A DNA stretch of 54,971 nt from an uncultured Lentisphaerales bacterium. GTDB lineage: Bacteria > Verrucomicrobiota > Kiritimatiellia > RFP12 > JAAYLN01. The notes below the pieces were generated by a model that searched no databases, had not been told where the DNA came from, and worked only from the letters and a program-made list of their open reading frames with translations. Made by a program: the position numbers and the translations under genes. Numbering within the stretch: the first letter of the stretch is position 1; each line of letters opens with the position of its first letter. The stretch lies in the NCBI GenBank assembly GCA_964592855.1, contig CAZQKI010000003.1, forward strand, positions 1,273-56,243, given 5' to 3'. This document shows positions 1 to 54,971 of this stretch, piece by piece.

Positions 1-2
1 GC

Positions 3-2993
3 GTCATCACGCACGCCCAGGAAACCGCGCTGAAGGCCTTTCCGGTTGAGCCCAACGCCTTCTACCGGCTCTCCTTCGAGGCCGAAGGGGCCGCGGCGCC
101 GGCGGTTCGGTGGACCATCCATCAGGTCGACGGCGAGGGTGAACTGCCTTACGACGGCTGCCTCGAAGCCGACTGGCAGCATCTCCGTGCAGGGGAGTCC
201 CGTTATCACCACGACTTCCTGACAGTCGGCGATGCGGTCGAGCTGCGGTTCAGCCTGATCCCCGCGGCACGCGCGCCGGCGCTGAAGTCGGTCACCCTCG
301 AGCGGATCACCGTGACGAATCTCATGTTGAACGGCGACTTTGCGCTGGGTGCAGGCAACCAGTCGGGCTGGAACGAGATGCACGGGGCGACGGTGATCGG
401 GGAGGGAGGCACCAACCTGCTGCAGGTCAACCCGAACGGCTATGCGCTGAGCGACTGCTTCCCCGTTGCCGATCAGGGCGGCTACACCTTCGTCAAGGGC
501 GCCAAGACGTGGCCGGGCGTCGCCGTGCTGGCCTATGACCGCAACCGGCGGCTGATCGACCGCGTACCCTACGCATTCAGAAACCGTCCGCCTTTGCGGA
601 TGCCGGCCGGCGCCGCATACGCCCGTCTGCTGTTCACAACCAGCCACGATCACATTCCCTCCTTCTGCACCAACCGCATCGTTTTCACGGGTCTGTTTCC
701 GTCCGGAACCAATCCGCCCCCCGCGCATGCGCCCGCCGTGCGGTTGCGGGCGGATTCGGAGATTGTCGTGAGCCCGCACGCCGATCCGCGCGAAGTCCAT
801 GCGGCGCGCGAACTGCGGCACTGGATCGGGGCGATCTCCGGCAGGACGCCGACGCTGCTGGCACGCCCGTCGGTCAAACGCAACGTTAAACTGCATGTGG
901 GCATCTCCCTCGCAGGTGCTTTCCGCGAGGATCTGGCGTGGCTGAAAGGATCCGACGGCTATGCCGTCAGAAGCCGTGACGGCGGAATCTACATTTTCGC
1001 GGCCAAGCCCCGTGGCACGCTCTTCGGCGTCTACGCGCTGCTCGAGCGCAACTCGGACATCCTCTGGCCCCGTCCGAATCCCGCTTTCGAAGCGATCTTC
1101 ACTCCCGATCCCGGCCTTGCGTTCAAGGCGGCCGACTTCCGGTCGCGCCCGGTATTCGCCCTGCGCCACATCAGCACGGGCGGCTATGACGGCGAGCGGA
1201 ATGCGTTCCGCTTCCAGGACTGGATGGCGCGCAACGGGTTGAACACCGACACGCGGATGCACCGGGGGCTCGACTACCTCGTCTGGCAGCGCGGCGCACC
1301 GGCCGTCTACGGCACCAGCCACATCGGCTGGCTCGGCGCGGCTCCCGACCGCGATAACACCCTCTATCCGCTGATCGACGGTGCGCACAGCATCAGCCGC
1401 TGGCGCCAGCCCTGCTACACGCACCCCGACACGGTCCCGACCATCGTCGCCGCGATCCGGGCCAAGCTCGCACTGCTACCGGACCAGCCGGTCGAACAGG
1501 TCCACTCGATCATCGCCGACAACTGGAGCGTCTGCGCCTGCGCGCGCTGCATGCAGCCGATCCGTCTGCCCGACGGCAGCCTGCTGAAACCGCAGTCGCC
1601 TTACGCCAACAAGGACTCGCTCTTCTTTTCGACGCGCAATTTCATCATGCTCAACGCCGTCGCGGAGGCGCTGGCCAAGGACTTTCCCAACCTGCGCATC
1701 CTCACCCACGCCTACATCTTCACGGCAGAGCCGCCCAAAGTGCCGGTTCACCCGAACATCATTCCGCAGTTTGCCGCCTATCCGACGCAGAACGCGCGCT
1801 ATCCGATCCTGGCCGGCAAAGGGATGCCGCTCAGCGAATATTCGGCCGACGTCTGGAAACGCCGCTTCGCGGGGTGGGGAACTTGGAAACCGGATGGCCT
1901 GGGTTTCTTCGGCTACTACTACATGCCGGGCTTCAATGCGCTGGCCGAAACGGCGGCGGACGATTTCAGGGACCTGGCGCGATTCGGCGGGGTCTATGTC
2001 CACACCGAAGGCTTTCCGGTCGACGACGAAGCGCTTTCGACCTGGGATGTCGACGGCCCCGAGAAGTGGATCATGGCCCGGCTGATGTGGGACCCCGCCC
2101 AGTCCGCTGCCGACTTGCGTGACACCTATATTCAAAAGGTGTACCGCGAGGCCGCGCCGCAAATGCGAGCTTTTCACGCGCTCATCGGGAAGGCCTGGCA
2201 TGACGAGGCGAACGATCTTTTTGTGAATTGTCACTCCCAGGTCCGGGATCTTTACGAAGGCCTGCTGGTAAAGCCGGGAATCGAGCAGGAGGCGCGTGCG
2301 CGGCTGGTCGAGGCCGCTGCCGCGGCACAGCATCCCCAGGCGAAGGCGATGATCCAACGGACCCTGGCGCATTTTGATCAGTTCAGGGATAGCCTGGGTA
2401 GGCATGTGGTGCCGCTCGTGGAGGAGTCGCGTCAGGCATGGAGCGACGCCGTCTCGCCCCACTGGGAGAAGGCGCTGGTGCTCGGGCCGTTCAAGCAGGT
2501 GGACGACTGGCGGCGGTTTGAGGGTGCACTCGCCGTGCATCAGACCGAGGTGCGCATCATGCACGACGGCGAACAACTGTACATCCGGGTCGTGGCCCAT
2601 GACGATAGGCCCGGCGAAGTGGTGGCCCCGCCGAAAGCTGAGACCGAGCGCTTTCCGAACGGCGACCGCTTCGAACTGATCGGTGTCGGCGGAAAACCCG
2701 GGCGCCGGTATTTCGCGGCCGGTCCGAACGGCAACCGCTACGCCGATCCGAAGACCGATACCCCCTGGCGGGTTCAAACGACTGTGCGGCCCGATGCCTG
2801 GATAGACATGATCGCCATTCCACTTGCGGAGTTCGGTCTGAACCCGGCGGATCCAACCTTCAAAGCCAGGGTGGGGCGGGTCTACCGGCTTGCAGGCGAG
2901 GTGCGCGAAGAGAGCACGCCGAGCGGGACCAGCCTCTACAACGAGCACGAATCGTTTTGGATGACCCTGAATCTGGAAAGGAAGGAGCGCTGA
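3..2993 (+). CDS. DUF4838-family putative carbohydrate-active protein (5' partial) with N-terminal CBM-like domains and a C-terminal sugar-binding domain
   Basis: The frame is open from position 3 (VITHAQETALKAFPVEPN...) into the 312..2993 ORF, so the gene starts off the left edge. It has a GH20/GH67 N-domain-like segment (AARELRHWI...DGYAVR...GTLFGVYALLE), the DUF4838-type DNxxxCxCxxC motif, and MARLMWDP. Confidence 0.75.
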   Translation, partial: VITHAQETALKAFPVEPNAFYRLSFEAEGAAAPAVRWTIHQVDGEGELPYDGCLEADWQHLRAGESRYHHDFLTVGDAVELRFSLIPAARAPALKSVTLERITVTNLMLNGDFALGAGNQSGWNEMHGATVIGEGGTNLLQVNPNGYALSDCFPVADQGGYTFVKGAKTWPGVAVLAYDRNRRLIDRVPYAFRNRPPLRMPAGAAYARLLFTTSHDHIPSFCTNRIVFTGLFPSGTNPPPAHAPAVRLRADSEIVVSPHADPREVHAARELRHWIGAISGRTPTLLARPSVKRNVKLHVGISLAGAFREDLAWLKGSDGYAVRSRDGGIYIFAAKPRGTLFGVYALLERNSDILWPRPNPAFEAIFTPDPGLAFKAADFRSRPVFALRHISTGGYDGERNAFRFQDWMARNGLNTDTRMHRGLDYLVWQRGAPAVYGTSHIGWLGAAPDRDNTLYPLIDGAHSISRWRQPCYTHPDTVPTIVAAIRAKLALLPDQPVEQVHSIIADNWSVCACARCMQPIRLPDGSLLKPQSPYANKDSLFFSTRNFIMLNAVAEALAKDFPNLRILTHAYIFTAEPPKVPVHPNIIPQFAAYPTQNARYPILAGKGMPLSEYSADVWKRRFAGWGTWKPDGLGFFGYYYMPGFNALAETAADDFRDLARFGGVYVHTEGFPVDDEALSTWDVDGPEKWIMARLMWDPAQSAADLRDTYIQKVYREAAPQMRAFHALIGKAWHDEANDLFVNCHSQVRDLYEGLLVKPGIEQEARARLVEAAAAAQHPQAKAMIQRTLAHFDQFRDSLGRHVVPLVEESRQAWSDAVSPHWEKALVLGPFKQVDDWRRFEGALAVHQTEVRIMHDGEQLYIRVVAHDDRPGEVVAPPKAETERFPNGDRFELIGVGGKPGRRYFAAGPNGNRYADPKTDTPWRVQTTVRPDAWIDMIAIPLAEFGLNPADPTFKARVGRVYRLAGEVREESTPSGTSLYNEHESFWMTLNLERKER

Positions 2994-2994
2994 C

Positions 2995-3906
2995 ATGCGT
3001 GCGATCCTGCTTGCCCTCTGCGCCCTGTTCGGCGTGGCGCGCGTCGGCCTCGGTGCGGAGCCTCCTGCCGTCCGCGACTTCACGGCGGCCTCGGCCGGAC
3101 AACAGCTGCGCGACGCGCCCAAGGGCGTTGCTGTTGCCGAGTCGGCCGGCGGTGGACGGTGCCTCGCCGTCGCGGGGTCGGTCGGCCAGTACGACCTGAT
3201 CGCGGTCGCGGTCCAACCGGAGACCAAGTACCGGATCAACCTGCGCGCCCGCATCGACGGCGAGCGGACCATCGAGCAGAACGACCGTGCGCATATCGAT
3301 GCGGTGCAGCGGAACGGGCGTTGGGAAGCCAGCTATCAGGTCGTGTTTTTCGACGATTCCACTAATGCAGAGGGGTGGGTGCAGAACGGCGGCTTCATTC
3401 TCACGGCCGCGTGGCACGATTACGTGCATGTCTTCCACACGCCGCCGAACGTGCGGCGCGTCTGCATTCGCCTGCTGCCGCGCAAGCACGGCACCTACGT
3501 CGAACGCGTCTCGCTGGTGCCAGACGACGAAGGGGGCACGGTCAACGCCAATCCCGACTTCCGTTACGGCGAGTTGAACTACTGCGGCTGGCGTCCGCAG
3601 CGGGATGGGCGCATCTACCGGCGGCCCGACGGCTCCTGCGTGTTCCGTTCCGGCTACGGCGGAGCGTCGCCGCTATTTCCCCTGCGTGCCGGCCTGCCGT
3701 ATCGCCTGGCGGCAACGGGTGATGGCGGCCACATGAACCTGGACTACTCCGATGCGCAAGGGAAGATCATCACCAGCCGTTTTCTGCTCCGGCCGACGCC
3801 GGAAGGGGTTTCTGTTGAGCTAACCCCGCCGGACGGGACGGTGTCGGGCCGCGTCGTTCTTTACGGCGTTCTGCTGGATGCGTTCACCGTGATTCCGGGC
3901 AAATGA
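2995..3906 (+). CDS. Secreted hypothetical protein with two carbohydrate-binding-like beta-sandwich modules
   Basis: 303-aa ORF with a signal peptide (MRAILLALCALFG...), 1 bp after the upstream stop. NPDFxxGxxNxxGW motif is shared with the upstream protein. Confidence 0.7.
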   Translation: MRAILLALCALFGVARVGLGAEPPAVRDFTAASAGQQLRDAPKGVAVAESAGGGRCLAVAGSVGQYDLIAVAVQPETKYRINLRARIDGERTIEQNDRAHIDAVQRNGRWEASYQVVFFDDSTNAEGWVQNGGFILTAAWHDYVHVFHTPPNVRRVCIRLLPRKHGTYVERVSLVPDDEGGTVNANPDFRYGELNYCGWRPQRDGRIYRRPDGSCVFRSGYGGASPLFPLRAGLPYRLAATGDGGHMNLDYSDAQGKIITSRFLLRPTPEGVSVELTPPDGTVSGRVVLYGVLLDAFTVIPGK

Positions 3907-3977
3907 GCGTTCCCAGGGAGGCAACATGACGCGAGTTTTTCTAACGTGAATTTAACCAAAAAATAACTGAAAAGGCC

Positions 3978-4006
3978 TTGCCGACATGGCGCATCTTTGG
4001 GAAAAT
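3978..4006 (+). promoter_or_regulatory. Putative sigma70 promoter
   Basis: TTGCCG-17 bp-GAAAAT with an extended -10 TG, preceded by an AT-rich UP-like tract (about 3936-3973). Confidence 0.4.
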
Positions 4007-4106
4007 GACGTCGTTCAACTGCCCGTGTGCCCGTGCATTGTTCGCTGAAGTGCCGTCGGCCGGCGGAGGATGACCACGGCGAAATGATGATCCATGAGGG
4101 GGACGT

Positions 4107-6920
4107 ATGCAAAACAGCAGTCAACTGGTCTTGGCTTCCATGCTCGTCTTGTTCAGCTTCTTCGGCCTTCCGGGGCAAATGCGCGGGGCGGGCGTTACGG
4201 TCGTCTCCGAAAATTTCAACGCGCTGGGCACCTCGGCGACGGCTGCTTTGCCCGGCGGCTGGAAGGTCGATGGCCAAACAACGACGGCTCGAAGCCCGGT
4301 CTCCCATGCCGCTGCGGGCACGGCCACGACCCAGCAAGCGACGGGTGGAAATCCCACAACATCCGGCATCTACAATTTCGGCAGCGATGCATCGGACCGC
4401 GCCGTCGGCTGGCTCGCTACCGGAACCGCCTTCAAGAACTGCAATCTCTATGTCTCATATGTCAATAGCGGCGCCGTTGCCATCGACCATTTCACAGTCT
4501 CCTTCACCGGGCGGAAGTTCAAGCACAATTCCAATGCCGCCGGCTTTTCGCTGCGCCTGTTCACCTCCACCGACGATGCGAACTGGACGGAGGTTGCCGC
4601 CGGGCGCTTGACCTGGACTGTCGACGAATCGACGCTGTCCCCGAAGGTTGTCGTCGACGCCCTCGTGCAGCAGACGTTGGAGCCGGGGCAGACTCTCTAT
4701 TTTGCCTGGAACTACTGCGTGACGACCGGCACCACCACCTCGTATGCGCAGGGTCTGGGTGTCGACAATGTCACGATCACGGCCTATCCCGTTGAGGCGG
4801 ATGCGCCGGCGGTTTACGTGTCGACCAACGCGTTGAGCGGCTTTTCCGCGATCATTGGTGCGCCCTCGACGGCTCAGTCCTTCAGCTTCACCGGCAGCAA
4901 CCTGACGGCCGAGGTGACGCTGACCGCGCCGGACGGCTTTGAGCTTTCGTGGGACGGCAGCACCTATGCCCCCAGTCTCACGAATGCCAACAGCGGCACC
5001 ATCGCCCCCCGCTCCGTCCAGGTGCGCCTGGCCGCGGCCGGTTCGGTCAACGACAACGTGGCCGGCAACCTGAGCCTGGCCGGTGGCGGACTGCTCTACC
5101 CCGTGAGCCTCGCGCTGACAGGAGCCGTGCTGCGCGACAGGTCCGGCGATACCTTTTGCGAGGATTTCGAAGCCGGAAGCAAAGCCACGTATGCCTCCAA
5201 TGACGTCACCTGCGCATCGGGTCGATGGAGCCTCGACAACATGCTTCTGGGCACGGGCGTCAACGACAAGAAGCACGACACCCAGGCGGTCCGCGGCTAC
5301 GGCACGGTGACTATGCTGTTCGACAAGACCAATGGCGTGGGCCAGATCAGCATCCATCATGGCATGTATGGCACGGACAGCGCAGCCGGCGTGGCGTGGA
5401 CGCTCTTGGTTTCGCAGAACGCCGGCAACACGTGGACGGCCTACGCATCCGCGCCGCAGGCGCCTGATTCGACGTTGCGGGAGGTTGTCTTTGAATCGGT
5501 CAACCTGCCGGGTTCCGTCCGCATCAAGGTTGTGGTATCCGGCGGATCATCCACCAAGCGCGTCAACTTCGACGATATCTGCATGACCGACTACATTGCG
5601 CCGGTGGTTTCGGCTCTGCCGGCGGTGCTGAATCCGTTTTCCGTGCGTCTGCAGGTGCCGGCCGTCCCCTCGGCGCCACGAACCTTCGTCGTCTCGGGGC
5701 TCAACCTGAGCAACGTGGTTGTCGTCGCGGCCCCAGCGGGATTTGCCGTCTCCCGTGAAAGCAACGCCGGCTATGCCGACTCGCTGACGCTGCCGCAGAT
5801 GAATGGCGTCGTCCAGAACACGACGATCCACGTCCGCCTGACGGGCGCCGCTTCGGGCAGTTTCGCGGGGAATGTCGTCGTATCGAGCTCCGGCGCCGCC
5901 CCGGTGAACGTGGCGGTCGCGGGCGAGGTGGTCGACAACCTGCGTCCGGTGCTGACGGGTCTGCCCATCGCGACGAACACGCTGGCGAACCATCGGATCG
6001 AGCTCGAGGTCCTGGCCTCCGATACCGATGGCTCGGTCGCGGATCTTGCCGTGTCGAGCGTGGACATCCCTGGCGCTTCCGCCGGACTCGACGTGCAGAT
6101 CGAGGGCGGCGCACGGCGCGGCGTCTGGTCGTGGACGCCGTCGCAGGCGGGAACCCACACCGTGACCTTCACCGCAACTGACAACGAGGGCGGCATCACC
6201 GCGTGTACCGTGACGATTGTCGTGGCGCCGGAGTGGATTCTCGCCGTCGCCCCCGGCAAGACCTTCCGCCAGTCTTTTGACGGCATCGGCACGAATGCGG
6301 CAGCCCCGCTCCCGGCGGGGTGGAAGGTGGAGAAGCAAGCTTCCGTCCGGACGGTCGGCTCCTTTGCGGCGGCGCTCCAGGCGACGGAGAAAATCGGCGG
6401 CAACGCGTTGGCTTCGAATGCCCCAAATGGTATCTACAACTTCGGCGCCGGCGACGAAGCCACGGCGTCGGACCGCGCCGTCGGTTTCCTCAGCAGCAGC
6501 AGCGACACCAAATCGGGATCCCTGATGGTTTGCCTGGTGAACCGTTCAAAAGATCCCATCCCCGGGTTCACACTCGCCTTTGATGTGGAGAAGTACCGGT
6601 CGGGCACGAACGTCAATGGGTTCGCCGTCCAGGTCTACGCCTCACCCGACGGCGAAACCTGGAGCGAAGCGGGGCCGGCGGCCCGCGTGTCCTTCCCGGC
6701 CGATGCCGTGACGGACGGCTACAATCCGGCGCCGGGGCCGGTGGCGACGGCAGCGGGCGGCGTGAGTCTGGGCAAACTCCGGCCCGGCGAGTCGCTCTAT
6801 CTGGCCTGGAACTATTCCGTTGCCGGAGGTACCTACACCGCCTATGCACAGGCGTTGGCGATCGACGACATCGTCATCAAGGCCGAAGCGTCTCCGCAAA
6901 CCGTGTTGATTGTGCGGTGA
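4107..6920 (+). CDS. Secreted modular beta-rich protein (duplicated terminal domain, Ig-like/cadherin-like domains) with short C-terminal motif PQTVLIVR
   Basis: 937-aa ORF with SD GAGGGG and a signal peptide. N- and C-terminal domains are homologous (LPxGWKV...GIYNFG...SDRAVG...LYxAWNY...YAQxLxxDxxxI). Two SNLxxxVxxxAPxGFxxS Ig-like repeats; SDTDG...WTP...TFTATD cadherin-like domain. Confidence 0.8.
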   Translation: MQNSSQLVLASMLVLFSFFGLPGQMRGAGVTVVSENFNALGTSATAALPGGWKVDGQTTTARSPVSHAAAGTATTQQATGGNPTTSGIYNFGSDASDRAVGWLATGTAFKNCNLYVSYVNSGAVAIDHFTVSFTGRKFKHNSNAAGFSLRLFTSTDDANWTEVAAGRLTWTVDESTLSPKVVVDALVQQTLEPGQTLYFAWNYCVTTGTTTSYAQGLGVDNVTITAYPVEADAPAVYVSTNALSGFSAIIGAPSTAQSFSFTGSNLTAEVTLTAPDGFELSWDGSTYAPSLTNANSGTIAPRSVQVRLAAAGSVNDNVAGNLSLAGGGLLYPVSLALTGAVLRDRSGDTFCEDFEAGSKATYASNDVTCASGRWSLDNMLLGTGVNDKKHDTQAVRGYGTVTMLFDKTNGVGQISIHHGMYGTDSAAGVAWTLLVSQNAGNTWTAYASAPQAPDSTLREVVFESVNLPGSVRIKVVVSGGSSTKRVNFDDICMTDYIAPVVSALPAVLNPFSVRLQVPAVPSAPRTFVVSGLNLSNVVVVAAPAGFAVSRESNAGYADSLTLPQMNGVVQNTTIHVRLTGAASGSFAGNVVVSSSGAAPVNVAVAGEVVDNLRPVLTGLPIATNTLANHRIELEVLASDTDGSVADLAVSSVDIPGASAGLDVQIEGGARRGVWSWTPSQAGTHTVTFTATDNEGGITACTVTIVVAPEWILAVAPGKTFRQSFDGIGTNAAAPLPAGWKVEKQASVRTVGSFAAALQATEKIGGNALASNAPNGIYNFGAGDEATASDRAVGFLSSSSDTKSGSLMVCLVNRSKDPIPGFTLAFDVEKYRSGTNVNGFAVQVYASPDGETWSEAGPAARVSFPADAVTDGYNPAPGPVATAAGGVSLGKLRPGESLYLAWNYSVAGGTYTAYAQALAIDDIVIKAEASPQTVLIVR

Positions 6921-7040
6921 CGATGTGGCTTGCATAAAACGCTGATTTGGTGTCAAATAGAACCCGTCGGCAGGCGCGGGGTTTTGATTCAGCCCCCCCT
7001 CTGCAATTTTTCGTGCATGCTTTGTCTAGGAGCCTTTTCC

Positions 7041-8765
7041 ATGCGTTGGACCCGTTCGCTGATTAACACCTTGCGTGAGGAACCCCAGGAGGCGGAGATC
7101 GTCAGCCACAAGCTGATGCTGCGCGCGGGGTTGATTCGCCGTCTCGGCGGCGGCCTCTACACCTTCATGCCGCTGGGCTTGCGTGCCTTGCGCAAGGTCG
7201 AGCGGATCGTCCGCGAGGAGATGGACCGTGCGGGTGCCCTCGAGATTCTGATGCCTGCGCTTCAACCTTCCGAGCTCTGGGAGCAGTCGGGCCGCCTCGG
7301 CGCGATGGGCGCGAGCATGTTCAGGCTGCGGGACCGCGCGGAGCGGACGCTGGTTCTCGGGCCGACGCATGAGGAGGTCGTGACCGATCTCGCCGCCCGC
7401 GAAATCAATTCGTACCGTCAGCTTCCCTGCACGCTCTACCAGATCCAGACGAAGTTCCGCGACGAGATCCGTCCGCGCTTCGGCCTGATGCGCGCCAAGG
7501 AATTCATCATGAAGGACGCCTACAGCTTCGACGTCAGCCTGGACGCGGCCGATGCCAGCTACCAGGCGATGTACGACGCCTACGTGAGGATCTTCGCCCG
7601 CTGCGGGCTGGAGACGCGCCCCGTCGAGGCCGACACGGGCGACATCGGGGGCAACTGGTCACACGAGTTCATGGTCATGGCGGATGCGGGGGAGGACGCC
7701 ATCATCCTCTGCGACGCCTGCGCCTATGCCGCCAACCAGGAGCGTGCCGAGCGCCGTCCGGCGGCCGCGACCGCGGCGGCGGCGACGCTCGCGCTGGAAG
7801 CGGTCGAGACGCCGAACGTGCGGACGATCGACGAGGTGGCGCGTTTTCTGAATTGCCCGCCGCGGCAGCTGGTCAAGACGATCATCTGCCTGATCGACGG
7901 CCAGCCGGCGGCGGTGCTGGTCGAAGGTGACCGCGAGCTCAACCTGCACAAGCTGAAGCGCGCCGTGGGCGCCCGGAGCGTGGAGCTGGCCGACGAAGCG
8001 GCCATCCTGAAGGCCACGGGGGCGCCGATCGGGTTTGCCGGTCCGGCGGGTCTGAAGATTCCGATCTACGCCGACCGCGCGCTGCAGGGGGCGACGGACC
8101 GCGTCAGCGGCGCCAACCGCGCCGACACCCATGTGCGCCATCTGGACCTGGCCCGCGATGCGTCGGTGACGGCCTTTCACGATCTGGCGCTGGTCGTGGC
8201 CGGCGATGATTGTCCGCACTGTGCAGGCAAGCTGATCGAGAAGCGCGGCATCGAGGTCGGGCATGTCTTCAAGCTCGGCACCAAGTACACCGAGTCTTTC
8301 AACGCCAAGTTTCTGGGCGAGCAGGGAGGGGCGGCGGAGACGATCGTCATGGGCTGCTACGGCATCGGCGTGACGCGCACCCTGCAGGCGGTCATCGAGC
8401 AGCGGCATGATGGAGACGGGATACTCTGGCCGGCCTCGGTCGCGCCCTACGCCGTTGCGCTGTTGCTGCTGGATCCCAAAGACCCGAAGGTTGCGGCGGC
8501 CGTCACGAAGCTGGAGGCCGAGTTGGAGGCGCTCGGGCTGGACGTGCTGGTCGACGACCGGGAGGAGCGTCCCGGCGTGAAGTTCAAGGATGCCGATCTG
8601 ATCGGGTGTCCCTTCCGCGTCGTGGCGGGCGCGAAGGCCCTGGCGAAGGACTGCGTGGAAGTGCGTCCGCGCGGGGCGAAGGAGAGCGTGCTGGTTCCGG
8701 TGGCCGAAGTTGCGGCTTGGCTGGATGGTCGGTATCGTGAATCATTGAAGACGGTGAACGCGTAG
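7041..8765 (+). CDS. proS: Proline--tRNA ligase (bacterial type with INS editing domain)
   Basis: SHKLMLRAG, GPTHEE, QIQTKFRDEIRPRFGLMR, GIEVGHVFKLG, MGCYGIG, RPGVKFKDADLIG. SD AGGAG before ATG 7041. Confidence 0.97.
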   Translation: MRWTRSLINTLREEPQEAEIVSHKLMLRAGLIRRLGGGLYTFMPLGLRALRKVERIVREEMDRAGALEILMPALQPSELWEQSGRLGAMGASMFRLRDRAERTLVLGPTHEEVVTDLAAREINSYRQLPCTLYQIQTKFRDEIRPRFGLMRAKEFIMKDAYSFDVSLDAADASYQAMYDAYVRIFARCGLETRPVEADTGDIGGNWSHEFMVMADAGEDAIILCDACAYAANQERAERRPAAATAAAATLALEAVETPNVRTIDEVARFLNCPPRQLVKTIICLIDGQPAAVLVEGDRELNLHKLKRAVGARSVELADEAAILKATGAPIGFAGPAGLKIPIYADRALQGATDRVSGANRADTHVRHLDLARDASVTAFHDLALVVAGDDCPHCAGKLIEKRGIEVGHVFKLGTKYTESFNAKFLGEQGGAAETIVMGCYGIGVTRTLQAVIEQRHDGDGILWPASVAPYAVALLLLDPKDPKVAAAVTKLEAELEALGLDVLVDDREERPGVKFKDADLIGCPFRVVAGAKALAKDCVEVRPRGAKESVLVPVAEVAAWLDGRYRESLKTVNA

Positions 8766-8777
8766 AGAGGGGATAAC

Positions 8778-9155
8778 ATGGAACACTTGCCGAAGAAACC
8801 ACGTCCGGGGCGCCGTGCGCGCGCGCTGCACGAAACCATGACGCGTCGTGAACTGGCGCAGAAGATCCACGAGAAGCTGGACAAGCGGCGCTCCTCCAGC
8901 GAGATGCTGGAATATGTGCAGGCGATGATCGACTGCATGACAGAGGCGATGCTGGAGGGACGCCATATCGAGTTCCGGGATTTTGGCGTCTTTGAAGTGG
9001 TTGAGCGCAAGGCGCGGTTGGGACGCAATCCCAAGAAGCCGGACGATGTTTTCGAAATACCGCCCCGCAGGGTCATCAAGTTCAAGGTCGCGCGGAAGTT
9101 GTCGGTGCGCATTGCGATGGCCCAAGTGCCGGGCGTTAACAACGGAATGAAATGA
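8778..9155 (+). CDS. HU/IHF-family DNA-binding protein with basic N-terminal extension
   Basis: MTRRELA...IEFRDFGVFEVVERKARLGRNPK...IPPRRVIKFK signature. Confidence 0.92.
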   Translation: MEHLPKKPRPGRRARALHETMTRRELAQKIHEKLDKRRSSSEMLEYVQAMIDCMTEAMLEGRHIEFRDFGVFEVVERKARLGRNPKKPDDVFEIPPRRVIKFKVARKLSVRIAMAQVPGVNNGMK

Positions 9156-10456
9156 TGGATGCCCTGAACCGGATCAACAGCACGGAACCGATGTCGTTCG
9201 AGCCCCCCCGCGGCATGCGGGATTTCTACCCGGAGGAGATGGCCTGGCGGAACCGCATTTTCGAAGCCTTCCGCCGGGCGGCCGACCGGTTTGGCTTTGC
9301 ACCTTACGATGCCTGCGTCGTCGAGCGGCTGGAACTGCTCCAGCGCAAAAGCGGCGAAGAGGTCTCCGAGCAGATCTACGGCTTCGAGGACAAGAGCGGG
9401 CGCAAGCTCGCGTTGCGGCCGGAGATGACGCCGACGCTGGCGCGGATGATCGCGGCGCGGCAGGGGCAGTTGCAGTTTCCGCTCAAGTGGTCGGCGATCG
9501 CGCAATGCTTCCGCTACGAGCGGATGACGCGGGGGCGGAAGCGCGAGCATTACCAGTGGAACCTGGACATCGTCGGCGAAGCCGGCGTGAGCGCGGAGGT
9601 GGAAGTGCTGGCCGCCGCGGCGCTGGCGTTGCAGTTGATGGGGATGCCCGACGACGCCTACCGCATCCATGTGAACAACCGCGCGCTGCTGAGCGAGCTC
9701 CTGCTGAAGCTCGGCATCGAGGCCCGGCACCATGCCGCCGTGTTCCTCGCGCTGGACAAGCGGGGCAAGCTGCCGGACGCGGAGATCACGGCCTTGCTGA
9801 CCGCCGAAGGGCTGCCGCAAGGCGTCATCGACCGCGCCTTCGAGCTGATGGCCGTGCAAAGTCTCGACCAGGCGGCGGCGATGGCCGGCGAAGGTTCTCC
9901 GGCTGTTGCGCGTCTGCGCGAACTCTTCGACCTGGCGGGGCGCTATGGCATCGCGGACCGGATGGTTTTCGACATCTCCGTCATCCGGGGCCTGGCCTAC
10001 TACACGGACATTGTCTTCGAGGCGTTTGATGCGCAACGCCAGTGCCGGGCGATTTTCGGCGGCGGCCGCTACGACAATCTGCTGACGGCCATCGGCGGCG
10101 TGCCCACGCCCGCCGTCGGCATCGGCTTCGGCGACGTGGTCATCGTGGACGTGTTGAAGGCGCTTCTCGGCGACGAGGCGGGAGCGGCGCGCGAAGGCGT
10201 CGCCATCGGCTACATGTTCGCCGAACAGCGGAATGCGGCGGTGGCGCTGGCGGTTCGCCTGCGCAACGAGGGGCGCCCCGTGAATCTTTCGCTCGCCCCG
10301 CAGAAGCCCAAGGCCTTTTTTGCCCGCGCCGGCGCCGGGACCTGCAGCCATGCGGTTTTCATCGGCCCCGACGACGTGGCGGCGTCGCGTGCGCAGATGA
10401 AGGATCTGGCCACGCGCGAGGCCATTGACATCACGCTGCAAGCAGAGGGTATTTGA
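9152..10456 (+). CDS. hisS: Histidine--tRNA ligase
   Basis: PRGMRDF, LRPEMTPTLAR, FRYER, REHYQW, IRGLAYYT, GGGRYDNL. ATGA overlap with the HU gene; the true start may be 9155 or 9191. Confidence 0.95.
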   Translation: MMDALNRINSTEPMSFEPPRGMRDFYPEEMAWRNRIFEAFRRAADRFGFAPYDACVVERLELLQRKSGEEVSEQIYGFEDKSGRKLALRPEMTPTLARMIAARQGQLQFPLKWSAIAQCFRYERMTRGRKREHYQWNLDIVGEAGVSAEVEVLAAAALALQLMGMPDDAYRIHVNNRALLSELLLKLGIEARHHAAVFLALDKRGKLPDAEITALLTAEGLPQGVIDRAFELMAVQSLDQAAAMAGEGSPAVARLRELFDLAGRYGIADRMVFDISVIRGLAYYTDIVFEAFDAQRQCRAIFGGGRYDNLLTAIGGVPTPAVGIGFGDVVIVDVLKALLGDEAGAAREGVAIGYMFAEQRNAAVALAVRLRNEGRPVNLSLAPQKPKAFFARAGAGTCSHAVFIGPDDVAASRAQMKDLATREAIDITLQAEGI

Positions 10457-10457
10457 C

Positions 10458-11249
10458 ATGATGAAGATCAGCGTTTCATCGGCGCGGTGCACGCGTTGCG
10501 GGCGATGTCAGCGGGTCTGCCCGATGAAGCTTTTCAACGTCGACCCTCAGGCCGCGACCACACCGAAGGACGACGCCAACGAAAGGTGCCTCGCGTGCGG
10601 GCACTGCGTGGCCGCCTGTCCGACCGGGGCGATTCTTCTGGATGGCGTCCGCCCGGACACCCTGGAGAGCGCGAATGGACCGCTCCCCGGCTTCGATGAT
10701 GTGCGACGTCTGGTGGTGCGGCGCCGTTCGGTGCGCCTCTATCAGAATCGTCTGGTTCCCAAGAGCGAGGTGGCGCGGATCATCGATGCCGCGCGCTGGT
10801 CGCCGACGGCCATGAACCGGCAGCAGGTTGGCTGGACGGTGGTCATGCAGCCCGAGCGGGTCAAGGAGATCGCCGGGCAAGTGGTTGAATACATGCGGTT
10901 GAAGGGGGGGCGCGACGGAATCGTCGGAGCCTGGGATCATGGCTTTGATCCGGTCATGCGCGGCGCGCCGCATTTCATCGCCGCCCATGCCGCCACGGAT
11001 GATCGCTGGGCGCAGACCGATTGCGTCGTCGCGACGACGATGGTCGATCTGCTGGCGCGGGCCGCCGGCATCGGCACCTGCTGGGGCGGCTTCTTTCTGT
11101 TGACGGCCCAGGAGCATCGTCCGATTGCCGATGCGCTCGGCATCCCCGCGGACCATACGTTTTATGGCGGCTTGATGCTGGGATACCCGCTGGCGGCCTA
11201 TCTGCGGATTCCAGTGCGGAAGCCAGCCGCGGTCTCGTGGCTGGATTGA
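10458..11249 (+). CDS. Nitroreductase family protein with N-terminal 2x[4Fe-4S] ferredoxin domain
   Basis: CTRCGRCQRVCP and CLACGHCVAACP; RRSVRLY, SPTAMNRQ, GIGTCWGG, LGYP. Confidence 0.9.
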   Translation: MMKISVSSARCTRCGRCQRVCPMKLFNVDPQAATTPKDDANERCLACGHCVAACPTGAILLDGVRPDTLESANGPLPGFDDVRRLVVRRRSVRLYQNRLVPKSEVARIIDAARWSPTAMNRQQVGWTVVMQPERVKEIAGQVVEYMRLKGGRDGIVGAWDHGFDPVMRGAPHFIAAHAATDDRWAQTDCVVATTMVDLLARAAGIGTCWGGFFLLTAQEHRPIADALGIPADHTFYGGLMLGYPLAAYLRIPVRKPAAVSWLD

Positions 11250-11268
11250 GCCTGCGTCGCGCGGAGGA

Positions 11269-12075
11269 ATGGTGATGAAGTATTCCTTTATGAGTTTTTC
11301 GACGCCGGAACTCGATTTGGCCGCCGTGCTGGATGTCGCGCGGCGCATCGGGTACGACGGCATCGAGCCGCGTCTGGACTCGGGCCATGCCCATGGCATC
11401 GAGGTCGGTCTGTCCCGTGAACGGTGCGACGCCGTCCGTGCGCAGGCCGCCGATGCCGGGATTGAGCTGGCCTGCCTGGCCACCTCCCTGAAGTTTGCCG
11501 ATCCCGCCGCGACGGAGACGGTGCTGGCGCAGACCCGCGAACGGATCGACCTGGCCGGCAACCTGGGCGTCAAGACCGTGCGTGTGTTCGGCGGCAAGAT
11601 CCCGGACGGCATTGAGCGTGAGCAGGCGATCGACCAGGTCGCCCGGTGCCTCGCCGCCGTGGCCGACCAGGCGGAGGCGCGCGGCGTGACGCTGTGCCTC
11701 GAGACGCATGACGACTGGTGTGACCCGCGTCACGTGGCCGCCGTCATGCTTCGGGTCGGCCAGCCGGGCATCGCCGTCAACTGGGATATCATGCATCCGG
11801 TCCGGACGGGCAAGGCGACCATTGGCGAATCCTTTGAAACGCTCCGGCCCTGGATCCGCCACGTCCATGTGCACGACGGGGTGGGTCGGGAACTCAAGAT
11901 GGTGCCGATCGGCACGGGCGAGATCGACCACCGGTCCGCGCTGGCCTGCCTGGCTGCGGCGGAATATGGCGGATTCATCAGCGGCGAATGGATCCGGTGG
12001 GAACCGTACGCGACGCACCTCCCGCGCGAGCTGGAAACGCTGAAGCGCTACGAACGGGCGGCGCGGGGGGGATAG
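11269..12075 (+). CDS. Sugar phosphate isomerase/epimerase (xylose isomerase-like TIM barrel)
   Basis: GYDGIE, LETHD, NWDIMH, HVHVHD, GTGEID, YGGFISGE metal-ligand motifs. SD GGAGG. Confidence 0.88.
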   Translation: MVMKYSFMSFSTPELDLAAVLDVARRIGYDGIEPRLDSGHAHGIEVGLSRERCDAVRAQAADAGIELACLATSLKFADPAATETVLAQTRERIDLAGNLGVKTVRVFGGKIPDGIEREQAIDQVARCLAAVADQAEARGVTLCLETHDDWCDPRHVAAVMLRVGQPGIAVNWDIMHPVRTGKATIGESFETLRPWIRHVHVHDGVGRELKMVPIGTGEIDHRSALACLAAAEYGGFISGEWIRWEPYATHLPRELETLKRYERAARGG

Positions 12076-12341
12076 GGGCGCGATTCAACTTTGTTGAATC
12101 CGCACCCGATTCAGGCGTTAGGAGTTAGGCGTTAGGAGTTAGAAGATTCCATAAAGGGTGTTCTTGGTGTCTTCATGATGAAGACTCAAAGCTTTTTGCG
12201 GCAAGCCTGATCCTGAGAAGACTCAAGCTCAAAAAGGGCACCATGTTTTCGCGGGTTGTTGCGCAGACAATGCCTAACTCCTAACGCCTAGCGCCTAACT
12301 CCTTTGGTGCGATTCAGTTTCAACTAAACTGAATCGCACCC
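12076..12341. repeat. Composite intergenic element: REP-like hairpins plus inverted heptamer arrays, flanked by a 9-bp direct repeat
   Basis: Hairpins at 12082-12100 and 12306-12340. (AGG[A/C]GTT)x4 at 12113-12140 and about 5 reverse-complement units at 12269-12303. GGGGGATAG at 12067-12075 and 12342-12350. Confidence 0.75.
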
Positions 12342-12367
12342 GGGGGATAGAGCAAAACATTTTGGGT

Positions 12368-12396
12368 TTGCTTTTTCGGGGGGGATTCACTACGAT
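12368..12396 (+). promoter_or_regulatory. Sigma70 promoter of tRNA-His
   Basis: TTGCTT-17 bp-TACGAT, 18 bp upstream of the tRNA. Confidence 0.6.
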
Positions 12397-12414
12397 TGTG
12401 GTGTTTTCCGACAT

Positions 12415-12491
12415 GGCGATAGTAGCTCAGTTGGTAGAGCGCCAGATTGTGGTTCTGGATGTCGCGGGTTCGAGCCCCGTCCATCGCCCCA
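12415..12491 (+). tRNA. tRNA-His (GTG)
   Basis: Cloverleaf with D-arm GCTCAGTTGGTAGAGC, anticodon arm CCAGA-TTGTGGT-TCTGG and T-loop GTTCGAG. Encoded G-1:C73 and CCA. Confidence 0.97.
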
Positions 12492-12496
12492 TTTTC

Positions 12497-12532
12497 AAGA
12501 CCGGTGGGTGAAGACCCGCCGGTCTTTTTTTT
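12497..12532 (+). terminator. Rho-independent terminator after tRNA-His
   Basis: AAGACCGGTGGGT-GAAG-ACCCGCCGGTCTT stem-loop followed by a T run. Confidence 0.85.
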
Positions 12533-12807
12533 ACGGCGGTGCGCCTGGACCGCAAAAAGCCTCTGGTTTCCATGCGGTTCTGTCATTTGCGGTTCATTTT
12601 TGCTCGTTTATTGCTTGAATCAGCGAAGCCAAACAGTTGTCAAAGGACGGCTGTTCCGGTAAAATACCGCCGACCGTCGACGTTCAGTGCGAACTGCCGC
12701 TGTTGTTTAAACATTACGGCAAGACGGAAATGGAATTGAGAGGGGTTTGCTGCGGCTTCGACAACCCCTCCACCGACTGGAGTCAGCAGACGAGAGAAGG
12801 TCTTTTT

Positions 12808-13806
12808 ATGTCAAAGAGTGTTGTGATTCGTTCATTGGGTGCCTGTCTGCCCAACCGGCGCGTTTCGAATGACGAGTTGGCGCAGCAGATGAACGTGGAT
12901 ACCTCGGATGAGTGGATTCGTTCCCATACGGGGATCGGGTGGCGTCATATCATCGACGACGGTCAGACCAATGCCGACTTGGGGATGGTTGCTGCGCGCG
13001 AGGCCCTGACGCGGGCCGGGGTTGAAGCAGCCGACATTGACCTGATCATCCTTTCGACGACCACGCCCGATTACATCGGCTGCCCGTCGACGGCCTGTCT
13101 GGTCCAGGATAAGATCGGCGCGATCAATGCCATGGCCTTTGACATTACCGCGGCCTGTTCAGGCTTCGTGTACGGGGTGACGGTTGCCAAGAGCATGCTG
13201 CTGACCGGACTTGCCCGGCGCGCCCTGGTCGTCAGTTCGGAAGCGCTGACCCGGGTGACGGACTGGTCGGACCGCAACACCTGCGTCCTGTTCGGCGATG
13301 GCGCCGGCGTGGCGCTGTTGGAAGTCTCCGACGCCGAAAATCAGGGCATTCTGAATACGCGCCTGCGTGCGGACGGCAGCGGATGGGAATACATTGTGAC
13401 GCGGGACGGGGGCTGTGCCAACCCCTATCAACGTGGCAAGATGGCCCAGCGGAATCCGCCCGTGATCGAAATGAAGGGCAAGAAGGTCTATGCCTTCGCC
13501 ATCAAGGCGATTCCCGAGATTGTGCAGGGACTGGTCGCGGATGCCGGGATCACCCTGGAAGACGTCAAGTGGATTGTTCCGCATCAGGCCAACGGACGGA
13601 TCATTCAGGCGGCTGCGAGCCAGATGCAGATTCCGGAGTCCCGGTTCTTCGTGAATCTCGAACAGCGCGCCAACACGTCGAGCGCGTCAATTCCGATTGC
13701 CCTTTATGATTTGGAGGCGCAGGGAGGACTGCAGCGCGGCGATCTCATCGCCATCGTGGGGTTTGGCGGAGGTTTGACATCTGCCGGCGCGTTGATTCGC
13801 TGGTAG
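12808..13806 (+). CDS. fabH: 3-oxoacyl-ACP synthase III
   Basis: DTSDEWIRSHTGI, DITAACSGF (Cys), LFGDGAG, VPHQAN (His), ANTSSAS (Asn), GFGGGLT. Confidence 0.95.
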   Translation: MSKSVVIRSLGACLPNRRVSNDELAQQMNVDTSDEWIRSHTGIGWRHIIDDGQTNADLGMVAAREALTRAGVEAADIDLIILSTTTPDYIGCPSTACLVQDKIGAINAMAFDITAACSGFVYGVTVAKSMLLTGLARRALVVSSEALTRVTDWSDRNTCVLFGDGAGVALLEVSDAENQGILNTRLRADGSGWEYIVTRDGGCANPYQRGKMAQRNPPVIEMKGKKVYAFAIKAIPEIVQGLVADAGITLEDVKWIVPHQANGRIIQAAASQMQIPESRFFVNLEQRANTSSASIPIALYDLEAQGGLQRGDLIAIVGFGGGLTSAGALIRW

Positions 13807-13853
13807 AGCGTGTGAGCAAACTGAAACGTCCATGCCGATAACAAGGAACTAAT

Positions 13854-15104
13854 ATGCAGCGTAGAGTGGTGATCACAGGACTGGGCACGATAAACCCATT
13901 GGGCAATGATGTGGCATCCTTTTGGGAGGGTATACAGCAGGGGCGCAGCGGCGTCGGCCCCATCACCCGCTTTGATCCGGCTGCCCTGGAAGTCAAGATC
14001 GCGGCGGAGGTCAAGGGATTTGTCCCCGACCAGTGGATGGATGCCAAGGCAGCCCGCAAGATGGCGCTTTTTTCGCAGTATGCCGTGGCCGCCACGGCGC
14101 AGGCGCTGCAGGATGCCGGCTTGAACCAGGAGACCCTCGAACCGCTCCGCACGGGCATTGTCATCGGCAATGGCATCGGCGGATATGAAATCATCGAAGA
14201 GTCGATGGGCAAGTATTTTGCACAGGGTCCGCGCCGCATTCTCCCCTTCACGGTGCCGCAGATCATCTCGAACGAGGCGGCCGGCAATGTGGCCATGGCC
14301 TTTGGCATCAAGGGTTTTGCGCTGACCAGCGTGACCGCTTGCGCGTCGGGTACGGATGCGTTGGGCGCGGCGCTTGACCTGGTGCGCCACGGGCGCTGCG
14401 ATGTCTGTGTTTCCGGAGGGACGGAATCCGCGATCACGGGGTTCGGCATAGCCGGGTTCCAGGTCATCCGCGCGCTCTCCACCAAGTACAACGCGACCCC
14501 TGCCAAGGCCAGCCGTCCGTTCGACCGGGACCGGGATGGATTCATCATGGGCGAGGGGGCCGGCATTCTCATTCTCGAATCGCTGGATCATGCGCTGGCC
14601 CGCGGGGCCCGGATCTATGCCGAACTGGCGGGGTATGGCGTCACCTGCGACGCCTACCACCTGACGGCCCCCGATCCCGAGGGCGCGGGCGGGGCGCGGG
14701 CCATCAAGCTGGCCTTGGAAGATGCCGGCATCCGGCCGGACGAGGTGCAATACTACAACGCCCACGGCACCTCCACGCCGATCAACGACCCGCTGGAGAC
14801 CAAGATGATCAAGCTGGCCTTCGGCGACCATGCCAGGGCCATGAAGATTTCAAGCACCAAAAGCATGACGGGGCATCTGATTGCCGCGGCAGGTGCGGTC
14901 GAGGCACTGGCCTGCGTCCTGGCGATTCAAAATGGATTCTACCCACCGACGATCAACTTGGAAAATCAGGATGTCGAAGGCGGTTGCGATCTCGACTATG
15001 TGCCGAACCATGGGGTTCGCGGCGACATTGAGGTTGCCGTCTCCGGTTCGCTTGGCTTTGGCGGACATAATGCCGTAATTGTCATGAGGAAATACCGAAC
15101 ATGA
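13854..15104 (+). CDS. fabF: 3-oxoacyl-ACP synthase II
   Basis: RRVVITGLG, TACASG, SRPFDRDRDGFIMGEGAG, NAHGTST, KSMTGHL, GFGGHN. Confidence 0.95.
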   Translation: MQRRVVITGLGTINPLGNDVASFWEGIQQGRSGVGPITRFDPAALEVKIAAEVKGFVPDQWMDAKAARKMALFSQYAVAATAQALQDAGLNQETLEPLRTGIVIGNGIGGYEIIEESMGKYFAQGPRRILPFTVPQIISNEAAGNVAMAFGIKGFALTSVTACASGTDALGAALDLVRHGRCDVCVSGGTESAITGFGIAGFQVIRALSTKYNATPAKASRPFDRDRDGFIMGEGAGILILESLDHALARGARIYAELAGYGVTCDAYHLTAPDPEGAGGARAIKLALEDAGIRPDEVQYYNAHGTSTPINDPLETKMIKLAFGDHARAMKISSTKSMTGHLIAAAGAVEALACVLAIQNGFYPPTINLENQDVEGGCDLDYVPNHGVRGDIEVAVSGSLGFGGHNAVIVMRKYRT

Positions 15105-15532
15105 GTGCCGACATCACAAAACTGCTGCCCCACCGCAAACCCTTTCTCTTCCTCGACGATGTCGCGACGCGCGAGGACGGCGTGATTACCGGTTTGCACC
15201 GGTATGACGATAATGAATTTTTCTTTTCGGGACATTTCCCCGGATATCCCGTGGTTCCCGGCGTCATTCTGGTCGAGTCGATGGCGCAATGCGGAGGTGC
15301 CGCATTGGTGCAGGATGGGGCCATTCCCAGCAAATTCCATTTCTTCCTCGCGACGGTGAGGGACGTCAAATTCAGGCGGAAGGTCACACCCGGCGAAACT
15401 GTGCGTTTTGAAATTCGCACGATGCGCGTCACGAAGAAGATGTTTCGCCAGCGGGGACTGTGCTATGTTGGCGATGAGCTCACGGCAGAGGCGGAGTGGA
15501 TGTGCATCATCACACCCCAGGGGGCCGATTAG
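15101..15532 (+). CDS. fabZ: 3-hydroxyacyl-ACP dehydratase
   Basis: LLPHRKPFLFLD, FFSGHFPGYPVVPGVILVESMAQ, VKFRRKVTPG. ATGA overlap with fabF. Confidence 0.92.
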   Translation: MSADITKLLPHRKPFLFLDDVATREDGVITGLHRYDDNEFFFSGHFPGYPVVPGVILVESMAQCGGAALVQDGAIPSKFHFFLATVRDVKFRRKVTPGETVRFEIRTMRVTKKMFRQRGLCYVGDELTAEAEWMCIITPQGAD

Positions 15533-15601
15533 CCTTCTGGACGCAACGGATCATGTTGGATTATTTCAGTTCGATGTACCATTGACTGCGAAGGTATCGA
15601 T

Positions 15602-16828
15602 GTGAGCGTGTTCACCTTGAAACAAAGCCTGGGTTACCCTGCGCTGTCCCTTTTGGCGATGGCCTGCTTGCTGGCATGGCCGTTGTCGGGTCAGACGCAG
15701 CAACCGCCGGAGATGGTGGAGATGGCGCGTGTCTTCCGCGTGCATGCGCGGGATCTGAGCTCGCGGTACAACGAAACCATCAAGGCCCTGCCAGCGCAAT
15801 ACGCGAACGATATCAAGACGTTGCATGATCGGTATCAGCAGAATGGCGATCTCGATGGCGTTCTGGCAACGGCACGGGAACAGAAACGCTATCAGGAGGC
15901 GATGGCCGCGGAGCGTGATCCCTTCGAGTTGACACCCGAGATGCCGCCCGAGGCCATCGTCGCCAAACCGCAGGAGCTCCGCCAGTTGCAGGAACAGTAT
16001 GTCAGTCGGTTCAAGGATGCGGCGACGGTGCGCACGCGCGACATCAAGGAACTGGCGGGCAAATATGTCAAGAGCCTCCAGAAGGTGCAAAGCGAGCTGA
16101 CCCGGGCGGGACGCATCGACGAGGCGGTCGTCATCAAGGCGGAGTCCGAGTGCCTGCAGCAAGGAATGGAGGATGGAAGCATGATGCAATTGGTCGAGAA
16201 AATGGCGACGGAACTGCCGAAGACCGCCTCCGGTTCGTCCGTGGACGCCACGGCCGAGGTTGCGAAGCCCGGGGAGGTTCCCGTGTACGGGGTCGTTCCC
16301 AATTGGGCGAAGTGGAAATTTGTGAGTTCCAACCGTTTTTCCCGTGAGCGGACGCAGTATGACCATCCGGATGTGCCGGACGAACTGAAGGTGATGTACA
16401 GCGAGAAGACCGGGCGCGGGAACTTCTCGGGACGTTGTCTCGTCAATTCCGTGCAGATCGGGGAGATGATGTGCCGCTGGTTTGGCAAAGCGCTTGTTTG
16501 GCGGGTGGATGATGTCAGCACGTTGACGACGACCTTCGTGCTCACTTCCAGGCATATTTCGGCGGGTGAGGAGCACGGTCCAGCCGTGCAGTTGGCCGTG
16601 TTGTCCAATGGACAGCCGCTTCGGAAGATCAATGTCAACCTGCAGGAGACAGAAACCACGCTTCGCCTGGTCAAGGACACCAACTCGAACCGCTGTGCGC
16701 TCATGTGGCCGCGGGGGAGCCTGACGGAGACGTTCGAACTGCCGGAGGGCGGTGCGATCAGCGTGCTTCTCGGTGTCACCGTCCGCAATCCCGGCGAAAT
16801 CTGCGACACCTCGTTTATCATGCAGTAG
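15602..16828 (+). CDS. Secreted hypothetical protein: helical N-terminal half with a duplicated motif, beta-rich C-terminal half
   Basis: 408-aa ORF, GTG start, signal peptide. Two Y..xxxL/V......G.[LI]D.[VA].....E repeats. Confidence 0.7.
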   Translation: MSVFTLKQSLGYPALSLLAMACLLAWPLSGQTQQPPEMVEMARVFRVHARDLSSRYNETIKALPAQYANDIKTLHDRYQQNGDLDGVLATAREQKRYQEAMAAERDPFELTPEMPPEAIVAKPQELRQLQEQYVSRFKDAATVRTRDIKELAGKYVKSLQKVQSELTRAGRIDEAVVIKAESECLQQGMEDGSMMQLVEKMATELPKTASGSSVDATAEVAKPGEVPVYGVVPNWAKWKFVSSNRFSRERTQYDHPDVPDELKVMYSEKTGRGNFSGRCLVNSVQIGEMMCRWFGKALVWRVDDVSTLTTTFVLTSRHISAGEEHGPAVQLAVLSNGQPLRKINVNLQETETTLRLVKDTNSNRCALMWPRGSLTETFELPEGGAISVLLGVTVRNPGEICDTSFIMQ

Positions 16829-16869
16829 CGGACGCCGGTTGCTTGCCGCGACAAGGAAGGTGCATACGC

Positions 16870-17730
16870 ATGATCAGCGATACAGTTCAGACCGCGCTGC
16901 TGGCCTATCAGCGTGATGAAATCACGGAACATCACATTTATCTGCGTCTGGCCGGGCTCCAGAAAGATGCGCATAACCGCGATGTCCTCACGCGCATCGC
17001 CGCTGACGAACTGCGGCATGCCGAGACCTGGCGGCTCTACACCGGACAGGCGGTGGCCCCCAACTGGCACAAGGTGTATCGCTGCGTGTGGCTGTGCAAG
17101 ATCGGCGGTTTCACGTTCGGCGCCAAGCTGATGGAGCGCGGCGAAGACCGCGCGCAGGCGAACTACGACGCGCTGCCGCCGCAGATCGTGCAGGCCGTCG
17201 CCATCCGCCAGGACGAAGCCGCCCACGAGCAGAGCCTGCTCAACATGCTCGACGAGGAGCGGATGCGCTATGTCGGCTCGATCGTGCTTGGCCTCAACGA
17301 TGCGCTGGTGGAATTGACGGGCGCCCTGGCCGGCCTGACGCTGGCGTTGCAGGACACGCGCAAGATCGCCATGACCGGGTGCATCACCGGCATCGCGGCA
17401 TCCTTCTCCATGGCTGCCTCGGAATATCTCTCGACCAAGACCGAGGGCAGCAGACTCCACCCGCTCAAGGCGTCCCTCTACACGGGCATGACCTACGTCT
17501 CCACGGTGTTGCTCCTGATTCTCCCCTATCTCCTGCTGGCCAACTACTTCGTGGCGTTGGGTTGCACCCTCGCCATCGCCGTGGGGATCATGGCCGTGTT
17601 CAACTACTATATCTCCGTTGCACAGGACGTTCCCTTTGGACGGCGCTTTTCGGAGATGGCCGGATTGAGCCTGAGCGTTGCCGCCTTGAGCTTTGTCGTG
17701 GGCTATCTGCTGCGCGGCATGGGTGGCTGA
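16870..17730 (+). CDS. VIT1/CCC1-family transporter with N-terminal rubrerythrin/ferritin-like domain (MbfA-like)
   Basis: E..E...Y..LA...DELRHAETW and DEAAHE diiron-type motifs, then VLGLNDALVE and SMAASEYLS of VIT1/CCC1. SD GGAAGG. Confidence 0.88.
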   Translation: MISDTVQTALLAYQRDEITEHHIYLRLAGLQKDAHNRDVLTRIAADELRHAETWRLYTGQAVAPNWHKVYRCVWLCKIGGFTFGAKLMERGEDRAQANYDALPPQIVQAVAIRQDEAAHEQSLLNMLDEERMRYVGSIVLGLNDALVELTGALAGLTLALQDTRKIAMTGCITGIAASFSMAASEYLSTKTEGSRLHPLKASLYTGMTYVSTVLLLILPYLLLANYFVALGCTLAIAVGIMAVFNYYISVAQDVPFGRRFSEMAGLSLSVAALSFVVGYLLRGMGG

Positions 17731-17812
17731 GGTCCGGAGTCCTGCGCCGCGACGTGCGATGCATACAAGGATGCCCTCTGTCCCGAAGCCTCCACGGATG
17801 GGAAAGGTCTTC

Positions 17813-18871
17813 ATGCGGTACAACATCTACTACCGAAAGTGCGATGGCGCCCCGGCCAATCTCTTCAAGGAGAAATACGCCGGGAGCGGCATCGAGGCAC
17901 AGGTGTCTGCCGCCTGCCGTGCTTTCGCCGGCACCGATGCCGAGACGATCACGCCGCTCAACAGCGATGGCGATCACTATGCCTACCGCGTTAAACTGGC
18001 CGGCGAGGAGATGATTTTTCGCGCCGATACCTCCACCGATAACGATGACTACATGCTTGCGGAGGCGGCGGCGATGCGGCTGGCGCGCGGCGCCGGCGTC
18101 CCCGTGCCCACAGTCTTTACCACCGACGTTTCCCGGGTGTGTGTCCCGTGCCGCTGGCAGCTTCTCGAATGGGTTCCCGGCAAGGCGCTGGTGGACTATG
18201 ATCGCGACAAGACGCTGAACCGTGTCGCGATTGCCCGCCAGATCGGGACGCTATTCCGCCGGCTCCACTCCGTGCCGCTGGAAGGATTCGGCTTCTTCAA
18301 CACAAAGCTGCTTTCGGAAACGGGCCGCGTGCGCGGCCTTTACGCGAGCTACCGGGAATACTTCTGCTGCCGTCTGGACGACCATTGCCGCTATTTACTC
18401 GAACACGCCCTGGCCGATTGCGGCACGCTGAAGCGCGTCGCGGCCGTTTTCGAGGGGGCGCAGGCGCTCCTCGACCTGAAGGCGGGGGTTCTGGTTCACC
18501 GTGATCCTGCCTTCTGGAACCTGGTGGGTGAATCGGATCGCATTTCCGCCTTGATCGACTGGGATGATGTCGTTTCCGGCGATGCCGCGGACGACCTCGG
18601 GTTGATGTGGTGCTTTCACGATGCCCGCTTCATGCGGGACGTGCTGGCCGCCTATGGGAACGAAGAACCGGGCTTCGAGAGGCGAATATCCCTCCACTAT
18701 CTGCGGAACATGCTTTGGAAGACCGTCATCCGCCATCGGATGGGTTACTTCGAAAAAGGGCGGGATTTCTTTCTGAATGTGGCGCAAGGCAACGCCGTCA
18801 CATTGAAGGACGTAACCCTGAACAAGCTCAGCGAAGCATTGGAAAGGTGCGAATCGTCATGCAGTACTTGA
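17813..18871 (+). CDS. Aminoglycoside phosphotransferase/choline kinase-like protein
   Basis: EAAAM..AR..GVPVP, LLEWVPG, LRRLH-type segment (FRRLHS), Brenner-like VHRDPAFWN and LIDWDD. Confidence 0.8.
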   Translation: MRYNIYYRKCDGAPANLFKEKYAGSGIEAQVSAACRAFAGTDAETITPLNSDGDHYAYRVKLAGEEMIFRADTSTDNDDYMLAEAAAMRLARGAGVPVPTVFTTDVSRVCVPCRWQLLEWVPGKALVDYDRDKTLNRVAIARQIGTLFRRLHSVPLEGFGFFNTKLLSETGRVRGLYASYREYFCCRLDDHCRYLLEHALADCGTLKRVAAVFEGAQALLDLKAGVLVHRDPAFWNLVGESDRISALIDWDDVVSGDAADDLGLMWCFHDARFMRDVLAAYGNEEPGFERRISLHYLRNMLWKTVIRHRMGYFEKGRDFFLNVAQGNAVTLKDVTLNKLSEALERCESSCST

Positions 18872-19617
18872 AAATGGATCGGGATTTTTTGGCGGGACTC
18901 TGGCTGTCATCCGGCTCCGTTACCGCCGCCGAAATCGCCGGGGCTGCCGGTTTCGACTGGCTCCTGATCGACGGGGAGCACGGACTCGCGAGCGAGTCGG
19001 GCATCCTCGAAATTCTGCGGGCGCTGGCCGCCTCGACCGCATGCCCGGTCGTTCGGATACCGAGCCACGATTCGCCGCTGCTTGGGCGCGTCCTCGATTT
19101 CGGGGCGGGCGGCATCATGGCGCCGGGCGTTGAATCGGCCGACGAGGCCAGGCAGCTTGTGCAACGGATGCGCTATCCGCCCCGGGGAAAACGCGGGCTG
19201 ACGGCCTCCAGCCGTGCCGCGGGACATGGAAGTCAGTTCAAGACCTACTTTTCAGAGGCGAATGAGAAACTGGCCCTGATCGCCCAGATCGAAACCGCCG
19301 ACGGTGTGGCCCATGCCGATGAGATCGCCGCGGTTGACGGTGTTTCCGCCCTCTTCGTGGGACATTCCGATCTGAGTCTGAATCTCGGCGTTTTCGGCGA
19401 TTGGGAGCATGATGCCCTGAAGGCGGCCGAATCCCGGGTGATTGCGGCTTGCAGAAAATCGGGAAAGCTTCCGGGCATGCTGCTGAAAAGCGGTCAGAGC
19501 CCCGCTCCGTACCGCGAAAAGGGATTCCGGCTGATCGCGCTCGGAACCGATAGCGGGCTCCTCAGAAGCGGTTGCGCGAGCCTGCTCGCCGGCTGGCGCC
19601 AGGCGCCGGCAACTTAG
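18859..19617 (+). CDS. HpcH/HpaI-family class II pyruvate aldolase
   Basis: GFDWLLIDGEHG, PVVRIP, RYPPRGKRG, QIET, LFVGHSDL. Overlaps the kinase gene by 13 bp. Confidence 0.9.
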   Translation: MQYLKMDRDFLAGLWLSSGSVTAAEIAGAAGFDWLLIDGEHGLASESGILEILRALAASTACPVVRIPSHDSPLLGRVLDFGAGGIMAPGVESADEARQLVQRMRYPPRGKRGLTASSRAAGHGSQFKTYFSEANEKLALIAQIETADGVAHADEIAAVDGVSALFVGHSDLSLNLGVFGDWEHDALKAAESRVIAACRKSGKLPGMLLKSGQSPAPYREKGFRLIALGTDSGLLRSGCASLLAGWRQAPAT

Positions 19618-19628
19618 GGAGTTGCCGC

Positions 19629-19705
19629 TTCGTCCTCGTCGTCGAAAACCCTCGGTGGTTTCGAGTACGATTACGAGGACCGCTTCGCTGAGGACGAGGA
19701 CGAAA
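19629..19705. repeat. Inverted hexamer-array element (CGAGGA/CGAGTA-type units)
   Basis: TTCGTCCTCGTCGTCGAAA...TTTCGAGTACGATTACGAGGAC...GAGGACGAGGACGAA; the arms are complementary. Confidence 0.65.
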
Positions 19706-19826
19706 CTCAACTGGGCGCTTCAGGGTGATTTCTTCTTTGTCGCGAGCTTTGTCGACTGCATCGTCGCCATTGCATCTCCCAGCAAACAAGATGCTGTGGA
19801 CCCGGCGGTCCTCCGCCGTAGCGAAT

Positions 19827-20060
19827 AGGAGGCCGGAGCGACCGCTCCACTCGCCACCGCCGGGGACGGCGGGGTCCAGTTCGTCCCCTGTCGCGCCCGT
19901 TTGATTGGACGTACAGGACTCGCGCTTGCTCGTCAACCGTTCTCGTCGCCCGCTCTCGTTGACCGATTCTTCCGCCTTCCGCTTTTCGATGGACGATAGC
20001 GGACGACGCGAGCGGATCACGATTTCGTCCCGTCGTTCCCTTTTCTCTCTTCTCGCCAAC
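19827..20060. repeat. Direct repeat copy 1 (about 234 bp) flanking the TA cassette
   Basis: Aligns with 20979-21059 plus 21271-21423. Contains the CCGCCGGGGACGGCGG palindrome and an internal inverted array. Ends in CGCCAAC. Confidence 0.85.
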
Positions 20061-20123
20061 GGTCACGGCGAGCGTTTGACCGACCGTCGCGGGCGGGCAA
20101 TACGCTCCGCCGTGTTGTTCGGC
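20054..20123 (-). mobile_element. Integron attC site (downstream of brnA)
   Basis: Minus strand reads GCCGAAC...GTTGGCG, 70 bp. Hairpin CACGGCG/CGCCGTG, AGCGT/ACGCT, TTG/CAA with two extrahelical bases on the R''-L'' arm. Confidence 0.8.
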
Positions 20124-20413
20124 AATGCTTCCGCCCCTGACGTTCCGCGCTCTGCTTTGATGCCCCACGCAAGATAGAGTTTGGCAAGACTCTGGTAGGG
20201 CACATCACGTTTGTTCGCGAGGACTTTCAGATCGTCCAGCATACCCGCCGGCAGGCGGATTGAGATGGATCGCAGGGTCGGTCGCAGGTTAGGAAACGAC
20301 ACCCGTTTAGCGGCCTTGACATTGAAGTAGTCCAGCGGGGAGTGGTTAGCCCAGAACTCCCTCTCTTCGTCTTCTGTCTGGAACACTGGTCTAGTCTTCG
20401 TTTGCGTGCTCAT
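20063..20413 (-). CDS. brnA: BrnA/CopG-family antitoxin
   Basis: FQTEDEEREFW and SISIRLP...LK.LA.KRDVPYQSL ribbon-helix-helix. Overlaps the toxin gene; the stop codon lies inside the attC. Confidence 0.85.
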   Translation of the reverse strand: MSTQTKTRPVFQTEDEEREFWANHSPLDYFNVKAAKRVSFPNLRPTLRSISIRLPAGMLDDLKVLANKRDVPYQSLAKLYLAWGIKAERGTSGAEALPNNTAERIARPRRSVKRSP

Positions 20414-20699
20414 AGAATTCGCGCTCCCTTCGGTTCATATCTCGTGCGGAAATGATTCGAATTAAACTGCCTCTCGGCGTATAGACGACAACAAGCCTCC
20501 GCCCCAAGTCGGTCTGTCCGAAGGCAGCAAACCTATCCTCGGCTGCAGAATGCTTCGGATCATCCAGGATCACGAGCGGTTCATTGAAGAAGACCTGTTC
20601 GCACTCAGAAGCATGAACCCCATGCTTCAGGTTCTTCTCCTTGTTGCCGGCATCCCAGTCAAATCCGCTGGCATCCAAGTATTCGCCTGTCATGGACAT
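20391..20699 (-). CDS. brnT: BrnT-family ribonuclease toxin
   Basis: GFDWDAGNKEKNLKHGV...EQVFFN...HSAAEDRF..FG...LVVVYT.R...IRIISARDM. Start may be 20693. Confidence 0.92.
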   Translation of the reverse strand: MSMTGEYLDASGFDWDAGNKEKNLKHGVHASECEQVFFNEPLVILDDPKHSAAEDRFAAFGQTDLGRRLVVVYTPRGSLIRIISARDMNRREREFYEHANED

Positions 20700-20728
20700 A
20701 CAGTATACTTATGAGATATACGAGTCAA
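20700..20728 (-). promoter_or_regulatory. Cassette-borne brnTA promoter with overlapping palindromic operator
   Basis: Minus strand TTGACT-cgtatatctcataag-TATACTGT directly before the ATG; GTATA-N9-TATAC inverted repeat. Confidence 0.6.
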
Positions 20729-20755
20729 CCTCCATCTTCTGACTTCTTTCTGGGT

Positions 20756-20818
20756 GCCGAACGTTGCGCCTAACGGACGGCGAGCTTGCGAGCCGTACCT
20801 TTCAGGCGCTGGTTGTGT
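20756..20818 (-). mobile_element. Integron attC site (upstream of brnT)
   Basis: Minus strand reads ACACAAC...GTTCGGC, 63 bp. Hairpin GCGCCT/AGGCGC and ACGGC/GCCGT with extrahelical bases. Confidence 0.8.
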
Positions 20819-20870
20819 GCCGGGTATGCCCGGTCGCTTGTCGTCACGCTCCGCGAGACGATTGCAAAGA

Positions 20871-20973
20871 AACGGGATTGACTTCGAAATTCTGCGGTTC
20901 AGTATTCGTCGGGTTATGCGCCCGCGCAGCGGGAAATCTGCGGTTCGATTAGGTTGCGGGCGGAGCCCGCATT
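20871..20973 (-). repeat. REP-like palindrome plus left arm of the AACCGCAG element
   Basis: Reverse complement matches 31886-31964, apart from a roughly 24-bp insertion. Confidence 0.8.
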
Positions 20974-20978
20974 CGAGC

Positions 20979-21423
20979 AGGACGCCGGAGCGACCTTTCC
21001 ATTCGCCACCGCCGGGGACGGCGGGGGCCAGTTCGTCCCATGTCGCGCCCGTCTGATTGCAGTCTTGCCCTCCAGTGGCTGTTGATTGTCCCACTGTCCG
21101 CCGTAGTCGTCGACCCTGGGAGAGGAAGAATCGGCGGACGACTACGGCGACGACTACGGCTTACGATTTCCTTCGGTCGTTCCGCTTGTCAATCCTACTC
21201 GCACGCTCCTGTCCGCCAATCCCGGCGGAGCCGTGAACCGCCATGGGCTCGCACCGCGAGGATCGGAAGGGACGCACAGGACTCGCGCTCGCACGTCAAC
21301 CGTTCTCGTCGCCCGCTCTCGTTGACCGAGACTTCCGCCTTCCGCTTTTCGGTGGACGATAGCGGACGACGAGAGCGGATCACGATTTTGCCCCATCGTT
21401 CCATCTTCTCTCTTCTCGCCAAC
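20979..21423. repeat. Direct repeat copy 2 with an approximately 211-bp internal insert
   Basis: Matches 19827-20060. The insert at 21060-21270 holds ACGACTACGG repeats. It abuts an arm of the AACCGCAG element (21422-21462, matching 31997-32028). Confidence 0.85.
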
Positions 21424-21514
21424 TTCGACATTCGGACCTCATGATTCGAAAATCTGCGGTTCTTCTGCCGAGTTCCCGTGGCGTCTCGCACATGATCCAA
21501 AACCCGACAGGCTG

Positions 21515-22450
21515 CTACACGCTGGGGAAGAGGCGGCGCGCCTGGACGATGTCCTGCTGAACCTGGACCATGAGGGCTTGCGCATCGGGAAACTTGATTT
21601 CGTCGCGGAGGCGGGCCAGGAAGGCGACGTCCAGGGTCGCGCCGTAGAGGTCGCCCTCGAAGTCGAGCAGGTGGATCTCGAGCACGGGCGCATCGGGGCG
21701 CGCGTCGGCAAAGGTCGGGCGCCAGCCGAGCCCCGCGACGCCATCCACCGGGCGGTCGCCGATCCACGTCCGGACGGCATAGACGCCGATTTTCGGCAGC
21801 ACTTCCGCCGCCGGATGCAGGTTAGCCGTGGCCATGCCGATGGTGCGGCCGACCCCGCGGCCGCGGACGACCGTCTCGCGGATGGCATAGGGACGTCCGA
21901 GCATCTGCGTGGCCTCCTCGATGTCGCCCGCCTGGATGGCTTTGCGGATGCGGGTGCTGGAGATGGGCTTGCCCTTGTATTGCTCGGCGGTGGCGATGAC
22001 CACGTCGAAACCGTATTGCCGCCCCAGTACCGTGAGCAGCCCCGGGTTACCTTGTCCCTTGGCGCCAAACGTCCAGTTGTCGCCACAGCGGATCTCGACG
22101 ATCGCCTTTCGGTCGCCGCAGAGCAGGGCGATGAAGTCGGCCGGCGAAAGACCGGCGAGTTCATGCGTGAAGGGGAGCATGAGACAGCCGTCGAGGCCTG
22201 TGCTCGCGAGGAGCTCGAGCCGGCCGGGGATCGGCGTCAGCAGCGGGGGCTGGCGGCCGGGGGCGAGAATGGCGCAGGGATGCTGGTCGAAGGTGAGCGC
22301 CCACGCCTGCCCGCCGATCTCGCGGGCACGAGCAACGGCACCCTCGAGGACGCGGCGATGTCCGAGGTGGACGCCATCGAAGAAACCGGTGGCGAGGACC
22401 AGGGGGCCGGGTATCTGACGGAATGATTCGGGAAGAACGAGCGTATGCAC
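21515..22450 (-). CDS. ribF: Bifunctional riboflavin kinase/FAD synthetase
   Basis: GFFDGVHLGH, ISSTRIR, LGRPY, GRTIG..TANL, GVYA, GWRPTF, LEIHLLDF, RDEIKF. Confidence 0.95.
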   Translation of the reverse strand: MHTLVLPESFRQIPGPLVLATGFFDGVHLGHRRVLEGAVARAREIGGQAWALTFDQHPCAILAPGRQPPLLTPIPGRLELLASTGLDGCLMLPFTHELAGLSPADFIALLCGDRKAIVEIRCGDNWTFGAKGQGNPGLLTVLGRQYGFDVVIATAEQYKGKPISSTRIRKAIQAGDIEEATQMLGRPYAIRETVVRGRGVGRTIGMATANLHPAAEVLPKIGVYAVRTWIGDRPVDGVAGLGWRPTFADARPDAPVLEIHLLDFEGDLYGATLDVAFLARLRDEIKFPDAQALMVQVQQDIVQARRLFPSV

Positions 22451-22465
22451 GTGGATCCAGGGTGA

Positions 22466-22915
22466 TCAGGGGCTCTTGGTGTCGTGTACGACCGTCAGGA
22501 CGAACATCCGCATGCCGCCCTCCCGCGCCGGAAAGCCGCCGAGGATGACGGGATGGTCGGGACGAACCGTCGCGACGGTGCTCAGAATGCGTTTGCCTTT
22601 GCGGACAATCTTTACGCTGAGCTGGCTTGCCGGCCCCGAGCAGGTCACTTCGTAGACGCGGAGCAGCTTCATATCCTCTTTGGTCGGAAGGTCGAAGTGC
22701 ACTTCGGCGTCCAGCGCGTAGGCCTGGAAGGCAAGCGTGTTCGCCATCATGGCGACGACGTCGGCCAGCGCGTCGGGGGTCGCGCCCGGCACGTTGCTGC
22801 CGCGGATCATGCGGATGCGCAGGGCTTCGGCGCCATGCGCCGAGGCGGTGATCGCCATCACCAGGCAGACCGACAGGATCAGTCGGGCGAAGCGGGAATG
22901 GTGCGCCCCGGTCAT
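22466..22915 (-). CDS. Secreted/periplasmic hypothetical protein of the ECF sigma cassette
   Basis: 149 aa from ATG 22915 (ATGA overlap with the anti-sigma gene), with SD GGGGAGG and a signal peptide (LILSVCLVMAITASAHG). Confidence 0.7.
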   Translation of the reverse strand: MTGAHHSRFARLILSVCLVMAITASAHGAEALRIRMIRGSNVPGATPDALADVVAMMANTLAFQAYALDAEVHFDLPTKEDMKLLRVYEVTCSGPASQLSVKIVRKGKRILSTVATVRPDHPVILGGFPAREGGMRMFVLTVVHDTKSP

Positions 22916-23310
22916 TGCGAGGCCTCCCCGTCGCGTGCCTCGTCGTTGAAGTCGAGGTCGGATATCCAGAAGATGGTGGCTTTGCACGATTCCTCCTGCC
23001 AGATCATCACGGAACCGTGTTGCGGCGTGATCGCATAGGAATGAATGGCGGAACCGGCCTGCAGCGGCGCCGGCTGGAGGAACAGCAGCCAAGCACCAAC
23101 GGCCATGATCGATGTGGCGCCGAGGCTGCCGAGCGTCCAGATCCAGGAGGCCCGGTGCGGGTGCCGCGCGGTCGCAGCGGGGTGCTGGGGATAGAGATGA
23201 AGGCGGCCGTGGAAATCGCTCCAGAACCGGGCGGCGTCGGACTTGGGCGCAACGCCACGGACCGCCAACTGCGTCGCTAGCTTCGACCATTTGGGCGTGT
23301 TCCTATTCAT
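22912..23310 (-). CDS. Putative single-pass anti-sigma factor
   Basis: ATGA overlap with the sigma gene; FWSDFHGRL then a transmembrane segment and a short C-terminal domain ending TIFWIS. Confidence 0.7.
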   Translation of the reverse strand: MNRNTPKWSKLATQLAVRGVAPKSDAARFWSDFHGRLHLYPQHPAATARHPHRASWIWTLGSLGATSIMAVGAWLLFLQPAPLQAGSAIHSYAITPQHGSVMIWQEESCKATIFWISDLDFNDEARDGEASQ

Positions 23311-23897
23311 GGTTCGCGTTCCTCACTATCCTCATCCTGTCGCTGTTCCAAAACCTGCCTCAATTTGCGCTTGCCGTTGAAGAGCCGTGACATCACGGTG
23401 CCGATCGGCAGCCCCGTGGCCGCGGCGATTTCAACGTAGCTCAAGCCGTCGCTGTACCTCAGGAGCAGGACGAGACGATGCTCTTCCGGGAGACACTGCA
23501 AGGCGCGATCCAAGTCGTCGCGCGCCTCCGCGCTCTCGAGACCGCTGGCGGGATGCAGCGCCGTGGCGTCCGCCACCGATTCAATCGGATTCTCGCCATC
23601 CTCGCGTGGCTCCGGATGAACCTCCCTTTGGCGTTTCCGCTTCCGGATGGCGTCGATCGCGCAGTTGTGCGCGATCCGGTAGAGCCAGGACTTCAGCGAT
23701 GAGCGTCCGTTGAACTGATTCACGGCCTGCCAAGCCCGCAAAAAGGTCTCCATCGTCACATCTTCGGCATCGTCCGGCCCGACGAGACGCGCGGCAACGG
23801 CGAAAACGGTAGACCGCAATCCTTCGAATGCTTGGGCGAAGGCTTCGGCATCGCCTGCTTGCGAACGTGCTAACCAGTCGCCGGACAATTGCTCCAT
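23307..23897 (-). CDS. ECF RNA polymerase sigma-70 factor
   Basis: DAEDVTMETFLRAW, WLYRIAHN (region 2); LPEEHR...GLSYVEIA...GTVMSRL (region 4). Confidence 0.93.
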   Translation of the reverse strand: MEQLSGDWLARSQAGDAEAFAQAFEGLRSTVFAVAARLVGPDDAEDVTMETFLRAWQAVNQFNGRSSLKSWLYRIAHNCAIDAIRKRKRQREVHPEPREDGENPIESVADATALHPASGLESAEARDDLDRALQCLPEEHRLVLLLRYSDGLSYVEIAAATGLPIGTVMSRLFNGKRKLRQVLEQRQDEDSEEREP

Positions 23898-23926
23898 GAC
23901 TTAGACGCTCAAGTCGGGCAGCCTAT

Positions 23927-25687
23927 TCACGCATGCGCAAAGTTTTTTTTGCCCGATTTGCCGTGGAAGTGCGGCTGCGGTTTGCGCGCGGGATACCCGG
24001 GACCATTCTTGCGGTTGGGATTGAAGTGTTTGACGGGGTGGGGGCGTGCCGGACGTCCGCTGGCGGGGGCGACATCGGCGTCGCGGATTTTGACGGGGTT
24101 GCCATCCAGCTGCGCCTGCTGCAGCCCCTCGCGGATCTGCTCGGCGGCCCCTTCGGCGACATCGAAGAACGTGCTATGCGCCTGCATCTGAATGCTGCCG
24201 ATCTGCCGTGAGACAACTGCACCGTTTTCGCACACGAGGCGCACGATGGCGCCCTCGTTGATGCCGTCTTCACGGCCGACATTCAGCTCGAAGGTGTGCA
24301 TCGGCCCCGTTTCCTGTCCGCGACGGGACTGGACGGGGCCCTCGGGAGATGATCCCGCGGCACCGGCATTCAGGTTCTGGTGGGAGACATGCGTCCCCTT
24401 GATCCGCTTCAGCTCGGCGGATAGCAGGCGCTTGAGCAGGTCCTCGCGGGTCAGTCCGGCCAGCTTCTCGTCGATGGAGGGATAGTATTTCTCAAGGCCT
24501 TTTTCGTCGATCTCCATCCGCGTGAGTTCTTCGGCCATGTTCATCAGGCGCTGGCGGCAGACCTCGTGTCCGTCGGGGACCTGCTGGTCCGCGAAATGGA
24601 TGCGGAGCCGGCGCTCCATCTGGCCGATACGGTATTTTTCGGCGGGGCTGATGAAGACGATCGAGAACCCCGATTTTCCGGCGCGGGCGGTGCGGCCGCT
24701 GCGATGAGTGTAGACGTCGATGTCGTCGGGCAGATCGTAGTGGATGATGTGCGTGATGTCGTCGACGTCGATGCCGCGCGCCGCAACGTCGGTCGCGATC
24801 AGCAGACGGACCTGATGGCGGCGGAAGCGCCCCATCACATTGTCGCGCTGGGCCTGGGAAAGGTCGCCATGCAGCGGTTCGGCGGCGTAGCCGTCGCGGG
24901 ACAGCATGTCCGCGAGATCCTGCGTATCCCGACGCGTGCGGCGGAACACCAGGCCGAACAGGTCGGGCGTCATGTCGATGATGCGGCGCAGGCTGGCGTA
25001 GCGGTGCGAGGGATGGACGATGTAGCAATGGTGGATGATGTTGATCGCCGTCTGGTTGCGCGTTCCGATCGTGACCTCGACGGGGTCGCGGAGATAGCGC
25101 TTGGAAATGGAGGCGACCTCCTTGCCCATCGTCGCGGAGAACATCCACGTCTTCTTCGTCTCGGGCAGCGCCTTGATGATGCGGTCGATGTCCTCCTGGA
25201 ACCCCATGTCGAGCATCTCGTCCGCCTCGTCCAGCACGGCGACCTTGATCTTCGTGAGGTCGATGGCGCCGCGCTGAATCACATCGAGGAGACGGCCCGG
25301 GGTCGCCACGACAACTTGCGCGCCGCGGCGGAGTTCGTTGATCTGAAAGGAGATGCTCGATCCCCCGTAGATGGCGACGACGCGGAAGCCCTTCAGGTGG
25401 TTGCCGAACTGACGCAGTTCCTGCACGATTTGGAGACACAGTTCGCGGGTCGGACAGAGAATGATGCTCTGGGGAGCCTTCTGCTTGACATCCAGCTTGT
25501 TGAGCAGGGGGAGCCCGAAGGCGCCGGTCTTGCCCGTTCCGGTTTGCGCGAGGCCGATAAAGTCGGTGTCTCGTTCAAGCAGCGCGGGGATGGTCTGCTC
25601 CTGGATGGGCATGGGATTCACGAAGCCCATCTCGGCAATCGCCTTTATCAATTCGTCGCGGAGTCCTAGTTCAAGAAAAGTCATCAA
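23927..25687 (-). CDS. deaD: DEAD-box RNA helicase with C-terminal DbpA-type RNA-binding domain
   Basis: Q motif, AQTGTGKT, PTREL, TPGR, DEAD, SAT, HRSGRTARAG; C-terminal NVGREDG...IGSI domain. Confidence 0.9.
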   Translation of the reverse strand: MMTFLELGLRDELIKAIAEMGFVNPMPIQEQTIPALLERDTDFIGLAQTGTGKTGAFGLPLLNKLDVKQKAPQSIILCPTRELCLQIVQELRQFGNHLKGFRVVAIYGGSSISFQINELRRGAQVVVATPGRLLDVIQRGAIDLTKIKVAVLDEADEMLDMGFQEDIDRIIKALPETKKTWMFSATMGKEVASISKRYLRDPVEVTIGTRNQTAINIIHHCYIVHPSHRYASLRRIIDMTPDLFGLVFRRTRRDTQDLADMLSRDGYAAEPLHGDLSQAQRDNVMGRFRRHQVRLLIATDVAARGIDVDDITHIIHYDLPDDIDVYTHRSGRTARAGKSGFSIVFISPAEKYRIGQMERRLRIHFADQQVPDGHEVCRQRLMNMAEELTRMEIDEKGLEKYYPSIDEKLAGLTREDLLKRLLSAELKRIKGTHVSHQNLNAGAAGSSPEGPVQSRRGQETGPMHTFELNVGREDGINEGAIVRLVCENGAVVSRQIGSIQMQAHSTFFDVAEGAAEQIREGLQQAQLDGNPVKIRDADVAPASGRPARPHPVKHFNPNRKNGPGYPARKPQPHFHGKSGKKNFAHA

Positions 25688-25940
25688 GGTCTTTCAATAA
25701 TGGATCGGAACAAATATAGTAGCAGAATTACGCCCCTTTGCCCATCTAAAAGCGACATCTAAAAGCGGCACTGTCCAAACCAACAGGCGGGCAGCGGCAG
25801 GAAACCGTCGTGCCGGCAGCAAGTTGGGCGTTGAGCGTTCAGTTTGACTTTTGCCCCATCCCCGGCATAATGAACGCCGACCTTGGCCCCGGAACGTATC
25901 CGGGATGGCCAACGGGACACGAGTGAACAGGAATCGTCCG

Positions 25941-28334
25941 ATGAATGTGAAACGGGATGCAAAGGCAGTCACCTCGGGATTGATGATGCTCGGAGGGCTC
26001 TTGCTCATTGCAGGATGCGTCGGGCCAGGTGTCGCAAACCAGCCGTCTATTCCTTCCGGGACGCCGGTGGGCGTTGCGCTGGTTTTGGACGGTGTGCCGC
26101 AGGCCGTCATCGTCGCCCCGGCAGATCGCAAGCCTTTGCAGCGAAACGGAGTCGACGGTGTCGAGGAACTGGTCGAGCACATCCGGCTGATCTCGGGCGC
26201 GACCCTGCTCGTGGTCACCAATGCCGCCGACCTGCCGAAGGGTTTGGTGCCGATTCGGCTGGGCGAGATGACCGATGCCGATCTCGACGGGACGATCCGC
26301 GCCCGGGGCGATCTTCCCTCGGCGTTTGCCCTTCGCGTGGCGGCCGATCGGATCGACATCCGCGGCCTCGGCGGCGAAGGGACCCTGTTCGGCATCTACG
26401 AACTGCTCGAACAACTCGGCGTCCGCTGGTACGCCCCCGGCGACTGGGGCCGCGTGGTGCCGGAAGCGCGCACCCTGCGACTCGCCGTGCAGCTGACGGT
26501 ACAGTCGCCTTCGCTGAAGATCCGCAGCCTCGGTGGCTGGATGGCGCCGAACACCGGCTGGTGGATCCGCCAGCGGCAGGGGCGGGATATCGAGCGTGCG
26601 ACGGGTCGCCACGGCATGCCGGGCAACCCGCCCAAGGGCACGGGGGGGCAGACCTGCCTGTCGGGCGGACACGCGCCCGGCGCGCTGGAGGCGGTCGTCG
26701 CGGGCATCCGGCAGGAGCTTGAAAATAATCCCGGCCGGCGGGAGATCAGCCTGGGGCCGCACGATGGCGGCGGCTATTGCCAGTGCGACGGGTGCCGGGC
26801 TCTGGACGGCGATTCGTGGGATCCGCTGCGCAAGGCGCCCGCCATGACCGACCGCTACATCGGGTTCTTCAACCGCGTCCTCGAAGCGCTGGACAAGGAC
26901 TATCCCGATCTGCGGCTCGCCTGGTATGTCTATGCGGCGCATTTCTTTCCGCCGAAGCATGTCGTCCCCAATCCGCGCATCATCCACACCTTCGCGCCGA
27001 TCGACCTCGACCGCAACCGCGGCATGGACAACCCGATGGGGACCGACCGTCATATCTTCAAGCACATCATCGAGGGCTGGTCGGCCTTCAAGCCGGCGGC
27101 GATGAACTACCGCGGCTATTACAACAACCTCGCCTGCCCGCAGTTTCCCTGGAGCCAGATCGACCGCGTCCGCCACGAAATCCCCGCGCTCCAGGCGCTG
27201 GGATTCGATGCCTTCACGGTCGAGGTGATCCGGCAGTCGTGGGCTTCGTCGGTCATCACGCCCTACGTCGCAGCCCGCGTCATGTGGAATGTCGAGACGG
27301 ATGTGGACGCGCTGCTTGCCGAGTTTTACAAACTGTTTTACGGCCCTGCGGAGGACCCGATGCGCGCCTATCTCGAGGGGCTCGAGTCCGCCTTTCGCGA
27401 CACGCCTTACCGGACCGGCGGAAGCGCCGTCTATTTCCCGATCTTCGACGTCGCGCGCCGCGACACCCTGCGCGGACACCTGGACCGGGCCGCGCGCCGC
27501 GCGCCGCGCGGGCGCACCGGCCTCTATGGCGAACGCGTCTGGGCCGCCCGGCAGGGGTTCGACCGCCTGGAAATCTTCCTCGACATGATCGCCGCGCGCA
27601 ACCGCCATGACTACGCCGCCGCCCGGGCGAAGATGGAGGCTTACTGGACGCTCACCGATGCGCTCGCCGACACCGTGCTTGAAGGAGGGAACCTGAAGTG
27701 GCCGGGCATGCGCTCGCGCCTGGCGCTGATCAATTTCATGGAACGGTCGGATCGGCACAAGGATTACGGACGCGACAACTACTTCAAGCGATTCTGGGAG
27801 CCGGCCATCGTATCCGGCCATTTGCGCACGGTCGAAGCGGGGCAGTTCGTCAAGGGACTGGAGGACGAATGGGACTTCCTGCTCGATCCGGCCGAGATCG
27901 GCGAAATTGGCGGCTGGCATCGGCCCGGCCCGCTGGGGGGCAACTGGCAGCGGCTCAAAACAACCTCGCGGAGCTGGTCCGATCAGGGGTTTCACGACTA
28001 CAAGGGCGTGGCGTGGTACCGTCAGCATGTCGTAATCCCAAAAACGTTTGAGGGGCGTCCTGTCTACCTGTGGTTTGGCGGGGTCGGGGTGACCGCCAAG
28101 GTGTGGGTCAACGGTGAACTGCTCGGCACCAGCAGCGAACCCAATGCCGGATTGCCCGGCGCCCCCGGCACCTTCAAGCCGTTCGATTTGCTTGCGACGG
28201 ATGCGATCCGGTTCGGCAAGTCGAACACGGTGAGCGTCAAGATCACCAATGACCGCCTGGCGGAACTGGGCGTCGGCGGGATCATTTCGCCGGTGATGTT
28301 CTGGACACCGAAAGATCCCGCGTGGCGACCGTAA
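25941..28334 (+). CDS. DUF4838-family lipoprotein with C-terminal GH2-type sugar-binding domain
   Basis: Lipobox LIAGC; GTLFGIYELLEQLGVRWY, PHDGGGYCQCDGC, ARVMWN; C-terminal YKGVAWYRQ...LWFGGV...KVWVNG. Confidence 0.8.
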   Translation: MNVKRDAKAVTSGLMMLGGLLLIAGCVGPGVANQPSIPSGTPVGVALVLDGVPQAVIVAPADRKPLQRNGVDGVEELVEHIRLISGATLLVVTNAADLPKGLVPIRLGEMTDADLDGTIRARGDLPSAFALRVAADRIDIRGLGGEGTLFGIYELLEQLGVRWYAPGDWGRVVPEARTLRLAVQLTVQSPSLKIRSLGGWMAPNTGWWIRQRQGRDIERATGRHGMPGNPPKGTGGQTCLSGGHAPGALEAVVAGIRQELENNPGRREISLGPHDGGGYCQCDGCRALDGDSWDPLRKAPAMTDRYIGFFNRVLEALDKDYPDLRLAWYVYAAHFFPPKHVVPNPRIIHTFAPIDLDRNRGMDNPMGTDRHIFKHIIEGWSAFKPAAMNYRGYYNNLACPQFPWSQIDRVRHEIPALQALGFDAFTVEVIRQSWASSVITPYVAARVMWNVETDVDALLAEFYKLFYGPAEDPMRAYLEGLESAFRDTPYRTGGSAVYFPIFDVARRDTLRGHLDRAARRAPRGRTGLYGERVWAARQGFDRLEIFLDMIAARNRHDYAAARAKMEAYWTLTDALADTVLEGGNLKWPGMRSRLALINFMERSDRHKDYGRDNYFKRFWEPAIVSGHLRTVEAGQFVKGLEDEWDFLLDPAEIGEIGGWHRPGPLGGNWQRLKTTSRSWSDQGFHDYKGVAWYRQHVVIPKTFEGRPVYLWFGGVGVTAKVWVNGELLGTSSEPNAGLPGAPGTFKPFDLLATDAIRFGKSNTVSVKITNDRLAELGVGGIISPVMFWTPKDPAWRP

Positions 28335-28347
28335 AAGGATGTTATCT

Positions 28348-30465
28348 ATGGAACTGACTAACGAAATGCGAGTGCCGGCCGATGGACGGCTGGACAAACT
28401 GAAGGATTGCGACGGGTACTTCCCGTTCGAGCCGCCCCGGACCCGGGAGGAATGGGAGCGTCGTTCGGAAGCCGTTCGGCGGGGGATTCTCGTCGCGCTG
28501 GGCCTGTGGCCCATGCCGGCGAAGAAGCCGCTGTCCCCGGTCATCCATGGGCGCCGCGACTGCGGCGACTATACGTTCGAGAAGGTTATTTTCGAGAGTT
28601 TCCTGGGGTTTACTGTCACCGGCAGCCTCTATCGGCCCACGAATCAGGCGGGGCTGGCTCCGGGCGTGCTTTGTCCGCACGGGCATTGGCCGTCGGGACG
28701 CTTCCACGACGCCGGCGTGGAGAAGGCGGCCGAGGCGATCACGCAGGGGGCGGAGCAAATTGAAGCGGGCGCCCGCAGCCCGCTGCAGGCCCGCTGCGTG
28801 CAACTGGCGCGGATGGGATGCGTCGTCTTTCACTACGACATGGCGGGCTACGCCGACAGCACGCAGATCCCATTCGAAGTGGCCCACACCTTTGCCAAGC
28901 AGCGACCCGGAATGAATGCGCCAACCGATTGGGGCTTCTTCAGCCCCGCGGCCGAGTCGCACCTGCAATCCATCATGGGGCTGCAGACCTTCAACAGCAT
29001 CCGCGCCCTTGATTTTCTCACGAGCCTGCCCGGTGTCGACGCGCAGCGGATCGCGGTCACGGGGGCCAGCGGCGGCGGCACGCAGACCTTCATCCTGGGC
29101 GCCATCGATCCTCGCGTTTCCGTCGCCATTCCGGCGGTGATGGTCTCCACGGCCATGCAGGGCGGCTGCGTCTGCGAGAATGCGTCTCTGCTGCGGATCG
29201 GTTGCGGCAATGTCGATTTTGCCGCTCTTTTCGCGCCCAAGCCGCTGTGTCTGATCGCGGCGAACGACTGGACACGGGAGATGGCTGAGAAGGGATTTCC
29301 CCAGTTGCAGGCCCTCTATGCGCTTCTGGGCGCCGGCGCGCAGGTGGTGCTCCATCCGCTGCTGCAGTTCGGACACAATTACAACGCCGTCAGCCGTGCC
29401 TGCATGTATGCCTGGGTCAACAGCCAGTTCAAGCTTGGGTTGCCGGAGCCGATCGAGGAGGGCGACTATCCCCGTCTGTCGGCCGGAGAACTGACGGTCT
29501 GGGACGACGCCCATCCCCGTCCCCCCGGCGGTGAAGACTTCGAACGCCGGCTGTTGCGCGGTTGGCATGAGGATACGCAGCGGCAACTGGCAGACCTGAT
29601 CCCTGGAAACGTCGCGGAATGGCGGCGGTTCAAGACTATCGTGGGCGGGGCCGTCGATGCGATTGTCGGGGCGGGGGTGCCCGCTCCCGATCAGATCGTT
29701 TTCGAAGAGGCCGGCCGCGGTGCGGGCGATGGCCATACCGTTATCGCGGGTTGGGTGCGAAACGCCTCGCAGCGGAGTGAACTGCCGGTGCGGCTGCTCG
29801 TTCCCGATGCGGCTGGTTCCCGTCTCTGCGTCTGGCTCAGCCCAGTAGGCACGGCGGGGCTCTGGGCGGACGACCGCAAGCCTCGGCCCGAAATCACCAG
29901 CCTGCTCCGGGCGGGCGTGACCGTGCTCGGGGTCGATCTGCTGGGGCAGGGGGCGTTTCTTGCCGGCGGCACGCCGCCGGAGCAGACGCGGCTGGTGGAC
30001 AATCCGCGGGAAGTGGCGGCGTTTACGTTTGGCTACAACCACTCCCTGTTCGCCCAGCGGGTGCACGATGTGCTGACGGCGGTCGGTTTCGCCAGGACAC
30101 GCTGCACAGGCGCCACGGTGGCGCTGGTCGGCCTGGCGGGCGCTGGCCCGTGGGCCGCTGCCGCTCTGGCTCAGGCTGGCGCTGCGGTCTGCCACGCGGC
30201 GATCGACAGCGGCGGATTCCGCTTCGGCGACGTGGCGGATATTCGGTCGCCCGACTTTCTTCCCGGCGGTGCCAAGTACTTTGATTTGCCCGGCATGCTC
30301 GCCCTGGGCGCTCCAACACCGCTTTGGATCGCCGGTGAGCGCGCCGGGGCGCTGACGGTGGCTGCGGCCGCTTACCGTGCGGCTGGCAAACCGCAGGCGC
30401 TGGCGATAACCGACTGGGACCTGGCCGAACGGCCCGCTGCGGCGGTCCGCTGGCTGTTGAGCTAG
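28348..30465 (+). CDS. Alpha/beta-hydrolase, acetylxylan esterase-like, two-domain
   Basis: LCPHGHW, YDMAGY, RALDFL, nucleophile elbow TGASGGGTQT, GCVCEN, GHNY. The second hydrolase-like domain has VGLAGAG and lacks the Ser. Confidence 0.8.
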   Translation: MELTNEMRVPADGRLDKLKDCDGYFPFEPPRTREEWERRSEAVRRGILVALGLWPMPAKKPLSPVIHGRRDCGDYTFEKVIFESFLGFTVTGSLYRPTNQAGLAPGVLCPHGHWPSGRFHDAGVEKAAEAITQGAEQIEAGARSPLQARCVQLARMGCVVFHYDMAGYADSTQIPFEVAHTFAKQRPGMNAPTDWGFFSPAAESHLQSIMGLQTFNSIRALDFLTSLPGVDAQRIAVTGASGGGTQTFILGAIDPRVSVAIPAVMVSTAMQGGCVCENASLLRIGCGNVDFAALFAPKPLCLIAANDWTREMAEKGFPQLQALYALLGAGAQVVLHPLLQFGHNYNAVSRACMYAWVNSQFKLGLPEPIEEGDYPRLSAGELTVWDDAHPRPPGGEDFERRLLRGWHEDTQRQLADLIPGNVAEWRRFKTIVGGAVDAIVGAGVPAPDQIVFEEAGRGAGDGHTVIAGWVRNASQRSELPVRLLVPDAAGSRLCVWLSPVGTAGLWADDRKPRPEITSLLRAGVTVLGVDLLGQGAFLAGGTPPEQTRLVDNPREVAAFTFGYNHSLFAQRVHDVLTAVGFARTRCTGATVALVGLAGAGPWAAAALAQAGAAVCHAAIDSGGFRFGDVADIRSPDFLPGGAKYFDLPGMLALGAPTPLWIAGERAGALTVAAAAYRAAGKPQALAITDWDLAERPAAAVRWLLS

Positions 30466-30595
30466 AGGCGCTTGCAAAACCTCCGGTTTGTGCAAGCGAA
30501 GGGTTCAGGGTTCGGGGTTCAGGGAGAGTTTCCGGCCTGAACCCTGGCATCCTGAACCCTGATTCCTGGCGCTTGCCAGGTTTTGCAAGCGCCTC
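30465..30595. mobile_element. MITE-like element, 131 bp, with 18-bp perfect terminal inverted repeats and internal inverted heptamer arrays
   Basis: GAGGCGCTTGCAAAACCT...AGGTTTTGCAAGCGCCTC; internal (GGGTTC[A/G])x3 and CCTGAAC-type units. Confidence 0.75.
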
Positions 30596-30608
30596 AGAAA
30601 GCATTACG

Positions 30609-31817
30609 ATGAAAAACAAACAGTATCACGGTCGATTGTCCGAAGGAACCTGCGTCACCATCACCGTGGAAGGGAAACGGATTGCCCGCGTCGACGCGCG
30701 GCCTGATGACGCCGCGTTGCCTTATCTGCTGCCGGTGCTGGTCGATCTGCAGCACAACGGGGCGCTGGGGATCCGCTACGACAGCCTGTGCGAACGCGCG
30801 CCGTCCGACCTGGTGACGGTTGCCGACCATCTGCGGCGGCATGGGGTGGGGCGCTGCCTGATGACCTTCACCACCTATCCGCTCGACAAGCTGGCGCTGA
30901 GCGCCGCCCGCGCCTCGGCGTGGCTGGAGCAGGATGAGGCATTGAACCGGCTGTTTGTAGGGATCTTCCATGAAGGCGTATTCATTTCGCCCGAAGACGG
31001 CTGGCGCGGTGCGCACGCGCGCGAGTGGATACAGCCGCCCGATTACGAGGCGATGCGGCGGTTCGACGCCGAGTCCGGCGGACGGGTCAGGATCATCAAC
31101 GTGGCACCGGAGCAACCGGGCGGACTGGCCTTCATCGAACAGGTGGTCCGTGCCGGTAAGCTGGCGGCGCTGGGGCATTGCGGCCCCGACGCCGATACGG
31201 TGCACGATGCGGTCCGGCGCGGCGCGACGCTGGTCACGCACTTCGGTAACGGGGCTCCCGGCCTGATCCACCGTCACAAGAACCCGCTGTGGGCCTTCCT
31301 GAACGACCCCAGCCTGCGCCTGGGGCTGATCTGCGACGGGTTCCATCTGCCCCCCGACCTGATCGGGGCGGCGCTCAGGTGCAAGGGTGCGGGCGGGTGC
31401 TTTGCCGTCTCGGACGCCGCTTCATTCGCGGGATGTCCGCCCGGCGAATACGCGCGCACCGACGGGCGCCCGTTCACGATCGAGCCCGACGGCCTCACGC
31501 ACATGAACAACCGCGACGTGCTTGCGGGGTCCTGGTTCCAGCAGGACCGCTGCGTGGAGATCCTGGTTGCGCGGGTGGGGCTCTCCCTGCCCGATGCCTG
31601 GCGCTTGTGCAGCGAAGTCCCCGCCGCGATCATTGGCGAGAAACTCCCGGCCATCGCCGCGGGCGAAGAGGCCAGCTTCGTGCTGGCGCGGATGGAAGAC
31701 CGCCTGCTGATCGAGCAATCGGTTCACCTCGGCATTCCCTTCCTGACGGAACCGCTCGGCACCGGCGTACCGAAGGTGTCGCACGGATTGTCTGCTACGC
31801 CCGCTTCTCTGGAATAA
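30609..31817 (+). CDS. nagA: N-acetylglucosamine-6-phosphate deacetylase-like amidohydrolase
   Basis: DLQHNG, HEGVFIS, GAH, VAPE, LGH, THFGN, ICDGFHL, VSDA, LAGS motifs. Confidence 0.8.
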   Translation: MKNKQYHGRLSEGTCVTITVEGKRIARVDARPDDAALPYLLPVLVDLQHNGALGIRYDSLCERAPSDLVTVADHLRRHGVGRCLMTFTTYPLDKLALSAARASAWLEQDEALNRLFVGIFHEGVFISPEDGWRGAHAREWIQPPDYEAMRRFDAESGGRVRIINVAPEQPGGLAFIEQVVRAGKLAALGHCGPDADTVHDAVRRGATLVTHFGNGAPGLIHRHKNPLWAFLNDPSLRLGLICDGFHLPPDLIGAALRCKGAGGCFAVSDAASFAGCPPGEYARTDGRPFTIEPDGLTHMNNRDVLAGSWFQQDRCVEILVARVGLSLPDAWRLCSEVPAAIIGEKLPAIAAGEEASFVLARMEDRLLIEQSVHLGIPFLTEPLGTGVPKVSHGLSATPASLE

Positions 31818-31913
31818 CCCTAGAAAGTGCTGTTGTCGGTGATCGGTGATCCTTAACCGCTAATTTATGGGAAATCGAGAGGACTAATGCGGGTGGATCC
31901 CGCAACCCAATAT

Positions 31914-32027
31914 AACCGCAGATTGACGAATCCTGAACCGCAGAATGTCGAAGTCAATCCCGTTCCTTCGCGGTTGTCTTTGTCTTTCCTTCATGATTCG
32001 GACCTCATGATTCGTCAATCTGCGGTT
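31914..32027. mobile_element. MITE-like AACCGCAG element, 114 bp, 19-bp perfect terminal inverted repeats, preceded by a REP-like palindrome (31886-31908)
   Basis: AACCGCAGATTGACGAATC...GATTCGTCAATCTGCGGTT; both arms recur near the integron cassette. Confidence 0.75.
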
Positions 32028-32086
32028 CATACCGGTTTCAGTTCTGTACAACTTGCTATTTTTCGATGTAGCCAAGCCGTAAGGCA

Positions 32087-35000
32087 CTAACTGCCATCCT
32101 CCGCCTTGGGCCCTTTGCGGTAGAACCGGCCGAGGAGGGTGTAGATGACCGGAATGACGAGCAGGGTCAGGAAGGTGCTGGAGATCATGCCGCCGACCGC
32201 GACGACGCCCAGTGGACGGCGGCTTTCGGCCGAACCGCCGAAGCCGATTGCGATCGGCAGGATGCCGGCGATGGTTGAAAGGCTGGTCATCAGGATCGGG
32301 CGGAAGCGCAGGCGCGCGGCCTCCGTCACGGCGTCGCGGGCGTTCATGCCGCGCTCGCGGAGCTGGTTGGCGAACTCGACGATCAGGATCGAGTTCTTGC
32401 AGACCATCGCAACCAGGAGGATCAGGCCGACCTGGCTGAAGACGTTCATGTTCATCGATGGGATGCGCGGGATCAGGCGGCTGAGGATCCCCGCGATCGG
32501 CGGTGCATCGGGCGCGTAGTTGGCCCAGCCGAACATGCCCTGGCCGACTTGGTTCGCCCAGCTCAGGGCATAGAGCAGGCCGAACGCTCCGACGAAGGCC
32601 AGCGGCAGGGCCATCATCACGACGAACGGGTGCAGGAAGCTCTCGAACTGCGCCCCGAGCACCATGTAGACGACGATCACGGACATGAGCATGAACAGGT
32701 AGAGGTCGTACGACGACTCACGGAGGTTTCGGGCTTCCCCCTTCCAGTCGTGCCGCGTGTCGGCGGGCAGCACTTCGCGCAGCAGGGCTTCGGTCCGCTC
32801 GACGGCCGTGCCGAGCGTGACGCCGACCGGCGTGCCTTCGATCGTCGCGGAGCGTTGGCGGCGGAAGCGTTCGATGACGTTGGGGCCCGCGTGGATCGCG
32901 GTGGTGACGACGTTGGCGAGCGGCACCAGCGCGCCGGAGGAGGTGCGGACCGCGACGCGGTCGAGGTCCGCCGGATCCCGGCGATCGGAACCGTCCAGTT
33001 GCAGAATCACGTCGTACTGCTGCCCCTCGCGTGTGATCTTCGACGCGGCGTAGGGGGAGAACAGCAACTGCAGGGTGCGTGAGATGTCGGCCACGCTGAT
33101 GCCAAGTGCCCCGGCGCGTTCGCGGTCGATCTCGACGCGCAGCTCCGGCTTGTTGATCTCGAAGCTGCTGCGCAGGTTTGCGAACAGGCCAGTCTGGCGG
33201 AGGTGGCCGATCACCGCCTGCACGGTGCTGTTCAGCTCATCCAGCCCCGGGGCGCTCAGCACCAGCTGGAAGGGCTGGCCGAAGTCCACGTCCACCGCCT
33301 TGGACAGGATCGGGAACGCCAGGGAGCCTTCCGACTCGGTGATGAAGCGGACGCCCAGGCCGGCGGGCCCGCCCACCATGTCGCGGACATTGGGGCGCCC
33401 GTCTTCGGTCAGCCGGACGAACATGAAACCCAGGGACGGATTGCCGGGACCGGCGAACGGCAGGGCGACCGCCGAGAAGAACGAGTCGACGCCCGGCGTC
33501 TCCGCGGCGATGCCCTCGATCTGCCGCATCATCCGGTCGGTGTACTCCGGCGTGGCGCCCTCGGGTGAAATCGACAGCACCATGAGTCGTCCCTTGTCCT
33601 CTTCGGGCAGGAACTCCCGGTCGAGGTTGCGGAAAAAATACCCCGACAGGAGCAGCGACAGGAAGGCGAGCGCGAGCATCGCGGCGCGGTGACGAAGCGC
33701 CCAGCCGAGCCAGCGGGCATAGCGCTCGTTGAGGCGGTCCAGGCGCCGCTCGAAGAAGTTGTAGAGGCGGCCATGCTGCGCGGACACCGGCCGCAGGATG
33801 CGGGCGCTGACCATCGGCGCCAACGTCAGAGCCACCAACGTCGAAACGCTCACAGACACCGACATGGCGACGGCAAACTCGAGCAACAGCCGGCCGGTCA
33901 ATCCGCCGACGAAGACCAGCGGCAGGAAGATCGCGACCAGCGTCACGGTCGTGACGATGACGGCGAACGACACTTCGCGCATCGCCAGCAGGGCGGCCTG
34001 GAACGGCGGCTGGCCCTCCTCGATGTGGCGGTAGGTGTTCTCCAGCACGATGATCGAGTCGTCCACGACGATGCCGATGGCCAGCACCAGCGCCAGCAGC
34101 GTGAAGATGTTGATCGAGTGTCCGAGCGCATGCATGACGCCGAACGTCGCGATCAACGATACCGGAACCGCCAGCGTCGGGATGAGGGTCGACCGCAGGT
34201 TCCGCAGAAAGACGAAGATCGAGAGTACGACGAGCACGAAGGCCTGGCCCAGCGTGACCCAGACATCGTGCACCGCCTTCGAGATGTAGACGGATTCATC
34301 GTAGGGCAGCTTGACTTCGATGCCCTCCGGCAGCGTCGGTGTGAGTTCCTCGATGACCTTGCGGACGTTGCGCGCCACGTCCACCGTGTTGGCGCGCGAT
34401 TGGCGGACCACGCCCAGCCCCACGGCTGGCTGGCGGTTGAAGCGCGCCACGGCCCGCTCATCCTCGACCCCCGCCTCGGCGCGGCCGACATCCCCGAGCC
34501 GCACGGTCTTCGTGCCGTCTTCGCGCAGGACCAGGTTGTTGAACGGTTCCGCCGAGGCGAACTGCCCGCGGGTGAGGATGCTGATCTCGCGGTCGGCGCC
34601 CTCGATGCGGCCGCCGGGGAGTTCGAGGTTCTGGGTGCGGATGACGTTCTCCACATCGGTCACGGTGAGCCCGTGCGCGGACAGGCGGATCGGGTCGAGC
34701 CAGATGCGCACCGCGTCGTCCTTGGCGCCGCCCACGATGACCGAACTGACGCCGTCGACGGACTGCACGCGGTCCTTGACCAGATCCTCCACGAAACGCG
34801 TGAGCTGCTTCACCGTGTAGCGCGAGCTGTAGAACGCGATCCACATGATGGGCTGCGCGCCGGAGTCCTGCTTGGCAATGACCGGCTCCTCGATGTCGTC
34901 CGGCAGTTCCCCGCGGACGCGCGCGACGCGGTCGCGCACGTCCTGCGCGGCCACCTCGATGTTCCTTCCGGTGACGAACTCGACGGCGATGCTCGAGACT

Positions 35001-35308
35001 TGCTCCCGGCTTTCGCTGGTCAGCAACTTGATGCCTTCGATGCTGCTGATCTCCTCTTCGAGCCGTTCGGTGACTTCGCTCTCGACGACGTCCGCCCCTG
35101 CGCCGGGATAGACGGTGAGCACGTTGACGACGGGCGGGTCGATATCCGGCAGTTCGCGAACCGGCAGGCGGCTCAGGCCCATCAGCCCGAAGACGACCAG
35201 GGCCGCGTTGAGCATGATTGTCAGCACGGGGCGCCTGATGAAGACCTCGAAGATGTTCAACCGCGACGGCGAAGGGGTGGGGGTGGGGGATTGGGAAGGA
35301 GAACTCAT
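32087..35308 (-). CDS. RND efflux transporter permease subunit (AcrB/AcrD/AcrF family)
   Basis: FIRRPV, YPGA, GIVVDDSIIVLEN (TM4 DD), KNSILIVEF (TM10 K), RFRPILMT (TM11). Confidence 0.95.
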   Translation of the reverse strand: MSSPSQSPTPTPSPSRLNIFEVFIRRPVLTIMLNAALVVFGLMGLSRLPVRELPDIDPPVVNVLTVYPGAGADVVESEVTERLEEEISSIEGIKLLTSESREQVSSIAVEFVTGRNIEVAAQDVRDRVARVRGELPDDIEEPVIAKQDSGAQPIMWIAFYSSRYTVKQLTRFVEDLVKDRVQSVDGVSSVIVGGAKDDAVRIWLDPIRLSAHGLTVTDVENVIRTQNLELPGGRIEGADREISILTRGQFASAEPFNNLVLREDGTKTVRLGDVGRAEAGVEDERAVARFNRQPAVGLGVVRQSRANTVDVARNVRKVIEELTPTLPEGIEVKLPYDESVYISKAVHDVWVTLGQAFVLVVLSIFVFLRNLRSTLIPTLAVPVSLIATFGVMHALGHSINIFTLLALVLAIGIVVDDSIIVLENTYRHIEEGQPPFQAALLAMREVSFAVIVTTVTLVAIFLPLVFVGGLTGRLLLEFAVAMSVSVSVSTLVALTLAPMVSARILRPVSAQHGRLYNFFERRLDRLNERYARWLGWALRHRAAMLALAFLSLLLSGYFFRNLDREFLPEEDKGRLMVLSISPEGATPEYTDRMMRQIEGIAAETPGVDSFFSAVALPFAGPGNPSLGFMFVRLTEDGRPNVRDMVGGPAGLGVRFITESEGSLAFPILSKAVDVDFGQPFQLVLSAPGLDELNSTVQAVIGHLRQTGLFANLRSSFEINKPELRVEIDRERAGALGISVADISRTLQLLFSPYAASKITREGQQYDVILQLDGSDRRDPADLDRVAVRTSSGALVPLANVVTTAIHAGPNVIERFRRQRSATIEGTPVGVTLGTAVERTEALLREVLPADTRHDWKGEARNLRESSYDLYLFMLMSVIVVYMVLGAQFESFLHPFVVMMALPLAFVGAFGLLYALSWANQVGQGMFGWANYAPDAPPIAGILSRLIPRIPSMNMNVFSQVGLILLVAMVCKNSILIVEFANQLRERGMNARDAVTEAARLRFRPILMTSLSTIAGILPIAIGFGGSAESRRPLGVVAVGGMISSTFLTLLVIPVIYTLLGRFYRKGPKAEDGS

Positions 35309-35313
35309 GGCGG

Positions 35314-36426
35314 CTATCTCGGGCGGTCCATTGCATTCGTTGCGGCTTCAGGCGCGATGCCGTAGACGGCCGACTTGGGCGAGATCAGGATACGTGTTCC
35401 AGGGCCGAGCTTCTGGTGGCCTTCGACGACGACGCGCTCTCCGGCGGCAAGCCCCGCGGTGATCTCCACCATTCCGTCGATCCTCCGCCCCGGGGTCACG
35501 GGGCGGAATTCGGCGCGACCTTCAGCGTTCATCACCACGACACGGCTGCCTTCGGCGGAGAGTGTCTGCGCGGCGGCGGGGATGACGCATGCCACAGGAT
35601 TGACATTGACCGTCAGCCGCACGCGGCCGAACATGCCGGGGCGCAACGCCCCGTCCGGGTTGGCGGTGCGGGCCTTCACCTCGAGCGTCCGGGTCGCCGC
35701 GTCGAGTCTCGGGGCAAGGTAGACGATATTGGCCTCGCGCGGGTCGCCGCCTGCCGTGCTGTGGAATTCGACCTTCTGGCCCGCCGCGAGGCGCGTGGTG
35801 AACCGTTCGGGAACATGGAAGATCACCTCCAGGGGGTCCATCCGCACCAGTGCCGCCAGCAGCTGCCCGCGGCTGAGGAATTGGCCCGCGCTGACGTGGC
35901 GGCGGGTGATGACGCCATCGAACGGTGCCAGGATCCGCGCATCTGCGGCGTTTTCGCGGGCCAGTGTGAGCATCGCCTCGGCGGAGCGGAAGGTCGCTTC
36001 GGTTTGGTCGAAGTCCTGTTGCGGGATCGTCCCGCTCTTGCTCAGTTCCTCCCCGCGTCGATGGTTGACCTCGGCCAGCCGGTGGCTGGCGCGCGCCTGG
36101 GCGAGGTGCGCCTGGAGGCGCGCGTCGTCGAACCGGAACAGGAGCTGGCCGTTCGTGACGGCGGAGCCTTCCTCGAAGCCGATCTCCTCGAGACGGGCGT
36201 CCGTCTCGCTGACCAGGTCAACGGCGTCGCGCGCCTGGAGATCACCCACCAGGTCGAGCACGTCGCCGACCGGCCGAATGGTCACCGGTGCAACAACGGA
36301 GAGGACCTGCATGTCGGGAGGGGGGCCGCCTTGCGCGCCGGCCGGTCGGCCGCAGCCCGTCAACAGGGATAGTGATGTTGCAACAATCAAAGGGATGGCT
36401 TCAAGTGTATGGATTCGGAGTGTCAT
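35314..36426 (-). CDS. RND efflux periplasmic adaptor (membrane fusion) lipoprotein
   Basis: Lipobox LLTGC; APFDGVI, LRPGMF, GLAAGERVVVEG. Confidence 0.92.
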   Translation of the reverse strand: MTLRIHTLEAIPLIVATSLSLLTGCGRPAGAQGGPPPDMQVLSVVAPVTIRPVGDVLDLVGDLQARDAVDLVSETDARLEEIGFEEGSAVTNGQLLFRFDDARLQAHLAQARASHRLAEVNHRRGEELSKSGTIPQQDFDQTEATFRSAEAMLTLARENAADARILAPFDGVITRRHVSAGQFLSRGQLLAALVRMDPLEVIFHVPERFTTRLAAGQKVEFHSTAGGDPREANIVYLAPRLDAATRTLEVKARTANPDGALRPGMFGRVRLTVNVNPVACVIPAAAQTLSAEGSRVVVMNAEGRAEFRPVTPGRRIDGMVEITAGLAAGERVVVEGHQKLGPGTRILISPKSAVYGIAPEAATNAMDRPR

Positions 36427-36510
36427 GGGGCAGGCCTGGCTGGGATTGGGTCATTGAACGGCTAGATAGCTTACACGATACGCCCGGGGCAGGCACTTCC
36501 TTTTTTCAGG

Positions 36511-36563
36511 GGTAAAATGATTGGTAAAATGATGATTGGTAAAATGATTGATAAAATGATTGA
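36511..36563. repeat. Four tandem copies of an approximately 12-bp unit (TAAAATGATTG)
   Basis: GGTAAAATGATT GGTAAAATGATGATT GGTAAAATGATT GATAAAATGATTGA, in the divergent intergenic region. Confidence 0.8.
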
Positions 36564-36588
36564 CTTGATGGGGGGGGTGGTGTAAGTT
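36560..36588 (+). promoter_or_regulatory. Putative sigma70 promoter of the giant surface protein gene, with a G8 tract in the spacer
   Basis: TTGACT-17 bp (including G8 at 36570-36577)-TAAGTT. Confidence 0.55.
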
Positions 36589-36794
36589 AAAAACAACCTA
36601 GGGGATTTCTCTCGCTTTTTTGGAATTCCCCCCGAGGATCTTTTAACGAAGGCGTATTCGATTGCGTGAACACAAAAAGCGAATACCTCAAGAGAACATA
36701 CGGACGCGTGATGCACTCCACCGGGACAGAAGGCGGAGGCTGCGGGCGTTCCGTTTTTGTGGCTTTTTTACGCCCTAAAAGGGGGGGGGGATAG

Positions 36795-39700
36795 ATGAGC
36801 AGAACAGAAGTCGGTTCCGTCGGGTTGGTTTTGAGCAGAGCGGTCCTGTCCGTGTTGCTTCTCGGTTGGGCCTCGGTGGCCTCTGCCGGGCTTGAGGTCA
36901 CCAAGTCGATCCAAAATGGTCTGACCACCGTCCCTTCCGGCCAGACGTTCACCTACAAGCTGCAATATCGCGCCGCCAGCACGACCACCGACTTCTTCGG
37001 TGCGACGCTGACCGACATCCTCCCGCCGGGCATCGAGTACCAGTCCCTCGTGGGCACGGTGCATGTGGCTTCCTTCGCCTATACAGCCGCCACCCGCACG
37101 CTGCGCGTCGTCTTCATCGATCCGCTCCCCGCGGGCAGCACCGGCGAGATTCTCGTGAACGTCCGTTTCCCGCAGGGCGTCACACTGCCGGGCACCGTGG
37201 CGACCAACACTGCGACGATGGCCGCGATTAATGCGCCCCCTGCGGTCGCACCGCCGGTGACGATCACGGCCACCGCCGCCAACCGCGCGACGGCGACCAA
37301 GAGCCTTGTCGGCGGCAGCGTGCCGCTCGACCAGAACGTCACGTACACTGTGTCGGCCAACAACAGCCAGACGGCGGGAGCGCTGAATGCAACGGCCCTC
37401 ACGCTGCTTGACAACCTGCCGACCGGAGCCGTTTTCGTCGCCGCCAGCGGCGGCGGGGTGTACGACCCCGGCTCGCATACGGTGACCTGGACGGCCGCAT
37501 CGCTGTCGGCCGGGAGCACCTTCTCCCGCACCCTGACGATAATGTATCCGAGTTCGGCCTTCGCTCTCGGCGCCAAGGCTACCAACGACCTGTCCGTGAC
37601 CCTGACGCCGCTCGGAGGTGTTCCTACAAACCTCACCGCCAGGACCGTGCACAACATCGTGGCCCCGGTGGCTAACTCCACCTTCACGAAGGACGTCAAC
37701 GCCAATTACGTCTACGAGGGTAAAACTGCGTCGAAGACCTGGACATTCGCCCTCCAGAACACCGGCAACGTGCCGCTCTACGACGTGGTGGTGACGGACG
37801 CCATTCCGGCGCAGGTGCAAGTCACCTCGATCAACAGCGGCCTTTCCTCGGGGACGCCTCCTGGGTTGAACGATCCGATCGGGGTCTTTTACAAAACCAC
37901 GCTCAACGGAACGTGGACCAACACGCCGGGAAGTCCCTATCCGGGATCAGCGTCGGTTACCGTGCCGGTTTCCACGCTCGGCCTTGCTCCCGGCGAGTTC
38001 ATCACCGACCTCAAGTGGGAATTCGGCACGCTGCCAGTTGGCTACAGCATCGGCAGCCTCCAATTTGCCTCAACGATTCTCACCAATGGCTGGGACGGCC
38101 AGCCGGTTCTGGCGGGCCAGACGATCACGAACGTCGGCCGGCTGGCTTACACCGACTTCACGGGGCCTAAGACGAAGAGCGATCCGGCCACCATTCCGGT
38201 CAAGACGGCGCGTCCCGTGGCCGAACTTGCGAAATCGGCGTCGCCCTCGACAGTCAACGATGGCAGCGTGACCACGTTCACCATCCGGCTGACCAACCGG
38301 TCGGAGGCGGCCCAGCCCTTGATCGACCCCGTGTTGGCGGACCTGCTGGACGCGAAGTTGGTCTATGTGCCAGGCAGTTGGACCGTGGCCAGCAAGCCAG
38401 CCGGAGCCCCCGATCCGTTGTTCGAGACGATCCCCAACTTCACCGGGAGCCGGACGCTGCTGCGCTGGCGGTGGGACGGCGCCGCCTCGTACAGTCTGCC
38501 GGCCAACAGCTATATCGAGATGCGTTTCAGGGCCAATATTCCCGCCGGGACAATCTATGGCGGCATCAACAACGACCTGACCCTCGCGAAGTGGAGCAAC
38601 ACGGCGCTGGACACGGCAAGCGCCACAGGCATCACTGACACCTTCGACCTCGACGGAGACGGAATTACAGCCGAAACCGTCTACTACCGGCGGACCGCGC
38701 TGACCGTCACGGCCCGCGCCTCGATGGACTCCGTCAAGTGGGTTCGGGGTGAACTGGATGCAGACTGGAGCAAGTACCCGAATTCCGGGTTGACCGTTCC
38801 CGGCGGCCGCGCCGATTACCGGCTGATCGTGAGCAACACCGGAAACGTTCCAATCCGGAATGCCGCGATTCTCGACATTCTGCCGACGCTGGACGACACC
38901 GGCGTCATCGACCTGTCTCAGCGCGACACCGAGTGGAAGTCGGCGCTGGCCGGTCCGGTGGTGGCCCCGCCGGGCGTAACCGTCTACTACAGCCGCGAGC
39001 TGGACCCGACCCGCCTGGACTTCGATCCGTCCGGGCCTCCCGGCTCCGAACCGGCCTACTGGAGCACGAACCCGCCGGCCACACTGATCGAGGCGCGCGC
39101 GCTGAAATTCGTCTTCACCGGCATTGTGATCCAGCCCGGGGCCTCGTACGAACTGACGTGGCCCATGCGGGCGCCGGTCGCCACCCCAACCGACGGACGC
39201 GTGGCCTGGAACTCCTTCGGCTACTACGGCACGCGCACCGATAGCAGCACCTTGCTGCTGCCCTCCGAACCGATCAAGGTCGGCATCGCCGTGCAGCCGG
39301 ACACCAACGCCGTCTATGGTGACCGGGTGTGGTATGACACCAACAGGGACGGGGTGCAGGATGCCGCGGAAACCGGCGTCAACGGCATCCGCGTCCGCTT
39401 CTACGAGGACAGCGGCGCCGGGGGCTTCCCGGATGGCGTCGTCAACACGAACGTGGACCGCTATGTCGGATACACAATCACGGCCGACGACTTCAACGGC
39501 CAAGCGGGCTACTACCTCTTCCCCAATCTGGACCGCGGGCACTACTATGCCGTTTTCGATATCCCGCCTGGCTATGAAGTGAGCCCGAAGGATGCTGGAA
39601 CAGACGATGCCCAGGATTCCGATGTCGACGCCCTTACTGGCGCCGCACCGATCACCTGGCTCGACGACGAGGAGACGGACCTGACGTGGGACCTGGGTCT

Positions 39701-42700
39701 CTTCATCGTGCCGCCGGTCGGCATCTCGATCGTGAAGACCGCAGGCACTGCACCCGACGGCGGCGTCTATTGGACGCTACCCGGCACCCCCGTCACCTAC
39801 ACCTATCGCGTGACCAACACCGGTGAACTGGCGATCGTGCGAATGACCGTGAGCGACGACAAGCTCGGCCTCGTCGGCATGATCGACGGGCCGCTGGCGC
39901 CTGGCGCCAGCACCACGCTGACCAAGGCTTCGTCCGCCCTCTCTGCCGGGGTCACCAACGTCGGCTCCGTGGTGGGGCATCCCGCCAGCTCCGGCGGGCG
40001 TGAGATTCCCGGCGCGCCGCCCGTGCGCGACGACGATGACGCGATTGTCCATATCTACGCCTCCATCGGCGACCTGGTCTGGTACGATGTGAACCGCAAC
40101 GGCATCCAGGATGCCGGCGAAGCTGGCGTCGGCGGCGTGCGGGTGGTTCTGTACGATGGCGCCGGCGCGCCGATCGCCACCAACACCACGGCGGCCAACG
40201 GCCGGTACCGGTTCAACGGACTCCTGCCCGGCGATTATTCTGTGGGCTTCACGACTCCGGCTGGCTATCTGCTCAGCCCGAACGATCAAGGCGCGGACGA
40301 CGCCAAGGACAGCGACGCGGACCTGGTCACCGGACGCACCGTGACCACCACGCTGGTCGCAGGCGAGTACGACTCCACGTGGGACATGGGCCTCTGGAAC
40401 CTGGCGTCCATCGGCGATACCGTCTGGTATGACGTCAACCGCAACGGCATCCAGGATGCCGGGGAGACGGGCGTCGCCGGCGCGACCGTGACGCTTTACG
40501 ACGCCGGCGGAGCGGTGGTTGCCACGACCAACACCAGCGCGACTGGCTTCTACACCTTCACCCGGCTTATGCCGGGCAACTACTCCCTGGGATTCGTCCC
40601 ACCGACCGGCTACCTCTTCAGCGCCGCGGATCAGGGCGCCAACGACGCCAAGGACAGCGACGCCATCCCCGCAACCGGGCGGACGATCGCAACCACGCTG
40701 AGCGTCGGCGAGAATGACATGACGTGGGATGCCGGCCTGTGGCGCCCCGCATCCATCGGCGACTTCGTCTGGTACGACGCCAACACGAACGGTCTGCAAG
40801 ATATCGGCGAAGCCGGAGTCGCCGGTGTTCTGGTCACACTCTACAACGGGCTGGGCCAGGTGGTGGCCACAACCAACACTGACGCCGCCGGCCGATACGG
40901 TTTCATAAACCTGGTTCCTGGCGACTACTCGGTCGGTTTCGCCCGTCCGACGGACTACCTGTTCAGCCGGCGCGACGCGGGCGGGGACGACACCGCGGAC
41001 AGCGACGCCGATACGACGACCGGACGGACCGCCATCACCACGCTGGCGCCCGGCGAGAATGATCTGACCTGGGATGCGGGCATGTACCTGGTCCGCGCAT
41101 CGATCGGCGATCGCGTGTGGCACGATGTCAACGCCAACGGCGTTCAGTATCCCGCCGAAACGGGCGTTCCGAACGTGGTCGTGAACCTCTTCCGTGCGGA
41201 CGGCAGCACGCTGGTCGGCACGACGAGCACCGATGCGAACGGACACTACGGCTTCCCGAACCTCGAGCCTGGCGACTACTTGCTCGCCTTCACCCCCCCT
41301 GCCGGCTACCAGATCAGCCCGCGCGACCAAGGCTCGGATGCATCGGACAGCGACGTTGATCCGATCTCCGGCCGGACGATTGCGACGACGCTCGCCCCGG
41401 GCGAGGATGATCTGACGTGGGATCTTGGCATCTACCGTCTGGCTTCCCTGGGCGACACGGTCTGGGACGACTCGAATGGCGACGGCGTGCAGGACCCGGG
41501 TGAACCCGGTGTGCCGAACGTGACCGTCACGCTCTATGGCGCAGGCGGAGCTGTACTGGCCACGATGCCTACCGACGCGAGCGGGAATTACCTCTTCCCC
41601 GGTCTCGTTCCCGGCGTCTACTCGGTGGGCTTTGCCCTTCCGGCCGGATATGCCTTCACGTTGCGCGACCAGGGCGGCGACGGCGCCGACAGCGACGCCG
41701 ATACCACCACCGGACGGACGATCACCACGACGCTTCAGTCGGGCGAGAACGATCTGACCTGGGATGCCGGCATCTACCGGCCGGTGAGCCTGGGCGACCG
41801 CGTCTGGCTCGACGTTGACCGCGACGGTGTTCAGGAAGCCGGCGAGGCCGGGTTCGCGGGCATCACCGTGACGCTCTACAACGCGGGTGGCAGCGCCATC
41901 AGCAACAGGGTGACCGATGTGAGCGGGAACTACTTCTTCGGTGGCCTGCCGCCGGGAACATACCATGTTGGATTCGCCGTGCCGATCGGCTACGCCCTGA
42001 CTGTGGCGAACCAGGGTGACGATGCCCTGGACAGCGACGCCGACCTCGTGACCGGCCTGACTCCTACGACCACGCTGCGCTCGGGGCAGAGCGACCTCAC
42101 GCTGGACGCAGGGATGTACCGCCTGACCGCCGATCTGGAGTTGACCAAGACCGCCACACGCGATTGCTTCCCGCCGAAGTGGACGATTCCGATATCGAAG
42201 GGCGAGCAATACGTGACGGGCGACTACTGGTTGCGGATCGAGAACAACCAGCCGAGCTTCGACGTCTGGGGACCGGGAAGCATGATGGCCGGCGTGGACA
42301 TCAGCCGCACCTGGCACCAGGTGGCCGGGCGCTTCACGCGCGGACCGGCGGCGTGGGGCCCGCACAAGATGGAGATCCTGGTGGATGGCGTGGTTGTGGC
42401 GACGAGCAGCCAATGGGGCACGACCGACACCAGTTCCGCCGCGCTCTTCCTGGGATCCTATCTTGGAACCCACTACTTCTACGCGGGTGCCATGGATGAA
42501 GTGCGCCTCTCGGGGACGGCCCGGAGCGACGCCTGGATGCGTACGAGCGTTGCGCAGCAGAACTCGCCATCGACCTTCCTGACCACGGGTGCCGAAGCCG
42601 CCGGCACGGTCTACGGCTATGAGAAGACGCTGACGGTTCAGGGCTCGGCCGTGGCCGGAGCGCTGACGGACTTCCCGGTGCTGGTGAGTCTGGTCGATGC

Positions 42701-44462
42701 CGACCTGGCCGCCCGCGTGGGCACGGCGGAAGGCTGGGACATCGGCTTCACGCTGCCGGACGGCACGCCGTTGGCGCACGAGGTCGAGCAATACTACGCC
42801 TCCAGCGGCACGCTCGTCGCCTGGGTTAAACTTCCCGCACTCGCCGCAGGGACGGATACGACCTTTGTGATGCACTACGGCGACGCCGCGGTCGCGGCGG
42901 CGACGGAGACACCGGCTGACGTCTGGGACGCCGATTTCCGCATGGTGCAACACTTCGAGGAGACGACGGGGCCGGTGCTGGACTCGACGGCCAATGGAAA
43001 CGATGGCGTCGTTTCAGGAGCCTGGTTCACGGCCGCCGGTTCCGCTGACGGCGCGTACTTGTTCGACGGCGTAGACGACCAGATTGAGGTGCCCGATTCG
43101 CCGAGCGTGCGGTTCGTGAACACGGACTTCACGATCGAGGGATGGTACGCACGCGAGCTGCCGCGCAAGGAATTCGTTGTCACGGTGACGAACCGCGGAC
43201 CGGATCAGGCGACGCGCGTGACGGTGTTGGACCCCCTGGGCACGACGATGGGCTACGTGACGTCCGATGCATCCCAGGGCACGTACGACCCAGCGACGGG
43301 TATATGGACGGTCGGAACAATGGATCTGAATACGGTCGCACGGCTCGTGCTGGTGGTTGATCCGCTGGCCGCGTCCGTCGTGAACCGGGCCGAAGTGGCG
43401 ACATCCGATGCCGCCGACCCCGATTCGACGCCGGGCAACGGCGTCGTCGGTGAAGACGATCAGGCGCAAGCGTCACCGCCAGGCTGCGGGTCGACAGAGC
43501 CTCCTGTTGGTCCAGGCGTTCCGGACAGTCCGGCAATCCAGATTGTCAAGGTGGCAGGTACAGCGCCAGACGGGACGGTTCTGACCGTTGCCAGCGGTGC
43601 GAACGTGACCTATACCTACACCGTGTACAACATCGGCAACGTGACACTGACGGGCATCACCGTAACGGACGACAAGCTCGGTGCGGTTGGCGTCGTGCCG
43701 ACCCTCTTGATCGGGCAGTCGGCCGTGCTGACGGCCGTGGCCTCCAACGTCACCGCCGATGTCACGAATGTGGCCACTGCGGTCGGCAACTGCGGCGCGG
43801 CCCAGGCGACCGACACCGACAACGCGGTGGTGGTCATCGGGACTGGCGGATCCTCTGGTGGCGGCGTGCCCGCTATCTGGGATCGTGCTGATTTTGCGGT
43901 GACGCACCAGGAGTTCATCGGCCCTGCGCCGACCGTGGTGGGCGAGGTTTTTGCGGTGCGGGTGACGGTTGCGAACCGAGGCCAGATCGCCGGCAACGCC
44001 GGGAACCTGGGCGTCTTCGTGGCGCACGCGGATCCGGTGGTGATCGGCGAGGCCGGCCAGGCGCAGGTTTCCATCGGCGTGCTCCAACCGGGGCAGAGCC
44101 GTGCCTTGGAGATCGGCGGACTGGTGGCCACGGAACGTGGCACGCAGTTGCTCCGTTCCTATGCAGACATCGGCGATTTGACCGACGAATGGAGCGAAGG
44201 TGACAACCAGTTGACGCTGATGTACCAGATCAGTCCGATTTTCATGCAGATTCAGCCGGTGGCGGGAAAGATCGAGTTGTCCTGGAACAGCTACTGGGGC
44301 GACCGGTACATTGTTTACCGCGCCGCGGGACTGGGGGCACCGTACGTGCCGCTGGCGACGGGCATCGAGGCTACGCCGCCGACGAACGGGTTCATCGACA
44401 CGAACCCGCCGGCTGGCGGAGCGTTCTACAAGGTCGGCGTGCAACCGTGGGCAGCTTGGTAA
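36795..44462 (+). CDS. Giant secreted surface protein/adhesin: DUF11/isopeptide-type Ig domains, 7 SdrD B-like repeats, permuted DUF2341-LamG insert, CARDB-like domain, C-terminal FYKV domain
   Basis: 2555 aa with a signal peptide. Repeated xxK(S/D/W)...Y.....N.G.....D.LP domains; GDxVWxDxNxxGxQD repeats; DFPVLV...HEVE...AWVKLP; FDGVDD, DEVRLS. Confidence 0.92.
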   Translation: MSRTEVGSVGLVLSRAVLSVLLLGWASVASAGLEVTKSIQNGLTTVPSGQTFTYKLQYRAASTTTDFFGATLTDILPPGIEYQSLVGTVHVASFAYTAATRTLRVVFIDPLPAGSTGEILVNVRFPQGVTLPGTVATNTATMAAINAPPAVAPPVTITATAANRATATKSLVGGSVPLDQNVTYTVSANNSQTAGALNATALTLLDNLPTGAVFVAASGGGVYDPGSHTVTWTAASLSAGSTFSRTLTIMYPSSAFALGAKATNDLSVTLTPLGGVPTNLTARTVHNIVAPVANSTFTKDVNANYVYEGKTASKTWTFALQNTGNVPLYDVVVTDAIPAQVQVTSINSGLSSGTPPGLNDPIGVFYKTTLNGTWTNTPGSPYPGSASVTVPVSTLGLAPGEFITDLKWEFGTLPVGYSIGSLQFASTILTNGWDGQPVLAGQTITNVGRLAYTDFTGPKTKSDPATIPVKTARPVAELAKSASPSTVNDGSVTTFTIRLTNRSEAAQPLIDPVLADLLDAKLVYVPGSWTVASKPAGAPDPLFETIPNFTGSRTLLRWRWDGAASYSLPANSYIEMRFRANIPAGTIYGGINNDLTLAKWSNTALDTASATGITDTFDLDGDGITAETVYYRRTALTVTARASMDSVKWVRGELDADWSKYPNSGLTVPGGRADYRLIVSNTGNVPIRNAAILDILPTLDDTGVIDLSQRDTEWKSALAGPVVAPPGVTVYYSRELDPTRLDFDPSGPPGSEPAYWSTNPPATLIEARALKFVFTGIVIQPGASYELTWPMRAPVATPTDGRVAWNSFGYYGTRTDSSTLLLPSEPIKVGIAVQPDTNAVYGDRVWYDTNRDGVQDAAETGVNGIRVRFYEDSGAGGFPDGVVNTNVDRYVGYTITADDFNGQAGYYLFPNLDRGHYYAVFDIPPGYEVSPKDAGTDDAQDSDVDALTGAAPITWLDDEETDLTWDLGLFIVPPVGISIVKTAGTAPDGGVYWTLPGTPVTYTYRVTNTGELAIVRMTVSDDKLGLVGMIDGPLAPGASTTLTKASSALSAGVTNVGSVVGHPASSGGREIPGAPPVRDDDDAIVHIYASIGDLVWYDVNRNGIQDAGEAGVGGVRVVLYDGAGAPIATNTTAANGRYRFNGLLPGDYSVGFTTPAGYLLSPNDQGADDAKDSDADLVTGRTVTTTLVAGEYDSTWDMGLWNLASIGDTVWYDVNRNGIQDAGETGVAGATVTLYDAGGAVVATTNTSATGFYTFTRLMPGNYSLGFVPPTGYLFSAADQGANDAKDSDAIPATGRTIATTLSVGENDMTWDAGLWRPASIGDFVWYDANTNGLQDIGEAGVAGVLVTLYNGLGQVVATTNTDAAGRYGFINLVPGDYSVGFARPTDYLFSRRDAGGDDTADSDADTTTGRTAITTLAPGENDLTWDAGMYLVRASIGDRVWHDVNANGVQYPAETGVPNVVVNLFRADGSTLVGTTSTDANGHYGFPNLEPGDYLLAFTPPAGYQISPRDQGSDASDSDVDPISGRTIATTLAPGEDDLTWDLGIYRLASLGDTVWDDSNGDGVQDPGEPGVPNVTVTLYGAGGAVLATMPTDASGNYLFPGLVPGVYSVGFALPAGYAFTLRDQGGDGADSDADTTTGRTITTTLQSGENDLTWDAGIYRPVSLGDRVWLDVDRDGVQEAGEAGFAGITVTLYNAGGSAISNRVTDVSGNYFFGGLPPGTYHVGFAVPIGYALTVANQGDDALDSDADLVTGLTPTTTLRSGQSDLTLDAGMYRLTADLELTKTATRDCFPPKWTIPISKGEQYVTGDYWLRIENNQPSFDVWGPGSMMAGVDISRTWHQVAGRFTRGPAAWGPHKMEILVDGVVVATSSQWGTTDTSSAALFLGSYLGTHYFYAGAMDEVRLSGTARSDAWMRTSVAQQNSPSTFLTTGAEAAGTVYGYEKTLTVQGSAVAGALTDFPVLVSLVDADLAARVGTAEGWDIGFTLPDGTPLAHEVEQYYASSGTLVAWVKLPALAAGTDTTFVMHYGDAAVAAATETPADVWDADFRMVQHFEETTGPVLDSTANGNDGVVSGAWFTAAGSADGAYLFDGVDDQIEVPDSPSVRFVNTDFTIEGWYARELPRKEFVVTVTNRGPDQATRVTVLDPLGTTMGYVTSDASQGTYDPATGIWTVGTMDLNTVARLVLVVDPLAASVVNRAEVATSDAADPDSTPGNGVVGEDDQAQASPPGCGSTEPPVGPGVPDSPAIQIVKVAGTAPDGTVLTVASGANVTYTYTVYNIGNVTLTGITVTDDKLGAVGVVPTLLIGQSAVLTAVASNVTADVTNVATAVGNCGAAQATDTDNAVVVIGTGGSSGGGVPAIWDRADFAVTHQEFIGPAPTVVGEVFAVRVTVANRGQIAGNAGNLGVFVAHADPVVIGEAGQAQVSIGVLQPGQSRALEIGGLVATERGTQLLRSYADIGDLTDEWSEGDNQLTLMYQISPIFMQIQPVAGKIELSWNSYWGDRYIVYRAAGLGAPYVPLATGIEATPPTNGFIDTNPPAGGAFYKVGVQPWAAW
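40062..42122 (+). repeat. Six tandem SdrD B-like (Ca-binding) domain repeats, about 345 bp each
   Basis: Unit starts at 40065, 40410, 40755, 41103, 41448 and 41790; a seventh copy starts near 39315. Confidence 0.9.
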
Positions 44463-44544
44463 TTTCCCGCTTTGCCACTTGTGTCTACATTGGGCACGGG
44501 TGTTCGGGTGGGCAGATAAACCGAAGATAACGAAGGATGGATTT

Positions 44545-44787
44545 ATGAAGAAGATGGTGATTTTGCTGGCGTTGGTTTCCGCAGTGTCGCTGCCCGTGAT
44601 GGCGGGGGAAGCCTGCTGCGGCGCCAAGAAGGCGGAGAAGTCGGCCGGAACAAACACCTGCGCTGTGGCGTGCCAGGCGGTCTGCAAAGGCGTGAAGAAG
44701 TCTGCCTGCACTGAAGCCTGCAAGGATGGCTGCGTGTGCGCGAAGCTTGCTGCCGAGAAGGCTGCCGCCGAGAAGGTCGCGAAGTAG
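44545..44787 (+). CDS. Small secreted Cys/Lys/Ala-rich protein
   Basis: 80 aa, MKKMVILLALVSAVSLPVMA signal peptide, 9 Cys, SD AAGGA, followed by a terminator. Confidence 0.8.
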   Translation: MKKMVILLALVSAVSLPVMAGEACCGAKKAEKSAGTNTCAVACQAVCKGVKKSACTEACKDGCVCAKLAAEKAAAEKVAK

Positions 44788-44805
44788 AGAACGGTGAAGC
44801 CCAAC

Positions 44806-44845
44806 GGGAGTCCTGTCGCGTTGCGCGGCAGGACTCTTCTTTTTT
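44806..44845 (+). terminator. Rho-independent terminator between convergent genes
   Basis: GAGTCCTGTCGCG-TTG-CGCGGCAGGACTC then TTCTTTTTT. Confidence 0.8.
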
Positions 44846-44850
44846 CAGCT

Positions 44851-46422
44851 TCAACGGAACATAATCAGTGTTCCGCGCGTCGGTGGCAGGCCGAAATACG
44901 TGTGGTTGCTCGCAGGTTCGTAATAGGCCCCGACACGCGCCCGTTGAACTTCGGTAAGGCCGGGGGCGATCCATGTCAGCTTTCCAGCAGTCTGGAGCGC
45001 GTTCAGTTGCGTGGTCTTGTTGCCGACCATCCGCAGACCCCAGCAGGCACGGATTGGATCGATCGGAGGCGCCATAAAACTCAGGCGCATCCGGCCCCCG
45101 TTAGTGACCGTCAGTGACCCGGTCATATCAATTCCCGAACAGACGCCATTGATCTGGTTGGTGATGACGGCAAAACCGGTGGTGTAGGGGTCTCCCAGCA
45201 GGAGATCGCCCGCCACGGTAAACAGCGTGTTGCTCAAGGACAGCAAAGCCGATCCGGCTCCCGTTGTTGCGTTCGCGCTCACGTTCATCTGCAGGCTGGT
45301 ACAGGAGGCGCGCCCGGCGGGCAGATAGACCTTCCCGTGATTCGAGACCCCGCCGATCTTGACCTGGCCGTTCACGTCCAGCGCCGCCAGTGTCGCGTTT
45401 CTCAGATCGAGTGTTCCATAGCGATGGTGTCCGTTCACCGCGACGGCAGAGACCCGAAGCCCGCTTACATAGGCCTGGAAGGTCCCGATGCCCGGCCCGA
45501 GCGTCATTACCACAGGATCCAGCATCCCGTTTTCGGCGACCGAGAGCGTCCCGGCCCTCGTGGATTCGCTTCCCATCTTGAAGGTCACGTTTCCCGGAAA
45601 ACCCTTGATGGTGTTGCCGCTGCCGTCGTGGCACCGGAACCCCCCGTAGGTGTAGCTGAAGGTATCTGCAATCACCAGGTCCCTCAACAGCGAATTCGTG
45701 CCGAGGTCCAGAATGCCCGGCGAGGCGGAGCTCGTCCCTCCCATGCGCAATGACGTGAAGGTGAGGTTGGTGACGTTCGGATTCACCTTCAGCATTCCGG
45801 AGGCGTCGTTGACTCCCAGCCGGGTCGAAGGTGCCTGAAAGCGATTGGTAATCGATCCCGAAACAACGGTCGCCGTACTGACATCAAGCAACCCCTTGGC
45901 CGCACCCCAGCCTTGCGCATCCTGAACGCCGATATCAATTGCCGACACGTTAGCCAGATTGAACACGCCACCCTGCACGATGAGACTCGCATCGACCGTC
46001 ACGTTTCGATCCGTGCTTCTATAACCCAACCGGATGGCCGTGGGGGAGACGTTGCCGACCTTCAGCATGCCGGAGTTCTTCACCACGACTTGGACGGCGG
46101 GCTTGCGGTAAGACGCGCTGAGGTAGCCGCCGTTCAGGATCAGGCTGGCTCCGGGCGCGATCTGAAGCACGTAGGAAGCGGCGTTGGTGTTCTCGTAGTA
46201 GAGGCCGGCCACCGTATAGACCGTGTCGACGACGCTGGTTCCGACCTTGACGTCGTTGAACTGGGCCGATTGGGCCGCAGTAGGCTTGACATCTCCCACC
46301 CAGTTCACAGCGTTGGTCCAATGATGGCCGCCGCTGTCGTCGTCCCAGACAACGGCTTGAACAGGTCCGCCCATACACACGATCACCAGCCCGATTGCGA
46401 CACATCTGATTCTGTCAGTCAT
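44851..46422 (-). CDS. Secreted beta-helix/passenger-like protein with C-terminal PPTRGTLIMFR motif
   Basis: 523 aa from ATG 46422 (SD GGGAGG), signal peptide, W....WTNAVNW...P N-terminal motif, Gly/Ser/Thr/Asn-rich beta-strand repeats, no beta-barrel. Confidence 0.8.
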   Translation of the reverse strand: MTDRIRCVAIGLVIVCMGGPVQAVVWDDDSGGHHWTNAVNWVGDVKPTAAQSAQFNDVKVGTSVVDTVYTVAGLYYENTNAASYVLQIAPGASLILNGGYLSASYRKPAVQVVVKNSGMLKVGNVSPTAIRLGYRSTDRNVTVDASLIVQGGVFNLANVSAIDIGVQDAQGWGAAKGLLDVSTATVVSGSITNRFQAPSTRLGVNDASGMLKVNPNVTNLTFTSLRMGGTSSASPGILDLGTNSLLRDLVIADTFSYTYGGFRCHDGSGNTIKGFPGNVTFKMGSESTRAGTLSVAENGMLDPVVMTLGPGIGTFQAYVSGLRVSAVAVNGHHRYGTLDLRNATLAALDVNGQVKIGGVSNHGKVYLPAGRASCTSLQMNVSANATTGAGSALLSLSNTLFTVAGDLLLGDPYTTGFAVITNQINGVCSGIDMTGSLTVTNGGRMRLSFMAPPIDPIRACWGLRMVGNKTTQLNALQTAGKLTWIAPGLTEVQRARVGAYYEPASNHTYFGLPPTRGTLIMFR

Positions 46423-46466
46423 GATACCCTCCCGAGATGTTAAACACGCCTTGCATCCCCGCGCGC

Positions 46467-47405
46467 TCACGACAACGCTTGTGCCGGGAGCAGCAGGCGG
46501 GCGTAGAGGTTGAAGAGCAACGGCCCCCAGAAAATCCAGATGACCGCGGCAGCGGCGATGAAGGGGCCGTAGGGGATGCGTCCCTGCAACTGGCGCTTGC
46601 CGGAGACGATCAGCGCGACGCCGACGATGGAGCCCAGGAAGGAACTGCAGATGATCGTGAAGAGGACGGCCTTCCATCCCAGGAAGGCGCCCACAGCCCC
46701 CATCAGCTTGACGTCGCCGAAGCCCATCGCCTCCTTGCGGAAGGCCAGCGAGCCCAGCGTGGCGATCAGCCAGAGCGAGCCGAATCCGACGCCGCAGCCG
46801 ATCCCCGAACGCATCAGGGCCGTCAGCGGATCCAGCGTGTTGTGCATGAGCGGAACGAGCGGGCTGAGCGCCAGTCCGAGGATCATGCCGCCGATGGTGA
46901 CGCGGTTGGGGAGAATGTAGTGCTCCAGGTCGACAAAGGTTCCCAGCAGCAGTCCGAAGAGGGCGAGCCAGTAGACGGGAACGAGCCAGTGGGTGCTGAG
47001 CGGCACGAGCTGGAGCAGGACGCCTCGCGTGGGGGCGGCCGCAAGCATGGCATCCGGCTTCCAGAGATTGGCCAGATCGGGCTGGAGCAGCGCCGAGGCG
47101 TATTGCATCCAGACGACGAGGAACAGCAGGGCGGTGAGCAGTTCGACCAGCAGGTAGCGGAAGGCGATGGGGGCCTGGCAATAGCGGCACTTGCCCCGCA
47201 GCAGGATCCAGCTGAGAACGGGCAGGTTCAGATACCAGGGGATGGGCCGCTCGCAGGAGCAGCAGCGGGAGCGTGGATGGATGACCGAAAGGCCCAGCGG
47301 GATCCGGTAGATGCAGACATTGAGAAAGCTCCCCATGCAGGCACCGAAAAAGGCGACAAAGGGCGTGCAGATCAGGACGAGCGCGGCGAGATCGGTGTTA
47401 GACAT
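46467..47405 (-). CDS. pilD: Type IV prepilin peptidase (A24A)
   Basis: GSFLNVCIYRIP, SRCCSC...RGKCRYC zinc site, FVDLEH and GFGDVKL catalytic Asp motifs, IPYGPFI. Confidence 0.93.
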   Translation of the reverse strand: MSNTDLAALVLICTPFVAFFGACMGSFLNVCIYRIPLGLSVIHPRSRCCSCERPIPWYLNLPVLSWILLRGKCRYCQAPIAFRYLLVELLTALLFLVVWMQYASALLQPDLANLWKPDAMLAAAPTRGVLLQLVPLSTHWLVPVYWLALFGLLLGTFVDLEHYILPNRVTIGGMILGLALSPLVPLMHNTLDPLTALMRSGIGCGVGFGSLWLIATLGSLAFRKEAMGFGDVKLMGAVGAFLGWKAVLFTIICSSFLGSIVGVALIVSGKRQLQGRIPYGPFIAAAAVIWIFWGPLLFNLYARLLLPAQALS

Positions 47406-47460
47406 GGTTCTGTCCGTTATAAACATGCTGTTTCCCACTCCCGCTCACTCGCCGGATGTG

Positions 47461-47484
47461 GGTTGCGGGCTCCGCCCGCACTAG
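47461..47484. repeat. REP-like palindrome GGTTGCGGG-N5-CCCGCA
   Basis: Third copy of the family also at 20952-20973 and 31886-31908; abuts the stop codon of the DUF2723 gene. Confidence 0.65.
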
Positions 47485-50400
47485 TAGCGCAAGCCGAGTC
47501 CGGTACCCGGACTGACGTTCGGGATCAACCCCTGCTGCAGCATCGGAATGGCCAGCTGACGCAACTGCGGATTGCCTTCGATGATCTGCAGGGCCTTCTC
47601 CTTGCCGAGCTCGATGGACTTGCGCAGCGCGGTCTGCGCGCGCGGGGTGTCGCCTTCGATGAGATAGAGCGTGGCCAGGTCGGTCCACGCCTGCCAGTCG
47701 CCGGGACGCTGCGCGAGGTAGCGTGAAAGCGGCGCAATCATCTTCTTGGATTCCTGTGCATTGGCATAGATGCGCGCGATGTTCAGGAAGAGGTCGGCGG
47801 GCGCGTTTTCGGGGATGCTGGCCATCACGACATCGATCGCGCGGACGGCGCCGGCAGGAGACTTGAGGCTGTCGAGCATCATTCCGAGTTCGTAGGCTTC
47901 GCGGACGGTCAGCTTGGGATTGTCGAGGCACGGGAGCAGCAGGTGCGCGGCGGCATCGGCGTTACCCATGTCGCGGTACAGGCCGGCCAGTTCCGTGGCG
48001 ACGGCGAATTCGGGAATCTGGCCGGGCTTGATCTGGCCGATCAGTTCGGCGATGCGCTTCTGCTTGTCACGAATATCGGTCACGAAATTCCGGAAGCCGA
48101 GGCCGCGGTCGTTGTTCGGATCGGCCTGGATGAAGAGGTCGATGATGTCGATGGCCTCGTCGTAGCGCTGCTGGCGGAGCAGCACCTCCTGCACCAGGCG
48201 GAAGTTGGCCTCGGGGCTGACGAAGTAAAGCAGGCGCGCTTCCTGGTAGGCGAGTTCGGCCTCGCGCAGGAGGCCGCGGGCGCCGTAAAGCCCGGCGATG
48301 GCGCTGCGCAGTTTGGAGAAGGATTTGAGCGCGACGACGTCGCGGCGGTAGCGGTCGTTGCGCGTGAGGCGGCGGACATACCAGTCCCAGAAGTCGAGGT
48401 CGTCACGAACGATGTTCGGCGTCAACGGGGCGGGGTCGTTGTTGATCTTCATGATCAGGCCGTGCGGGCTGAGATAGGGGTACATCCAGGGAATCACGTA
48501 GCTCTCCTCGATGTAGAAGGGGTGGCGGGCCTTGTTGTACCGGAAGATCATTTCGCAGAGGATGCCGTTGATCTCCATGACCCCAAGGGCGCCGCTGACC
48601 TGGACGCGGCCGTTTTCGATGACGAGGTCGGCGTTTTTGGGGCGATTGCCGCTCTGGACCTCCTCGACGTAGATCTGGAAGGCGGAGGCGCTTTCGTCGG
48701 GGGTGGGGATCCAGATTCGGTCGCCGTAGAGGTCGCGCATGACGCTCATGTAGGTGTTGTCGGCGAGCGCGTTCTGGGTGATGAGGAAGACATCCTCGCG
48801 GACATGCGCGGAGTAAATCATGTAGGTGGGGACGAAGCGCCCGGGGTCGGTGCCGCCGAAGAAGACGGCGTTCGGTCCCATGGCCGGGGGATAGCCGGGG
48901 TTGGGCAGGGGCTCTTCGTCGGCATCCAGCTCTTCGGTGATGGCGTCGGCGCCGCGGAGCTGGAAGTTGCCGAACTGCCAGCCGTAGTCGTGTCCGTTCT
49001 GCTCGGCGCCGCCGAACTCGAAGATCATCCGCTCGTTGGTGTAGTTCTGGTGAATCGGGATGAGCGGCAGCGCGAGCGTGAGCACGATGGCGATTCCCAT
49101 GGCGATGGCGGTGAATTGACGGCCGTGGCGGTCGGGTGCGCCAGCGTTCGAGTCCGGCGCGAAACGACGGGCCAGATTGGCGAGAAGCATGTCCAGTGTC
49201 GCCAGGGCGAAAACGAGGCCGTAGCCGATCCAGATGGCATAGAGTCCGTGTGACGAGATGAATTTGACCTTCTGGATGAAGGTGTCCTGGAGATCGCCCT
49301 TGGGGTTGGCCAGGACGATCAGGAGCACGCTCATCACCAGAAAGGCCGCCACGGTGGCGATGAGCCACTGTTGCGAGACATGATCGAGCGAGAAGTCGAT
49401 GATCTCGCGCTTTCGCAGATGATAGTGGAACAGGATGATCGTGGCGGCGAGGATCAGCGTCAGCACGACGGCGAAGAACGAGAGGCCGGCGGTTGCGCTT
49501 GTGGATATCCGGCCCCACTGTTCGATGACCTGCATGCCCGTCAGGCCACCGCTCCGGGCCTGCTGGTAGAGGAGCACGGCCTGAATGACTTTGAAGAGGA
49601 AGGCGAGCACGAAGCCCAGCACGCCGATCAGCGTCAGGCCGACGGTCAGCCATTCCGACCGGTTGTCCGACTGAAGGGTGCGGCGGATGACGCTGTCGCA
49701 TTGTCCCAGCAGGAGCAGGAGCCCCCCCACGCCGCCGATGAGGAGAATGCCTGCGATGAGGAGCTTGTCGATGCGCGAGGCGTCAAAAATGTGTTCGATG
49801 CTCCCCAGATGGCCGAGGAGCACGAATCCGATGGAGACTATCAAAAGGGCCAGCGACGCGTGCAGCGGACGGACGTTGGCCGACAGCGTCAAGATGCCAC
49901 CCGCCAGAAGGAGGAGCAGGGCCAGCCCCTTGAGCAGGCCGGCCAGCTGGTCGGAGACGGCGGCGGCGGCAACCCAGTGGTCGACGCTCCAAAGCAGGCA
50001 GGCCACCCCGAGCGTGACGATCCCGGCGAGCAGACGCGTTGTATTGAGCGAAGTCCGGTCCCCTCTTGAGCGCACTTGCCAGGCGGCAAAGGGGAGAAAG
50101 CCGAGCGGGGCCATCAGCAGGGTGAATTGCACGCGCAAGTCGGTGAAGTAGCCGCCCAGCTGCTGGAGAAAACGGGGGGCGAAGAGGTTGGTCGGGGCGA
50201 TCTTCTCGTACTGGCCGCGGGTGAGCGCGTGCTTGAAGCCCTCCCACGTCCGCGGATAGCCCCAGTTCATCGGGGGATTGCGGAGGTCCGAGACGATCGG
50301 CATGTAGATGTAGAAGGAAACGCCGAGTTCCGCCCCGACGACCGTCATGGCGACATTGCGTCCGTTCGGGAGCGTCAGCCAGGCCATGGCCAGGAAGACG

Positions 50401-51854
50401 AAGTTCAGCGCAGCGGGGACCCAGAACCACCAGGTGGAGGGATGCGTCAGCCCCAGCAGCGCACCCTGGCGGAGCAGTCCGTAGAGGGCCGCTTCGACGG
50501 CCACGGTGGCCGCCGCGAAGTAGATCCCCTTGGGCGTCGTCAGGCTCAGGGCGACGAGAAGGGCCAAGGCGAGCCCCACCAGCCCCAGATAGGGCGTCCA
50601 GACGAAGAGTTTCTGTCCCTCCTGGAGCATCGGTGCCGACGCGATGCCGATGTTTCCGGCGACGCCCAGCACGATCACGACGATGGCGCCGACGGCGGCC
50701 AGCGGGCCCCACTTGAAGGGGTCGTCCCAGCGCTCGCTGCCGAAAACGGCGCCCAGGCAGGAGATGCCGATGGCCGCCAGCACCAGTGCGGCGAGGGTGA
50801 TGTAGATTGAAGGGGCGACGAGCGGTGCCGAAAGCGTGCTCGAAACGGCGCCATTGGCGCTGAGCAGGTTGGCGAAGACGAGCAGGAGGCAACTGAGGGC
50901 GAAGCCGCCGCCCAGGATGCTCACGCCTGCTTGCCGGTGGTGCTGCGCCGACGCGAAGCGCTTCCGGAGACCCGGCCAGCAGCAGGCGAGGATCAAGACG
51001 ACGCCGAAGAGCGCCGCCGAGGCCAAGCAGAGCGCCGTGTTGGGCAGCTTCATTTCGCCGAGGAGCGGCGGGTGTTTGCCAAAGCCGGGCACGGGGTTCA
51101 TGGCGCCTAGCTTGAGCACGAGCGCCGTCAGCAGGAAGGGGATGCCGACGAGCAGGAAGTCGCGGAACAGGGCGATGTTGCGGAGGAAAATCACGACGAC
51201 GAGCGGCAGCGCGGCCAGCAGCAGCACCTGATAGTTGGTCAGGCCGAGGCCGAAGACAAAGGCCGTGATCCAGAGAAGCTTGTCGGATGGCTGGCGCATC
51301 CAGCGGTAGGTGAGCAGCATGACCAGCATCAGGAAGAAGGCACCGAGCGCGTAGACCTCGACGATCGTCGACTGCGACCACATGACCGGGCTGAATGCGA
51401 AGGCCAGGCTCCCTGCCACGCCCCCCGCCCAGCAGAGGATGTCTTCGCGGGAGCCATGGATGTTGTGCAGCGTCGTGCGGGTGTCGCGGAGCATGTCCGA
51501 TGCGGAACGCGTGATCAGCAACGCGGTGCAGCCTGCCGCCAGCGCGCCGAAAAAGGCGGAGGCGAGGGCGATGCTCCAGGCCGGAGTGGGCTGGCCGCGG
51601 AAGGTGACAAAGCTGAAGATTCGGGCGAAAAGCCAGGAGCACATCGTCCAGATGGGATATCCGGGGGGATGCGGCACCCCGAGATAATCGCCCGCCACCG
51701 CCAATTCGCCGGAATCTTCGAGCGTGACCGAAGGCCCAAGCGTGAAGAAATAGACGGCGAAGGAGATCAGCGTCGCGGTCCAGAAGGCCGACCAGTCGAT
51801 TCTACGGAAAAAGCTCCCGGAATGGGTCTTCTTGGTGAGGTCTATCGCATCCAT
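47481..51854 (-). CDS. DUF2723/TMEM260-like GT-C glycosyltransferase with C-terminal TPRs
   Basis: PSVTLEDSGEL...LGVPHPPGYP, WSQSTIVEVYAL, NPPMNWG, REDV, many transmembrane segments, TPR-like C-terminus. Start 51854 (SD GAGGA) or 51878. Confidence 0.88.
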   Translation of the reverse strand: MDAIDLTKKTHSGSFFRRIDWSAFWTATLISFAVYFFTLGPSVTLEDSGELAVAGDYLGVPHPPGYPIWTMCSWLFARIFSFVTFRGQPTPAWSIALASAFFGALAAGCTALLITRSASDMLRDTRTTLHNIHGSREDILCWAGGVAGSLAFAFSPVMWSQSTIVEVYALGAFFLMLVMLLTYRWMRQPSDKLLWITAFVFGLGLTNYQVLLLAALPLVVVIFLRNIALFRDFLLVGIPFLLTALVLKLGAMNPVPGFGKHPPLLGEMKLPNTALCLASAALFGVVLILACCWPGLRKRFASAQHHRQAGVSILGGGFALSCLLLVFANLLSANGAVSSTLSAPLVAPSIYITLAALVLAAIGISCLGAVFGSERWDDPFKWGPLAAVGAIVVIVLGVAGNIGIASAPMLQEGQKLFVWTPYLGLVGLALALLVALSLTTPKGIYFAAATVAVEAALYGLLRQGALLGLTHPSTWWFWVPAALNFVFLAMAWLTLPNGRNVAMTVVGAELGVSFYIYMPIVSDLRNPPMNWGYPRTWEGFKHALTRGQYEKIAPTNLFAPRFLQQLGGYFTDLRVQFTLLMAPLGFLPFAAWQVRSRGDRTSLNTTRLLAGIVTLGVACLLWSVDHWVAAAAVSDQLAGLLKGLALLLLLAGGILTLSANVRPLHASLALLIVSIGFVLLGHLGSIEHIFDASRIDKLLIAGILLIGGVGGLLLLLGQCDSVIRRTLQSDNRSEWLTVGLTLIGVLGFVLAFLFKVIQAVLLYQQARSGGLTGMQVIEQWGRISTSATAGLSFFAVVLTLILAATIILFHYHLRKREIIDFSLDHVSQQWLIATVAAFLVMSVLLIVLANPKGDLQDTFIQKVKFISSHGLYAIWIGYGLVFALATLDMLLANLARRFAPDSNAGAPDRHGRQFTAIAMGIAIVLTLALPLIPIHQNYTNERMIFEFGGAEQNGHDYGWQFGNFQLRGADAITEELDADEEPLPNPGYPPAMGPNAVFFGGTDPGRFVPTYMIYSAHVREDVFLITQNALADNTYMSVMRDLYGDRIWIPTPDESASAFQIYVEEVQSGNRPKNADLVIENGRVQVSGALGVMEINGILCEMIFRYNKARHPFYIEESYVIPWMYPYLSPHGLIMKINNDPAPLTPNIVRDDLDFWDWYVRRLTRNDRYRRDVVALKSFSKLRSAIAGLYGARGLLREAELAYQEARLLYFVSPEANFRLVQEVLLRQQRYDEAIDIIDLFIQADPNNDRGLGFRNFVTDIRDKQKRIAELIGQIKPGQIPEFAVATELAGLYRDMGNADAAAHLLLPCLDNPKLTVREAYELGMMLDSLKSPAGAVRAIDVVMASIPENAPADLFLNIARIYANAQESKKMIAPLSRYLAQRPGDWQAWTDLATLYLIEGDTPRAQTALRKSIELGKEKALQIIEGNPQLRQLAIPMLQQGLIPNVSPGTGLGLRY

Positions 51855-51896
51855 GTATTCGGAATCCTCAGCGGTCATAAAACATTAGAAACCAAA

Positions 51897-51925
51897 AGTA
51901 TACAAGGCGCTTTGCCGCGCGGCAA
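51897..51925 (-). promoter_or_regulatory. Sigma70 promoter of the DUF2723 gene
   Basis: Minus strand TTGCCG-17 bp-TATACT; the -35 lies in the palindrome TTGCCGCGCGGCAA. Confidence 0.6.
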
Positions 51926-51940
51926 GCACGGATGCCGCTG

Positions 51941-52003
51941 CGTGAAACGTGAGGCTTGAAACGTGAGGCGTGAAACGTGAAACGTGAATCGTGGGGCGTG
52001 AAA
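51941..52003. repeat. Nine tandem heptamers CGTGA(AA/GG)
   Basis: CGTGAAA CGTGAGG CTTGAAA CGTGAGG CGTGAAA CGTGAAA CGTGAAT CGTGGGG CGTGAAA. Confidence 0.9.
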
Positions 52004-52005
52004 CG

Positions 52006-52305
52006 TCATGCCGGGCGCAGCTTGCGGACCGCCACGGAGACGCGAAGCGACGTGGCGATCGGAAAAAAGGCCTTCATGTGCGGGGCCTCCATATGGGCCC
52101 TGAGATGGGCGTCGCTTTCCCACTGCTCGATCAGCGTGAAGCAATCGGGGTCGGGTGGCAGCGTGCCCCCTTCGATGTCCGCGCAGAGCTGGTACTGGAT
52201 GCACCCGGCCTCGGCAAGGACGGAGGGACGCGTTTTGTTGAACAGTTCCAGAAAGGCCTGACGGCATCCGGGCTTGATCTGCATGGTGACGACGAGATGA
52301 ATCAT
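52006..52305 (-). CDS. Antibiotic biosynthesis monooxygenase family (putative quinol monooxygenase)
   Basis: 99 aa; IKPG...VLAEAGCIQY...LIEQWES.AHL.AH..APHM. SD AGGAG. Confidence 0.88.
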   Translation of the reverse strand: MIHLVVTMQIKPGCRQAFLELFNKTRPSVLAEAGCIQYQLCADIEGGTLPPDPDCFTLIEQWESDAHLRAHMEAPHMKAFFPIATSLRVSVAVRKLRPA

Positions 52306-52371
52306 GGTTTTCTCCTGATGAGGCTCAAGCTTACACAATCGGACGGGACGGGGCAATAGTGCTGTGCGTCC

Positions 52372-53550
52372 CTAAAGCCCGCATTTAACGGGCGCCTCGC
52401 GATAGAATCGGAACCCTTCGATCAGGGTCTTCATGTTGTCCAGCGGCACACCGGGTGCGATGGAACTGGAGCAGCCGAGCATCAGTCCGACCTTGGGACC
52501 CTTCGCCACCAGCCAGTCCATCTCGCGGCGGACATCGGCGGGCGTTCCGTGCGGCAGGGTGGTGGTGACCGAGACGCCGGCGATGATGAACAGACCGTCG
52601 CCGTCACGGGTCTTCATTCTGCAGATCTTCTCGTAGTCCATGCCGTCCTCGTACTGAAAGCCCTGGAATCCGCCCAGGCCGCATTCGAGCAGGCGCGGCA
52701 CCATCGCCATCAGGTTGCCGTCGCAATGCCAGATCAGCCGGATGCCGGCATCGAGCAGCGGCTGGATCGAGCGGGCGAAATGGGGAAACCAGAGCCGGTC
52801 CAGCGTCTTCACATCGACCAGCGTGCCGCGCGAGTCGGCCATGTCGTGGTCCAGCCGCAGCAGCCTGGGCAGTCCCCCTTCAATGATCGCCCGCGCGGCG
52901 ATGCGGTTCAAAACCACGGCCAGGTCGGCGTTGAGCCGGAAACCGCGCTCGATGACCTCGGGGTAGAGCGCATAGGCCATGAAGTAGTTGGCGTAGCCGT
53001 AAAGGCCATACATGAACCCCGGAAAATTAAAAAATCCGCCATAGGGCCCTTTGAGCATGTTCATCCCGAAGAGTTCCTGCACCTTGACTTCGCCGCTGAT
53101 GCGCTGCCGCACCTCCGCGTCGGCGTTGGCCTCGCACTCGCGCTTCCGCCGCTCCCATGCCGGAAAGACGAACTGCTCCATGTGCGACACCGCCGCCTCG
53201 GGCGAGTCGATCACCAGCCCGTCGCGCACGAGTGCTTCGGCCCCGGTTGTGGCGCCGCGAACGGTATCCGACCCGAAGCCCTGGTCCCGCATGCTCAGCG
53301 GATTCTCGGGGATCCACTGGTCGATGAAGCAGACGCCGGACGCGAGCGAGAATTCGCGGTAGACGCGAACCGGCTCCTTTTCATAGCTGCCCGGCGGGTT
53401 GCCGGAGAGCGCTTCCAGATGCGACCACTGCATGTCGTTCAGGATCCAAGAGGGAATTCCCCGGGTCGGACGGAGGGCGATGGTGTCCAGCGCCAGTTGC
53501 GCGTTGCCGTGCCATTGGTTGGCGAAGGCGCGGAAATCGGTGGGCTCCAT
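52372..53550 (-). CDS. Uroporphyrinogen decarboxylase/MtaA-family protein
   Basis: GYANYF, HDMA..RGTL, WHCDGN, LPHGTPADVRRE, VPLDNM. SD GAGGT before ATG 53550. Confidence 0.82.
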   Translation of the reverse strand: MEPTDFRAFANQWHGNAQLALDTIALRPTRGIPSWILNDMQWSHLEALSGNPPGSYEKEPVRVYREFSLASGVCFIDQWIPENPLSMRDQGFGSDTVRGATTGAEALVRDGLVIDSPEAAVSHMEQFVFPAWERRKRECEANADAEVRQRISGEVKVQELFGMNMLKGPYGGFFNFPGFMYGLYGYANYFMAYALYPEVIERGFRLNADLAVVLNRIAARAIIEGGLPRLLRLDHDMADSRGTLVDVKTLDRLWFPHFARSIQPLLDAGIRLIWHCDGNLMAMVPRLLECGLGGFQGFQYEDGMDYEKICRMKTRDGDGLFIIAGVSVTTTLPHGTPADVRREMDWLVAKGPKVGLMLGCSSSIAPGVPLDNMKTLIEGFRFYREAPVKCGL

Positions 53551-53574
53551 GGGGTGCGTTACCTCTTTCGAATG

Positions 53575-53614
53575 GGTCGGATCGGTCGGATCGGTCGGAT
53601 CCGCCTGATCCGCC
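53575..53614. repeat. Three tandem 9-mers GGTCGGATC plus partial inverted units
   Basis: GGTCGGATC x3 then GATCCGCC x2, directly after a stop codon. Confidence 0.75.
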
Positions 53615-53617
53615 AAG

Positions 53618-54895
53618 TCACTTTCCGGTGTAGCCCTGCTTCTTCCACTGCTTCCGGGCGTTCGCGAGCGCCTGGGCCGGAGGCTTGACCTCGCCCAAAA
53701 TGCTGGGCGGGGGCTGGTCGGGCGCCAGCGCGGCCTGCGCCGGGAAGGGCGACCAGTGATCATCCTGATATTCGCGCCGGATGACCTCGGAGCTGAAGTC
53801 GGGCACGTCAAATGGCGCGCCGTCCACCAGCGCGCTCTTCCAGGCCAGGATGCCGACGCTGCTCATCGCCACGCCGCGGTAGACGTCGAGATAGGGCGGC
53901 GTGCCGGAGCGGATCGCATTGGCGAACGCGAAGTTCGTCCAGAAATCGCCGCCGCCGTGCCCGGCCCGGGAGGCGAGATCGCCATGCTCGGGCCAGTCGG
54001 GCGCATAGGTGCGCTCGACGGGCTGGCCCGGCGCGCGCTGCCAGTGGTCGTGCCAGACACGCACCTGGCCGGGGCCGAAGTAGCCCGGCCCGCGGGTGGT
54101 CTCCATGGCCCCCTTGTCCCCCTGCACCCGCGTCCAGTTGCTGTGCCCGGGCAACATCAGCCCGAAGATGCGGAAGACGGCGCCGTTGTCCATGCGGCAG
54201 AGGATCACGGAGCCGGGGTCGGCCACGCGCGCAGTCTCCGCGTCCACCTCGCGGCGGGCGATGGAAAGACCGTTCACCGTCACGGGCATGCGGTCGGTGA
54301 TCATCATCAGCGGCGCCAGGGCGTGGGTGCAATAGTAAGTCGACGGGAGCCAGTTGCGCCAGTGATTCACGCCCGGCGAGATTCGGAGCCGGTCGGTCGG
54401 GGCCATCGGGTGGTTGTATTCGCCCTCGGCGTAGGTGACCTCGCCGATTTCGCCCGTCTGGTAGAGTCGGCGCATCTCCAGATGGAACTGCGTGTAGGGG
54501 TAGTTCTCGGCCAGCATGTAGGTCTTGCCGCTCTTCTCGACGGCGCGGCAGAGAGCCACCCCCTCGGCGAGCGTTCCGTTGCACGAGGTTTCGCTCATCA
54601 CATGCTTGCCGGCCGCCAGGGCCTTGATGGCGAAAGGGGCGTGCTCGTTGAAGTAGTTGGCCAGAACCACGGCGTCCATGTCGTGCTCGAGAAACTTGTC
54701 GTAGTCGGTGTACGTGGCCACACCGAAGCGCTTGCCCGCTTCGACCAGCTTCTCCTCCCAGGTGTCGCACAGGGCCACCAGTTTCATCCCGACCAGGTCG
54801 GTCGCTCCCGAGGCAAAACTCTGGCCACGCCCCACGCCGATCACGCCCACGCGGATCGTCTTTTGACGCTTCGTTGTCTTCGTTGTCGTTGTCAT
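53618..54895 (-). CDS. Gfo/Idh/MocA-family oxidoreductase
   Basis: IRVGVIGVGRG Rossmann fold, ALCD, AGKHVMSE, YMLAENY, AEGEY, YCTH, GHGGGD. Confidence 0.92.
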   Translation of the reverse strand: MTTTTKTTKRQKTIRVGVIGVGRGQSFASGATDLVGMKLVALCDTWEEKLVEAGKRFGVATYTDYDKFLEHDMDAVVLANYFNEHAPFAIKALAAGKHVMSETSCNGTLAEGVALCRAVEKSGKTYMLAENYPYTQFHLEMRRLYQTGEIGEVTYAEGEYNHPMAPTDRLRISPGVNHWRNWLPSTYYCTHALAPLMMITDRMPVTVNGLSIARREVDAETARVADPGSVILCRMDNGAVFRIFGLMLPGHSNWTRVQGDKGAMETTRGPGYFGPGQVRVWHDHWQRAPGQPVERTYAPDWPEHGDLASRAGHGGGDFWTNFAFANAIRSGTPPYLDVYRGVAMSSVGILAWKSALVDGAPFDVPDFSSEVIRREYQDDHWSPFPAQAALAPDQPPPSILGEVKPPAQALANARKQWKKQGYTGK

Positions 54896-54971
54896 TGCGA
54901 TTCTCCCCAGCTCCCAAAACATGCAATTATCTTACTGGCGCGCGGCTTATGCAATGCAAATCGGTGTCCGG

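Follow-up and report, generated by a model that had tools for sequence, protein, structure and literature searches.

The region at 20054-20818 of the 54,971-nucleotide stretch of DNA analysed here (the window) is very probably a CALIN made up of two attC sites and, read on the minus strand, a single complete integron gene cassette with the toxin-antitoxin (TA) genes brnT and brnA. PMC4889954, which also discusses their proposed origins, defines CALINs as clusters of two or more attC sites of the same strand that are separated by less than 4 kb. The two sites found here, at 20054-20123 and 20756-20818, are both minus-strand sites, and no integron integrase is encoded beside them on the 67,143-bp contig (C3) that holds the window in a fragmented assembly. 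The cluster is not a complete integron, in which intI and attI adjoin the array, the intI of this genome being on another contig, and with two sites it is not a SALIN, which consists of a single isolated attC. The first-pass annotation had proposed a circularisable BrnT/BrnA cassette between two attC sites with no integrase nearby, a reading that is upheld by a general attC covariance model, by breaks of homology at G|TT in 15 loci, by hairpin covariation and by a further copy in a lake metagenome; its remark that TA cassettes and CALINs were already known agrees with PMC4889954 and PMC13108822. The brnTA cassette is a genuine mobile integron cassette far from an integrase, and the element type is already well known.

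Two covariance models were used. A narrow attC model derived from the homologues of the brnTA cassette (model R1) finds only the cassette's own site, attC_B, in the window, and for this reason a general model (model R2) was built as a surrogate for the attC model of IntegronFinder, from 14 attC sites of other genomic and metagenomic arrays and without window sequence. The training sites were gathered with a model from attC_B homologues, so that the set is not fully independent, and it includes L148:1766-1829, an attC that belongs to a divergent brnTA cassette. Run on both strands of the whole window with filters off, the general model gives only two significant matches, both on the minus strand and therefore in one orientation: 46.8 bits (E 1.1e-9) at attC_B and 39.5 bits (E 7.4e-8) at the upstream site, attC_A, part of the latter score coming from a TTCGGC shared with five training sites because those too precede brnTA cassettes. 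The third-best of the 38 matches listed (14.7 bits, E 0.12), at 34139-34205, was rejected as a third attC since it falls inside a 1073-aa ORF. The general model also recognises every one of the 15 homologous cassette attCs that lie outside its training set, and its 28 matches in 21 related loci are all on the brnT coding strand. Two attC-like hairpins of 63 and 70 bp in the same orientation had been placed at these ends by the first-pass annotation, which had staked its reading on their recognition by an attC covariance model; the surrogate recognises both.

The core boxes of attC sites follow the consensus RYYYAAC / GTTRRRY, which each box fits here at five or six of seven positions. In attC_B (70 nt, 20054-20123) R'' is GCCGAAC (20123-20117) and R' is GTTGGCG (20060-20054), while attC_A (63 nt, 20756-20818) has an R''-like ACACAAC (20818-20812) and the R' GTTCGGC (20762-20756). 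The TTCGGC of the attC_A R' (20761-20756) is already part of the brnTA cassette, and the TTGGCG of the attC_B R' belongs to the neighbouring dispersed repeat; after circularisation, GTTCGGC would form the R' of attC_B. Both sites form imperfect hairpins with two unpaired extra bases on the R''-L'' arm (the 5' arm on the minus, or coding, strand), and in attC sites it is the extra bases of this arm that set the recombining strand. On the bottom strand the extra bases of attC_B are C and T, with C as the extrahelical base nearest the R box, whereas the usual ones are G and T, with G nearest the R box.

The two hairpins differ in stability. attC_B folds at -27.4 kcal/mol (z -4.8 on the plus strand, where 0 of 200 shuffles are as good; z -3.2 on the minus strand), and the right hairpin (20749-20818) folds no better than chance (z -0.55 and -1.2; 56 and 21 of 200 shuffles as good). 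What identifies attC_A is its architecture and its relatives in genome G021, not its folding energy: four G021 sites share its loop and score 25.8-36.7 bits with the general model, and at one of them, L220, one ORF ends just before the site and another begins just after it, as read by eye. The outer part of attC_A overlaps a repeat family of genome G024 that lacks the hairpin, and the DNA before the site holds only dispersed repeats, with no ORF recognisable as that of a cassette. For attC_B, 24 pairs were followed in 16 homologues, in which 89.6% of the cells are paired against 25-36% when the pairing is slid; 7 of the 24 pairs are changed on both sides, and 0 of 500 shuffles match the covariation score. 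Among the 14 unrelated attC sites, 10 of 13 pairs are changed on both sides. As judged from these alignments, the attC hairpin is conserved by compensatory change. An Rfam scan of 19000-22000 at E up to 10 returned no relevant family, and a terminator scan listed one hairpin inside attC_B, with no T-run after it on the coding strand.

The cassette is 702 bp long and extends on the minus strand from T20761, with which it starts at the upstream G|TT, to G20060, its last base at the downstream G|TT. It has the make-up of a gene cassette, with ORFs, one attC and G|TT on both sides, and its first bases on the minus strand (G|TTCGGC at 20762|20761) are the exact complement of its own R'', a pairing that had been noticed at first reading and that holds at these positions. 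Homology to the cassette in 15 other loci stops at window positions 20044-20070, that is, at the GTT of the attC, where the crossover in R' is predicted, and the flanks are unrelated; it begins at 20762-20766 in five loci, and the loci vary in the four bases that follow GTT. The start reads GTTCGGC or GTTCGAC in six loci (L139, L141, L146, L061, L060 and L059) and also in G021, where a 58-nt match at 98% runs to a contig end, the remainder of the cassette being absent from that assembly. A further attC lies directly upstream of the cassette in L139, L146, L061, L147, L148 and L150 according to the general model and in L141 according to the narrow one, and the general model finds arrays of two to four same-strand sites in L059, L139, L148, L146, L061, L147 and L145. 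At L199 a full intI homologue is located 1.2 kb from the brnT homologue, with no attC found there by the general model. An alternative delimitation, a plus-strand cassette at 20118-20812 with inverted genes, was rejected, as the homologues share 20057-20117 and not 20764-20812 and the model matches are on the minus strand only.

The cassette was also searched for in 20 sequencing runs, as assembled contigs, which drop rare forms. A lake-metagenome contig of run X15 (record 5, 4043 nt) matches only 20058-20764, with 11 differences and in another context, and an 848-nt contig of run X19 matches only 20058-20735; contigs of runs X3 and X9 span both junctions, arranged as in the window. The multi-cassette arrays and the X15 copy place the cassette in different contexts, and the differences and setting of the latter may point to ongoing movement in nature. 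Neither an excision joint skipping 20060-20761 nor a circle junction is among the joints listed for these contigs, from which rare forms are dropped. Another X15 contig, joining 19644 to 21304, was set aside, as it has 30 letters on one side and touches a repeat. The lower GC content attributed to the cassette is confirmed, with 0.52-0.57 across 20100-20849, 0.60-0.69 in the flanks and 0.641 in the genome.

Within the cassette, brnT (20391-20699, minus strand) encodes a 102-aa ribonuclease-type toxin of a type II TA pair, matching PF04365 BrnT_toxin over profile positions 1-77 of 77 (E 9.8e-25, 87.1 bits, above the cut-off), and brnA (20063-20413, minus strand) encodes a 116-aa CopG/RHH-type antitoxin matching PF12441 CopG_antitoxin (E 4.8e-24, 85.4 bits, above the cut-off). 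The match of brnA to the NCBIfam model NF047399 BrnA is weak (33.3 bits against a cut-off of 60). The toxin gene comes first, followed by the RHH antitoxin gene with an overlap of 23 nt, as expected of a BrnT/BrnA type II pair. The last 20 codons of brnA and its stop are encoded by attC_B, the TGA at 20065-20063 lying inside the site, as had been described. In Brucella abortus, the toxin gene likewise precedes the antitoxin gene, the toxin belongs to PF04365 and the antitoxin is of the ribbon-helix-helix fold family; the antitoxin described here differs in matching PF12441 while falling short of the BrnA model cut-off, and in having an Arg/Lys-rich tail encoded by attC. A putative promoter/operator is located at 20703-20728 (minus strand), where TTGACT (20728-20723) and an inverted repeat GTATATC..AGTATAC stand just ahead of the brnT start; the homologues keep TTGAC and a 7-bp inverted repeat, GTATATC-N5-GATATAC, upstream of brnT. 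The promoter that had been ascribed to the cassette is suggested by this conservation, and counts as putative because a consensus promoter scan called no sigma-70 promoter in 19900-21000. The pair would act as an addiction module, in which BrnA may repress its own promoter and neutralise the BrnT ribonuclease, and loss of the cassette would leave the cell poisoned.

The element was initially described as integrase-less, which holds for the contig and not for the genome. The genome-wide search for intI that the first-pass annotation had proposed gave seven matches to TIGR02249, on C299, C32, C81, C234, C308 and C284, and none on C3, in line with its statement that the window has no intI. The integrase on C299 is intact (369.7 bits against a cut-off of 265), and C234 has an internally deleted copy together with cassettes. 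The C299 contig stops 357 bp upstream of intI, so that an array there would lie out of sight, and the general model finds no attC in the 357 bp present. In an assembly of 430 contigs, the distance between the cassette and intI is fixed only as more than about 21 kb. Each of the five attC loci found in the genome has TA genes next to it, and one of them, on C2, is a second attC-BrnT/BrnA-attC unit; addiction by the TA pair would explain why TA cassettes persist at such scattered loci.

The cluster was said to lie between housekeeping genes. It is indeed flanked by an HpcH-type aldolase gene and ribF, with the qualification that the site is a 1.9-kb intergenic stretch packed with dispersed repeats, at which synteny with same-genus relatives breaks. 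The cassette abuts a copy of the dispersed repeat R2 (19920-20061, plus strand), whose natural end ...CGCCAACG supplies the GTT where the array ends. This repeat has 51 BLAST matches in the genome, and its copies all end in ...cgccaacg, with or without a following cassette, and then diverge. The dispersed repeats R1 and R2 were themselves rejected as attC sites, neither giving a match with the attC model, both occurring in either orientation and a copy of R1 lying downstream of intI. In the same-genus genomes ribF, a 274-aa ORF and a sigma-factor gene are conserved, and neither window positions 12000-21500 nor the intergenic DNA was found within 3-5 kb downstream of ribF; no empty site was found in these relatives because synteny ends here. 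The proposal that the genome is of PVC type is weakly favoured by the closest named BrnT loci, which are in Kiritimatiellia and Verrucomicrobiota MAGs, and by the top RibF atlas cluster, in which two members carry the label Verrucomicrobiota.

It may be proposed that an integron integrase acting in trans, for which the intact enzyme encoded on the other contig is the candidate, could fold the bottom strands of both attC sites and carry out an exchange between them at the two G|TT points. Recombination would free a circle of 702 nt whose R box is perfectly paired, and would restore the repeat end ...CGCCAA|CG. Since the distal junction falls within the GTT that ends a dispersed repeat, the array probably arrived by integrase-mediated recombination with, or next to, a non-attC genomic site and not by decay of an integron in situ.

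Other origins have to be weighed against arrival by such an insertion. The cluster might be a piece of the genome's own integron array that was split off by chromosomal rearrangement, which would leave the nature of the cassette unchanged and alter only its origin. Rearrangement is listed in PMC4889954 among the CALIN origins it discusses, the array of the intact intI is hidden by the contig end, a deleted intI with cassettes is present on C234, and the same-genus synteny breaks exactly at the site. We regard this origin as unlikely, while giving it some weight: the distal junction coincides with the natural end of a repeat, which excision would precisely restore, and so resembles a site-specific insertion and not a random break, and the 55-kb window has no attC beyond these two. 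It would also be conceivable that a single brnTA cassette was inserted at an attG-type GTT site and that attC_A is a pre-existing host hairpin repeat resembling an attC. The work in 10.1101/2022.09.11.507474 documents that cassettes insert at GWT sites in genomes, and the unexceptional folding energy of attC_A, the lack of a cassette ORF ahead of it and its overlap with the hairpin-less G024 family all suit this view. It is nevertheless improbable in light of the 39.5 bits of attC_A, the 25.8-36.7 bits of its G021 relatives and the position of the L220 relative between ORFs, as in a cassette array.

Explanations outside integrons fare worse. The TA pair could be the cargo of some other repeat-bounded mobile unit, since the cassette is surrounded by direct repeats of about 240 bp (19822-20060 against 20974-21059 plus 21270-21423, 90-92% identical) that might mediate movement or loss, and the DNA between them is otherwise unique or repeat-derived. 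These repeat families have 50-160 matches genome-wide in both orientations, and the cassette travels without them both in other genomes and in X15 and X19, which makes this very improbable. An ordinary chromosomal BrnT/BrnA operon with chance or terminator-like hairpins at its sides is scarcely credible: intergenic TA operons are common, the right hairpin is weak and the terminator scan does list a hairpin inside the left site, but homology in 15 loci ends at G|TT between unrelated flanks, 28 of 28 model matches in related loci fall on the coding strand in arrays of two to four sites, and the hairpin covaries and is followed by no T-run on that strand.

As in other CALINs, two attC sites 695 bp apart share one strand of a contig, here of 67 kb, that has no intI; the cassette bears no relation to resistance genes, and the genome encodes an intI at another place, a situation reported for about half of CALINs. 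Differences are that a surrogate model, and not that of IntegronFinder, was used to call the sites, that the host seems to be a lake bacterium of Kiritimatiellia- or Verrucomicrobiota-like type, and that a dispersed repeat contains the distal junction. PMC13108822 describes promoter-bearing TA cassettes from sedentary chromosomal integrons such as that of Vibrio cholerae. With the cassettes covered there, the present one shares a type II TA pair, its own putative promoter region, a single 3' attC and a presumed role in stabilisation through the killing of cassette-losing cells; it differs in forming a two-site cluster far from an integrase and not part of a large array, in its BrnT/BrnA family and in having genes co-directional with the attC top strand. 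In 10.1101/2022.09.11.507474, just two cassettes are counted in 1362 of 2961 CALINs, for which an origin by insertion is considered possible. The SALIN/attG insertions treated in that work resemble the present case in being isolated cassettes outside an integron, and the outer junction here is a plain genomic GTT that fits the GWT consensus; here there are two attC sites, and insertion is deduced from the junction.

The first reading, made from sequence alone, correctly picked out an integron cassette, together with its crossover points, in a phylum that has received little study, and a well-delimited BrnT/BrnA cassette family with its attC is added to the catalogue of PVC bacteria. That one junction falls in a dispersed repeat agrees with recent descriptions of cassettes inserting at genomic sites other than att, and TA cassettes that have left the integron seem to make up the small CALINs of these genomes; these wider points are modest, and the current picture of integrons is unchanged. 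A more tentative suggestion, which we put forward as possible and not as probable, is that in this lake PVC lineage TA cassettes are selfish passengers of integrons that, with the integrase acting in trans, colonise chromosomal GTT sites and are the sole cassettes to persist outside the integron, because their loss kills the cell. Consistent with it are the TA linkage of all five attC loci, the two attC-BrnTA-attC units and the X15 copy, which comes from another lake sample.

On the minus strand of the region between an HpcH/HpaI-type aldolase gene (18607-19617, plus strand) and ribF (21515-22450, minus strand), two overlapping ORFs lie within 20054-20818, where the first-pass annotation had placed a BrnT/BrnA toxin-antitoxin (TA) pair bracketed by hairpins, an observation that is confirmed here. 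The brnT gene (20391-20699) encodes 102 aa covering the entire PF04365 BrnT_toxin profile (E 9.8e-25), and brnA (20063-20413) encodes 116 aa matching PF12441 CopG_antitoxin (E 4.8e-24), its product scoring weakly against the NCBIfam BrnA model (33.3 bits; cut-off 60). The BrnT/BrnA system is known from Brucella. GC content is indeed lower over the TA pair (0.52-0.57) than beside it (0.60-0.69) or in the genome (0.641). Past the right, upstream hairpin (attC_A, 20756-20818, minus strand), the minus strand reads G|TTCGGC at 20762|20761; the left hairpin, the cassette's own (attC_B, 20054-20123, minus strand), starts with GCCGAAC (20123-20117) and finishes with GTTGGCG (20060-20054). The TTCGGC start and GCCGAAC R'' claimed earlier are thus both read; the consensus of attC boxes is RYYYAAC/GTTRRRY. 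As also claimed, the brnA stop (TGA, 20065-20063) falls in attC_B, together with the last 20 codons. The span 20063-20123 also codes the tail of BrnA, which is rich in Arg and Lys; among homologues the hairpin persists via compensatory changes and a similar tail is retained, and their stop codon is always 2-3 bases ahead of the GTT.

Because the same bases code the BrnA tail, conservation of attC_B alone was not counted, and compensatory changes were. Over 24 proposed pairs in 16 left-hairpin homologues, 89.6% of cells are paired, versus 25-36% when the partner is slid; 7 of the 24 pairs changed on both sides, and the covariation score was reached by none of 500 shuffles. An Rfam scan of 19000-22000 returned nothing relevant to the hairpins, and attC sites were called with a surrogate covariance model rather than that of IntegronFinder. 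Model R1, built from the 16 homologues, was run unfiltered to collect other same-strand hairpins in related loci; model R2 was trained on 14 sites (one each from L061, L146, L147, L154 and L222, two from L139, three from L148 and four from L070), to which the window itself and the close families of its two hairpins contributed none. An RNAalifold analysis of these training sites yielded nine pairs, each with covariation; with the AAC/GTT box and one extra pair, 88.5% of cells are paired and 10 of 13 pairs changed on both sides.

In an unfiltered search of both strands of the entire window, model R2 matches 20054-20123 (46.8 bits, E 1.1e-9) and 20756-20818 (39.5 bits, E 7.4e-8) on the minus strand, base for base the 70-nt and 63-nt elements proposed earlier; the third-best of 38 listed matches, within a 1073-aa ORF, reaches 14.7 bits (E 0.12). 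The model recovers all 15 attCs of cassette homologues outside its training set, and its 28 matches (E <= 0.01) in 21 related loci all lie on the brnT strand, as arrays of 2-4 sites. Its training sites were collected using R1; one comes from a divergent brnTA cassette, whose attC it is, and five precede brnTA cassettes, so that the shared TTCGGC adds to the attC_A score. Against these caveats, four sites in the related genome G021 that have the same loop as attC_A and other R' ends still reach 25.8-36.7 bits. By folding energy alone, only one hairpin of the two stands out: attC_B folds as DNA at -27.4 kcal/mol on the plus strand (z -4.8, equalled by 0 of 200 shuffles) and at -22.8 kcal/mol on the minus strand (z -3.2), whereas the right hairpin (20749-20818) is not better than its shuffles (z -0.55, -1.2). 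The claim of two attC-like hairpins thus holds for the model matches and their ends, the right one being energetically unremarkable.

The boundaries were drawn from BrnT searches, which yielded 80 loci in species genomes and another 80 in metagenomes, compared by BLASTN with the window minus strand. In 15 loci, DNA homology spans brnT, brnA and the entire left hairpin, which is present in all 15 on side-by-side comparison; homology ends at window 20044-20070 (in 12 of 15 at 20055-20059) and, in five loci, starts at 20762-20766. A GTT follows the left hairpin in 13 of 15 loci (GTC in L139, GAT in L061), and beyond it the sequence is unrelated among loci, the next four bases being locus-specific. 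Six loci (L139, L141, L146, L061, L060, L059) have a cassette start of GTTCGGC or GTTCGAC; ahead of this start the sequence is unrelated and itself closes with a hairpin. G021, which belongs to another family, matches for 58 nt at 98% identity from GTTCGGC into a contig end. The homology breaks fall where recombination at G|TT is predicted and thereby fix the orientation; the cassette runs from 20761 to 20060 and is 702 bp long, its genes and attC sharing one strand. Reading the locus as a mirror image on the plus strand is excluded by the homologues, which share 20057-20117 and not 20764-20812.

The stretch is present on contigs of 20 lake and freshwater metagenome runs (11 studies), four of which were compared over 19400-21700. 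Contigs of runs X3 and X9 bridge both cassette junctions as in the window. In a 4043-nt contig of X15 the match is confined to positions 2019-2725 (window 20058-20764, 11 differences), and in an 848-nt contig of X19 to window 20058-20735; the X15 contig therefore holds a cassette copy with 11 differences and identical ends in another context. No excision joint is among those listed for the four runs, where contigs drop rare forms.

The location between housekeeping genes is correct as to the flanking genes, but the site itself is 1.9 kb packed with dispersed repeats, only ~20075-20845 being single-copy. The repeat families, each matched by BLAST 25 to 161 times across the genome and in both orientations, occupy 19785-19905 (161 matches), 19920-20061 (repeat R2, separate from model R2; plus strand, 51 matches, abutting the cassette), 20845-20970 (66), 21080-21190 (41) and 21415-21470 (25). 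None of the five has an Rfam match, and several are common to relatives of the same order, including genomes of other families; on contig C2 (2656-3103) the first is also arrayed in tandem, in exact 112-bp units. Other copies of repeat R2 share the end ...CGCCAACG and diverge afterwards; since they end alike without a cassette, TTGGCG in the R' of the cassette belongs to the repeat, and deletion of 20060-20761 would restore the repeat end exactly. The junction is consistent with recombination by an integrase at a GTT in the genome, of the kind described for secondary or attG sites in PMC4889954 and 10.1101/2022.09.11.507474. No recognisable ORF lies ahead of attC_A.

An empty site is absent among relatives because synteny stops at ribF. 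Same-genus relatives (L039-L049, L225-L229) share ribF, a 274-aa ORF and a sigma-factor gene to the right, and within 3-5 kb of their ribF there is no counterpart of the DNA to the left of this intergenic region; the cassette therefore sits at a synteny breakpoint (window ~19618-21514). A direct repeat of ~240 bp (19822-20060 versus 20974-21059 plus 21270-21423, 90-92% identical, the second copy interrupted by ~210 bp) encloses the cassette, attC_A and one more repeat, and could mediate deletion by homologous recombination.

The term integrase-less applies to the window, which has no intI, but not to the genome, which is 93% complete at 5.16 Mb in 430 contigs and has a TIGR02249 match on contig C299 (369.7 bits; cut-off 265). 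This intact ORF of 433 aa (L031 1486-2787, minus strand) is covered by integrase models over residues 118-429; residues 1-117 have no Pfam match. This N-terminal part is kept in an internally deleted copy on C234 (residues 1-58, at 84% identity, and 373-430 remain), and its alignment with L199, a homologue at 40% identity, starts at residue 22. No array is visible because only 357 bp of the contig remain upstream of the gene, its final bases (L031 3131-3144) reading ...TTTAACGTTG; as pure conjecture, attI could lie at this assembly break, which shows an AAC-GTT motif towards the cassette side, and variable cassettes could lie behind it.

A genome scan with model R2, in which 150 of 3770 candidates were scored, gave at least six sites at E <= 0.01, and a local search a seventh. 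TA genes adjoin attC at all five loci found, some with Pfam scores below cut-off. Besides the window cassette with its two minus-strand sites, these are C2:1131-1830 (L230, minus strand), with an attC (1774-1830), BrnT (79.1 bits), a BrnA-like gene (18.6 bits; cut-off 26.1) and an attC (1131-1187, 22.9 bits); C99:4204-5132 (L231), where the attC has a 77-aa SHOCT-domain ORF on one side and, on the other, a PemK/MazF toxin gene whose 76-aa partner lies upstream of it; C234:3566-6179 (L232), with the deleted intI and next, on the opposite strand, a 376-aa ORF, an attC (42.1 bits) and a RelE/HTH pair; and C104:4742-5111 (L233), where a Phd/YefM-like antitoxin gene (Phd 29.0 bits; cut-off 29.8) overlaps the attC with its end. 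No second attC was found at the C99 or C104 locus. The C2 unit is a second of the same design as the window's and adjoins tandem 112-bp repeat copies; at C234 the TA pair has TTGACA after GTT.

The element is a CALIN (an attC cluster without integrase) with a TA cassette, so that the earlier interpretation stands in this respect, with corrections as to the integrase, the right hairpin, which is weak, and what kind of site this is. Shown are its anatomy and limits, the attC nature of the two hairpins, its occurrence in other settings and in arrays, and an integrase gene within the genome. TA cassettes are already well known, and two-cassette CALINs are given as the commonest class (1362/2961) in 10.1101/2022.09.11.507474. 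The C299 integrase would act in trans, excising the cassette as a 702-nt circle; brnTA may be transcribed from a conserved TTGACT and inverted-repeat region, where a promoter scan made no call; and the cassette may be stabilised by addiction, as PMC13108822 proposes for TA cassettes.

Among 41 genomes (this one and 40 relatives), seven have an integrase above cut-off and 17 have model R2 matches at E <= 0.001 (37 in G008 alone); integrons with this attC type are therefore common in the group. The same-genus genome G005, with no recognisable TA gene alongside, carries a lone attC (L234 2047-2111; G005:C8:26546-26610; 37.4 bits) after a permease gene, ~5 kb from ribF.

Follow-up and report, generated by a model that had tools for sequence, protein, structure and literature searches.

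The window analysed here is a stretch of 54,971 nucleotides from an uncultured Lentisphaerales bacterium, and the locus of interest is the gap between two of its genes. The conserved gene on the upstream side is ribF (21515..22450, minus strand), which encodes an FAD synthetase/riboflavin kinase with the Pfam domains Flavokinase (E 2.3e-37) and FAD_syn (E 4.8e-37). The downstream side is closed by a convergent gene on the plus strand (18607..19617) encoding an HpcH/HpaI-type aldolase (PF03328, E 9.3e-45). The gap itself holds a BrnT/BrnA toxin-antitoxin (TA) gene pair, two attC sites and ORF-less segments built of repeats. The gene order sigma-orf-ribF is conserved among the same-genus genomes and the gene following ribF is different in every one examined. 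For the aldolase gene, a search of 30 relatives at the DNA level gave a single hit, of 28 nt, in genome G027. Comparison of the ribF-aldolase interval across strains, a check proposed in the earlier note, showed that the gap is variable after ribF but gave no cassette-free version among the 30 relatives and 7 ribF-downstream regions. A metagenome scan with RibF returned only four loci, the best at 77%, and no cassette-free interval among them. The ribF-aldolase gap is strain-variable and is home also to the short selfish repeats of this genome.

The two attC sites (20818..20762 and 20123..20060) are 0.7 kb apart in a single orientation. No integron integrase gene (intI) is located on the 67-kb contig C3, as none of the seven TIGR02249 matches falls on it. 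The intI gene of this assembly (G000) is found on contig C299, where it scores 369.7 bits against the TIGR02249 cut-off of 265, with an open frame of 438 aa and an ATG ORF of 433 aa. None of the 14 control genomes contains a match above this cut-off. Contig C234 carries a deleted intI copy with a cassette array. With an attC pair here and the genome's true intI on a different contig, the locus is a CALIN, a two-attC cluster without integrase, situated in a strain-variable intergenic gap. The definition of the CALIN is reportedly that of Cury et al. in 2016.

The brnTA cassette and its attC sites

The integron integrase acts on a folded attC strand and cuts between G and TT (G/TT), which makes gene cassettes mobile. 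The brnTA cassette (20060..20761, minus strand) is 702 bp in length and runs from TTCGGCACCC to GTGACCG. The first gene, brnT (20391..20699, minus strand), encodes a predicted RNase toxin, that of a type II pair, and contains a BrnT_toxin domain (PF04365, E 9.8e-25, 87.1 bits against a cut-off of 34.5). The next gene, brnA (20063..20413, minus strand), encodes a CopG/RHH antitoxin (CopG_antitoxin, PF12441, E 4.8e-24, 85.4 bits against a cut-off of 28). The two genes are adjacent with a 23-nt overlap, and both Pfam domains are above their curated cut-offs. A promoter-like TTGACT-15 nt-TATACT for brnT was not called by the promoter scan. The start of brnT is probably a leaderless one, near 20699. 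As with BrnTA and the TA cassettes of chromosomal integrons, this is a small two-gene unit within one cassette in which the toxin precedes the antitoxin. TA cassettes of chromosomal integrons also have their own promoter-like region and operator-like palindrome, as does the predicted TA cassette of the window. It differs from these systems in that the last ~20 codons of the antitoxin gene come from the attC of the cassette, and this long C-terminus is otherwise seen only in the three closest cassettes. A contig from an RNA library extends from brnT across the attC as far as 19940, with 0 differences to the window; the parts left uncovered in this RNA run carry no evidential weight.

Both attC sites claimed in the earlier note fold as the hairpin AAC-2 nt-stem...stem-3 nt-GTT. 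The brnTA attC (20060..20123, minus strand) is composed of R'' GCCGAAC, AA, the stem CACGGCG(G)AGCG / CGCTCGCCGTG, ACC and the G of G/TT. Its constrained DNA fold is -19.1 kcal/mol over 62 nt with a bulged G. The upstream site, attC_up (20762..20818, minus strand), is composed of R'' ACACAAC, CA, the stem GCGCCT(G)AA / TTAGGCGC, AAC and the G of the G/TT crossover, with a fold of -12.1 kcal/mol over 55 nt, again with a bulged G, and a conserved 5' extension to about 20835. This geometry is that of the attCs in the C234 array of the same genome, which fold at -17.2 kcal/mol over 70 nt (attC1) and -70.4 kcal/mol over 208 nt (attC2). Across four homologues the brnTA attC hairpin has 20 conserved pairs, 3 compensatory.

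The GTT at 20060 occupies the R' position of the brnTA attC, as was first read from the window. In an integrated cassette, the TT and the bases past the crossover belong to the neighbour, and the cassette's own R' consists of the G and the first bases of the cassette. The R'' GCCGAAC is complementary to the cassette's own start, G+TTCGGC, at 7/7 positions in the window, L051 and L052 and at 6/7 in L050. This complementarity resolves an earlier caveat, that R'' ACACAAC does not match TTGGCG, which came from a misassignment: ACACAAC belongs to attC_up, and the R'' of the brnTA cassette is GCCGAAC. Against GTTGGCG, the R'' of attC_up matches at 4/7 positions, in GTTG only.

A BLAST search shows attC_up to be present in a single copy in the genome, and homologous attCs immediately precede the brnTA cassette in L053 and occur within the array of L050. 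A hairpin test upstream of five homologous cassettes identified the canonical geometry in two, L052 and, with wider spacers, L053; it was not identified in L050, L051 or G021. Three home-made genome-wide scans for AAC...GTT hairpins exhibited no enrichment over control triplet pairs, with 598 matches against 503 by duplex energy, 532 against 405 and 218 by constrained fold at -0.25 kcal/nt, and 160 against 138, 53 and 146 by fixed geometry at -8. The fixed-geometry scan recovered the two C234 attCs and the brnTA attC, and missed attC_up. The motif GACGTTGG is also not enriched (209 matches against 251 and 223 for variants). The scans did not separate attCs from background hairpins and yielded no reliable genome-wide attC map. 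Because the hairpin scans are no richer than their controls, the attC calls rest on comparison and geometry and not on a calibrated model.

The boundaries of the cassette are also visible in its homologues. In the cassettes L050, L051 and L052, similarity to the window is confined to the region from 20730/20766 through 20056-20058, with unrelated flanks. The homologue in G021 is a 98% match that begins at GTTCGGC, has unrelated flanks and consists of the first 58 nt only, at a contig end. All five homologous cassettes start with GTTCGGC or GTTCGAC and none shares its flanks with the window. In the four that include the 3' end, this end reads GTGACC or GTGAGC, and the next triplet is GTT in three of them and GAT in L052. 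Two metagenome contigs (1803 and 4043 nt) from two other lake/freshwater runs match at ~98% within 20055/20058-20764 only, with 11-12 differences to the cassette, and are unlike the window on both sides beyond. The brnTA DNA was not found in genomes G008, G015, G017 and G024. The proposal that the TA genes form a real integron cassette lying between two attC sites is borne out, the homologous cassettes being bounded at G/TT points. Judged by its sequence, brnTA reads as a genuine mobile integron gene cassette residing far from its integrase. Among the contigs listed, none joins across the cassette or the whole insert and none contains the joint of a circular form; contigs drop rare variants, so that the lack of joining contigs is uninformative either way. 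The joints seen in the listed contigs have short sides (20-40 nt) and 90% likeness, and fit other repeat copies.

Repeat modules of the gap

The BrnT/BrnA pair is flanked by two copies of a repeat on the minus strand, and both start with GTTGGCGAGAAG, at 21423 and 20060, just as the earlier note described. Their likeness is far beyond chance and lies in two blocks, 19907-20060 against 21270-21423 (154 nt, 92%) and 19822-19907 against 20974-21059 (86 nt, 90%). In copy 2 the blocks are separated by a further 210 bases (21060-21269). With direct repeats of this size (154 and 86 nt) around it, the TA pair could be part of a composite element mobilised by recombination between them, in which case there would be no integron cassette. 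However, the same TA unit is found in other genomes and metagenome contigs without the repeats and ends there at G/TT sites, and the 18-nt start of the repeat (at most 1 mismatch) was found in this genome only, of the 151 searched. Contradicted by the cassette ends in the homologues and metagenome contigs, the composite element is an extremely improbable explanation.

The first block is module A, and the first base of its copy 1 (19907..20060, minus strand) is the G of the cassette's crossover. Copy 2 (21270..21423, minus strand) is 92% identical to copy 1, and each of the two is 94% identical to a third copy on contig C90. This third young A-B copy is located beside a MoxR-like gene and has no attC. 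Module A has 51 BLAST hits in the genome, self included, and copy 1 of the repeat has 60 matches. Module A has GTTGGCG as its natural 5' end, and the flanks upstream of this terminus are unrelated at copy 2 and on C90, C37 and C206. No target duplication or common target sequence was identified at five A termini. GTTGGCG also resembles the R' cores of the lineage, GTTGGCC, GTTGGGC and GTTGGCA. Of the three young A-B copies, two are only 1.36 kb from each other, a spacing that calls for a local cause. In G021, the 11-mer GTTGGCGAGAG occurs 513 nt upstream of the brnTA cassette, possibly by chance; that genome contains it 8 times and the reversed control 5 times, and the segment around it shows no other relation to module A. 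The cassette-adjacent part in G021 is an attI-like leader common to two further loci of that genome.

The 210 bases specific to copy 2 constitute a hairpin-repeat block (21060..21269, minus strand) with 41 BLAST hits and a strong hairpin at 21099-21149. Searched against Rfam at E up to 1, the region 19000-22000 yielded nothing but spurious hairpin matches below threshold; for the hairpin block this was EAV_LTH with 25.9 bits against a cut-off of 70, which was rejected. On contig C206, positions 1-36 of module A are joined straight to the end of the hairpin block, which shows that the modules reassort.

The second block is module B, which in copy 1 (19797..19907, minus strand) is a full REPIN-like palindrome (TGGACCC...GGGTCCA) that aligns with 8 other copies. 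In copy 2 (20974..21059, minus strand), the palindrome stops after ~86 nt and is 90% identical to 19822-19907. Module B has 130 BLAST hits across the genome, on both strands. It also forms tandem arrays with ~112 nt spacing, and a five-copy array is located at C2:2587-3103. Its core, CCGCCGTCCCCGGCGG, has 243 matches (at most 2 mismatches, both strands counted). An AAC...GTT hairpin around copy 1 (19709-19901, arm energy -9.2) was rejected, being at background level and missing from copy 2. Like REP, REPIN and BIME elements, module B is an imperfect palindrome of ~110 nt with two inverted GC-rich hairpin units, and is extragenic, present on both strands in over 100 copies, with inverted doublets stacked in arrays. 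The genome contains three matches to the Y1 transposase family PF01797, two of them above the cut-off, and the module B core is not found within 6 kb of any of the three. A REP/RAYT pairing was not identified, as the Y1 genes on C203 and C69 are not flanked by module units and no segment there is repeated at least 5 times. Unlike REP/REPIN elements with a RAYT, the window modules reassort into mosaics with other families.

The remaining modules are shorter. An E-type palindromic repeat arm (21424..21462, minus strand) abuts the start of module A copy 2 and has 25 BLAST hits, self included; its 18-mer family is found again at 20883-20900 and 20929-20946, and an intact palindromic relative lies at about 31900-32041 of the window. 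Further E-type modules (20856..20973, minus strand) make up the first 118 nt of a query with 64 BLAST hits, none of which passes position 118, and exhibit 86-92% identity in the same-family genome G008. On the downstream side, short repeat and hairpin modules (19620..19796, minus strand) reach the 3' end of the convergent aldolase gene and include the inverted repeat 19629-19643 / 19690-19704. A 31-nt piece of them is 100% identical at three places in G021.

The upstream segment was described in the earlier note as having no credible ORF, and this is supported. From 21423 to the attC end at 20762 it spans 662 bp, in which the mechanical ORFs are 80, 134, 134 and 190 aa in length (the last running in from ribF), and no Pfam family was identified in any of the four ORFs scanned. 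The segment is almost wholly repeat DNA. The flanks also proved to be members of dispersed repeat families, as had been supposed, with 25-130 BLAST hits in the genome for each module. The ORF-less flanks are thus mosaics composed of at least five dispersed repeat families and not a single duplicated unit.

Origin of the right-hand junction

The 3' crossover of the cassette is the GTT that opens a repeat copy, in agreement with the first reading of the window: a single base serves as both the final G of the attC and the opening G of module A. The right junction is G/TTGGCG at a repeat terminus and has no attI similarity. The locus is interpreted as a CALIN with a brnTA cassette whose right junction was most likely made by the integrase at the G/TT of module A. 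The integrase would join the cassette to the G/TT at the module A end, in the manner of known attC x attG or attC x attC recombination, and the partner would be either a secondary, attG-type site in the genome or one already present behind attC_up. What is directly observed comprises the boundaries of the cassette, its other contexts, the shape of the attCs, the presence of intI and the repeat families, whereas the integrase role at the junction and the order of events are inferred. The insertion event is likewise reached indirectly, since no empty site was found and the same-genus genomes differ after ribF; searches for the left partner of an attG-type event also gave no result. Also weighing against this interpretation are the GTTG-only match of the attC_up R'', the canonical hairpin upstream of just two of the five homologous cassettes, the hairpin scans no richer than their controls, the close spacing of two young A-B copies and the uncalled brnT promoter. 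Cassette insertion at genomic GWT sites, with two-cassette CALINs as possible products, is outlined in bioRxiv 10.1101/2022.09.11.507474. The right partner in the window, a plain GTT in non-attC DNA, would fit the GWT rule as outlined there, and as in CALINs and attG-inserted cassettes there is a G/TT crossover on each cassette side. The window differs from these in that the GTT joined to the cassette forms the end of a dispersed repeat, and in that a second repeat copy starts the upstream ORF-less segment.

The earlier note had suggested that the repeat family seeds cassettes around the chromosome. The genome contains 24 GTTGGCGA[AG]A[AG] sites, and an attC-shaped hairpin lies upstream of the one at 20060 only. 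With such a hairpin at one of the 24 sites, a seeding of cassettes around the chromosome by the repeat is not supported, and the third A-B copy is also without an attC. The other suggestion, a duplicated non-coding cassette, fails as originally worded, because the segment has no R'' complementary to GTTGGCG and the identity between the two copies (92%) does not exceed that of either to the third (94%). GCCAAC is found nowhere in 19600-21520.

A modified form of that suggestion is that 21422..20762 is a mobile ORF-less cassette, composed of module A, the hairpin block, module B, the E arms and attC_up, which entered with brnTA as a two-cassette circle. The segment would have originated in an imprecise excision with attC_up at one end and, at the other, the GTT of a different module A copy, and the target would have been the G/TT of a single pre-existing A-B element. 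Such an entry would explain the common TTGGCGAGAAG start of both segments; both junctions are exactly at G/TTGGCGAGAAG, the copy 2 flank is ordinary repeat DNA as expected of an original flank, and the 1.36-kb spacing of two of the three young copies is also in its favour. Also in its favour, experiments in 10.1101/2022.09.11.507474 showed genome-inserted cassettes being excised at nearby non-cognate sites. This course of events is nevertheless doubtful, given the missing R'' and the 92% identity of the two copies, already noted. Furthermore, the unique part of the segment and attC_up have no other copy in the genome, and none of the 23 other GTTGGCGARAR sites has an attC-shaped hairpin upstream.

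The A-B elements may also have come independently, or by local homologous recombination or duplication, into a gap where a remnant cassette array was already present, with no integrase acting at the repeat junction. The common GTT would then be a coincidence, perhaps aided by a preference of the repeat for inserting beside hairpins. The entire gap is a repeat mosaic of modules that fill intergenic gaps genome-wide, module A starts with GTTGGCG at sites without an attC, and in a relative with a 95% identical ribF a module A start already adjoins ribF. This is an unlikely origin, however, as the last G of the attC is the first G of module A, and an insertion would have to hit exactly between GACC and GTT, replacing the attC's own R'. 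The lack of a target duplication or common target sequence at the five A termini also argues against it. An integrase-made junction at the module A terminus is the preferred reading.

Cassettes and selfish repeats

The arrangement is of a known kind, and its curious point is one junction at a repeat terminus. Cassette insertion outside integrons has been demonstrated in the laboratory only recently, and natural cases with clean junctions are useful. In this locus, both crossover points of a well-travelled TA cassette are readable to the base. The genome is that of an uncultured freshwater bacterium, which judging by its nearest cassette relatives probably belongs to the Kiritimatiellia. A literature search pairing Kiritimatiellota with integron returned a passing co-mention in one paper only. 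The junction at a repeat terminus, known from this single locus, is a hint that cassettes could find secondary sites ready for use in dispersed repeats. A further, speculative and rather improbable extension is that GTTGGCG, at the end of a selfish repeat specific to the lineage, mimics an integron R' core and is a natural attG landing pad, the upstream 662-bp segment being repeat DNA packaged by imprecise excision. If this is true, integrons and REP-like repeats would spread each other, and the locus would represent a natural case in which an attG is used and a cassette arises out of chromosomal DNA.

The ribF-aldolase interval and its repeat-built flanks

The interval is bordered by ribF (22450..21515, minus strand) and by a convergent gene encoding an HpcH-type aldolase (18607-19617, plus strand). 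Read on the minus strand from ribF towards the aldolase gene, it is composed of an ORF-less stretch, the toxin-antitoxin pair brnT (20699..20391, minus) and brnA (20413..20063, minus), and a second ORF-less stretch. Both ORF-less stretches begin with GTTGGCGAGAAG, copy 2 at 21423 and copy 1 at 20060 (minus strand), which bears out the earlier note's description of repeat-built segments with the same start on either side of the TA cassette. They have two blocks in common (154 nt at 92% and 86 nt at 90%), separated in copy 2 by 210 additional bases, and none of the four mechanical ORFs scanned within them contains a Pfam family. The gene following ribF is different in every same-genus genome examined, while the sigma-orf-ribF order is kept (window 21515 and downstream; loci L037-L045), which makes the 3' side of ribF a synteny breakpoint. 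The aldolase gene has almost no DNA match among 30 relatives.

That the flanks consist of dispersed repeats also held, as every module split from them has 25-130 BLAST hits in the genome, self included: 130 for module B, 64 for the E-type 'tail2', 51 for module A, 41 for the copy-2 hairpin block and 25 for 'pre2'. Copy 1 (236 nt) has 60 matches in the genome, and the unique part of the upstream segment is limited to 20762-20855, which is the upstream attC (attC_up) and about 37 nt. The ORF-less flanks are repeat mosaics. Module B is a palindrome of ~110 nt with two inverted GC-rich hairpins; copies lie on either strand, some of them in arrays with a spacing of about 112 nt, and in these traits it resembles REPIN/BIME elements. 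Unlike REP/REPIN elements with a RAYT, it does not flank the two Y1-transposase genes checked, and no copy of the module B core is found closer than 6 kb to any of the three Y1 hits. Other genera and families of the order share some flank modules, with 86-100% identity; a search of 151 genomes for the first 18 nt of module A (<=1 mismatch) gave matches in this genome only.

An intact palindromic E-type element of ~140 nt is located at about 31900-32041 of the window (C3:33172-33313), and its two arms correspond to the pieces found apart at 21424-21462 and 20856-20973. Tandem heptamer arrays, such as (GTTCTTG)n, (GCTCAAC)n and (AATCGTA/AATCTTA)n, adjoin other repeat modules on further contigs (C206:2955-3025; C9:46469-46587; C33:5855-5950; C234:3535-3565), the last of these just past an integrase remnant.

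The brnTA cassette, its attC sites and the integrase

Homologous cassettes were sought in genome collections with BrnT as the query and then compared as DNA. For L050 (83% DNA identity) and for L051 and L052 (both 78%), three loci in MAGs of Kiritimatiellia or 'Verrucomicrobiota', the match to the window is confined to 20730/20766 to 20056-20058. The cassette start in these loci is GTTCGGC or GTTCGAC, preceded by unrelated sequence, and a contig end in G021, a genome of the same order, likewise starts at GTTCGGC/GTTCGAC and is 98% identical over the available 58 nt. At the 3' side the likeness ends at GTGACC|GTT, where the window continues with GTTGGCGAGAAG, L050 with GTTGGGTTATAAG and L051 with GTTATCCTGACC; the junction in L052 has GAT where the others have GTT. 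Contigs of 1803 and 4043 nt from two other freshwater/lake runs match from 20055/20058 to 20764 with 11-12 differences and diverge from the window on both sides of the cassette. By these DNA comparisons the BrnT/BrnA pair is an integron gene cassette, as had been proposed, with homologues and run contigs matching the cassette span only.

The attC of the brnTA cassette reads, on the minus strand, R'' GCCGAAC, AA, CACGGCG(G)AGCG ... CGCTCGCCGTG, ACC, G|TT. The fold energy of this site is -19.1 kcal/mol for 62 nt. Across four homologues 20 pairs are kept, and three of these pairs show compensatory changes. The hairpin itself (20063-20123) encodes the final ~20 codons of brnA (...PNNTAERIARPRRSVKRSP); the three closest cassettes retain this tail, and more distant BrnA genes have other ends. 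The earlier note had cautioned that the R'' ACACAAC does not match TTGGCG. This caveat is answered because GCCGAAC is fully complementary to G+TTCGGC, the bases at the start of the cassette itself; the R'' that reads ACACAAC is that of attC_up, and the TTGGCG past the crossover belongs to the neighbouring sequence.

Directly upstream of the cassette lies attC_up (20818..20762, minus; ACACAAC-CA-GCGCCT(G)AA...TTAGGCGC-AAC-G), with a fold energy of -12.1 kcal/mol for 55 nt. The geometry AAC-2 nt-stem...stem-3 nt-GTT is common to attC_up, the brnTA attC and two attCs of the genome's own cassette array on contig C234. The 5' half of attC_up is also found in L053, where it directly precedes the brnTA cassette, and the central part of attC_up within an attC of the L050 array. 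The picture is not uniform: a fold test of the upstream flanks identified canonical geometry for two of the five homologous cassettes (L052 and, with wider spacers, L053) and did not find it for L050, L051 and G021.

The genome encodes a full integron integrase on contig C299 (TIGR02249, 369.7 bits vs a cut-off of 265), with none of 14 control genomes above this cut-off, and C234 carries a deleted integrase copy adjoining cassettes. As the 67-kb contig of the window has two attCs, recognised by comparison and geometry, and no integrase match, the locus fits the definition of a CALIN with two attCs.

The full intI (C299:2913-4571) has an upstream leader of ~350 nt reaching the contig end (...TATTTAAC|GTTG), and a similar leader of ~100 nt (TTGACATCG...TGGACGCCTAT...) is present on C234 and, with no integrase beside it, on C43 (C43:13100-14110). 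The C234 array (C234:3575-6734) continues from the deleted intI into cassettes that include a RelE/HigB-like toxin and an HTH antitoxin. The G021 brnTA cassette is preceded by a conserved leader of ~216 nt (locus L048, G021:C177, 1435-1655) with a promoter-like TTGACC...TACCAT followed by ...TTGGACGCATATTG..AAT|GTT; it also precedes other genes at G021:C18:9245-9462 and G021:C52:7360-7527, and resembles the leader adjoining intI in the genome of the window. It may be an attI-like site lacking an adjacent integrase.

In a metatranscriptome library, one contig spans 19940-20685 with 0 differences, covering brnT, brnA and the attC and reaching 120 nt into module A, and 20736-20856 has almost no cover where a DNA run is continuous. 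This cover, taken from contigs of one study in which DNA carry-over is possible, hints weakly that the cassette is expressed. A promoter-like TTGACT-15 nt-TATACT appears by eye to be conserved in the compared cassettes and was not called by a promoter scan.

The junction at the repeat terminus

It had been suggested that the repeat seeds cassettes around the chromosome. Mapping of the genomic copies against attC adjacency gave this no support beyond the junction at 20060, the only one of 24 GTTGGCGA[AG]A[AG] sites genome-wide with an attC-shaped hairpin upstream. The GTTGGCG end is reached by 11 of the 17 module A copies examined, and in six of these 11 it is not a boundary, since similarity continues upstream; the sequences preceding copy 2 and the C90, C37 and C206 copies are unrelated and do not resemble attCs. 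Copies 1 and 2 and a third young copy, beside a MoxR-like gene on contigs C90/C42/C267, are 92-94% identical over module A in each pairing. This is a star pattern, not a recent local duplication. Nested in the third copy at GACGAG^AACGG is a perfect palindrome of ~20 nt (TTATGTTGCG.CGCAACATAA; C42:56-90 and C267:5391-5420) that looks like a self-nesting mini-element. In G021, a nitroreductase-like gene has GTTGGCGAGAGAAG right behind its stop codon (L048 1142-1155; G021:C177:10641), 513 nt upstream of the brnTA cassette. Nothing else in that segment is related to module A, and the match may be due to chance or reflect a boundary motif common to both.

At 20060 the last G of the brnTA attC and the first G of module A are one and the same base, and local attCs have R' cores similar to GTTGGCG (GTTGGCC, GTTGGGC and GTTGGCA). 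The junction is therefore most likely a crossover made by an integrase at the GTT of module A. This GTT may have served as a secondary site in the genome, or may already have stood behind attC_up when the crossover occurred. The upstream ORF-less segment, which ends in attC_up and contains no R'' complementary to GTTGGCG, may have arrived together with brnTA as a two-cassette circle, though this is the less likely history. A cassette-free version of the site was not found in relatives or metagenomes. Crossovers at both kinds of site are known reactions. Among the reactions described in a preprint are insertion at GWT 'attG' sites, with small CALINs as possible products, and imprecise excision that carries genomic DNA along (bioRxiv 10.1101/2022.09.11.507474). 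The locus is a known kind of arrangement, a CALIN whose cassette carries a TA pair and which lies within a REP-like repeat mosaic, and the repeat-terminus junction is the part worth following up.

Follow-up and report, generated by a model that had tools for sequence, protein, structure and literature searches.

RTX adhesins are described, in the part of PMC12077191 drawn on here, as having split domains from which a ligand-binding domain projects once the first strand is complete. For permutants of the ConA-like fold, duplication followed by truncation is named as the likely general route in the portion of PMC13552848 considered here. The locus analysed in this study has features of both. It very probably encodes a conserved composite module in which a DUF11 split domain projects a permuted, putative ligand-binding DUF2341-LamG head; in the predicted model, the Ig-like host is interrupted after its first strand and the termini of the insert are adjacent. 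Among publications combining DUF11, Laminin_G_3, DUF2341 and circular permutation, none concerned this architecture by title or abstract start, and none of the papers listed treats circular permutation, domain insertion and laminin G together.

The window, i.e. the whole stretch of DNA analysed (54,971 nucleotides), carries the gene of a secreted fibrillar adhesin-like surface protein of a lake bacterium (Table 1). Translation and Pfam matches reveal an N-terminal signal-like hydrophobic segment, five DUF11, seven SdrD B-like and four DUF7507 domains, and CARDB. Its identification as an RTX adhesin was ruled out because RTX repeats and a T1SS signal went without Pfam detection; no RTX or haemolysin-type Ca-binding family is present among its 21 Pfam families at E<=1. 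The neighbouring genes code for an RND efflux pair, a TMEM260-like/TPR protein and esterase-like proteins, and no functional link between them and the adhesin was seen.

One DUF11 Ig-like domain of this protein is interrupted after its first strand by an insert of roughly 330 aa, in which the LamG C-part comes first, followed by DUF2341 and the LamG N-part, whereupon the remaining DUF11 resumes. All motifs named in the original prediction were located where it had placed them: ADLELTKTA at aa 1779-1787 (42129-42155), ISKG starting at 1800, WHQVAG at 1840, DEVRLSG at 1901, DSTANGNDG at 2063, FDGVDD at 2090, FTIEGW at 2112-2117, EFVVTVTN at 2126 (43170) and DPDSTPGN at 2208-2215. The ADLxLxK strand motif lies 338 aa upstream of the DUF11 remainder, and plain DUF11 domains open with the same motif. 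The left linker overlaps most of a CACGCGA heptamer (42157-42163), and an alignment gap shows that the right linker lacks 2 residues relative to the other aligned modules.

Table 1. Coordinates of the adhesin gene and of the parts of its nested module in the window
Feature	Residues (aa)	Position	Strand	Basis or remark
Adhesin gene (product 2555 aa)		36795..44462	+	ORF, translation, Pfam
DUF11 strand A, ADLELTKTAT	1779-1788	42129..42158	+	Motif position; strand E12-19 in both models
Left linker RDCFPP, strand A to LamG C-part	1789-1794	42159..42176	+	Variable among aligned modules
LamG/ConA-like C-terminal three quarters	1795-1939	42177..42611	+	Laminin_G_3 profile 43-148, 37.9 bits
Linker and DUF2341	1940-2062	42612..42980	+	Pfam match aa 1981-2065; array architecture
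LamG N-terminal quarter, ends FTIEGWY	2063-2118	42981..43148	+	~Laminin_G_3 profile 1-42; homology to P0064
Right linker ARELPRK, back into DUF11	2119-2125	43149..43169	+	Contains right CACGCGA (43150-43156)
DUF11 remainder, strand B onward	2126-2228	43170..43478	+	Pfam 71.4 bits; segment HMM match

The Pfam profiles are matched in pieces. DUF11 (PF01345) scored 66.2 and 71.4 bits against a gathering cut-off of 24.6, only over profile positions 20-106 of 114 and starting from aa 2126, and Laminin_G_3 (PF13385; 37.2-37.9 bits, cut-off 27.6) was matched only over positions 43-148 of 151, at aa ~1808-1913. The latter match stands upstream of DUF2341 (PF10102), which gave 30.7, 33.0 and 34.2 bits against a cut-off of 23.4. 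When scanned alone, the LamG N-part (70 aa) gave no Pfam match, and it was recognized by its homology to a second protein, P0064. The partial matches and their order (LamG C-part, DUF2341, DUF11 remainder) are those expected from the original prediction.

Its central proposal, that a DUF2341-LamG unit is circularly permuted inside DUF11, is borne out by P0064, which has an insert of the usual order at the same DUF11 site, with halves that match those of the window insert in swapped order and with clean breakpoints. The LamG C-part (q27-174) corresponds to P0064 1235-1380 (44% identity, E 3e-35), whereas DUF2341 and the LamG N-part (q171-349) correspond to the preceding P0064 1045-1228 (45% identity, E 1e-34), the LamG N-part running directly on into the C-part in P0064. 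The DUF11 remainder (q355-460) follows as P0064 1384-1490. The Pfam order in P0064 is accordingly DUF2341, a contiguous Laminin_G_3 (7-148 of 151) and DUF11 (13-107). Both forms share the insertion site to within ~3 residues, after ADLxLxK and before xVxxGDxxFxITVxNxGP, and the ends of the window insert fall on either side of a 5-6-residue LamG loop of P0064, which reads NWNSGP or KPRSS where the window LamG is cut. On the strength of this swapped homology, the insert is a true circular permutant of the usual, widespread DUF2341-LamG unit, nested in DUF11.

The two unpermuted modules of P0064 (aa 1045-1488 and 1508-1954) thus agree with the window module in host domain and post-strand-A site and have homologous insert parts (38-45% identity), but differ in their order (DUF2341, LamG N-part, LamG C-part) and in their contiguous LamG. 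The make-up of the two adhesins is similar as well (SdrD_B and DUF11), and their C-terminal ends look alike by eye. The unpermuted nested form is known from this one protein, in 2 copies on 1 contig. A search with the P0064 module gave 55 proteins at E<=1e-30 (1145-3644 aa), in which coverage never exceeded 76% outside P0064 and no second unpermuted nested protein appeared.

The permuted nested arrangement is real, old and conserved. Among the 301 proteins examined, 17 other proteins hold 21 further complete copies, P0064 is the one with two unpermuted nested modules, and 108 have non-nested units. The permuted module is often present twice per protein, having been duplicated as a whole within proteins. 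In an alignment of 20 modules, identity to the window copy is 41-56% and every part has invariant residues, those of the LamG N-part being F321, G323, T344, E346 and W348. A maximum-likelihood tree of 92 DUF2341 plus LamG N-part segments split 22 nested rows from 70 array rows at 100/92, a bootstrap not fully settled, and within it support was 99/71 for the group of 20 permuted rows and 100/99 for that of the 2 unpermuted nested ones. The array rows were a sample of 70 out of 282 (45 best-scoring and 25 random), and relative to this sample the nested inserts are, as far as their sequences tell, one lineage set apart from tandem-array units. The tree of the host DUF11 domains (103 rows, 106 columns) neither unites nor separates the hosts. 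The complete module was found in none of 40 relatives, 3 of which have array-type partial matches only.

AlphaFold2 models of the module improved with alignment depth. With 11 sequences, pLDDT was 76.8 and pTM 0.71, while with 20 sequences a compact model of pLDDT 89.5 and pTM 0.85 was obtained, the LamG N-part rising from a pLDDT of 39-60 in the shallow first model to 84-95 in the deeper one. As the original prediction had anticipated, both folds, the sandwich of DUF11 and the jelly roll of ConA-like type, close in this confident model. ConA-like chains superposed by VIA-align cover 159-177 residues over the model range 22..325/357, compared with 149 residues in the C-part alone; they include the dimethylformamidase 6lvb_A (Z 16.7, rmsd 2.4, 177 aligned), 8i5a_A (Z 15.1), 4dqa_A (Z 13.9, 159 aligned over model 22..355) and pentraxin, LamG and neurexin chains at Z 11-13. 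Ig-like chains of the Ig/CARDB/CLIPPER type (9ifr_A, Z 10.8; 1ayo_B, Z 9.7; 3idu_A, Z 8.9) superpose 103-116 residues across model 7..462, and because they span this range, strand A and model residues 355-462 would constitute one sandwich. A Foldseek search of the whole model against the PDB was uninformative, all of its matches being long multi-sandwich ones of poor quality (integrins, TMq 0.14-0.18).

The two LamG pieces would be in contact, as suggested by the aligned lengths and ranges, the pTM and a weak complex score. Modelled as separate chains, they reached an ipSAE of 0.55 versus 0.00 for the best control (partner pLDDT at least 52, runs agreeing in at least 75% of contacts), a level of weak support. 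In the calibration of the method, only 7 of 80 solved complexes had a pass of 0.60 or lower, as had both of the mismatched pairs that passed at all. From the fold matches to ConA-like, pentraxin and CBM40-type proteins, the module would be a ligand-binding head, probably for a glycan.

Several other explanations of the arrangement were weighed. An assembly chimera or misjoin might be suspected in a metagenome bin of 430 contigs and in a gene as repetitive as this one, and the original prediction had asked for this to be checked. Single contigs of 8.7 and 8.0 kb from two runs, possibly the source samples, span 41900-43700 with 0 differences; separate contigs of run X12, from another study, bridge the left (41900-42271) and right (43088-43325) junctions, and a contig of run X11 bridges the left one. 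With contigs from other lake metagenomes thus bridging both junctions without differences, and independent assemblies encoding the same nested architecture, the chance of a misjoin is practically negligible. It is also highly improbable that the LamG pieces are remnants decayed beyond forming a domain, with the insert a loop enlargement that is tolerated but has no function. The missing Pfam match of the N-part and its low pLDDT in the first model would fit such decay, but the invariant residues in both LamG pieces across 20 modules, the deeper model and the duplication of whole modules within proteins speak against it.

The original prediction had read the insert as a freshly caught event, in which microhomology recently mediated the integration of a circular or tandem-repeat-derived fragment into this genome. 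The + strand of the window has just two copies of CACGCGA, one at each junction (42157 and 43150), in the same frame and at a distance of 993 bp; the reverse complement occurs 9 times. The repeat is real but only marginally beyond chance: in 200,000 draws from this 55-kb sequence, random pairs of segments of the same size shared a 7-mer in 7.7% of cases in any register and 2.9% in frame. Nor is it ancestral, since the T-R-D encoded by the left copy is absent at that place in the other 10 aligned modules and so arose in the window lineage, long after the rearrangement. Moreover, the 21 other modules in 17 proteins have the same junctions at the identities given above, and the unpermuted nested form of P0064 together with the tree points to the permuting of an already nested insert rather than to a fresh insertion into an intact DUF11. 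A homologue without the 993-bp insert was sought among 40 relatives and 6 same-genus genomes (completeness 55-93%) and was not found, the protein's first 700 aa being present in 1 of the former (34% identity) and none of the latter. Recent integration is therefore largely refuted and barely credible. What survives of the proposed origin is its tandem-repeat element: cut from mid-LamG to the next mid-LamG, a tandem array yields a slice colinear with the insert, making an origin from tandem repeats or duplication plausible, whereas integration by microhomology is unsupported.

Close to this tandem-repeat element is the possibility that the permuted insert did not descend from an unpermuted nested one, and that such a slice of a tandem [DUF2341-LamG]n array was inserted separately into the same permissive DUF11 A-B loop. 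Array proteins of the relatives match q66-352 without a break, the arrays follow the pattern Lc-DLn-Lc-DLn with ~10-aa gaps, only one unpermuted nested protein is known, and the hosts do not form one group in the tree of host DUF11 parts, all of which would suit independent capture. Against it, nested inserts of both orders group apart from the 70 sampled array units (100/92), the host site is common to both forms within ~3 residues, and both share the distinctive LamG C-part WTIPISKGxQ..GDYWL, which most array units match only partly. Our assessment is that independent capture is unlikely, though less so than the explanations above.

The preferred reading is instead that the DUF11 A-B loop ancestrally held a DUF2341-LamG insert, which would have undergone a single permutation long ago. 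Most likely the insert was duplicated in tandem, or else recombined with a tandem array, and its outer pieces were then lost. DUF2341 now bridges the old LamG C- and N-termini, and the new insert ends lie in the short LamG loop, the geometry that a budding insert needs. The chain would leave the DUF11 sandwich after its first strand, build the LamG jelly roll and DUF2341, and return to finish the sandwich, so that the insert projects laterally from the stalk. Tentatively, the family may keep both states of a genetic circular permutation within a nested, three-domain unit, unpermuted (P0064) and permuted (window and 17 proteins), together with free tandem arrays as a possible source of the duplicated intermediate; in the 254 proteins scanned, no DUF11 held two nested units as such an intermediate would. 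It is conceivable, though doubtful, that the permutation was selected for re-hanging the lectin head, with LamG now directly on the split domain, DUF2341 distal and the binding face turned. If true, circular permutation would here have served, in nature, to re-orient a ligand-binding domain on an adhesin.

No new mechanism or system is revealed here, and the module is a neat example of domain shuffling rather than a revolutionary one. It nevertheless offers a clean case from nature, since living sequences display the circular permutation, the domain insertion and a source in tandem repeats. The permuted form was clearly retained and duplicated, and both the route of permutation by duplication and its effect on head presentation become testable. 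The rule known from RTX adhesins, by which a ligand-binding domain is projected by a split domain, is also extended to adhesins of the DUF11/SdrD type in uncultured freshwater bacteria, which helps to locate putative binding heads in giant proteins.

Among the known systems, the tandem [DUF2341-LamG]n arrays of giant surface proteins (for example P0122, of 7264 aa, P0124 and P0148) have domains homologous to those of the window, and their LamG-to-next-DUF2341 linker equals its internal Lc-to-DUF2341 junction; aa 1940-2062 are the natural LamG(i)-to-DUF2341(i+1) connection of such arrays. The array units differ in being free-standing and colinear and not nested in another domain, and in P0069, P0149 and P0215 the array simply precedes complete DUF11 domains. 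Concanavalin A is permuted post-translationally, whereas the permutation in the window is genetic, has DUF2341 as a second domain joining the old termini and is nested within a third. Concanavalin A versus favin, and other ConA-like permutants, likewise represent circular permutation of a ConA-like jelly roll, according to the part of PMC13552848 used here. The RTX adhesins AhLap, FrhA and MpIBP, as portrayed in the portions of PMC12077191 and PMC10865825 consulted, resemble the window protein in the path of the chain, which departs from an Ig-like sandwich once the first strand is made, forms a protruding binding domain whose termini are adjacent, and comes back to complete the sandwich; in both, the setting is a long stalk in which Ig-like extender domains are repeated. 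The window module differs from them in its DUF11 host, its DUF2341-LamG head and a protein context without Pfam-detected RTX repeats or T1SS signal, and its head is circularly permuted, a permutation not described for RTX adhesins in the part of PMC12077191 considered here.

Five pieces can be followed through the module of the 2555-aa adhesin-like protein (see table). The DUF11 match covers its profile from position 20 only, and ADLxLxK, the motif opening ordinary DUF11 domains, lies far upstream of it; the Laminin_G_3 match is likewise partial and precedes DUF2341, and the FDGVDD...FTIEGW stretch, directly after DUF2341, matched no Pfam family when scanned by itself. These split matches and motif positions therefore give the order DUF11 strand A, LamG C-part, DUF2341, LamG N-part, DUF11 remainder. 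The original prediction of a split, reversed-order insert in DUF11 is confirmed, and every motif it quoted was found in the translation at the claimed position. The return linker ARELPRK falls two residues short of its counterpart in each of the other 10 aligned modules and is without the xVxxxD motif found there, which corresponds to the DUF11 'VGD' turn.

Features of the adhesin, structural matches to its modelled module, and neighbouring frames
Feature	Position	Strand	Detail
ORF of 2555 aa holding the module	window 36795..44462	+	single long ORF
Hydrophobic N-terminus	2555-aa protein		
DUF11, 5 stretches	2555-aa protein		Pfam
SdrD B-like domains, 7	2555-aa protein		Pfam, 812 bits
DUF7507, 4 stretches	2555-aa protein		Pfam
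CARDB	2555-aa protein		Pfam
ADLxLxK motif	aa 1779-1787		338 residues upstream of DUF11 match
Laminin_G_3	about aa 1808-1913		Pfam, profile 43-148 of 151
DUF2341, 1	aa 1981-2065		Pfam
FDGVDD...FTIEGW	aa 2063-2118		
DUF11 match of module	from aa 2126		Pfam, 66-71 bits
ARELPRK linker	window 43149-43169		
6lvb_A	model		ConA-like, Z 16.7, rmsd 2.4
8i5a_A	model		ConA-like, Z 15.1
4dqa_A	model		ConA-like, Z 13.9
779-aa ORF	window 44851-47190	-	downstream
1465-aa protein	window 47481-51878	-	downstream

P0064, a protein of 2082 aa with two usual-order modules, each within a DUF11, provided the closest comparison. The LamG C-part (q27-174 of the excised module) aligns to P0064 1235-1380 (44% identity, E 3e-35), DUF2341 plus the LamG N-part (q171-349) to the preceding 1045-1228 (45%, E 1e-34), and the DUF11 remainder (q355-460) to 1384-1490, a stretch that Pfam reads as DUF2341, a single contiguous Laminin_G_3 (profile 7-148) and DUF11 from profile position 13. 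FTVEGWF-NWNSGP-WTIPISKG is unbroken in P0064, whereas in the window copy FTIEGWY runs into DUF11 and KWTIPISKG comes after DUF11 strand A; the cut therefore falls in a LamG loop of 5-6 residues. This swapped-order match bears out the proposed structural interpretation, a circular permutation of the usual DUF2341-LamG order. Free units normally form tandem arrays, in proteins of up to 7264 aa (P0122), where the LamG end is followed by the next DUF2341 after ~10 residues, and the interior of the window insert is exactly alike. A gene with the usual order is also present on another contig of the window's own genome (C183). No DUF2341-LamG match at E<=1e-20 was found in 37 of the 40 relatives searched. 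G008, a genome of the same family as the window's, has at least 19 matches (e.g., L005, L008 and L010-L013). These lie in numerous open frames, each roughly 650-1065 aa, carried by short contigs, and indicate that array-type proteins have expanded greatly there.

The module is neither an assembly artefact nor recent. Single contigs span 41900-43700 without difference in two runs, possibly the source samples, and in a run from another study (X12) separate contigs bridge the left (41900-42271) and right (43088-43325) junctions, the left one being bridged also in run X11; misassembly, raised as a check, is answered by these contigs. The runs containing window DNA are lake and freshwater metagenomes, and the genome bin comprises 5.16 Mb in 430 contigs (93% complete). 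Six proteins of other assemblies show 99-100% module coverage (52-54% identity), and four of the six carry the module twice; a search of 1.84 billion representatives gave 12 end-to-end matches among the 150 listed. One close homologue is labelled as from a Kiritimatiellae MAG. Using segment HMMs on 301 proteins, we found 21 complete permuted nested modules in 17 (leaving out the window's own protein and its duplicate entry), one further copy ended by a contig edge (P0140), two unpermuted nested modules, both in P0064, and non-nested units in 108. Identity to the window copy is 41-56% across twenty aligned modules, and each of the four parts holds invariant residues; with so many relatives an event 'caught in the act' is unsupported.

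CACGCGA indeed occurs at both junctions in frame, but the microhomology-mediated integration read from it finds no support. When random pairs of equal-sized segments are drawn from the window, a shared 7-mer turns up in 7.7% of cases in any register and in 2.9% in frame; the left copy encodes T-R-D, absent there from the other 10 modules of the first alignment, in which the right-hand R is the sole conserved residue at the repeat positions. Because the rearrangement predates ~50% sequence divergence, the repeat cannot be its scar.

Permuted and unpermuted nested forms share one host site, which follows ADLxLxK by a few residues and precedes xVxxGDxxFxITVxNxGP. A careful ML tree was built from 92 DUF2341 + LamG-N segments, of which 20 came from permuted modules, 2 from unpermuted nested ones and 70 from the 282 array units (the 45 best-scoring and 25 random ones). 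All 22 nested rows stood apart from the array rows (100/92, bootstrap not fully settled), the permuted rows were likewise set apart (99/71), as was the P0064 pair (100/99); a quick tree gave the same split with lower support. The usual order is ancestral because every array unit has it, and, most simply, a single nesting was followed by a single permutation. The insert would likely have been duplicated, or have recombined with an array, and the outer pieces then lost; duplication then loss is the route held most probable in a passage of the circular-permutation literature (PMC13552848). This history has three weak points: the host DUF11 tree did not resolve, no intermediate was found among the proteins examined, and after a search for a second unpermuted nested protein P0064 stays the only one known. 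An array slice might instead have been captured independently at the same DUF11 loop, an account we consider improbable beside the separation of nested from array rows.

Both folds of the nested arrangement appear to close, judging from aligned ranges and model confidences, in line with the closure originally anticipated. AlphaFold2 gave pLDDT 76.8 and pTM 0.71 with 11 sequences, the LamG N-part being weak, and 89.5 and 0.85 with 20 sequences (LamG N-part 84-95). Matches to Ig-like, CARDB and adhesin CLIPPER chains comprise 103-116 aligned residues and extend across model 7..462 (9ifr_A: Z 10.8, 112/123 residues), and strand 12-19 plus residues 355-462 therefore model as one sandwich. ConA-like chains align over 159-177 residues of 22..325/357, skipping DUF2341 and exceeding the LamG C-part (149 residues); Z is 9-13 for pentraxins and for laminin/neurexin LG domains. 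The LamG pieces modelled as separate chains gave 0.55 against 0.00 for the best control, a band often wrong unless pairing is likely beforehand. The best structural matches, dimethylformamidase (6lvb_A), N-acetyl-beta-phenylalanine acylase (8i5a_A) and BACOVA_03559 (4dqa_A), superpose on both LamG pieces in the order seen in the window, and their ConA-like domains may share the permuted strand order or bear an insert at the same place.

The Pfam profile of the whole protein is that of a typical fibrillar surface protein. Its last ~60 residues (window 44270-44459, aa about 2493-2555), covered by no Pfam family, contain IELSWNSYWGDRYIVYRAAG, PPTNGFIDTNPP and FYKVGV, look by eye like the C-termini of P0007, P0064 and P0114, and could be a conserved sorting or FN3-like domain. 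Around the gene lie an RND efflux pair, a TMEM260-like/TPR protein and esterase-like proteins, with no functional link to the adhesin seen. The 779-aa ORF has no Pfam family; the 1465-aa protein carries a TMEM260-like O-mannosyltransferase domain and TPRs, and a glycosyltransferase encoded beside so large a surface protein might have it as a substrate. GC is 0.57 at 12001-14000 and 0.60-0.67 in the remainder of the window.

A layout of split domain plus ligand-binding domain is known from RTX adhesins, whose inserts serve as binding heads, lectin-like or of other kinds, as set out in PMC12077191. As there, the window protein has an Ig-like first strand, a budding domain with adjacent termini, Ig-like completion and an extender-repeat stalk, although by Pfam it is not itself an RTX adhesin. 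By this analogy the module is expected to work as RTX split-domain units do: DUF11 would project from the stalk a ConA-like head that probably binds glycans, and the permutation would attach LamG directly to the stalk with DUF2341 distal, which, speculatively, changes the presentation of the putative binding face. Our literature search found no published description of the permuted nested architecture, and the module is a new variation on two established themes, circular permutation in ConA-like domains and the split-domain mode of presentation in adhesins.

Follow-up and report, generated by a model that had tools for sequence, protein, structure and literature searches.

Large exported proteins of a bacterium described as a freshwater Kiritimatiellia bacterium share a C-terminal tail with the consensus P-P-x-G-T-Φ-Φ-Φ-Φ-R-COOH, where Φ is L, I, V, M or F and a final Q or N is rare. 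About 75–80 large Sec-exported proteins, roughly 2% of the genes of the genome, are tagged in this way, with many more in related genomes, and we favor, at a probability of about 0.55, the reading that the tail is a C-terminal tag in miniature, for sorting or processing, without a membrane-spanning segment. The two founding members of the family are encoded in one window, meaning the whole 54,971-nucleotide stretch of DNA that was analysed.

Two exported proteins with a common tail

The first of these genes, P0001, lies on the minus strand (44851..46422) and its frame and translation give a 523-aa exported beta-solenoid protein, the last residues of which, ...YFGLPPTRGTLIMFR, are followed by a stop codon at 44851-44853. 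Its tail, PPTRGTLIMFR (44854..44886, minus strand), fits the genome-wide logo, and orthologues of the protein end in GTVIMIR, GTVVVAR, and GTLIMLN. The second gene, on the plus strand (4107..6920), encodes a 937-aa exported multidomain protein with a Pfam match to Big_9 and a weak one to F5/8 type C, and its frame ends in ...AEASPQTVLIVR before the stop codon at 6918-6920. The tail of this protein, EASPQTVLIVR (6885..6917, plus strand), is a variant in which Q replaces G at position −7. Both endings had been picked out in a sequence-only reading of the window and are present in the translations, with SPQTVLIVR starting at 6891 rather than three nucleotides later at 6894 as then given. The N-termini, for which that reading had claimed signal peptides, are hydrophobic and signal-peptide-like by a crude hydropathy score, as MTDRIRCVAIGLVIVCMGGPVQAV in P0001 (46351..46422, minus strand, limits approximate; score 3.08; residues 1-40 modeled with pLDDT <50) and as MQNSSQLVLASMLVLFSFFGLPGQMRG in the 937-aa protein (4107..4187, plus strand, limits approximate; score 2.93).

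Apart from their two ends, the proteins are unrelated, as had been stated: a BLASTP comparison of one with the other found no similarity (best E 3.9). Scans with Pfam and NCBIfam models found no PEP-CTERM, T9SS tail or barrel of an autotransporter in either. P0001 matched no Pfam or NCBIfam family at all, and a Foldseek fold search with its AlphaFold model (an all-beta solenoid, pLDDT 82.7) returned no match at E<=0.001 and only weak ones beyond that, the best being antigen 43 (E 0.02). In that model the tail is a coil beyond the last strand, with pLDDT ~52 over the last four residues. The proposal that the tail looks like a single beta-strand does not hold up against the two AlphaFold models of carriers, both of which place it in a low-confidence coil (pLDDT below about 50), and the tail is predicted to be disordered. 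In the 937-aa protein, the N-terminal domain has a second copy at the C-terminus (39% identity, E 2e-38), and the 11 tail residues lie outside this duplicated domain, because homology to the N-terminal copy stops at ...IDDIVIKA. The 3′ end of the P0001 gene is spanned without a single variant by contigs of two RNA libraries and two DNA runs, the RNA-library contigs not being proof of transcription because DNA carry-over is possible.

A strictly terminal motif in one order

The genome has 21,694 stop-to-stop frames that reach 100 aa or more, and the pattern T[LIVMF]4[RK] closes 58 of them, always with R. Internally the pattern occurs at 54 of 5,223,283 positions, a rate that would give 0.22 terminal cases; the enrichment is ~260-fold. 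The two examples noted at the outset are the only ones in the window and a small part of those in the genome. The search pattern proposed with them did find the family, although a final K was never seen and the Gly that precedes Thr in 61 of 74 tails was missed. These 74 long frames were collected with a relaxed rule and yield a logo in which, in this selected set, R is terminal in 74/74; positions outside the selection rule are also conserved, with G at −7 in 61/74, P at −9 in 37/74, and P at −10 in 24/74. The motif is confined to the end of the protein. Among 3,388 crude genes, G[TS]Φ4R was found in 45 terminal versus 4 internal copies, and no frame carried the motif followed by 1-15 extra residues. 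The residue after G[TS]Φ4 is R in 55 cases, Q in 6, N in 1, and L in 1, and K in none.

Tail genes are enriched in signal peptides, as had been predicted, with 47/65 positive compared to 541/3,181 other genes (odds ratio 12.7, p 5e-22) when signal peptides are scored by a home-made hydropathy heuristic, and most of the 18 negative tail genes are cut at contig ends. At the DNA level, codon positions 1-2 hold the information while wobble positions are free, no conservation continues downstream, and the tail may be followed by any of the three stop codons (TGA 37, TAG 20, TAA 15). Selection acts on the protein and not on the DNA. We give next to no probability to a chance origin of the motif, to a repeat in the DNA at gene ends or to an error of assembly, given the enrichment, the variable wobble positions, the unconserved downstream DNA, the choice of stop codons, the rarity of the reversed pattern (0-2 per genome), and the 3′ end shared by independent DNA and RNA-library contigs.

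Within the class Kiritimatiellia, the tail is frequent in a single order and rare outside it. At least 5 strict DNA matches occur in 22 of 41 relatives (33 in G009 and 18 in G005), compared to 0-2 per genome for the reversed-pattern control, and a single-contig 6.1-Mb genome of family f6 has 9. The same tail, in the same contexts, is also found in a 58% GC genome from another order. Across the phylum, 201 other genomes have the tail at background level, in agreement with the earlier suggestion of a lineage-specific system.

Carriers and known sorting signals

The proteins that carry the tail are built from varied domains, among them beta-helix, PATR, G8, LamG, Ig-like, and choice-of-anchor-Q. 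Pfam content was varied in the 22 carriers scanned, six of which have PATR repeats, and no autotransporter barrel family was matched in any of the 22. After trimming of the tails, BLASTP similarity was found in only 343 of 2,701 carrier pairs, which speaks for a modular tail; single linkage joins 59 of the 74 carriers in one similarity network, and therefore paralogue expansion could explain part of the spread. At least five different contexts precede the tail, with 38/74 classed as ‘other’. The NCBIfam choice-of-anchor Q domain stops 10-12 residues short of the terminus in carriers, and homologues that share the ...GAYE(Y/F) end continue with either the tail or a canonical PEP-CTERM (P0020, ...GAYEYIPEPVLFINCYLLFIIYFFKKKRN; P0028). 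Among 62 homologues of one carrier, some end in the tail or a variant of it, two in a canonical PEP-CTERM, and many in a sequence of an FYRVxV type. The neighborhoods of 66 tail genes in genome G000 and 20 in genome G095 contain glycan-utilisation genes, no envelope gene recurs beside the tail genes in these two sets, and glycan-utilisation genes of the DUF4838-like kind adjoin tail genes 15 times where 4.7 would be expected.

Of the known systems that resemble the tail, PEP-CTERM shares several features with it. Both signals are C-terminal, have many copies per genome, and sit on signal-peptide proteins of diderm bacteria; both run from a Pro-rich signature through a small residue with Ser/Thr and a hydrophobic run to a basic end; the same choice-of-anchor-Q end precedes both in homologues; and an exosortase is encoded in the genome. 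In the order of its parts (signature, hydrophobic stretch, basic end) the tail follows, on a miniature scale, the known three-part sorting signals, but it cannot span a membrane. The differences are these: the tail has four hydrophobic residues against a membrane helix of ~20, one terminal basic residue against a cluster of 2-5, and a P-P-x-G-T logo that lacks the Glu of PEP and places Thr one residue out of register. The four hydrophobic residues between Thr and the terminal Arg agree with the initial remark that the motif is too short for a membrane helix. TIGR02595 did not match the 22 full-length carriers (E<=0.01) or their last 40 residues (E<=10). True PEP-CTERM proteins account for four matches in the genome, and the canonical PEP-CTERM proteins of these genomes form a separate set of small proteins (~170-350 aa).

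The T9SS signal is removed after transit of the outer membrane and, like the tail, is a C-terminal signal on large Sec-exported adhesins or glycan-active proteins without a membrane anchor. Its ~70-100 residues form a folded domain, whereas the tail concentrates all conservation in ~10 disordered residues, and the T9SS models PF18962 (Por_Secre_tail) and TIGR04183 matched none of the 22 carriers. The peroxisomal PTS1 (-SKL) signal and the CAAX box are functional analogues of the tail in that they are very short, act only at the very end of the chain, where the carboxylate is free, and do without a membrane helix, but they belong to eukaryotic cytosolic systems and have no sequence relation to it. 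The outer-membrane beta-signal is also a short hydrophobic C-terminal segment on exported proteins. It differs in its aromatic end and alternating hydrophobicity, where the tail has Arg after four consecutive hydrophobic residues; carriers have no barrel, while the terminal residue of this genome's barrel proteins is F, Y or W (...LRF, ...LRY). Consistent with the earlier opinion that no described system accounts for the motif, none of the curated Pfam and NCBIfam sorting-signal models tested matched the tail, and the lexical literature search, which did not extend to supplementary files, found no account of such a tail.

An excerpt of Haft (10.1101/2023.06.07.544157) lists criteria for C-terminal sorting domains, and those numbered 1, 2, 6, and 7 there agree with what was found here: the feature is C-terminal, occurs many times per genome on proteins with an N-terminal signal peptide, many pairs of which are otherwise unlike, and homologues in other lineages have a different sorting signal or lack one. 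The tail departs from known sorting domains in two defining features, having no membrane-spanning stretch and only a single basic residue. What stands of the original sorting-signal idea is that unrelated signal-peptide proteins have a strictly C-terminal feature in common, and from this we infer a role in export or anchoring.

Candidate machinery and competing explanations

Candidate components were compared between tail-rich (G019, G033, G095) and tail-free (G035, G162) genomes. Exosortase (PF09721) does not separate genomes with the tail from those without: it is present in 40 of 41 relatives, including all four genomes of the tail-free family f11, and tail-free G015 and G162 have it as do all tail-rich genomes. 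The EpsI-like domain is present in 133/151 genomes of the class, and an Xrt-EpsI fusion occurs in every tail-rich genome and also in tail-free f11 and G015. A 170-aa exosortase-like protein (mini-exosortase; contig C28) was found in only 3/41 genomes. Secretin matches number 5-7 per genome and 2-4 in f11, and by orthologue assignment each G095 secretin has a counterpart in tail-free G162. The copy number of S41 peptidases is unlinked to tails (one each in G019 and G033, three in tail-free G162, three matches in the genome of the window). A TMEM260-like/TPR protein encoded two genes upstream of the P0001 gene occurs in all five genomes compared, and the unannotated outer-membrane barrel candidates L109 and L114 occur in 0/5 and 1/5. 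One of three Rce1-like (CPBP) proteases is found in 100/151 genomes, f11 included, and is missing from G019. SprA_N (PF14349) and Slam (PF04575) had no match in the genome, with 14 control genomes equally silent for SprA_N and the controls likewise silent for Slam, and the two Omp85 copies are ordinary. The co-occurrence check thus returned no component among those tested for the dedicated outer-membrane machine that the sequence-only reading had envisaged.

In the most likely mechanism, a carrier would cross the inner membrane via Sec and lose its signal peptide, after which the flexible tail, with its obligatory free carboxyl end, would be bound by a receptor or processing enzyme in the periplasm or outer membrane. 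That putative factor would then send the passenger to the cell surface or fix it there, and the tail would probably be removed at the near-invariant Gly-Thr. We give about one chance in three to the factor being the class-wide exosortase/EpsI system. A more specific form of the tag reading, and as such contained in the probability of the tag itself, is the clearly unlikely one of a miniaturised PEP-CTERM that has lost its membrane helix and is still cut by the exosortase of the lineage, with EpsI capturing a soluble substrate. The canonical PEP-CTERM that follows the same choice-of-anchor-Q end in P0020 and P0028, the identical order of elements, and the exosortase in 40/41 relatives argue for it, as do 10 of 40 exosortase genomes that have tails (G009 and G005 among them) and no TIGR02595 match at E<=0.01, and a fused Xrt-EpsI, its Cys, Arg, and His invariant, in 13/13 relatives with at least 14 strict matches and in G095 and G144. 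This form is harder to reconcile with exosortase/EpsI in tail-free f11, G015, G162, and most of the class, with unfused exosortases in genomes that have 2-9 tails, and with an exosortase tree that tracks genome families and not tail counts. The missing Glu, the Thr off register, the lack of a membrane helix and of a TIGR02595 match, and the separate set of small canonical PEP-CTERM proteins also weigh against it.

An explanation outside sorting, credible though rather unlikely, is that the tail is a non-covalent docking strand, an exposed hydrophobic peptide that, after general export (e.g., by type II secretion), would fit a groove of a partner, a neighboring subunit or the outer-membrane surface, and hold or oligomerise the protein. 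A free, flexible, hydrophobic tail with a polar end suits such a role, as does the lack of a dedicated machine among the components tested, and the DUF4838-like neighbors (15 versus 4.7 expected) could be read in its favor. In an excerpt of the report on Kiritimatiella glycovorans (PMC5148204), type II secretion is the only outer-membrane secretion route reported, which fits general export together with the 5-7 secretin matches per genome found here. The near-invariant Gly-Thr and the obligate terminal position, however, suit the site of an enzyme or receptor better than a sticky patch, four consecutive hydrophobic residues make no amphipathic strand, and the partner is putative. The tail might also be a degron: tail-specific proteases recognise non-polar C-termini, and the genome has three S41 matches. 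A tail-specific (PDZ) protease of the periplasm would then turn over the large proteins or control their quality. We consider such a degron very unlikely, since S41 copy number does not track tails and a degron on 2% of genes, in one functional class and in the position of the anchors of homologues, is hard to explain. It is slightly less probable again that the tail is simply the last beta-strand of a shared C-terminal fold: a G-T-Φ-x-aromatic strand able to pair precedes it in 15/74 cases, but it is a coil in two models, is no part of the domain duplicated in the 937-aa protein, and follows at least five different contexts.

To our knowledge, the small C-terminal sorting signals of prokaryotes have so far all been based on a membrane helix or a folded domain. 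A strictly terminal ten-residue tag shared by dozens of exported proteins with no other relation would depart from both designs and be new, and it would imply a recognition factor that is not known to have been sought. Tentatively, it may define a new diderm sorting pathway, arisen within one order, in which a helix-free signal of ~10 residues, its free C-terminus read by a putative undescribed receptor or transpeptidase, brings ~2% of the proteome to the outer membrane or through it, the cargo being the large glycan-binding or adhesin-like proteins encoded in the glycan-utilisation loci of Kiritimatiellales. If true, such a pathway would be a bacterial counterpart of PTS1/CAAX-type tags and would stand beside type IX secretion and PEP-CTERM as an alternative. 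The phylogenetic profile of the tail, cleanly present, absent or expanded in sister genomes, offers a handle on the machinery, with contrasts between G095 and G162, between G144 and G126, and between family f11 and the remainder of the order; the tail itself, as a short portable tag, is a candidate for surface display. Members of the Kiritimatiellales rank among the main degraders of complex glycans, sulfated ones included, and the carriers look like surface binding or lytic proteins in glycan-utilisation loci; the tag therefore probably governs the display of the polysaccharide-handling apparatus, and the motif would provide a one-line rule to predict the surface proteome of this uncultured lineage.

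A conserved C-terminal tail and its carriers

The genome to which the window belongs (G000; 5.16 Mb, 430 contigs, 64% GC) was read as 21,694 frames from stop to stop, each 100 aa or longer, and the pattern T[LIVMF]4[RK], which the sequence-only reading had put forward for a proteome-wide search, closed 58 of them, against 0.22 terminal cases expected from 54 internal copies in 5,223,283 positions. R was the last residue in all 58, and the Lys allowed by that pattern never occurred. Relaxing the rule to [TSA], then four hydrophobic residues (at least three from LIVMF) and R, gave 79 frames; in the 74 with 200 aa or more, residues outside the selection were also conserved (Gly −7 in 61, Pro −9 in 37 and Pro −10 in 24 of the 74). 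The consensus tail is P-P-x-G-T-Φ4-R-COOH, where Φ is L, I, V, M or F. Among 3,388 crudely called genes, G[TS]Φ4R was found in 45 terminal and 4 internal copies, and no frame in the genome carried the motif followed by 1–15 extra residues before the stop. The residue closing G[TS]Φ4 was R in 55 cases, Q in 6, N in 1 and L in 1, and never K; the Gln-ended (six frames) and Asn-ended (one frame) variants, such as ...PSGTVMMIQ and ...PAGTLLIVN, lie on contigs C50, C51, C100, C180, C212, C263 and C279. In the tail DNA, information lay at codon positions 1 and 2, with 0.2–0.6 bit at wobble positions; the 30 nt downstream of the stops held none, and all three stop codons were used. The terminal restriction, enrichment, free wobble, uninformative downstream DNA and mixed stops indicate selection on the peptide rather than on a DNA repeat. 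Chance, a DNA repeat and an assembly artefact are effectively excluded as origins, and the earlier observation of a C-terminal motif shared by two proteins is confirmed and greatly extended.

Those two proteins are P0001 (523 aa; minus strand, Met at 46422, end at 44851), which starts MTDRIRCVAIGLVIVCMGGPVQAV... and ends ...YFGLPPTRGTLIMFR-stop, and a 937-aa protein (4107–6920, plus strand), which ends ...AEASPQTVLIVR-stop. Both tails are present as first read, except that the start given for the second was 3 nt late. The two proteins show no BLASTP similarity (best E 3.9), and in neither did Pfam or NCBIfam find a barrel, a PEP-CTERM or a T9SS tail. P0001 matched no family in these collections, and the 937-aa protein contains Big_9 and a weak F5/8 type C domain. 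Only five relatives of P0001 were found in a collection of 5.8 billion proteins, with ends GTVIMIR, GTVVVAR, GTLIMLN and, in one, ADAVLFSFP. The 3′ end of the P0001 gene recurs, with no variants in the tail, in an independent contig of DNA from a different sample and in contigs of two RNA libraries, the latter not being, by themselves, proof of transcription.

The rest of the window holds housekeeping and glycan-related genes, and its prolyl-tRNA synthetase is closest to that of a Kiritimatiellia MAG (71% identity). Directly upstream of the P0001 gene, on the same strand, is a prepilin peptidase (A24; 46467–47438, minus), followed by a 1,465-aa TMEM260-like O-mannosyltransferase with C-terminal TPR repeats (47481–51878, minus), a gene found in five of five genomes tested and adjoining a secretin in G019, a relative from the same order. 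On the other side lie a 2,555-aa SdrD-B/DUF11/CARDB repeat protein (36795–44462, plus), ending ...GGAFYKVGVQPWAAW, and, between the two large genes, a small frame (44545–44787, plus) with a signal-peptide-like start, rich in Cys, Ala and Lys (MKKMVILLALVSAVSLPVMAGEACCGAKK...). The window also includes an RND pump, a BrnT toxin/CopG-type BrnA antitoxin pair (20063–20699, minus) and two DUF4838 proteins (312–2993 and 25851–28334, both plus), one copy lying two genes upstream of the 937-aa protein.

Across the genome, a crude hydropathy score assigned signal peptides to 47 of 65 tail genes and to 541 of 3,181 other genes (odds ratio 12.7, p = 5e-22), bearing out the anticipated enrichment of the tail among signal-peptide proteins; the 18 negative tail genes are mostly cut at contig ends or score barely below threshold. 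Carriers are large (median 868 aa versus 383 aa over all genes), and the domains in the 22 scanned were Beta_helix/NosD, PATR, G8, Laminin_G_3, Ig, Calx-beta, CHB_HEX_C, Chlam_PMP, DUF1565, or none. With the last 12 residues stripped, only 343 of 2,701 carrier pairs were similar by BLASTP (E ≤ 1e-3), although single linkage via shared repeats still joined 59 of the 74 carriers in one group. Glycan-utilisation gene types occur within three positions of tail genes, and the largest neighbour family (expanded to 66 genes genome-wide), homologous to the DUF4838 proteins of the window, is enriched near tail genes, with 15 cases against 4.7 expected (p = 3.6e-5).

Position of the tail relative to folds and other C-terminal signals

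The C-terminal domain of the 937-aa protein is a copy of its N-terminal domain (39% identity, E 2e-38), and the homology stops at ...IDDIVIKA, leaving EASPQTVLIVR outside the domain. Two unrelated carriers were modelled with AlphaFold, P0001 at pLDDT 82.7 and a NosD-like/choice-of-anchor-Q protein at pLDDT 85.1; both models are confident beta-solenoids in which the last 10–11 residues are coil, with pLDDT about 52 at the last four residues of P0001 and below 50 at residues 517–527 (FMPAGTALIFR) of the other. Because the alignments were shallow (6 and 22 rows), the models are supportive of tail disorder rather than decisive. The tail is an appendage outside the fold; an integral fold element, given its place outside the duplicated domain and the coil in two models, is effectively excluded.

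'Choice-of-anchor' is the name for domains that precede different sorting signals. The NCBIfam choice-of-anchor Q domain matched two of the 22 carriers and stopped 10–12 residues short of the terminus, and by motif a D/N-Φ-G-A-Y-E/G end precedes 15 of 74 tails. Among 62 homologues of one carrier several kinds of C-terminus were present: the ...GAYE(F/Y) end is followed in some by the tail itself (GTALIFR, GSALLVR), in nine, read by eye, by close variants (GMTLIVR, GSLFSIR, GTRILIR, GTFFLSR, VGLLLLLR, TIILLQ and others), and in two (P0020 and P0028) by a canonical PEP-CTERM, complete with helix and basic cluster. A strict regular expression picked up just 3 of the 62 homologues. An unrelated FYRVxV-type motif closes roughly 25–29 of these homologues; the 2,555-aa protein of the window has a similar end, and about 6–10 long frames of G000 end this way against 2.1 expected. 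This end may be a second C-terminal module, which could be formed by the final strands of an Fn3-like domain. At one locus of G019 (L238; G019:C2:959700-960300, locus 358-459), a gene ends ...GCYEAAPVGTLVLLR-stop and a second tail, ...YRPGTLFLLR-stop, follows 25 codons on in the same frame, which looks like what is left of an earlier 3′ end after a new cassette of choice-of-anchor Q plus tail had displaced it.

Distribution of the tail and search for machinery

Genomes were surveyed with the back-translated pattern GGN ACN NTN (x4) MGN TRR, using its reversed form as control. G000 gave 49 matches (control 0). Among 41 relatives of the same order, G000 included, 36 had a match and 22 had at least 5 (up to 47; control 0–2), whereas all four genomes of family f11 had none, as did 14 of 15 in a larger sample, the other having one. 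Outside the order, five of 138 genomes of the class had at least 5 (G095 29, G144 8, G041 6, G123 6, G058 5), and beyond the class the maximum across 201 genomes of the phylum was 3. G095 (58% GC) belongs to another order; its tails have the contexts seen in G000 and are carried by homologues of the G000 carriers.

The search for machinery was negative: the co-occurring outer-membrane proteins or peptidases that the sequence-only reading had envisaged showed no matching pattern among the components tested. Neither the secretins and S41 peptidases nor the TMEM260-like protein of the P0001 neighbourhood, a small exosortase-like protein, one CPBP protease or two barrel proteins without annotation were distributed like the tails. 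Secretin matches are unusually many in the 41 genomes of the order (5–7 in most, 2–4 in f11), a number that points to several type II or type IV pilus-like systems.

Nor does the exosortase separate tail-bearing from tail-free genomes, being present in 40 of 41 relatives, tail-free f11 included, and its tree branches by genome family. In G000, which has three to four true PEP-CTERM proteins, it is fused to an EpsI-like domain, falls below the cut-off of every named Xrt subtype and retains the invariant Cys197, Arg242 and His263. The EpsI-like domain occurs in 133 of 151 genomes of the class; the fusion, which G095, G144 and every one of the 13 relatives with 14 or more strict matches possess, is also present in f11 and G015. 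In the EpsI-like half (L101; G000:C114:12025-13713, minus strand), four Cys (C363, C368, C387 and C390; ...FCQNEQC...CPxCGG...) are invariant in 30 sequences and resemble a zinc-ribbon-type site; the domain is expected to be periplasmic. In tail-free f11, canonical PEP-CTERM is expanded (5, 16, 32 and 8 matches in G023, G030, G035 and G040, versus 0–8 elsewhere in the order), and the f11 exosortases form a long branch.

The tail as a candidate sorting signal

No Pfam or NCBIfam model fell on the tail, not even in a scan of the final 40 residues at E ≤ 10, and a full-text literature search covering the main texts of papers returned no description of such a tail. In passages of the published account of Kiritimatiella glycovorans (PMC5148204), no systems other than Sec, Tat and a type II system are mentioned. 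Since the barrel proteins of G000 end in the usual aromatic beta-signal, from which the tail differs, the tail does not represent a local form of it. Attributes of small C-terminal sorting domains are listed in passages of the Haft 2023 preprint (10.1101/2023.06.07.544157). Like such domains, the tail stands at the terminus, has many copies per genome, goes with signal peptides and sits on otherwise unrelated carriers whose homologues bear other signals, but it lacks the membrane-spanning segment and basic cluster, and so is not assignable to any known three-part signal.

By this analogy and by its position, the tail is best read as a sorting signal, to which we give a probability of roughly 0.55. 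The dedicated outer-membrane machine proposed in the sequence-only reading would be a hypothetical partner of such a signal. A non-covalent docking role is the main alternative, and an unlikely one. Unlikely to a similar degree is that the exosortase still reads the tail as a PEP-CTERM-like signal that lost its helix; ten relatives with an exosortase and tails have no match to the PEP-CTERM model TIGR02595, which leaves the enzyme a candidate, not a strongly supported one. For the sorting signal itself, descent from a PEP-CTERM-like signal minus the helix would be the most economical evolutionary story.
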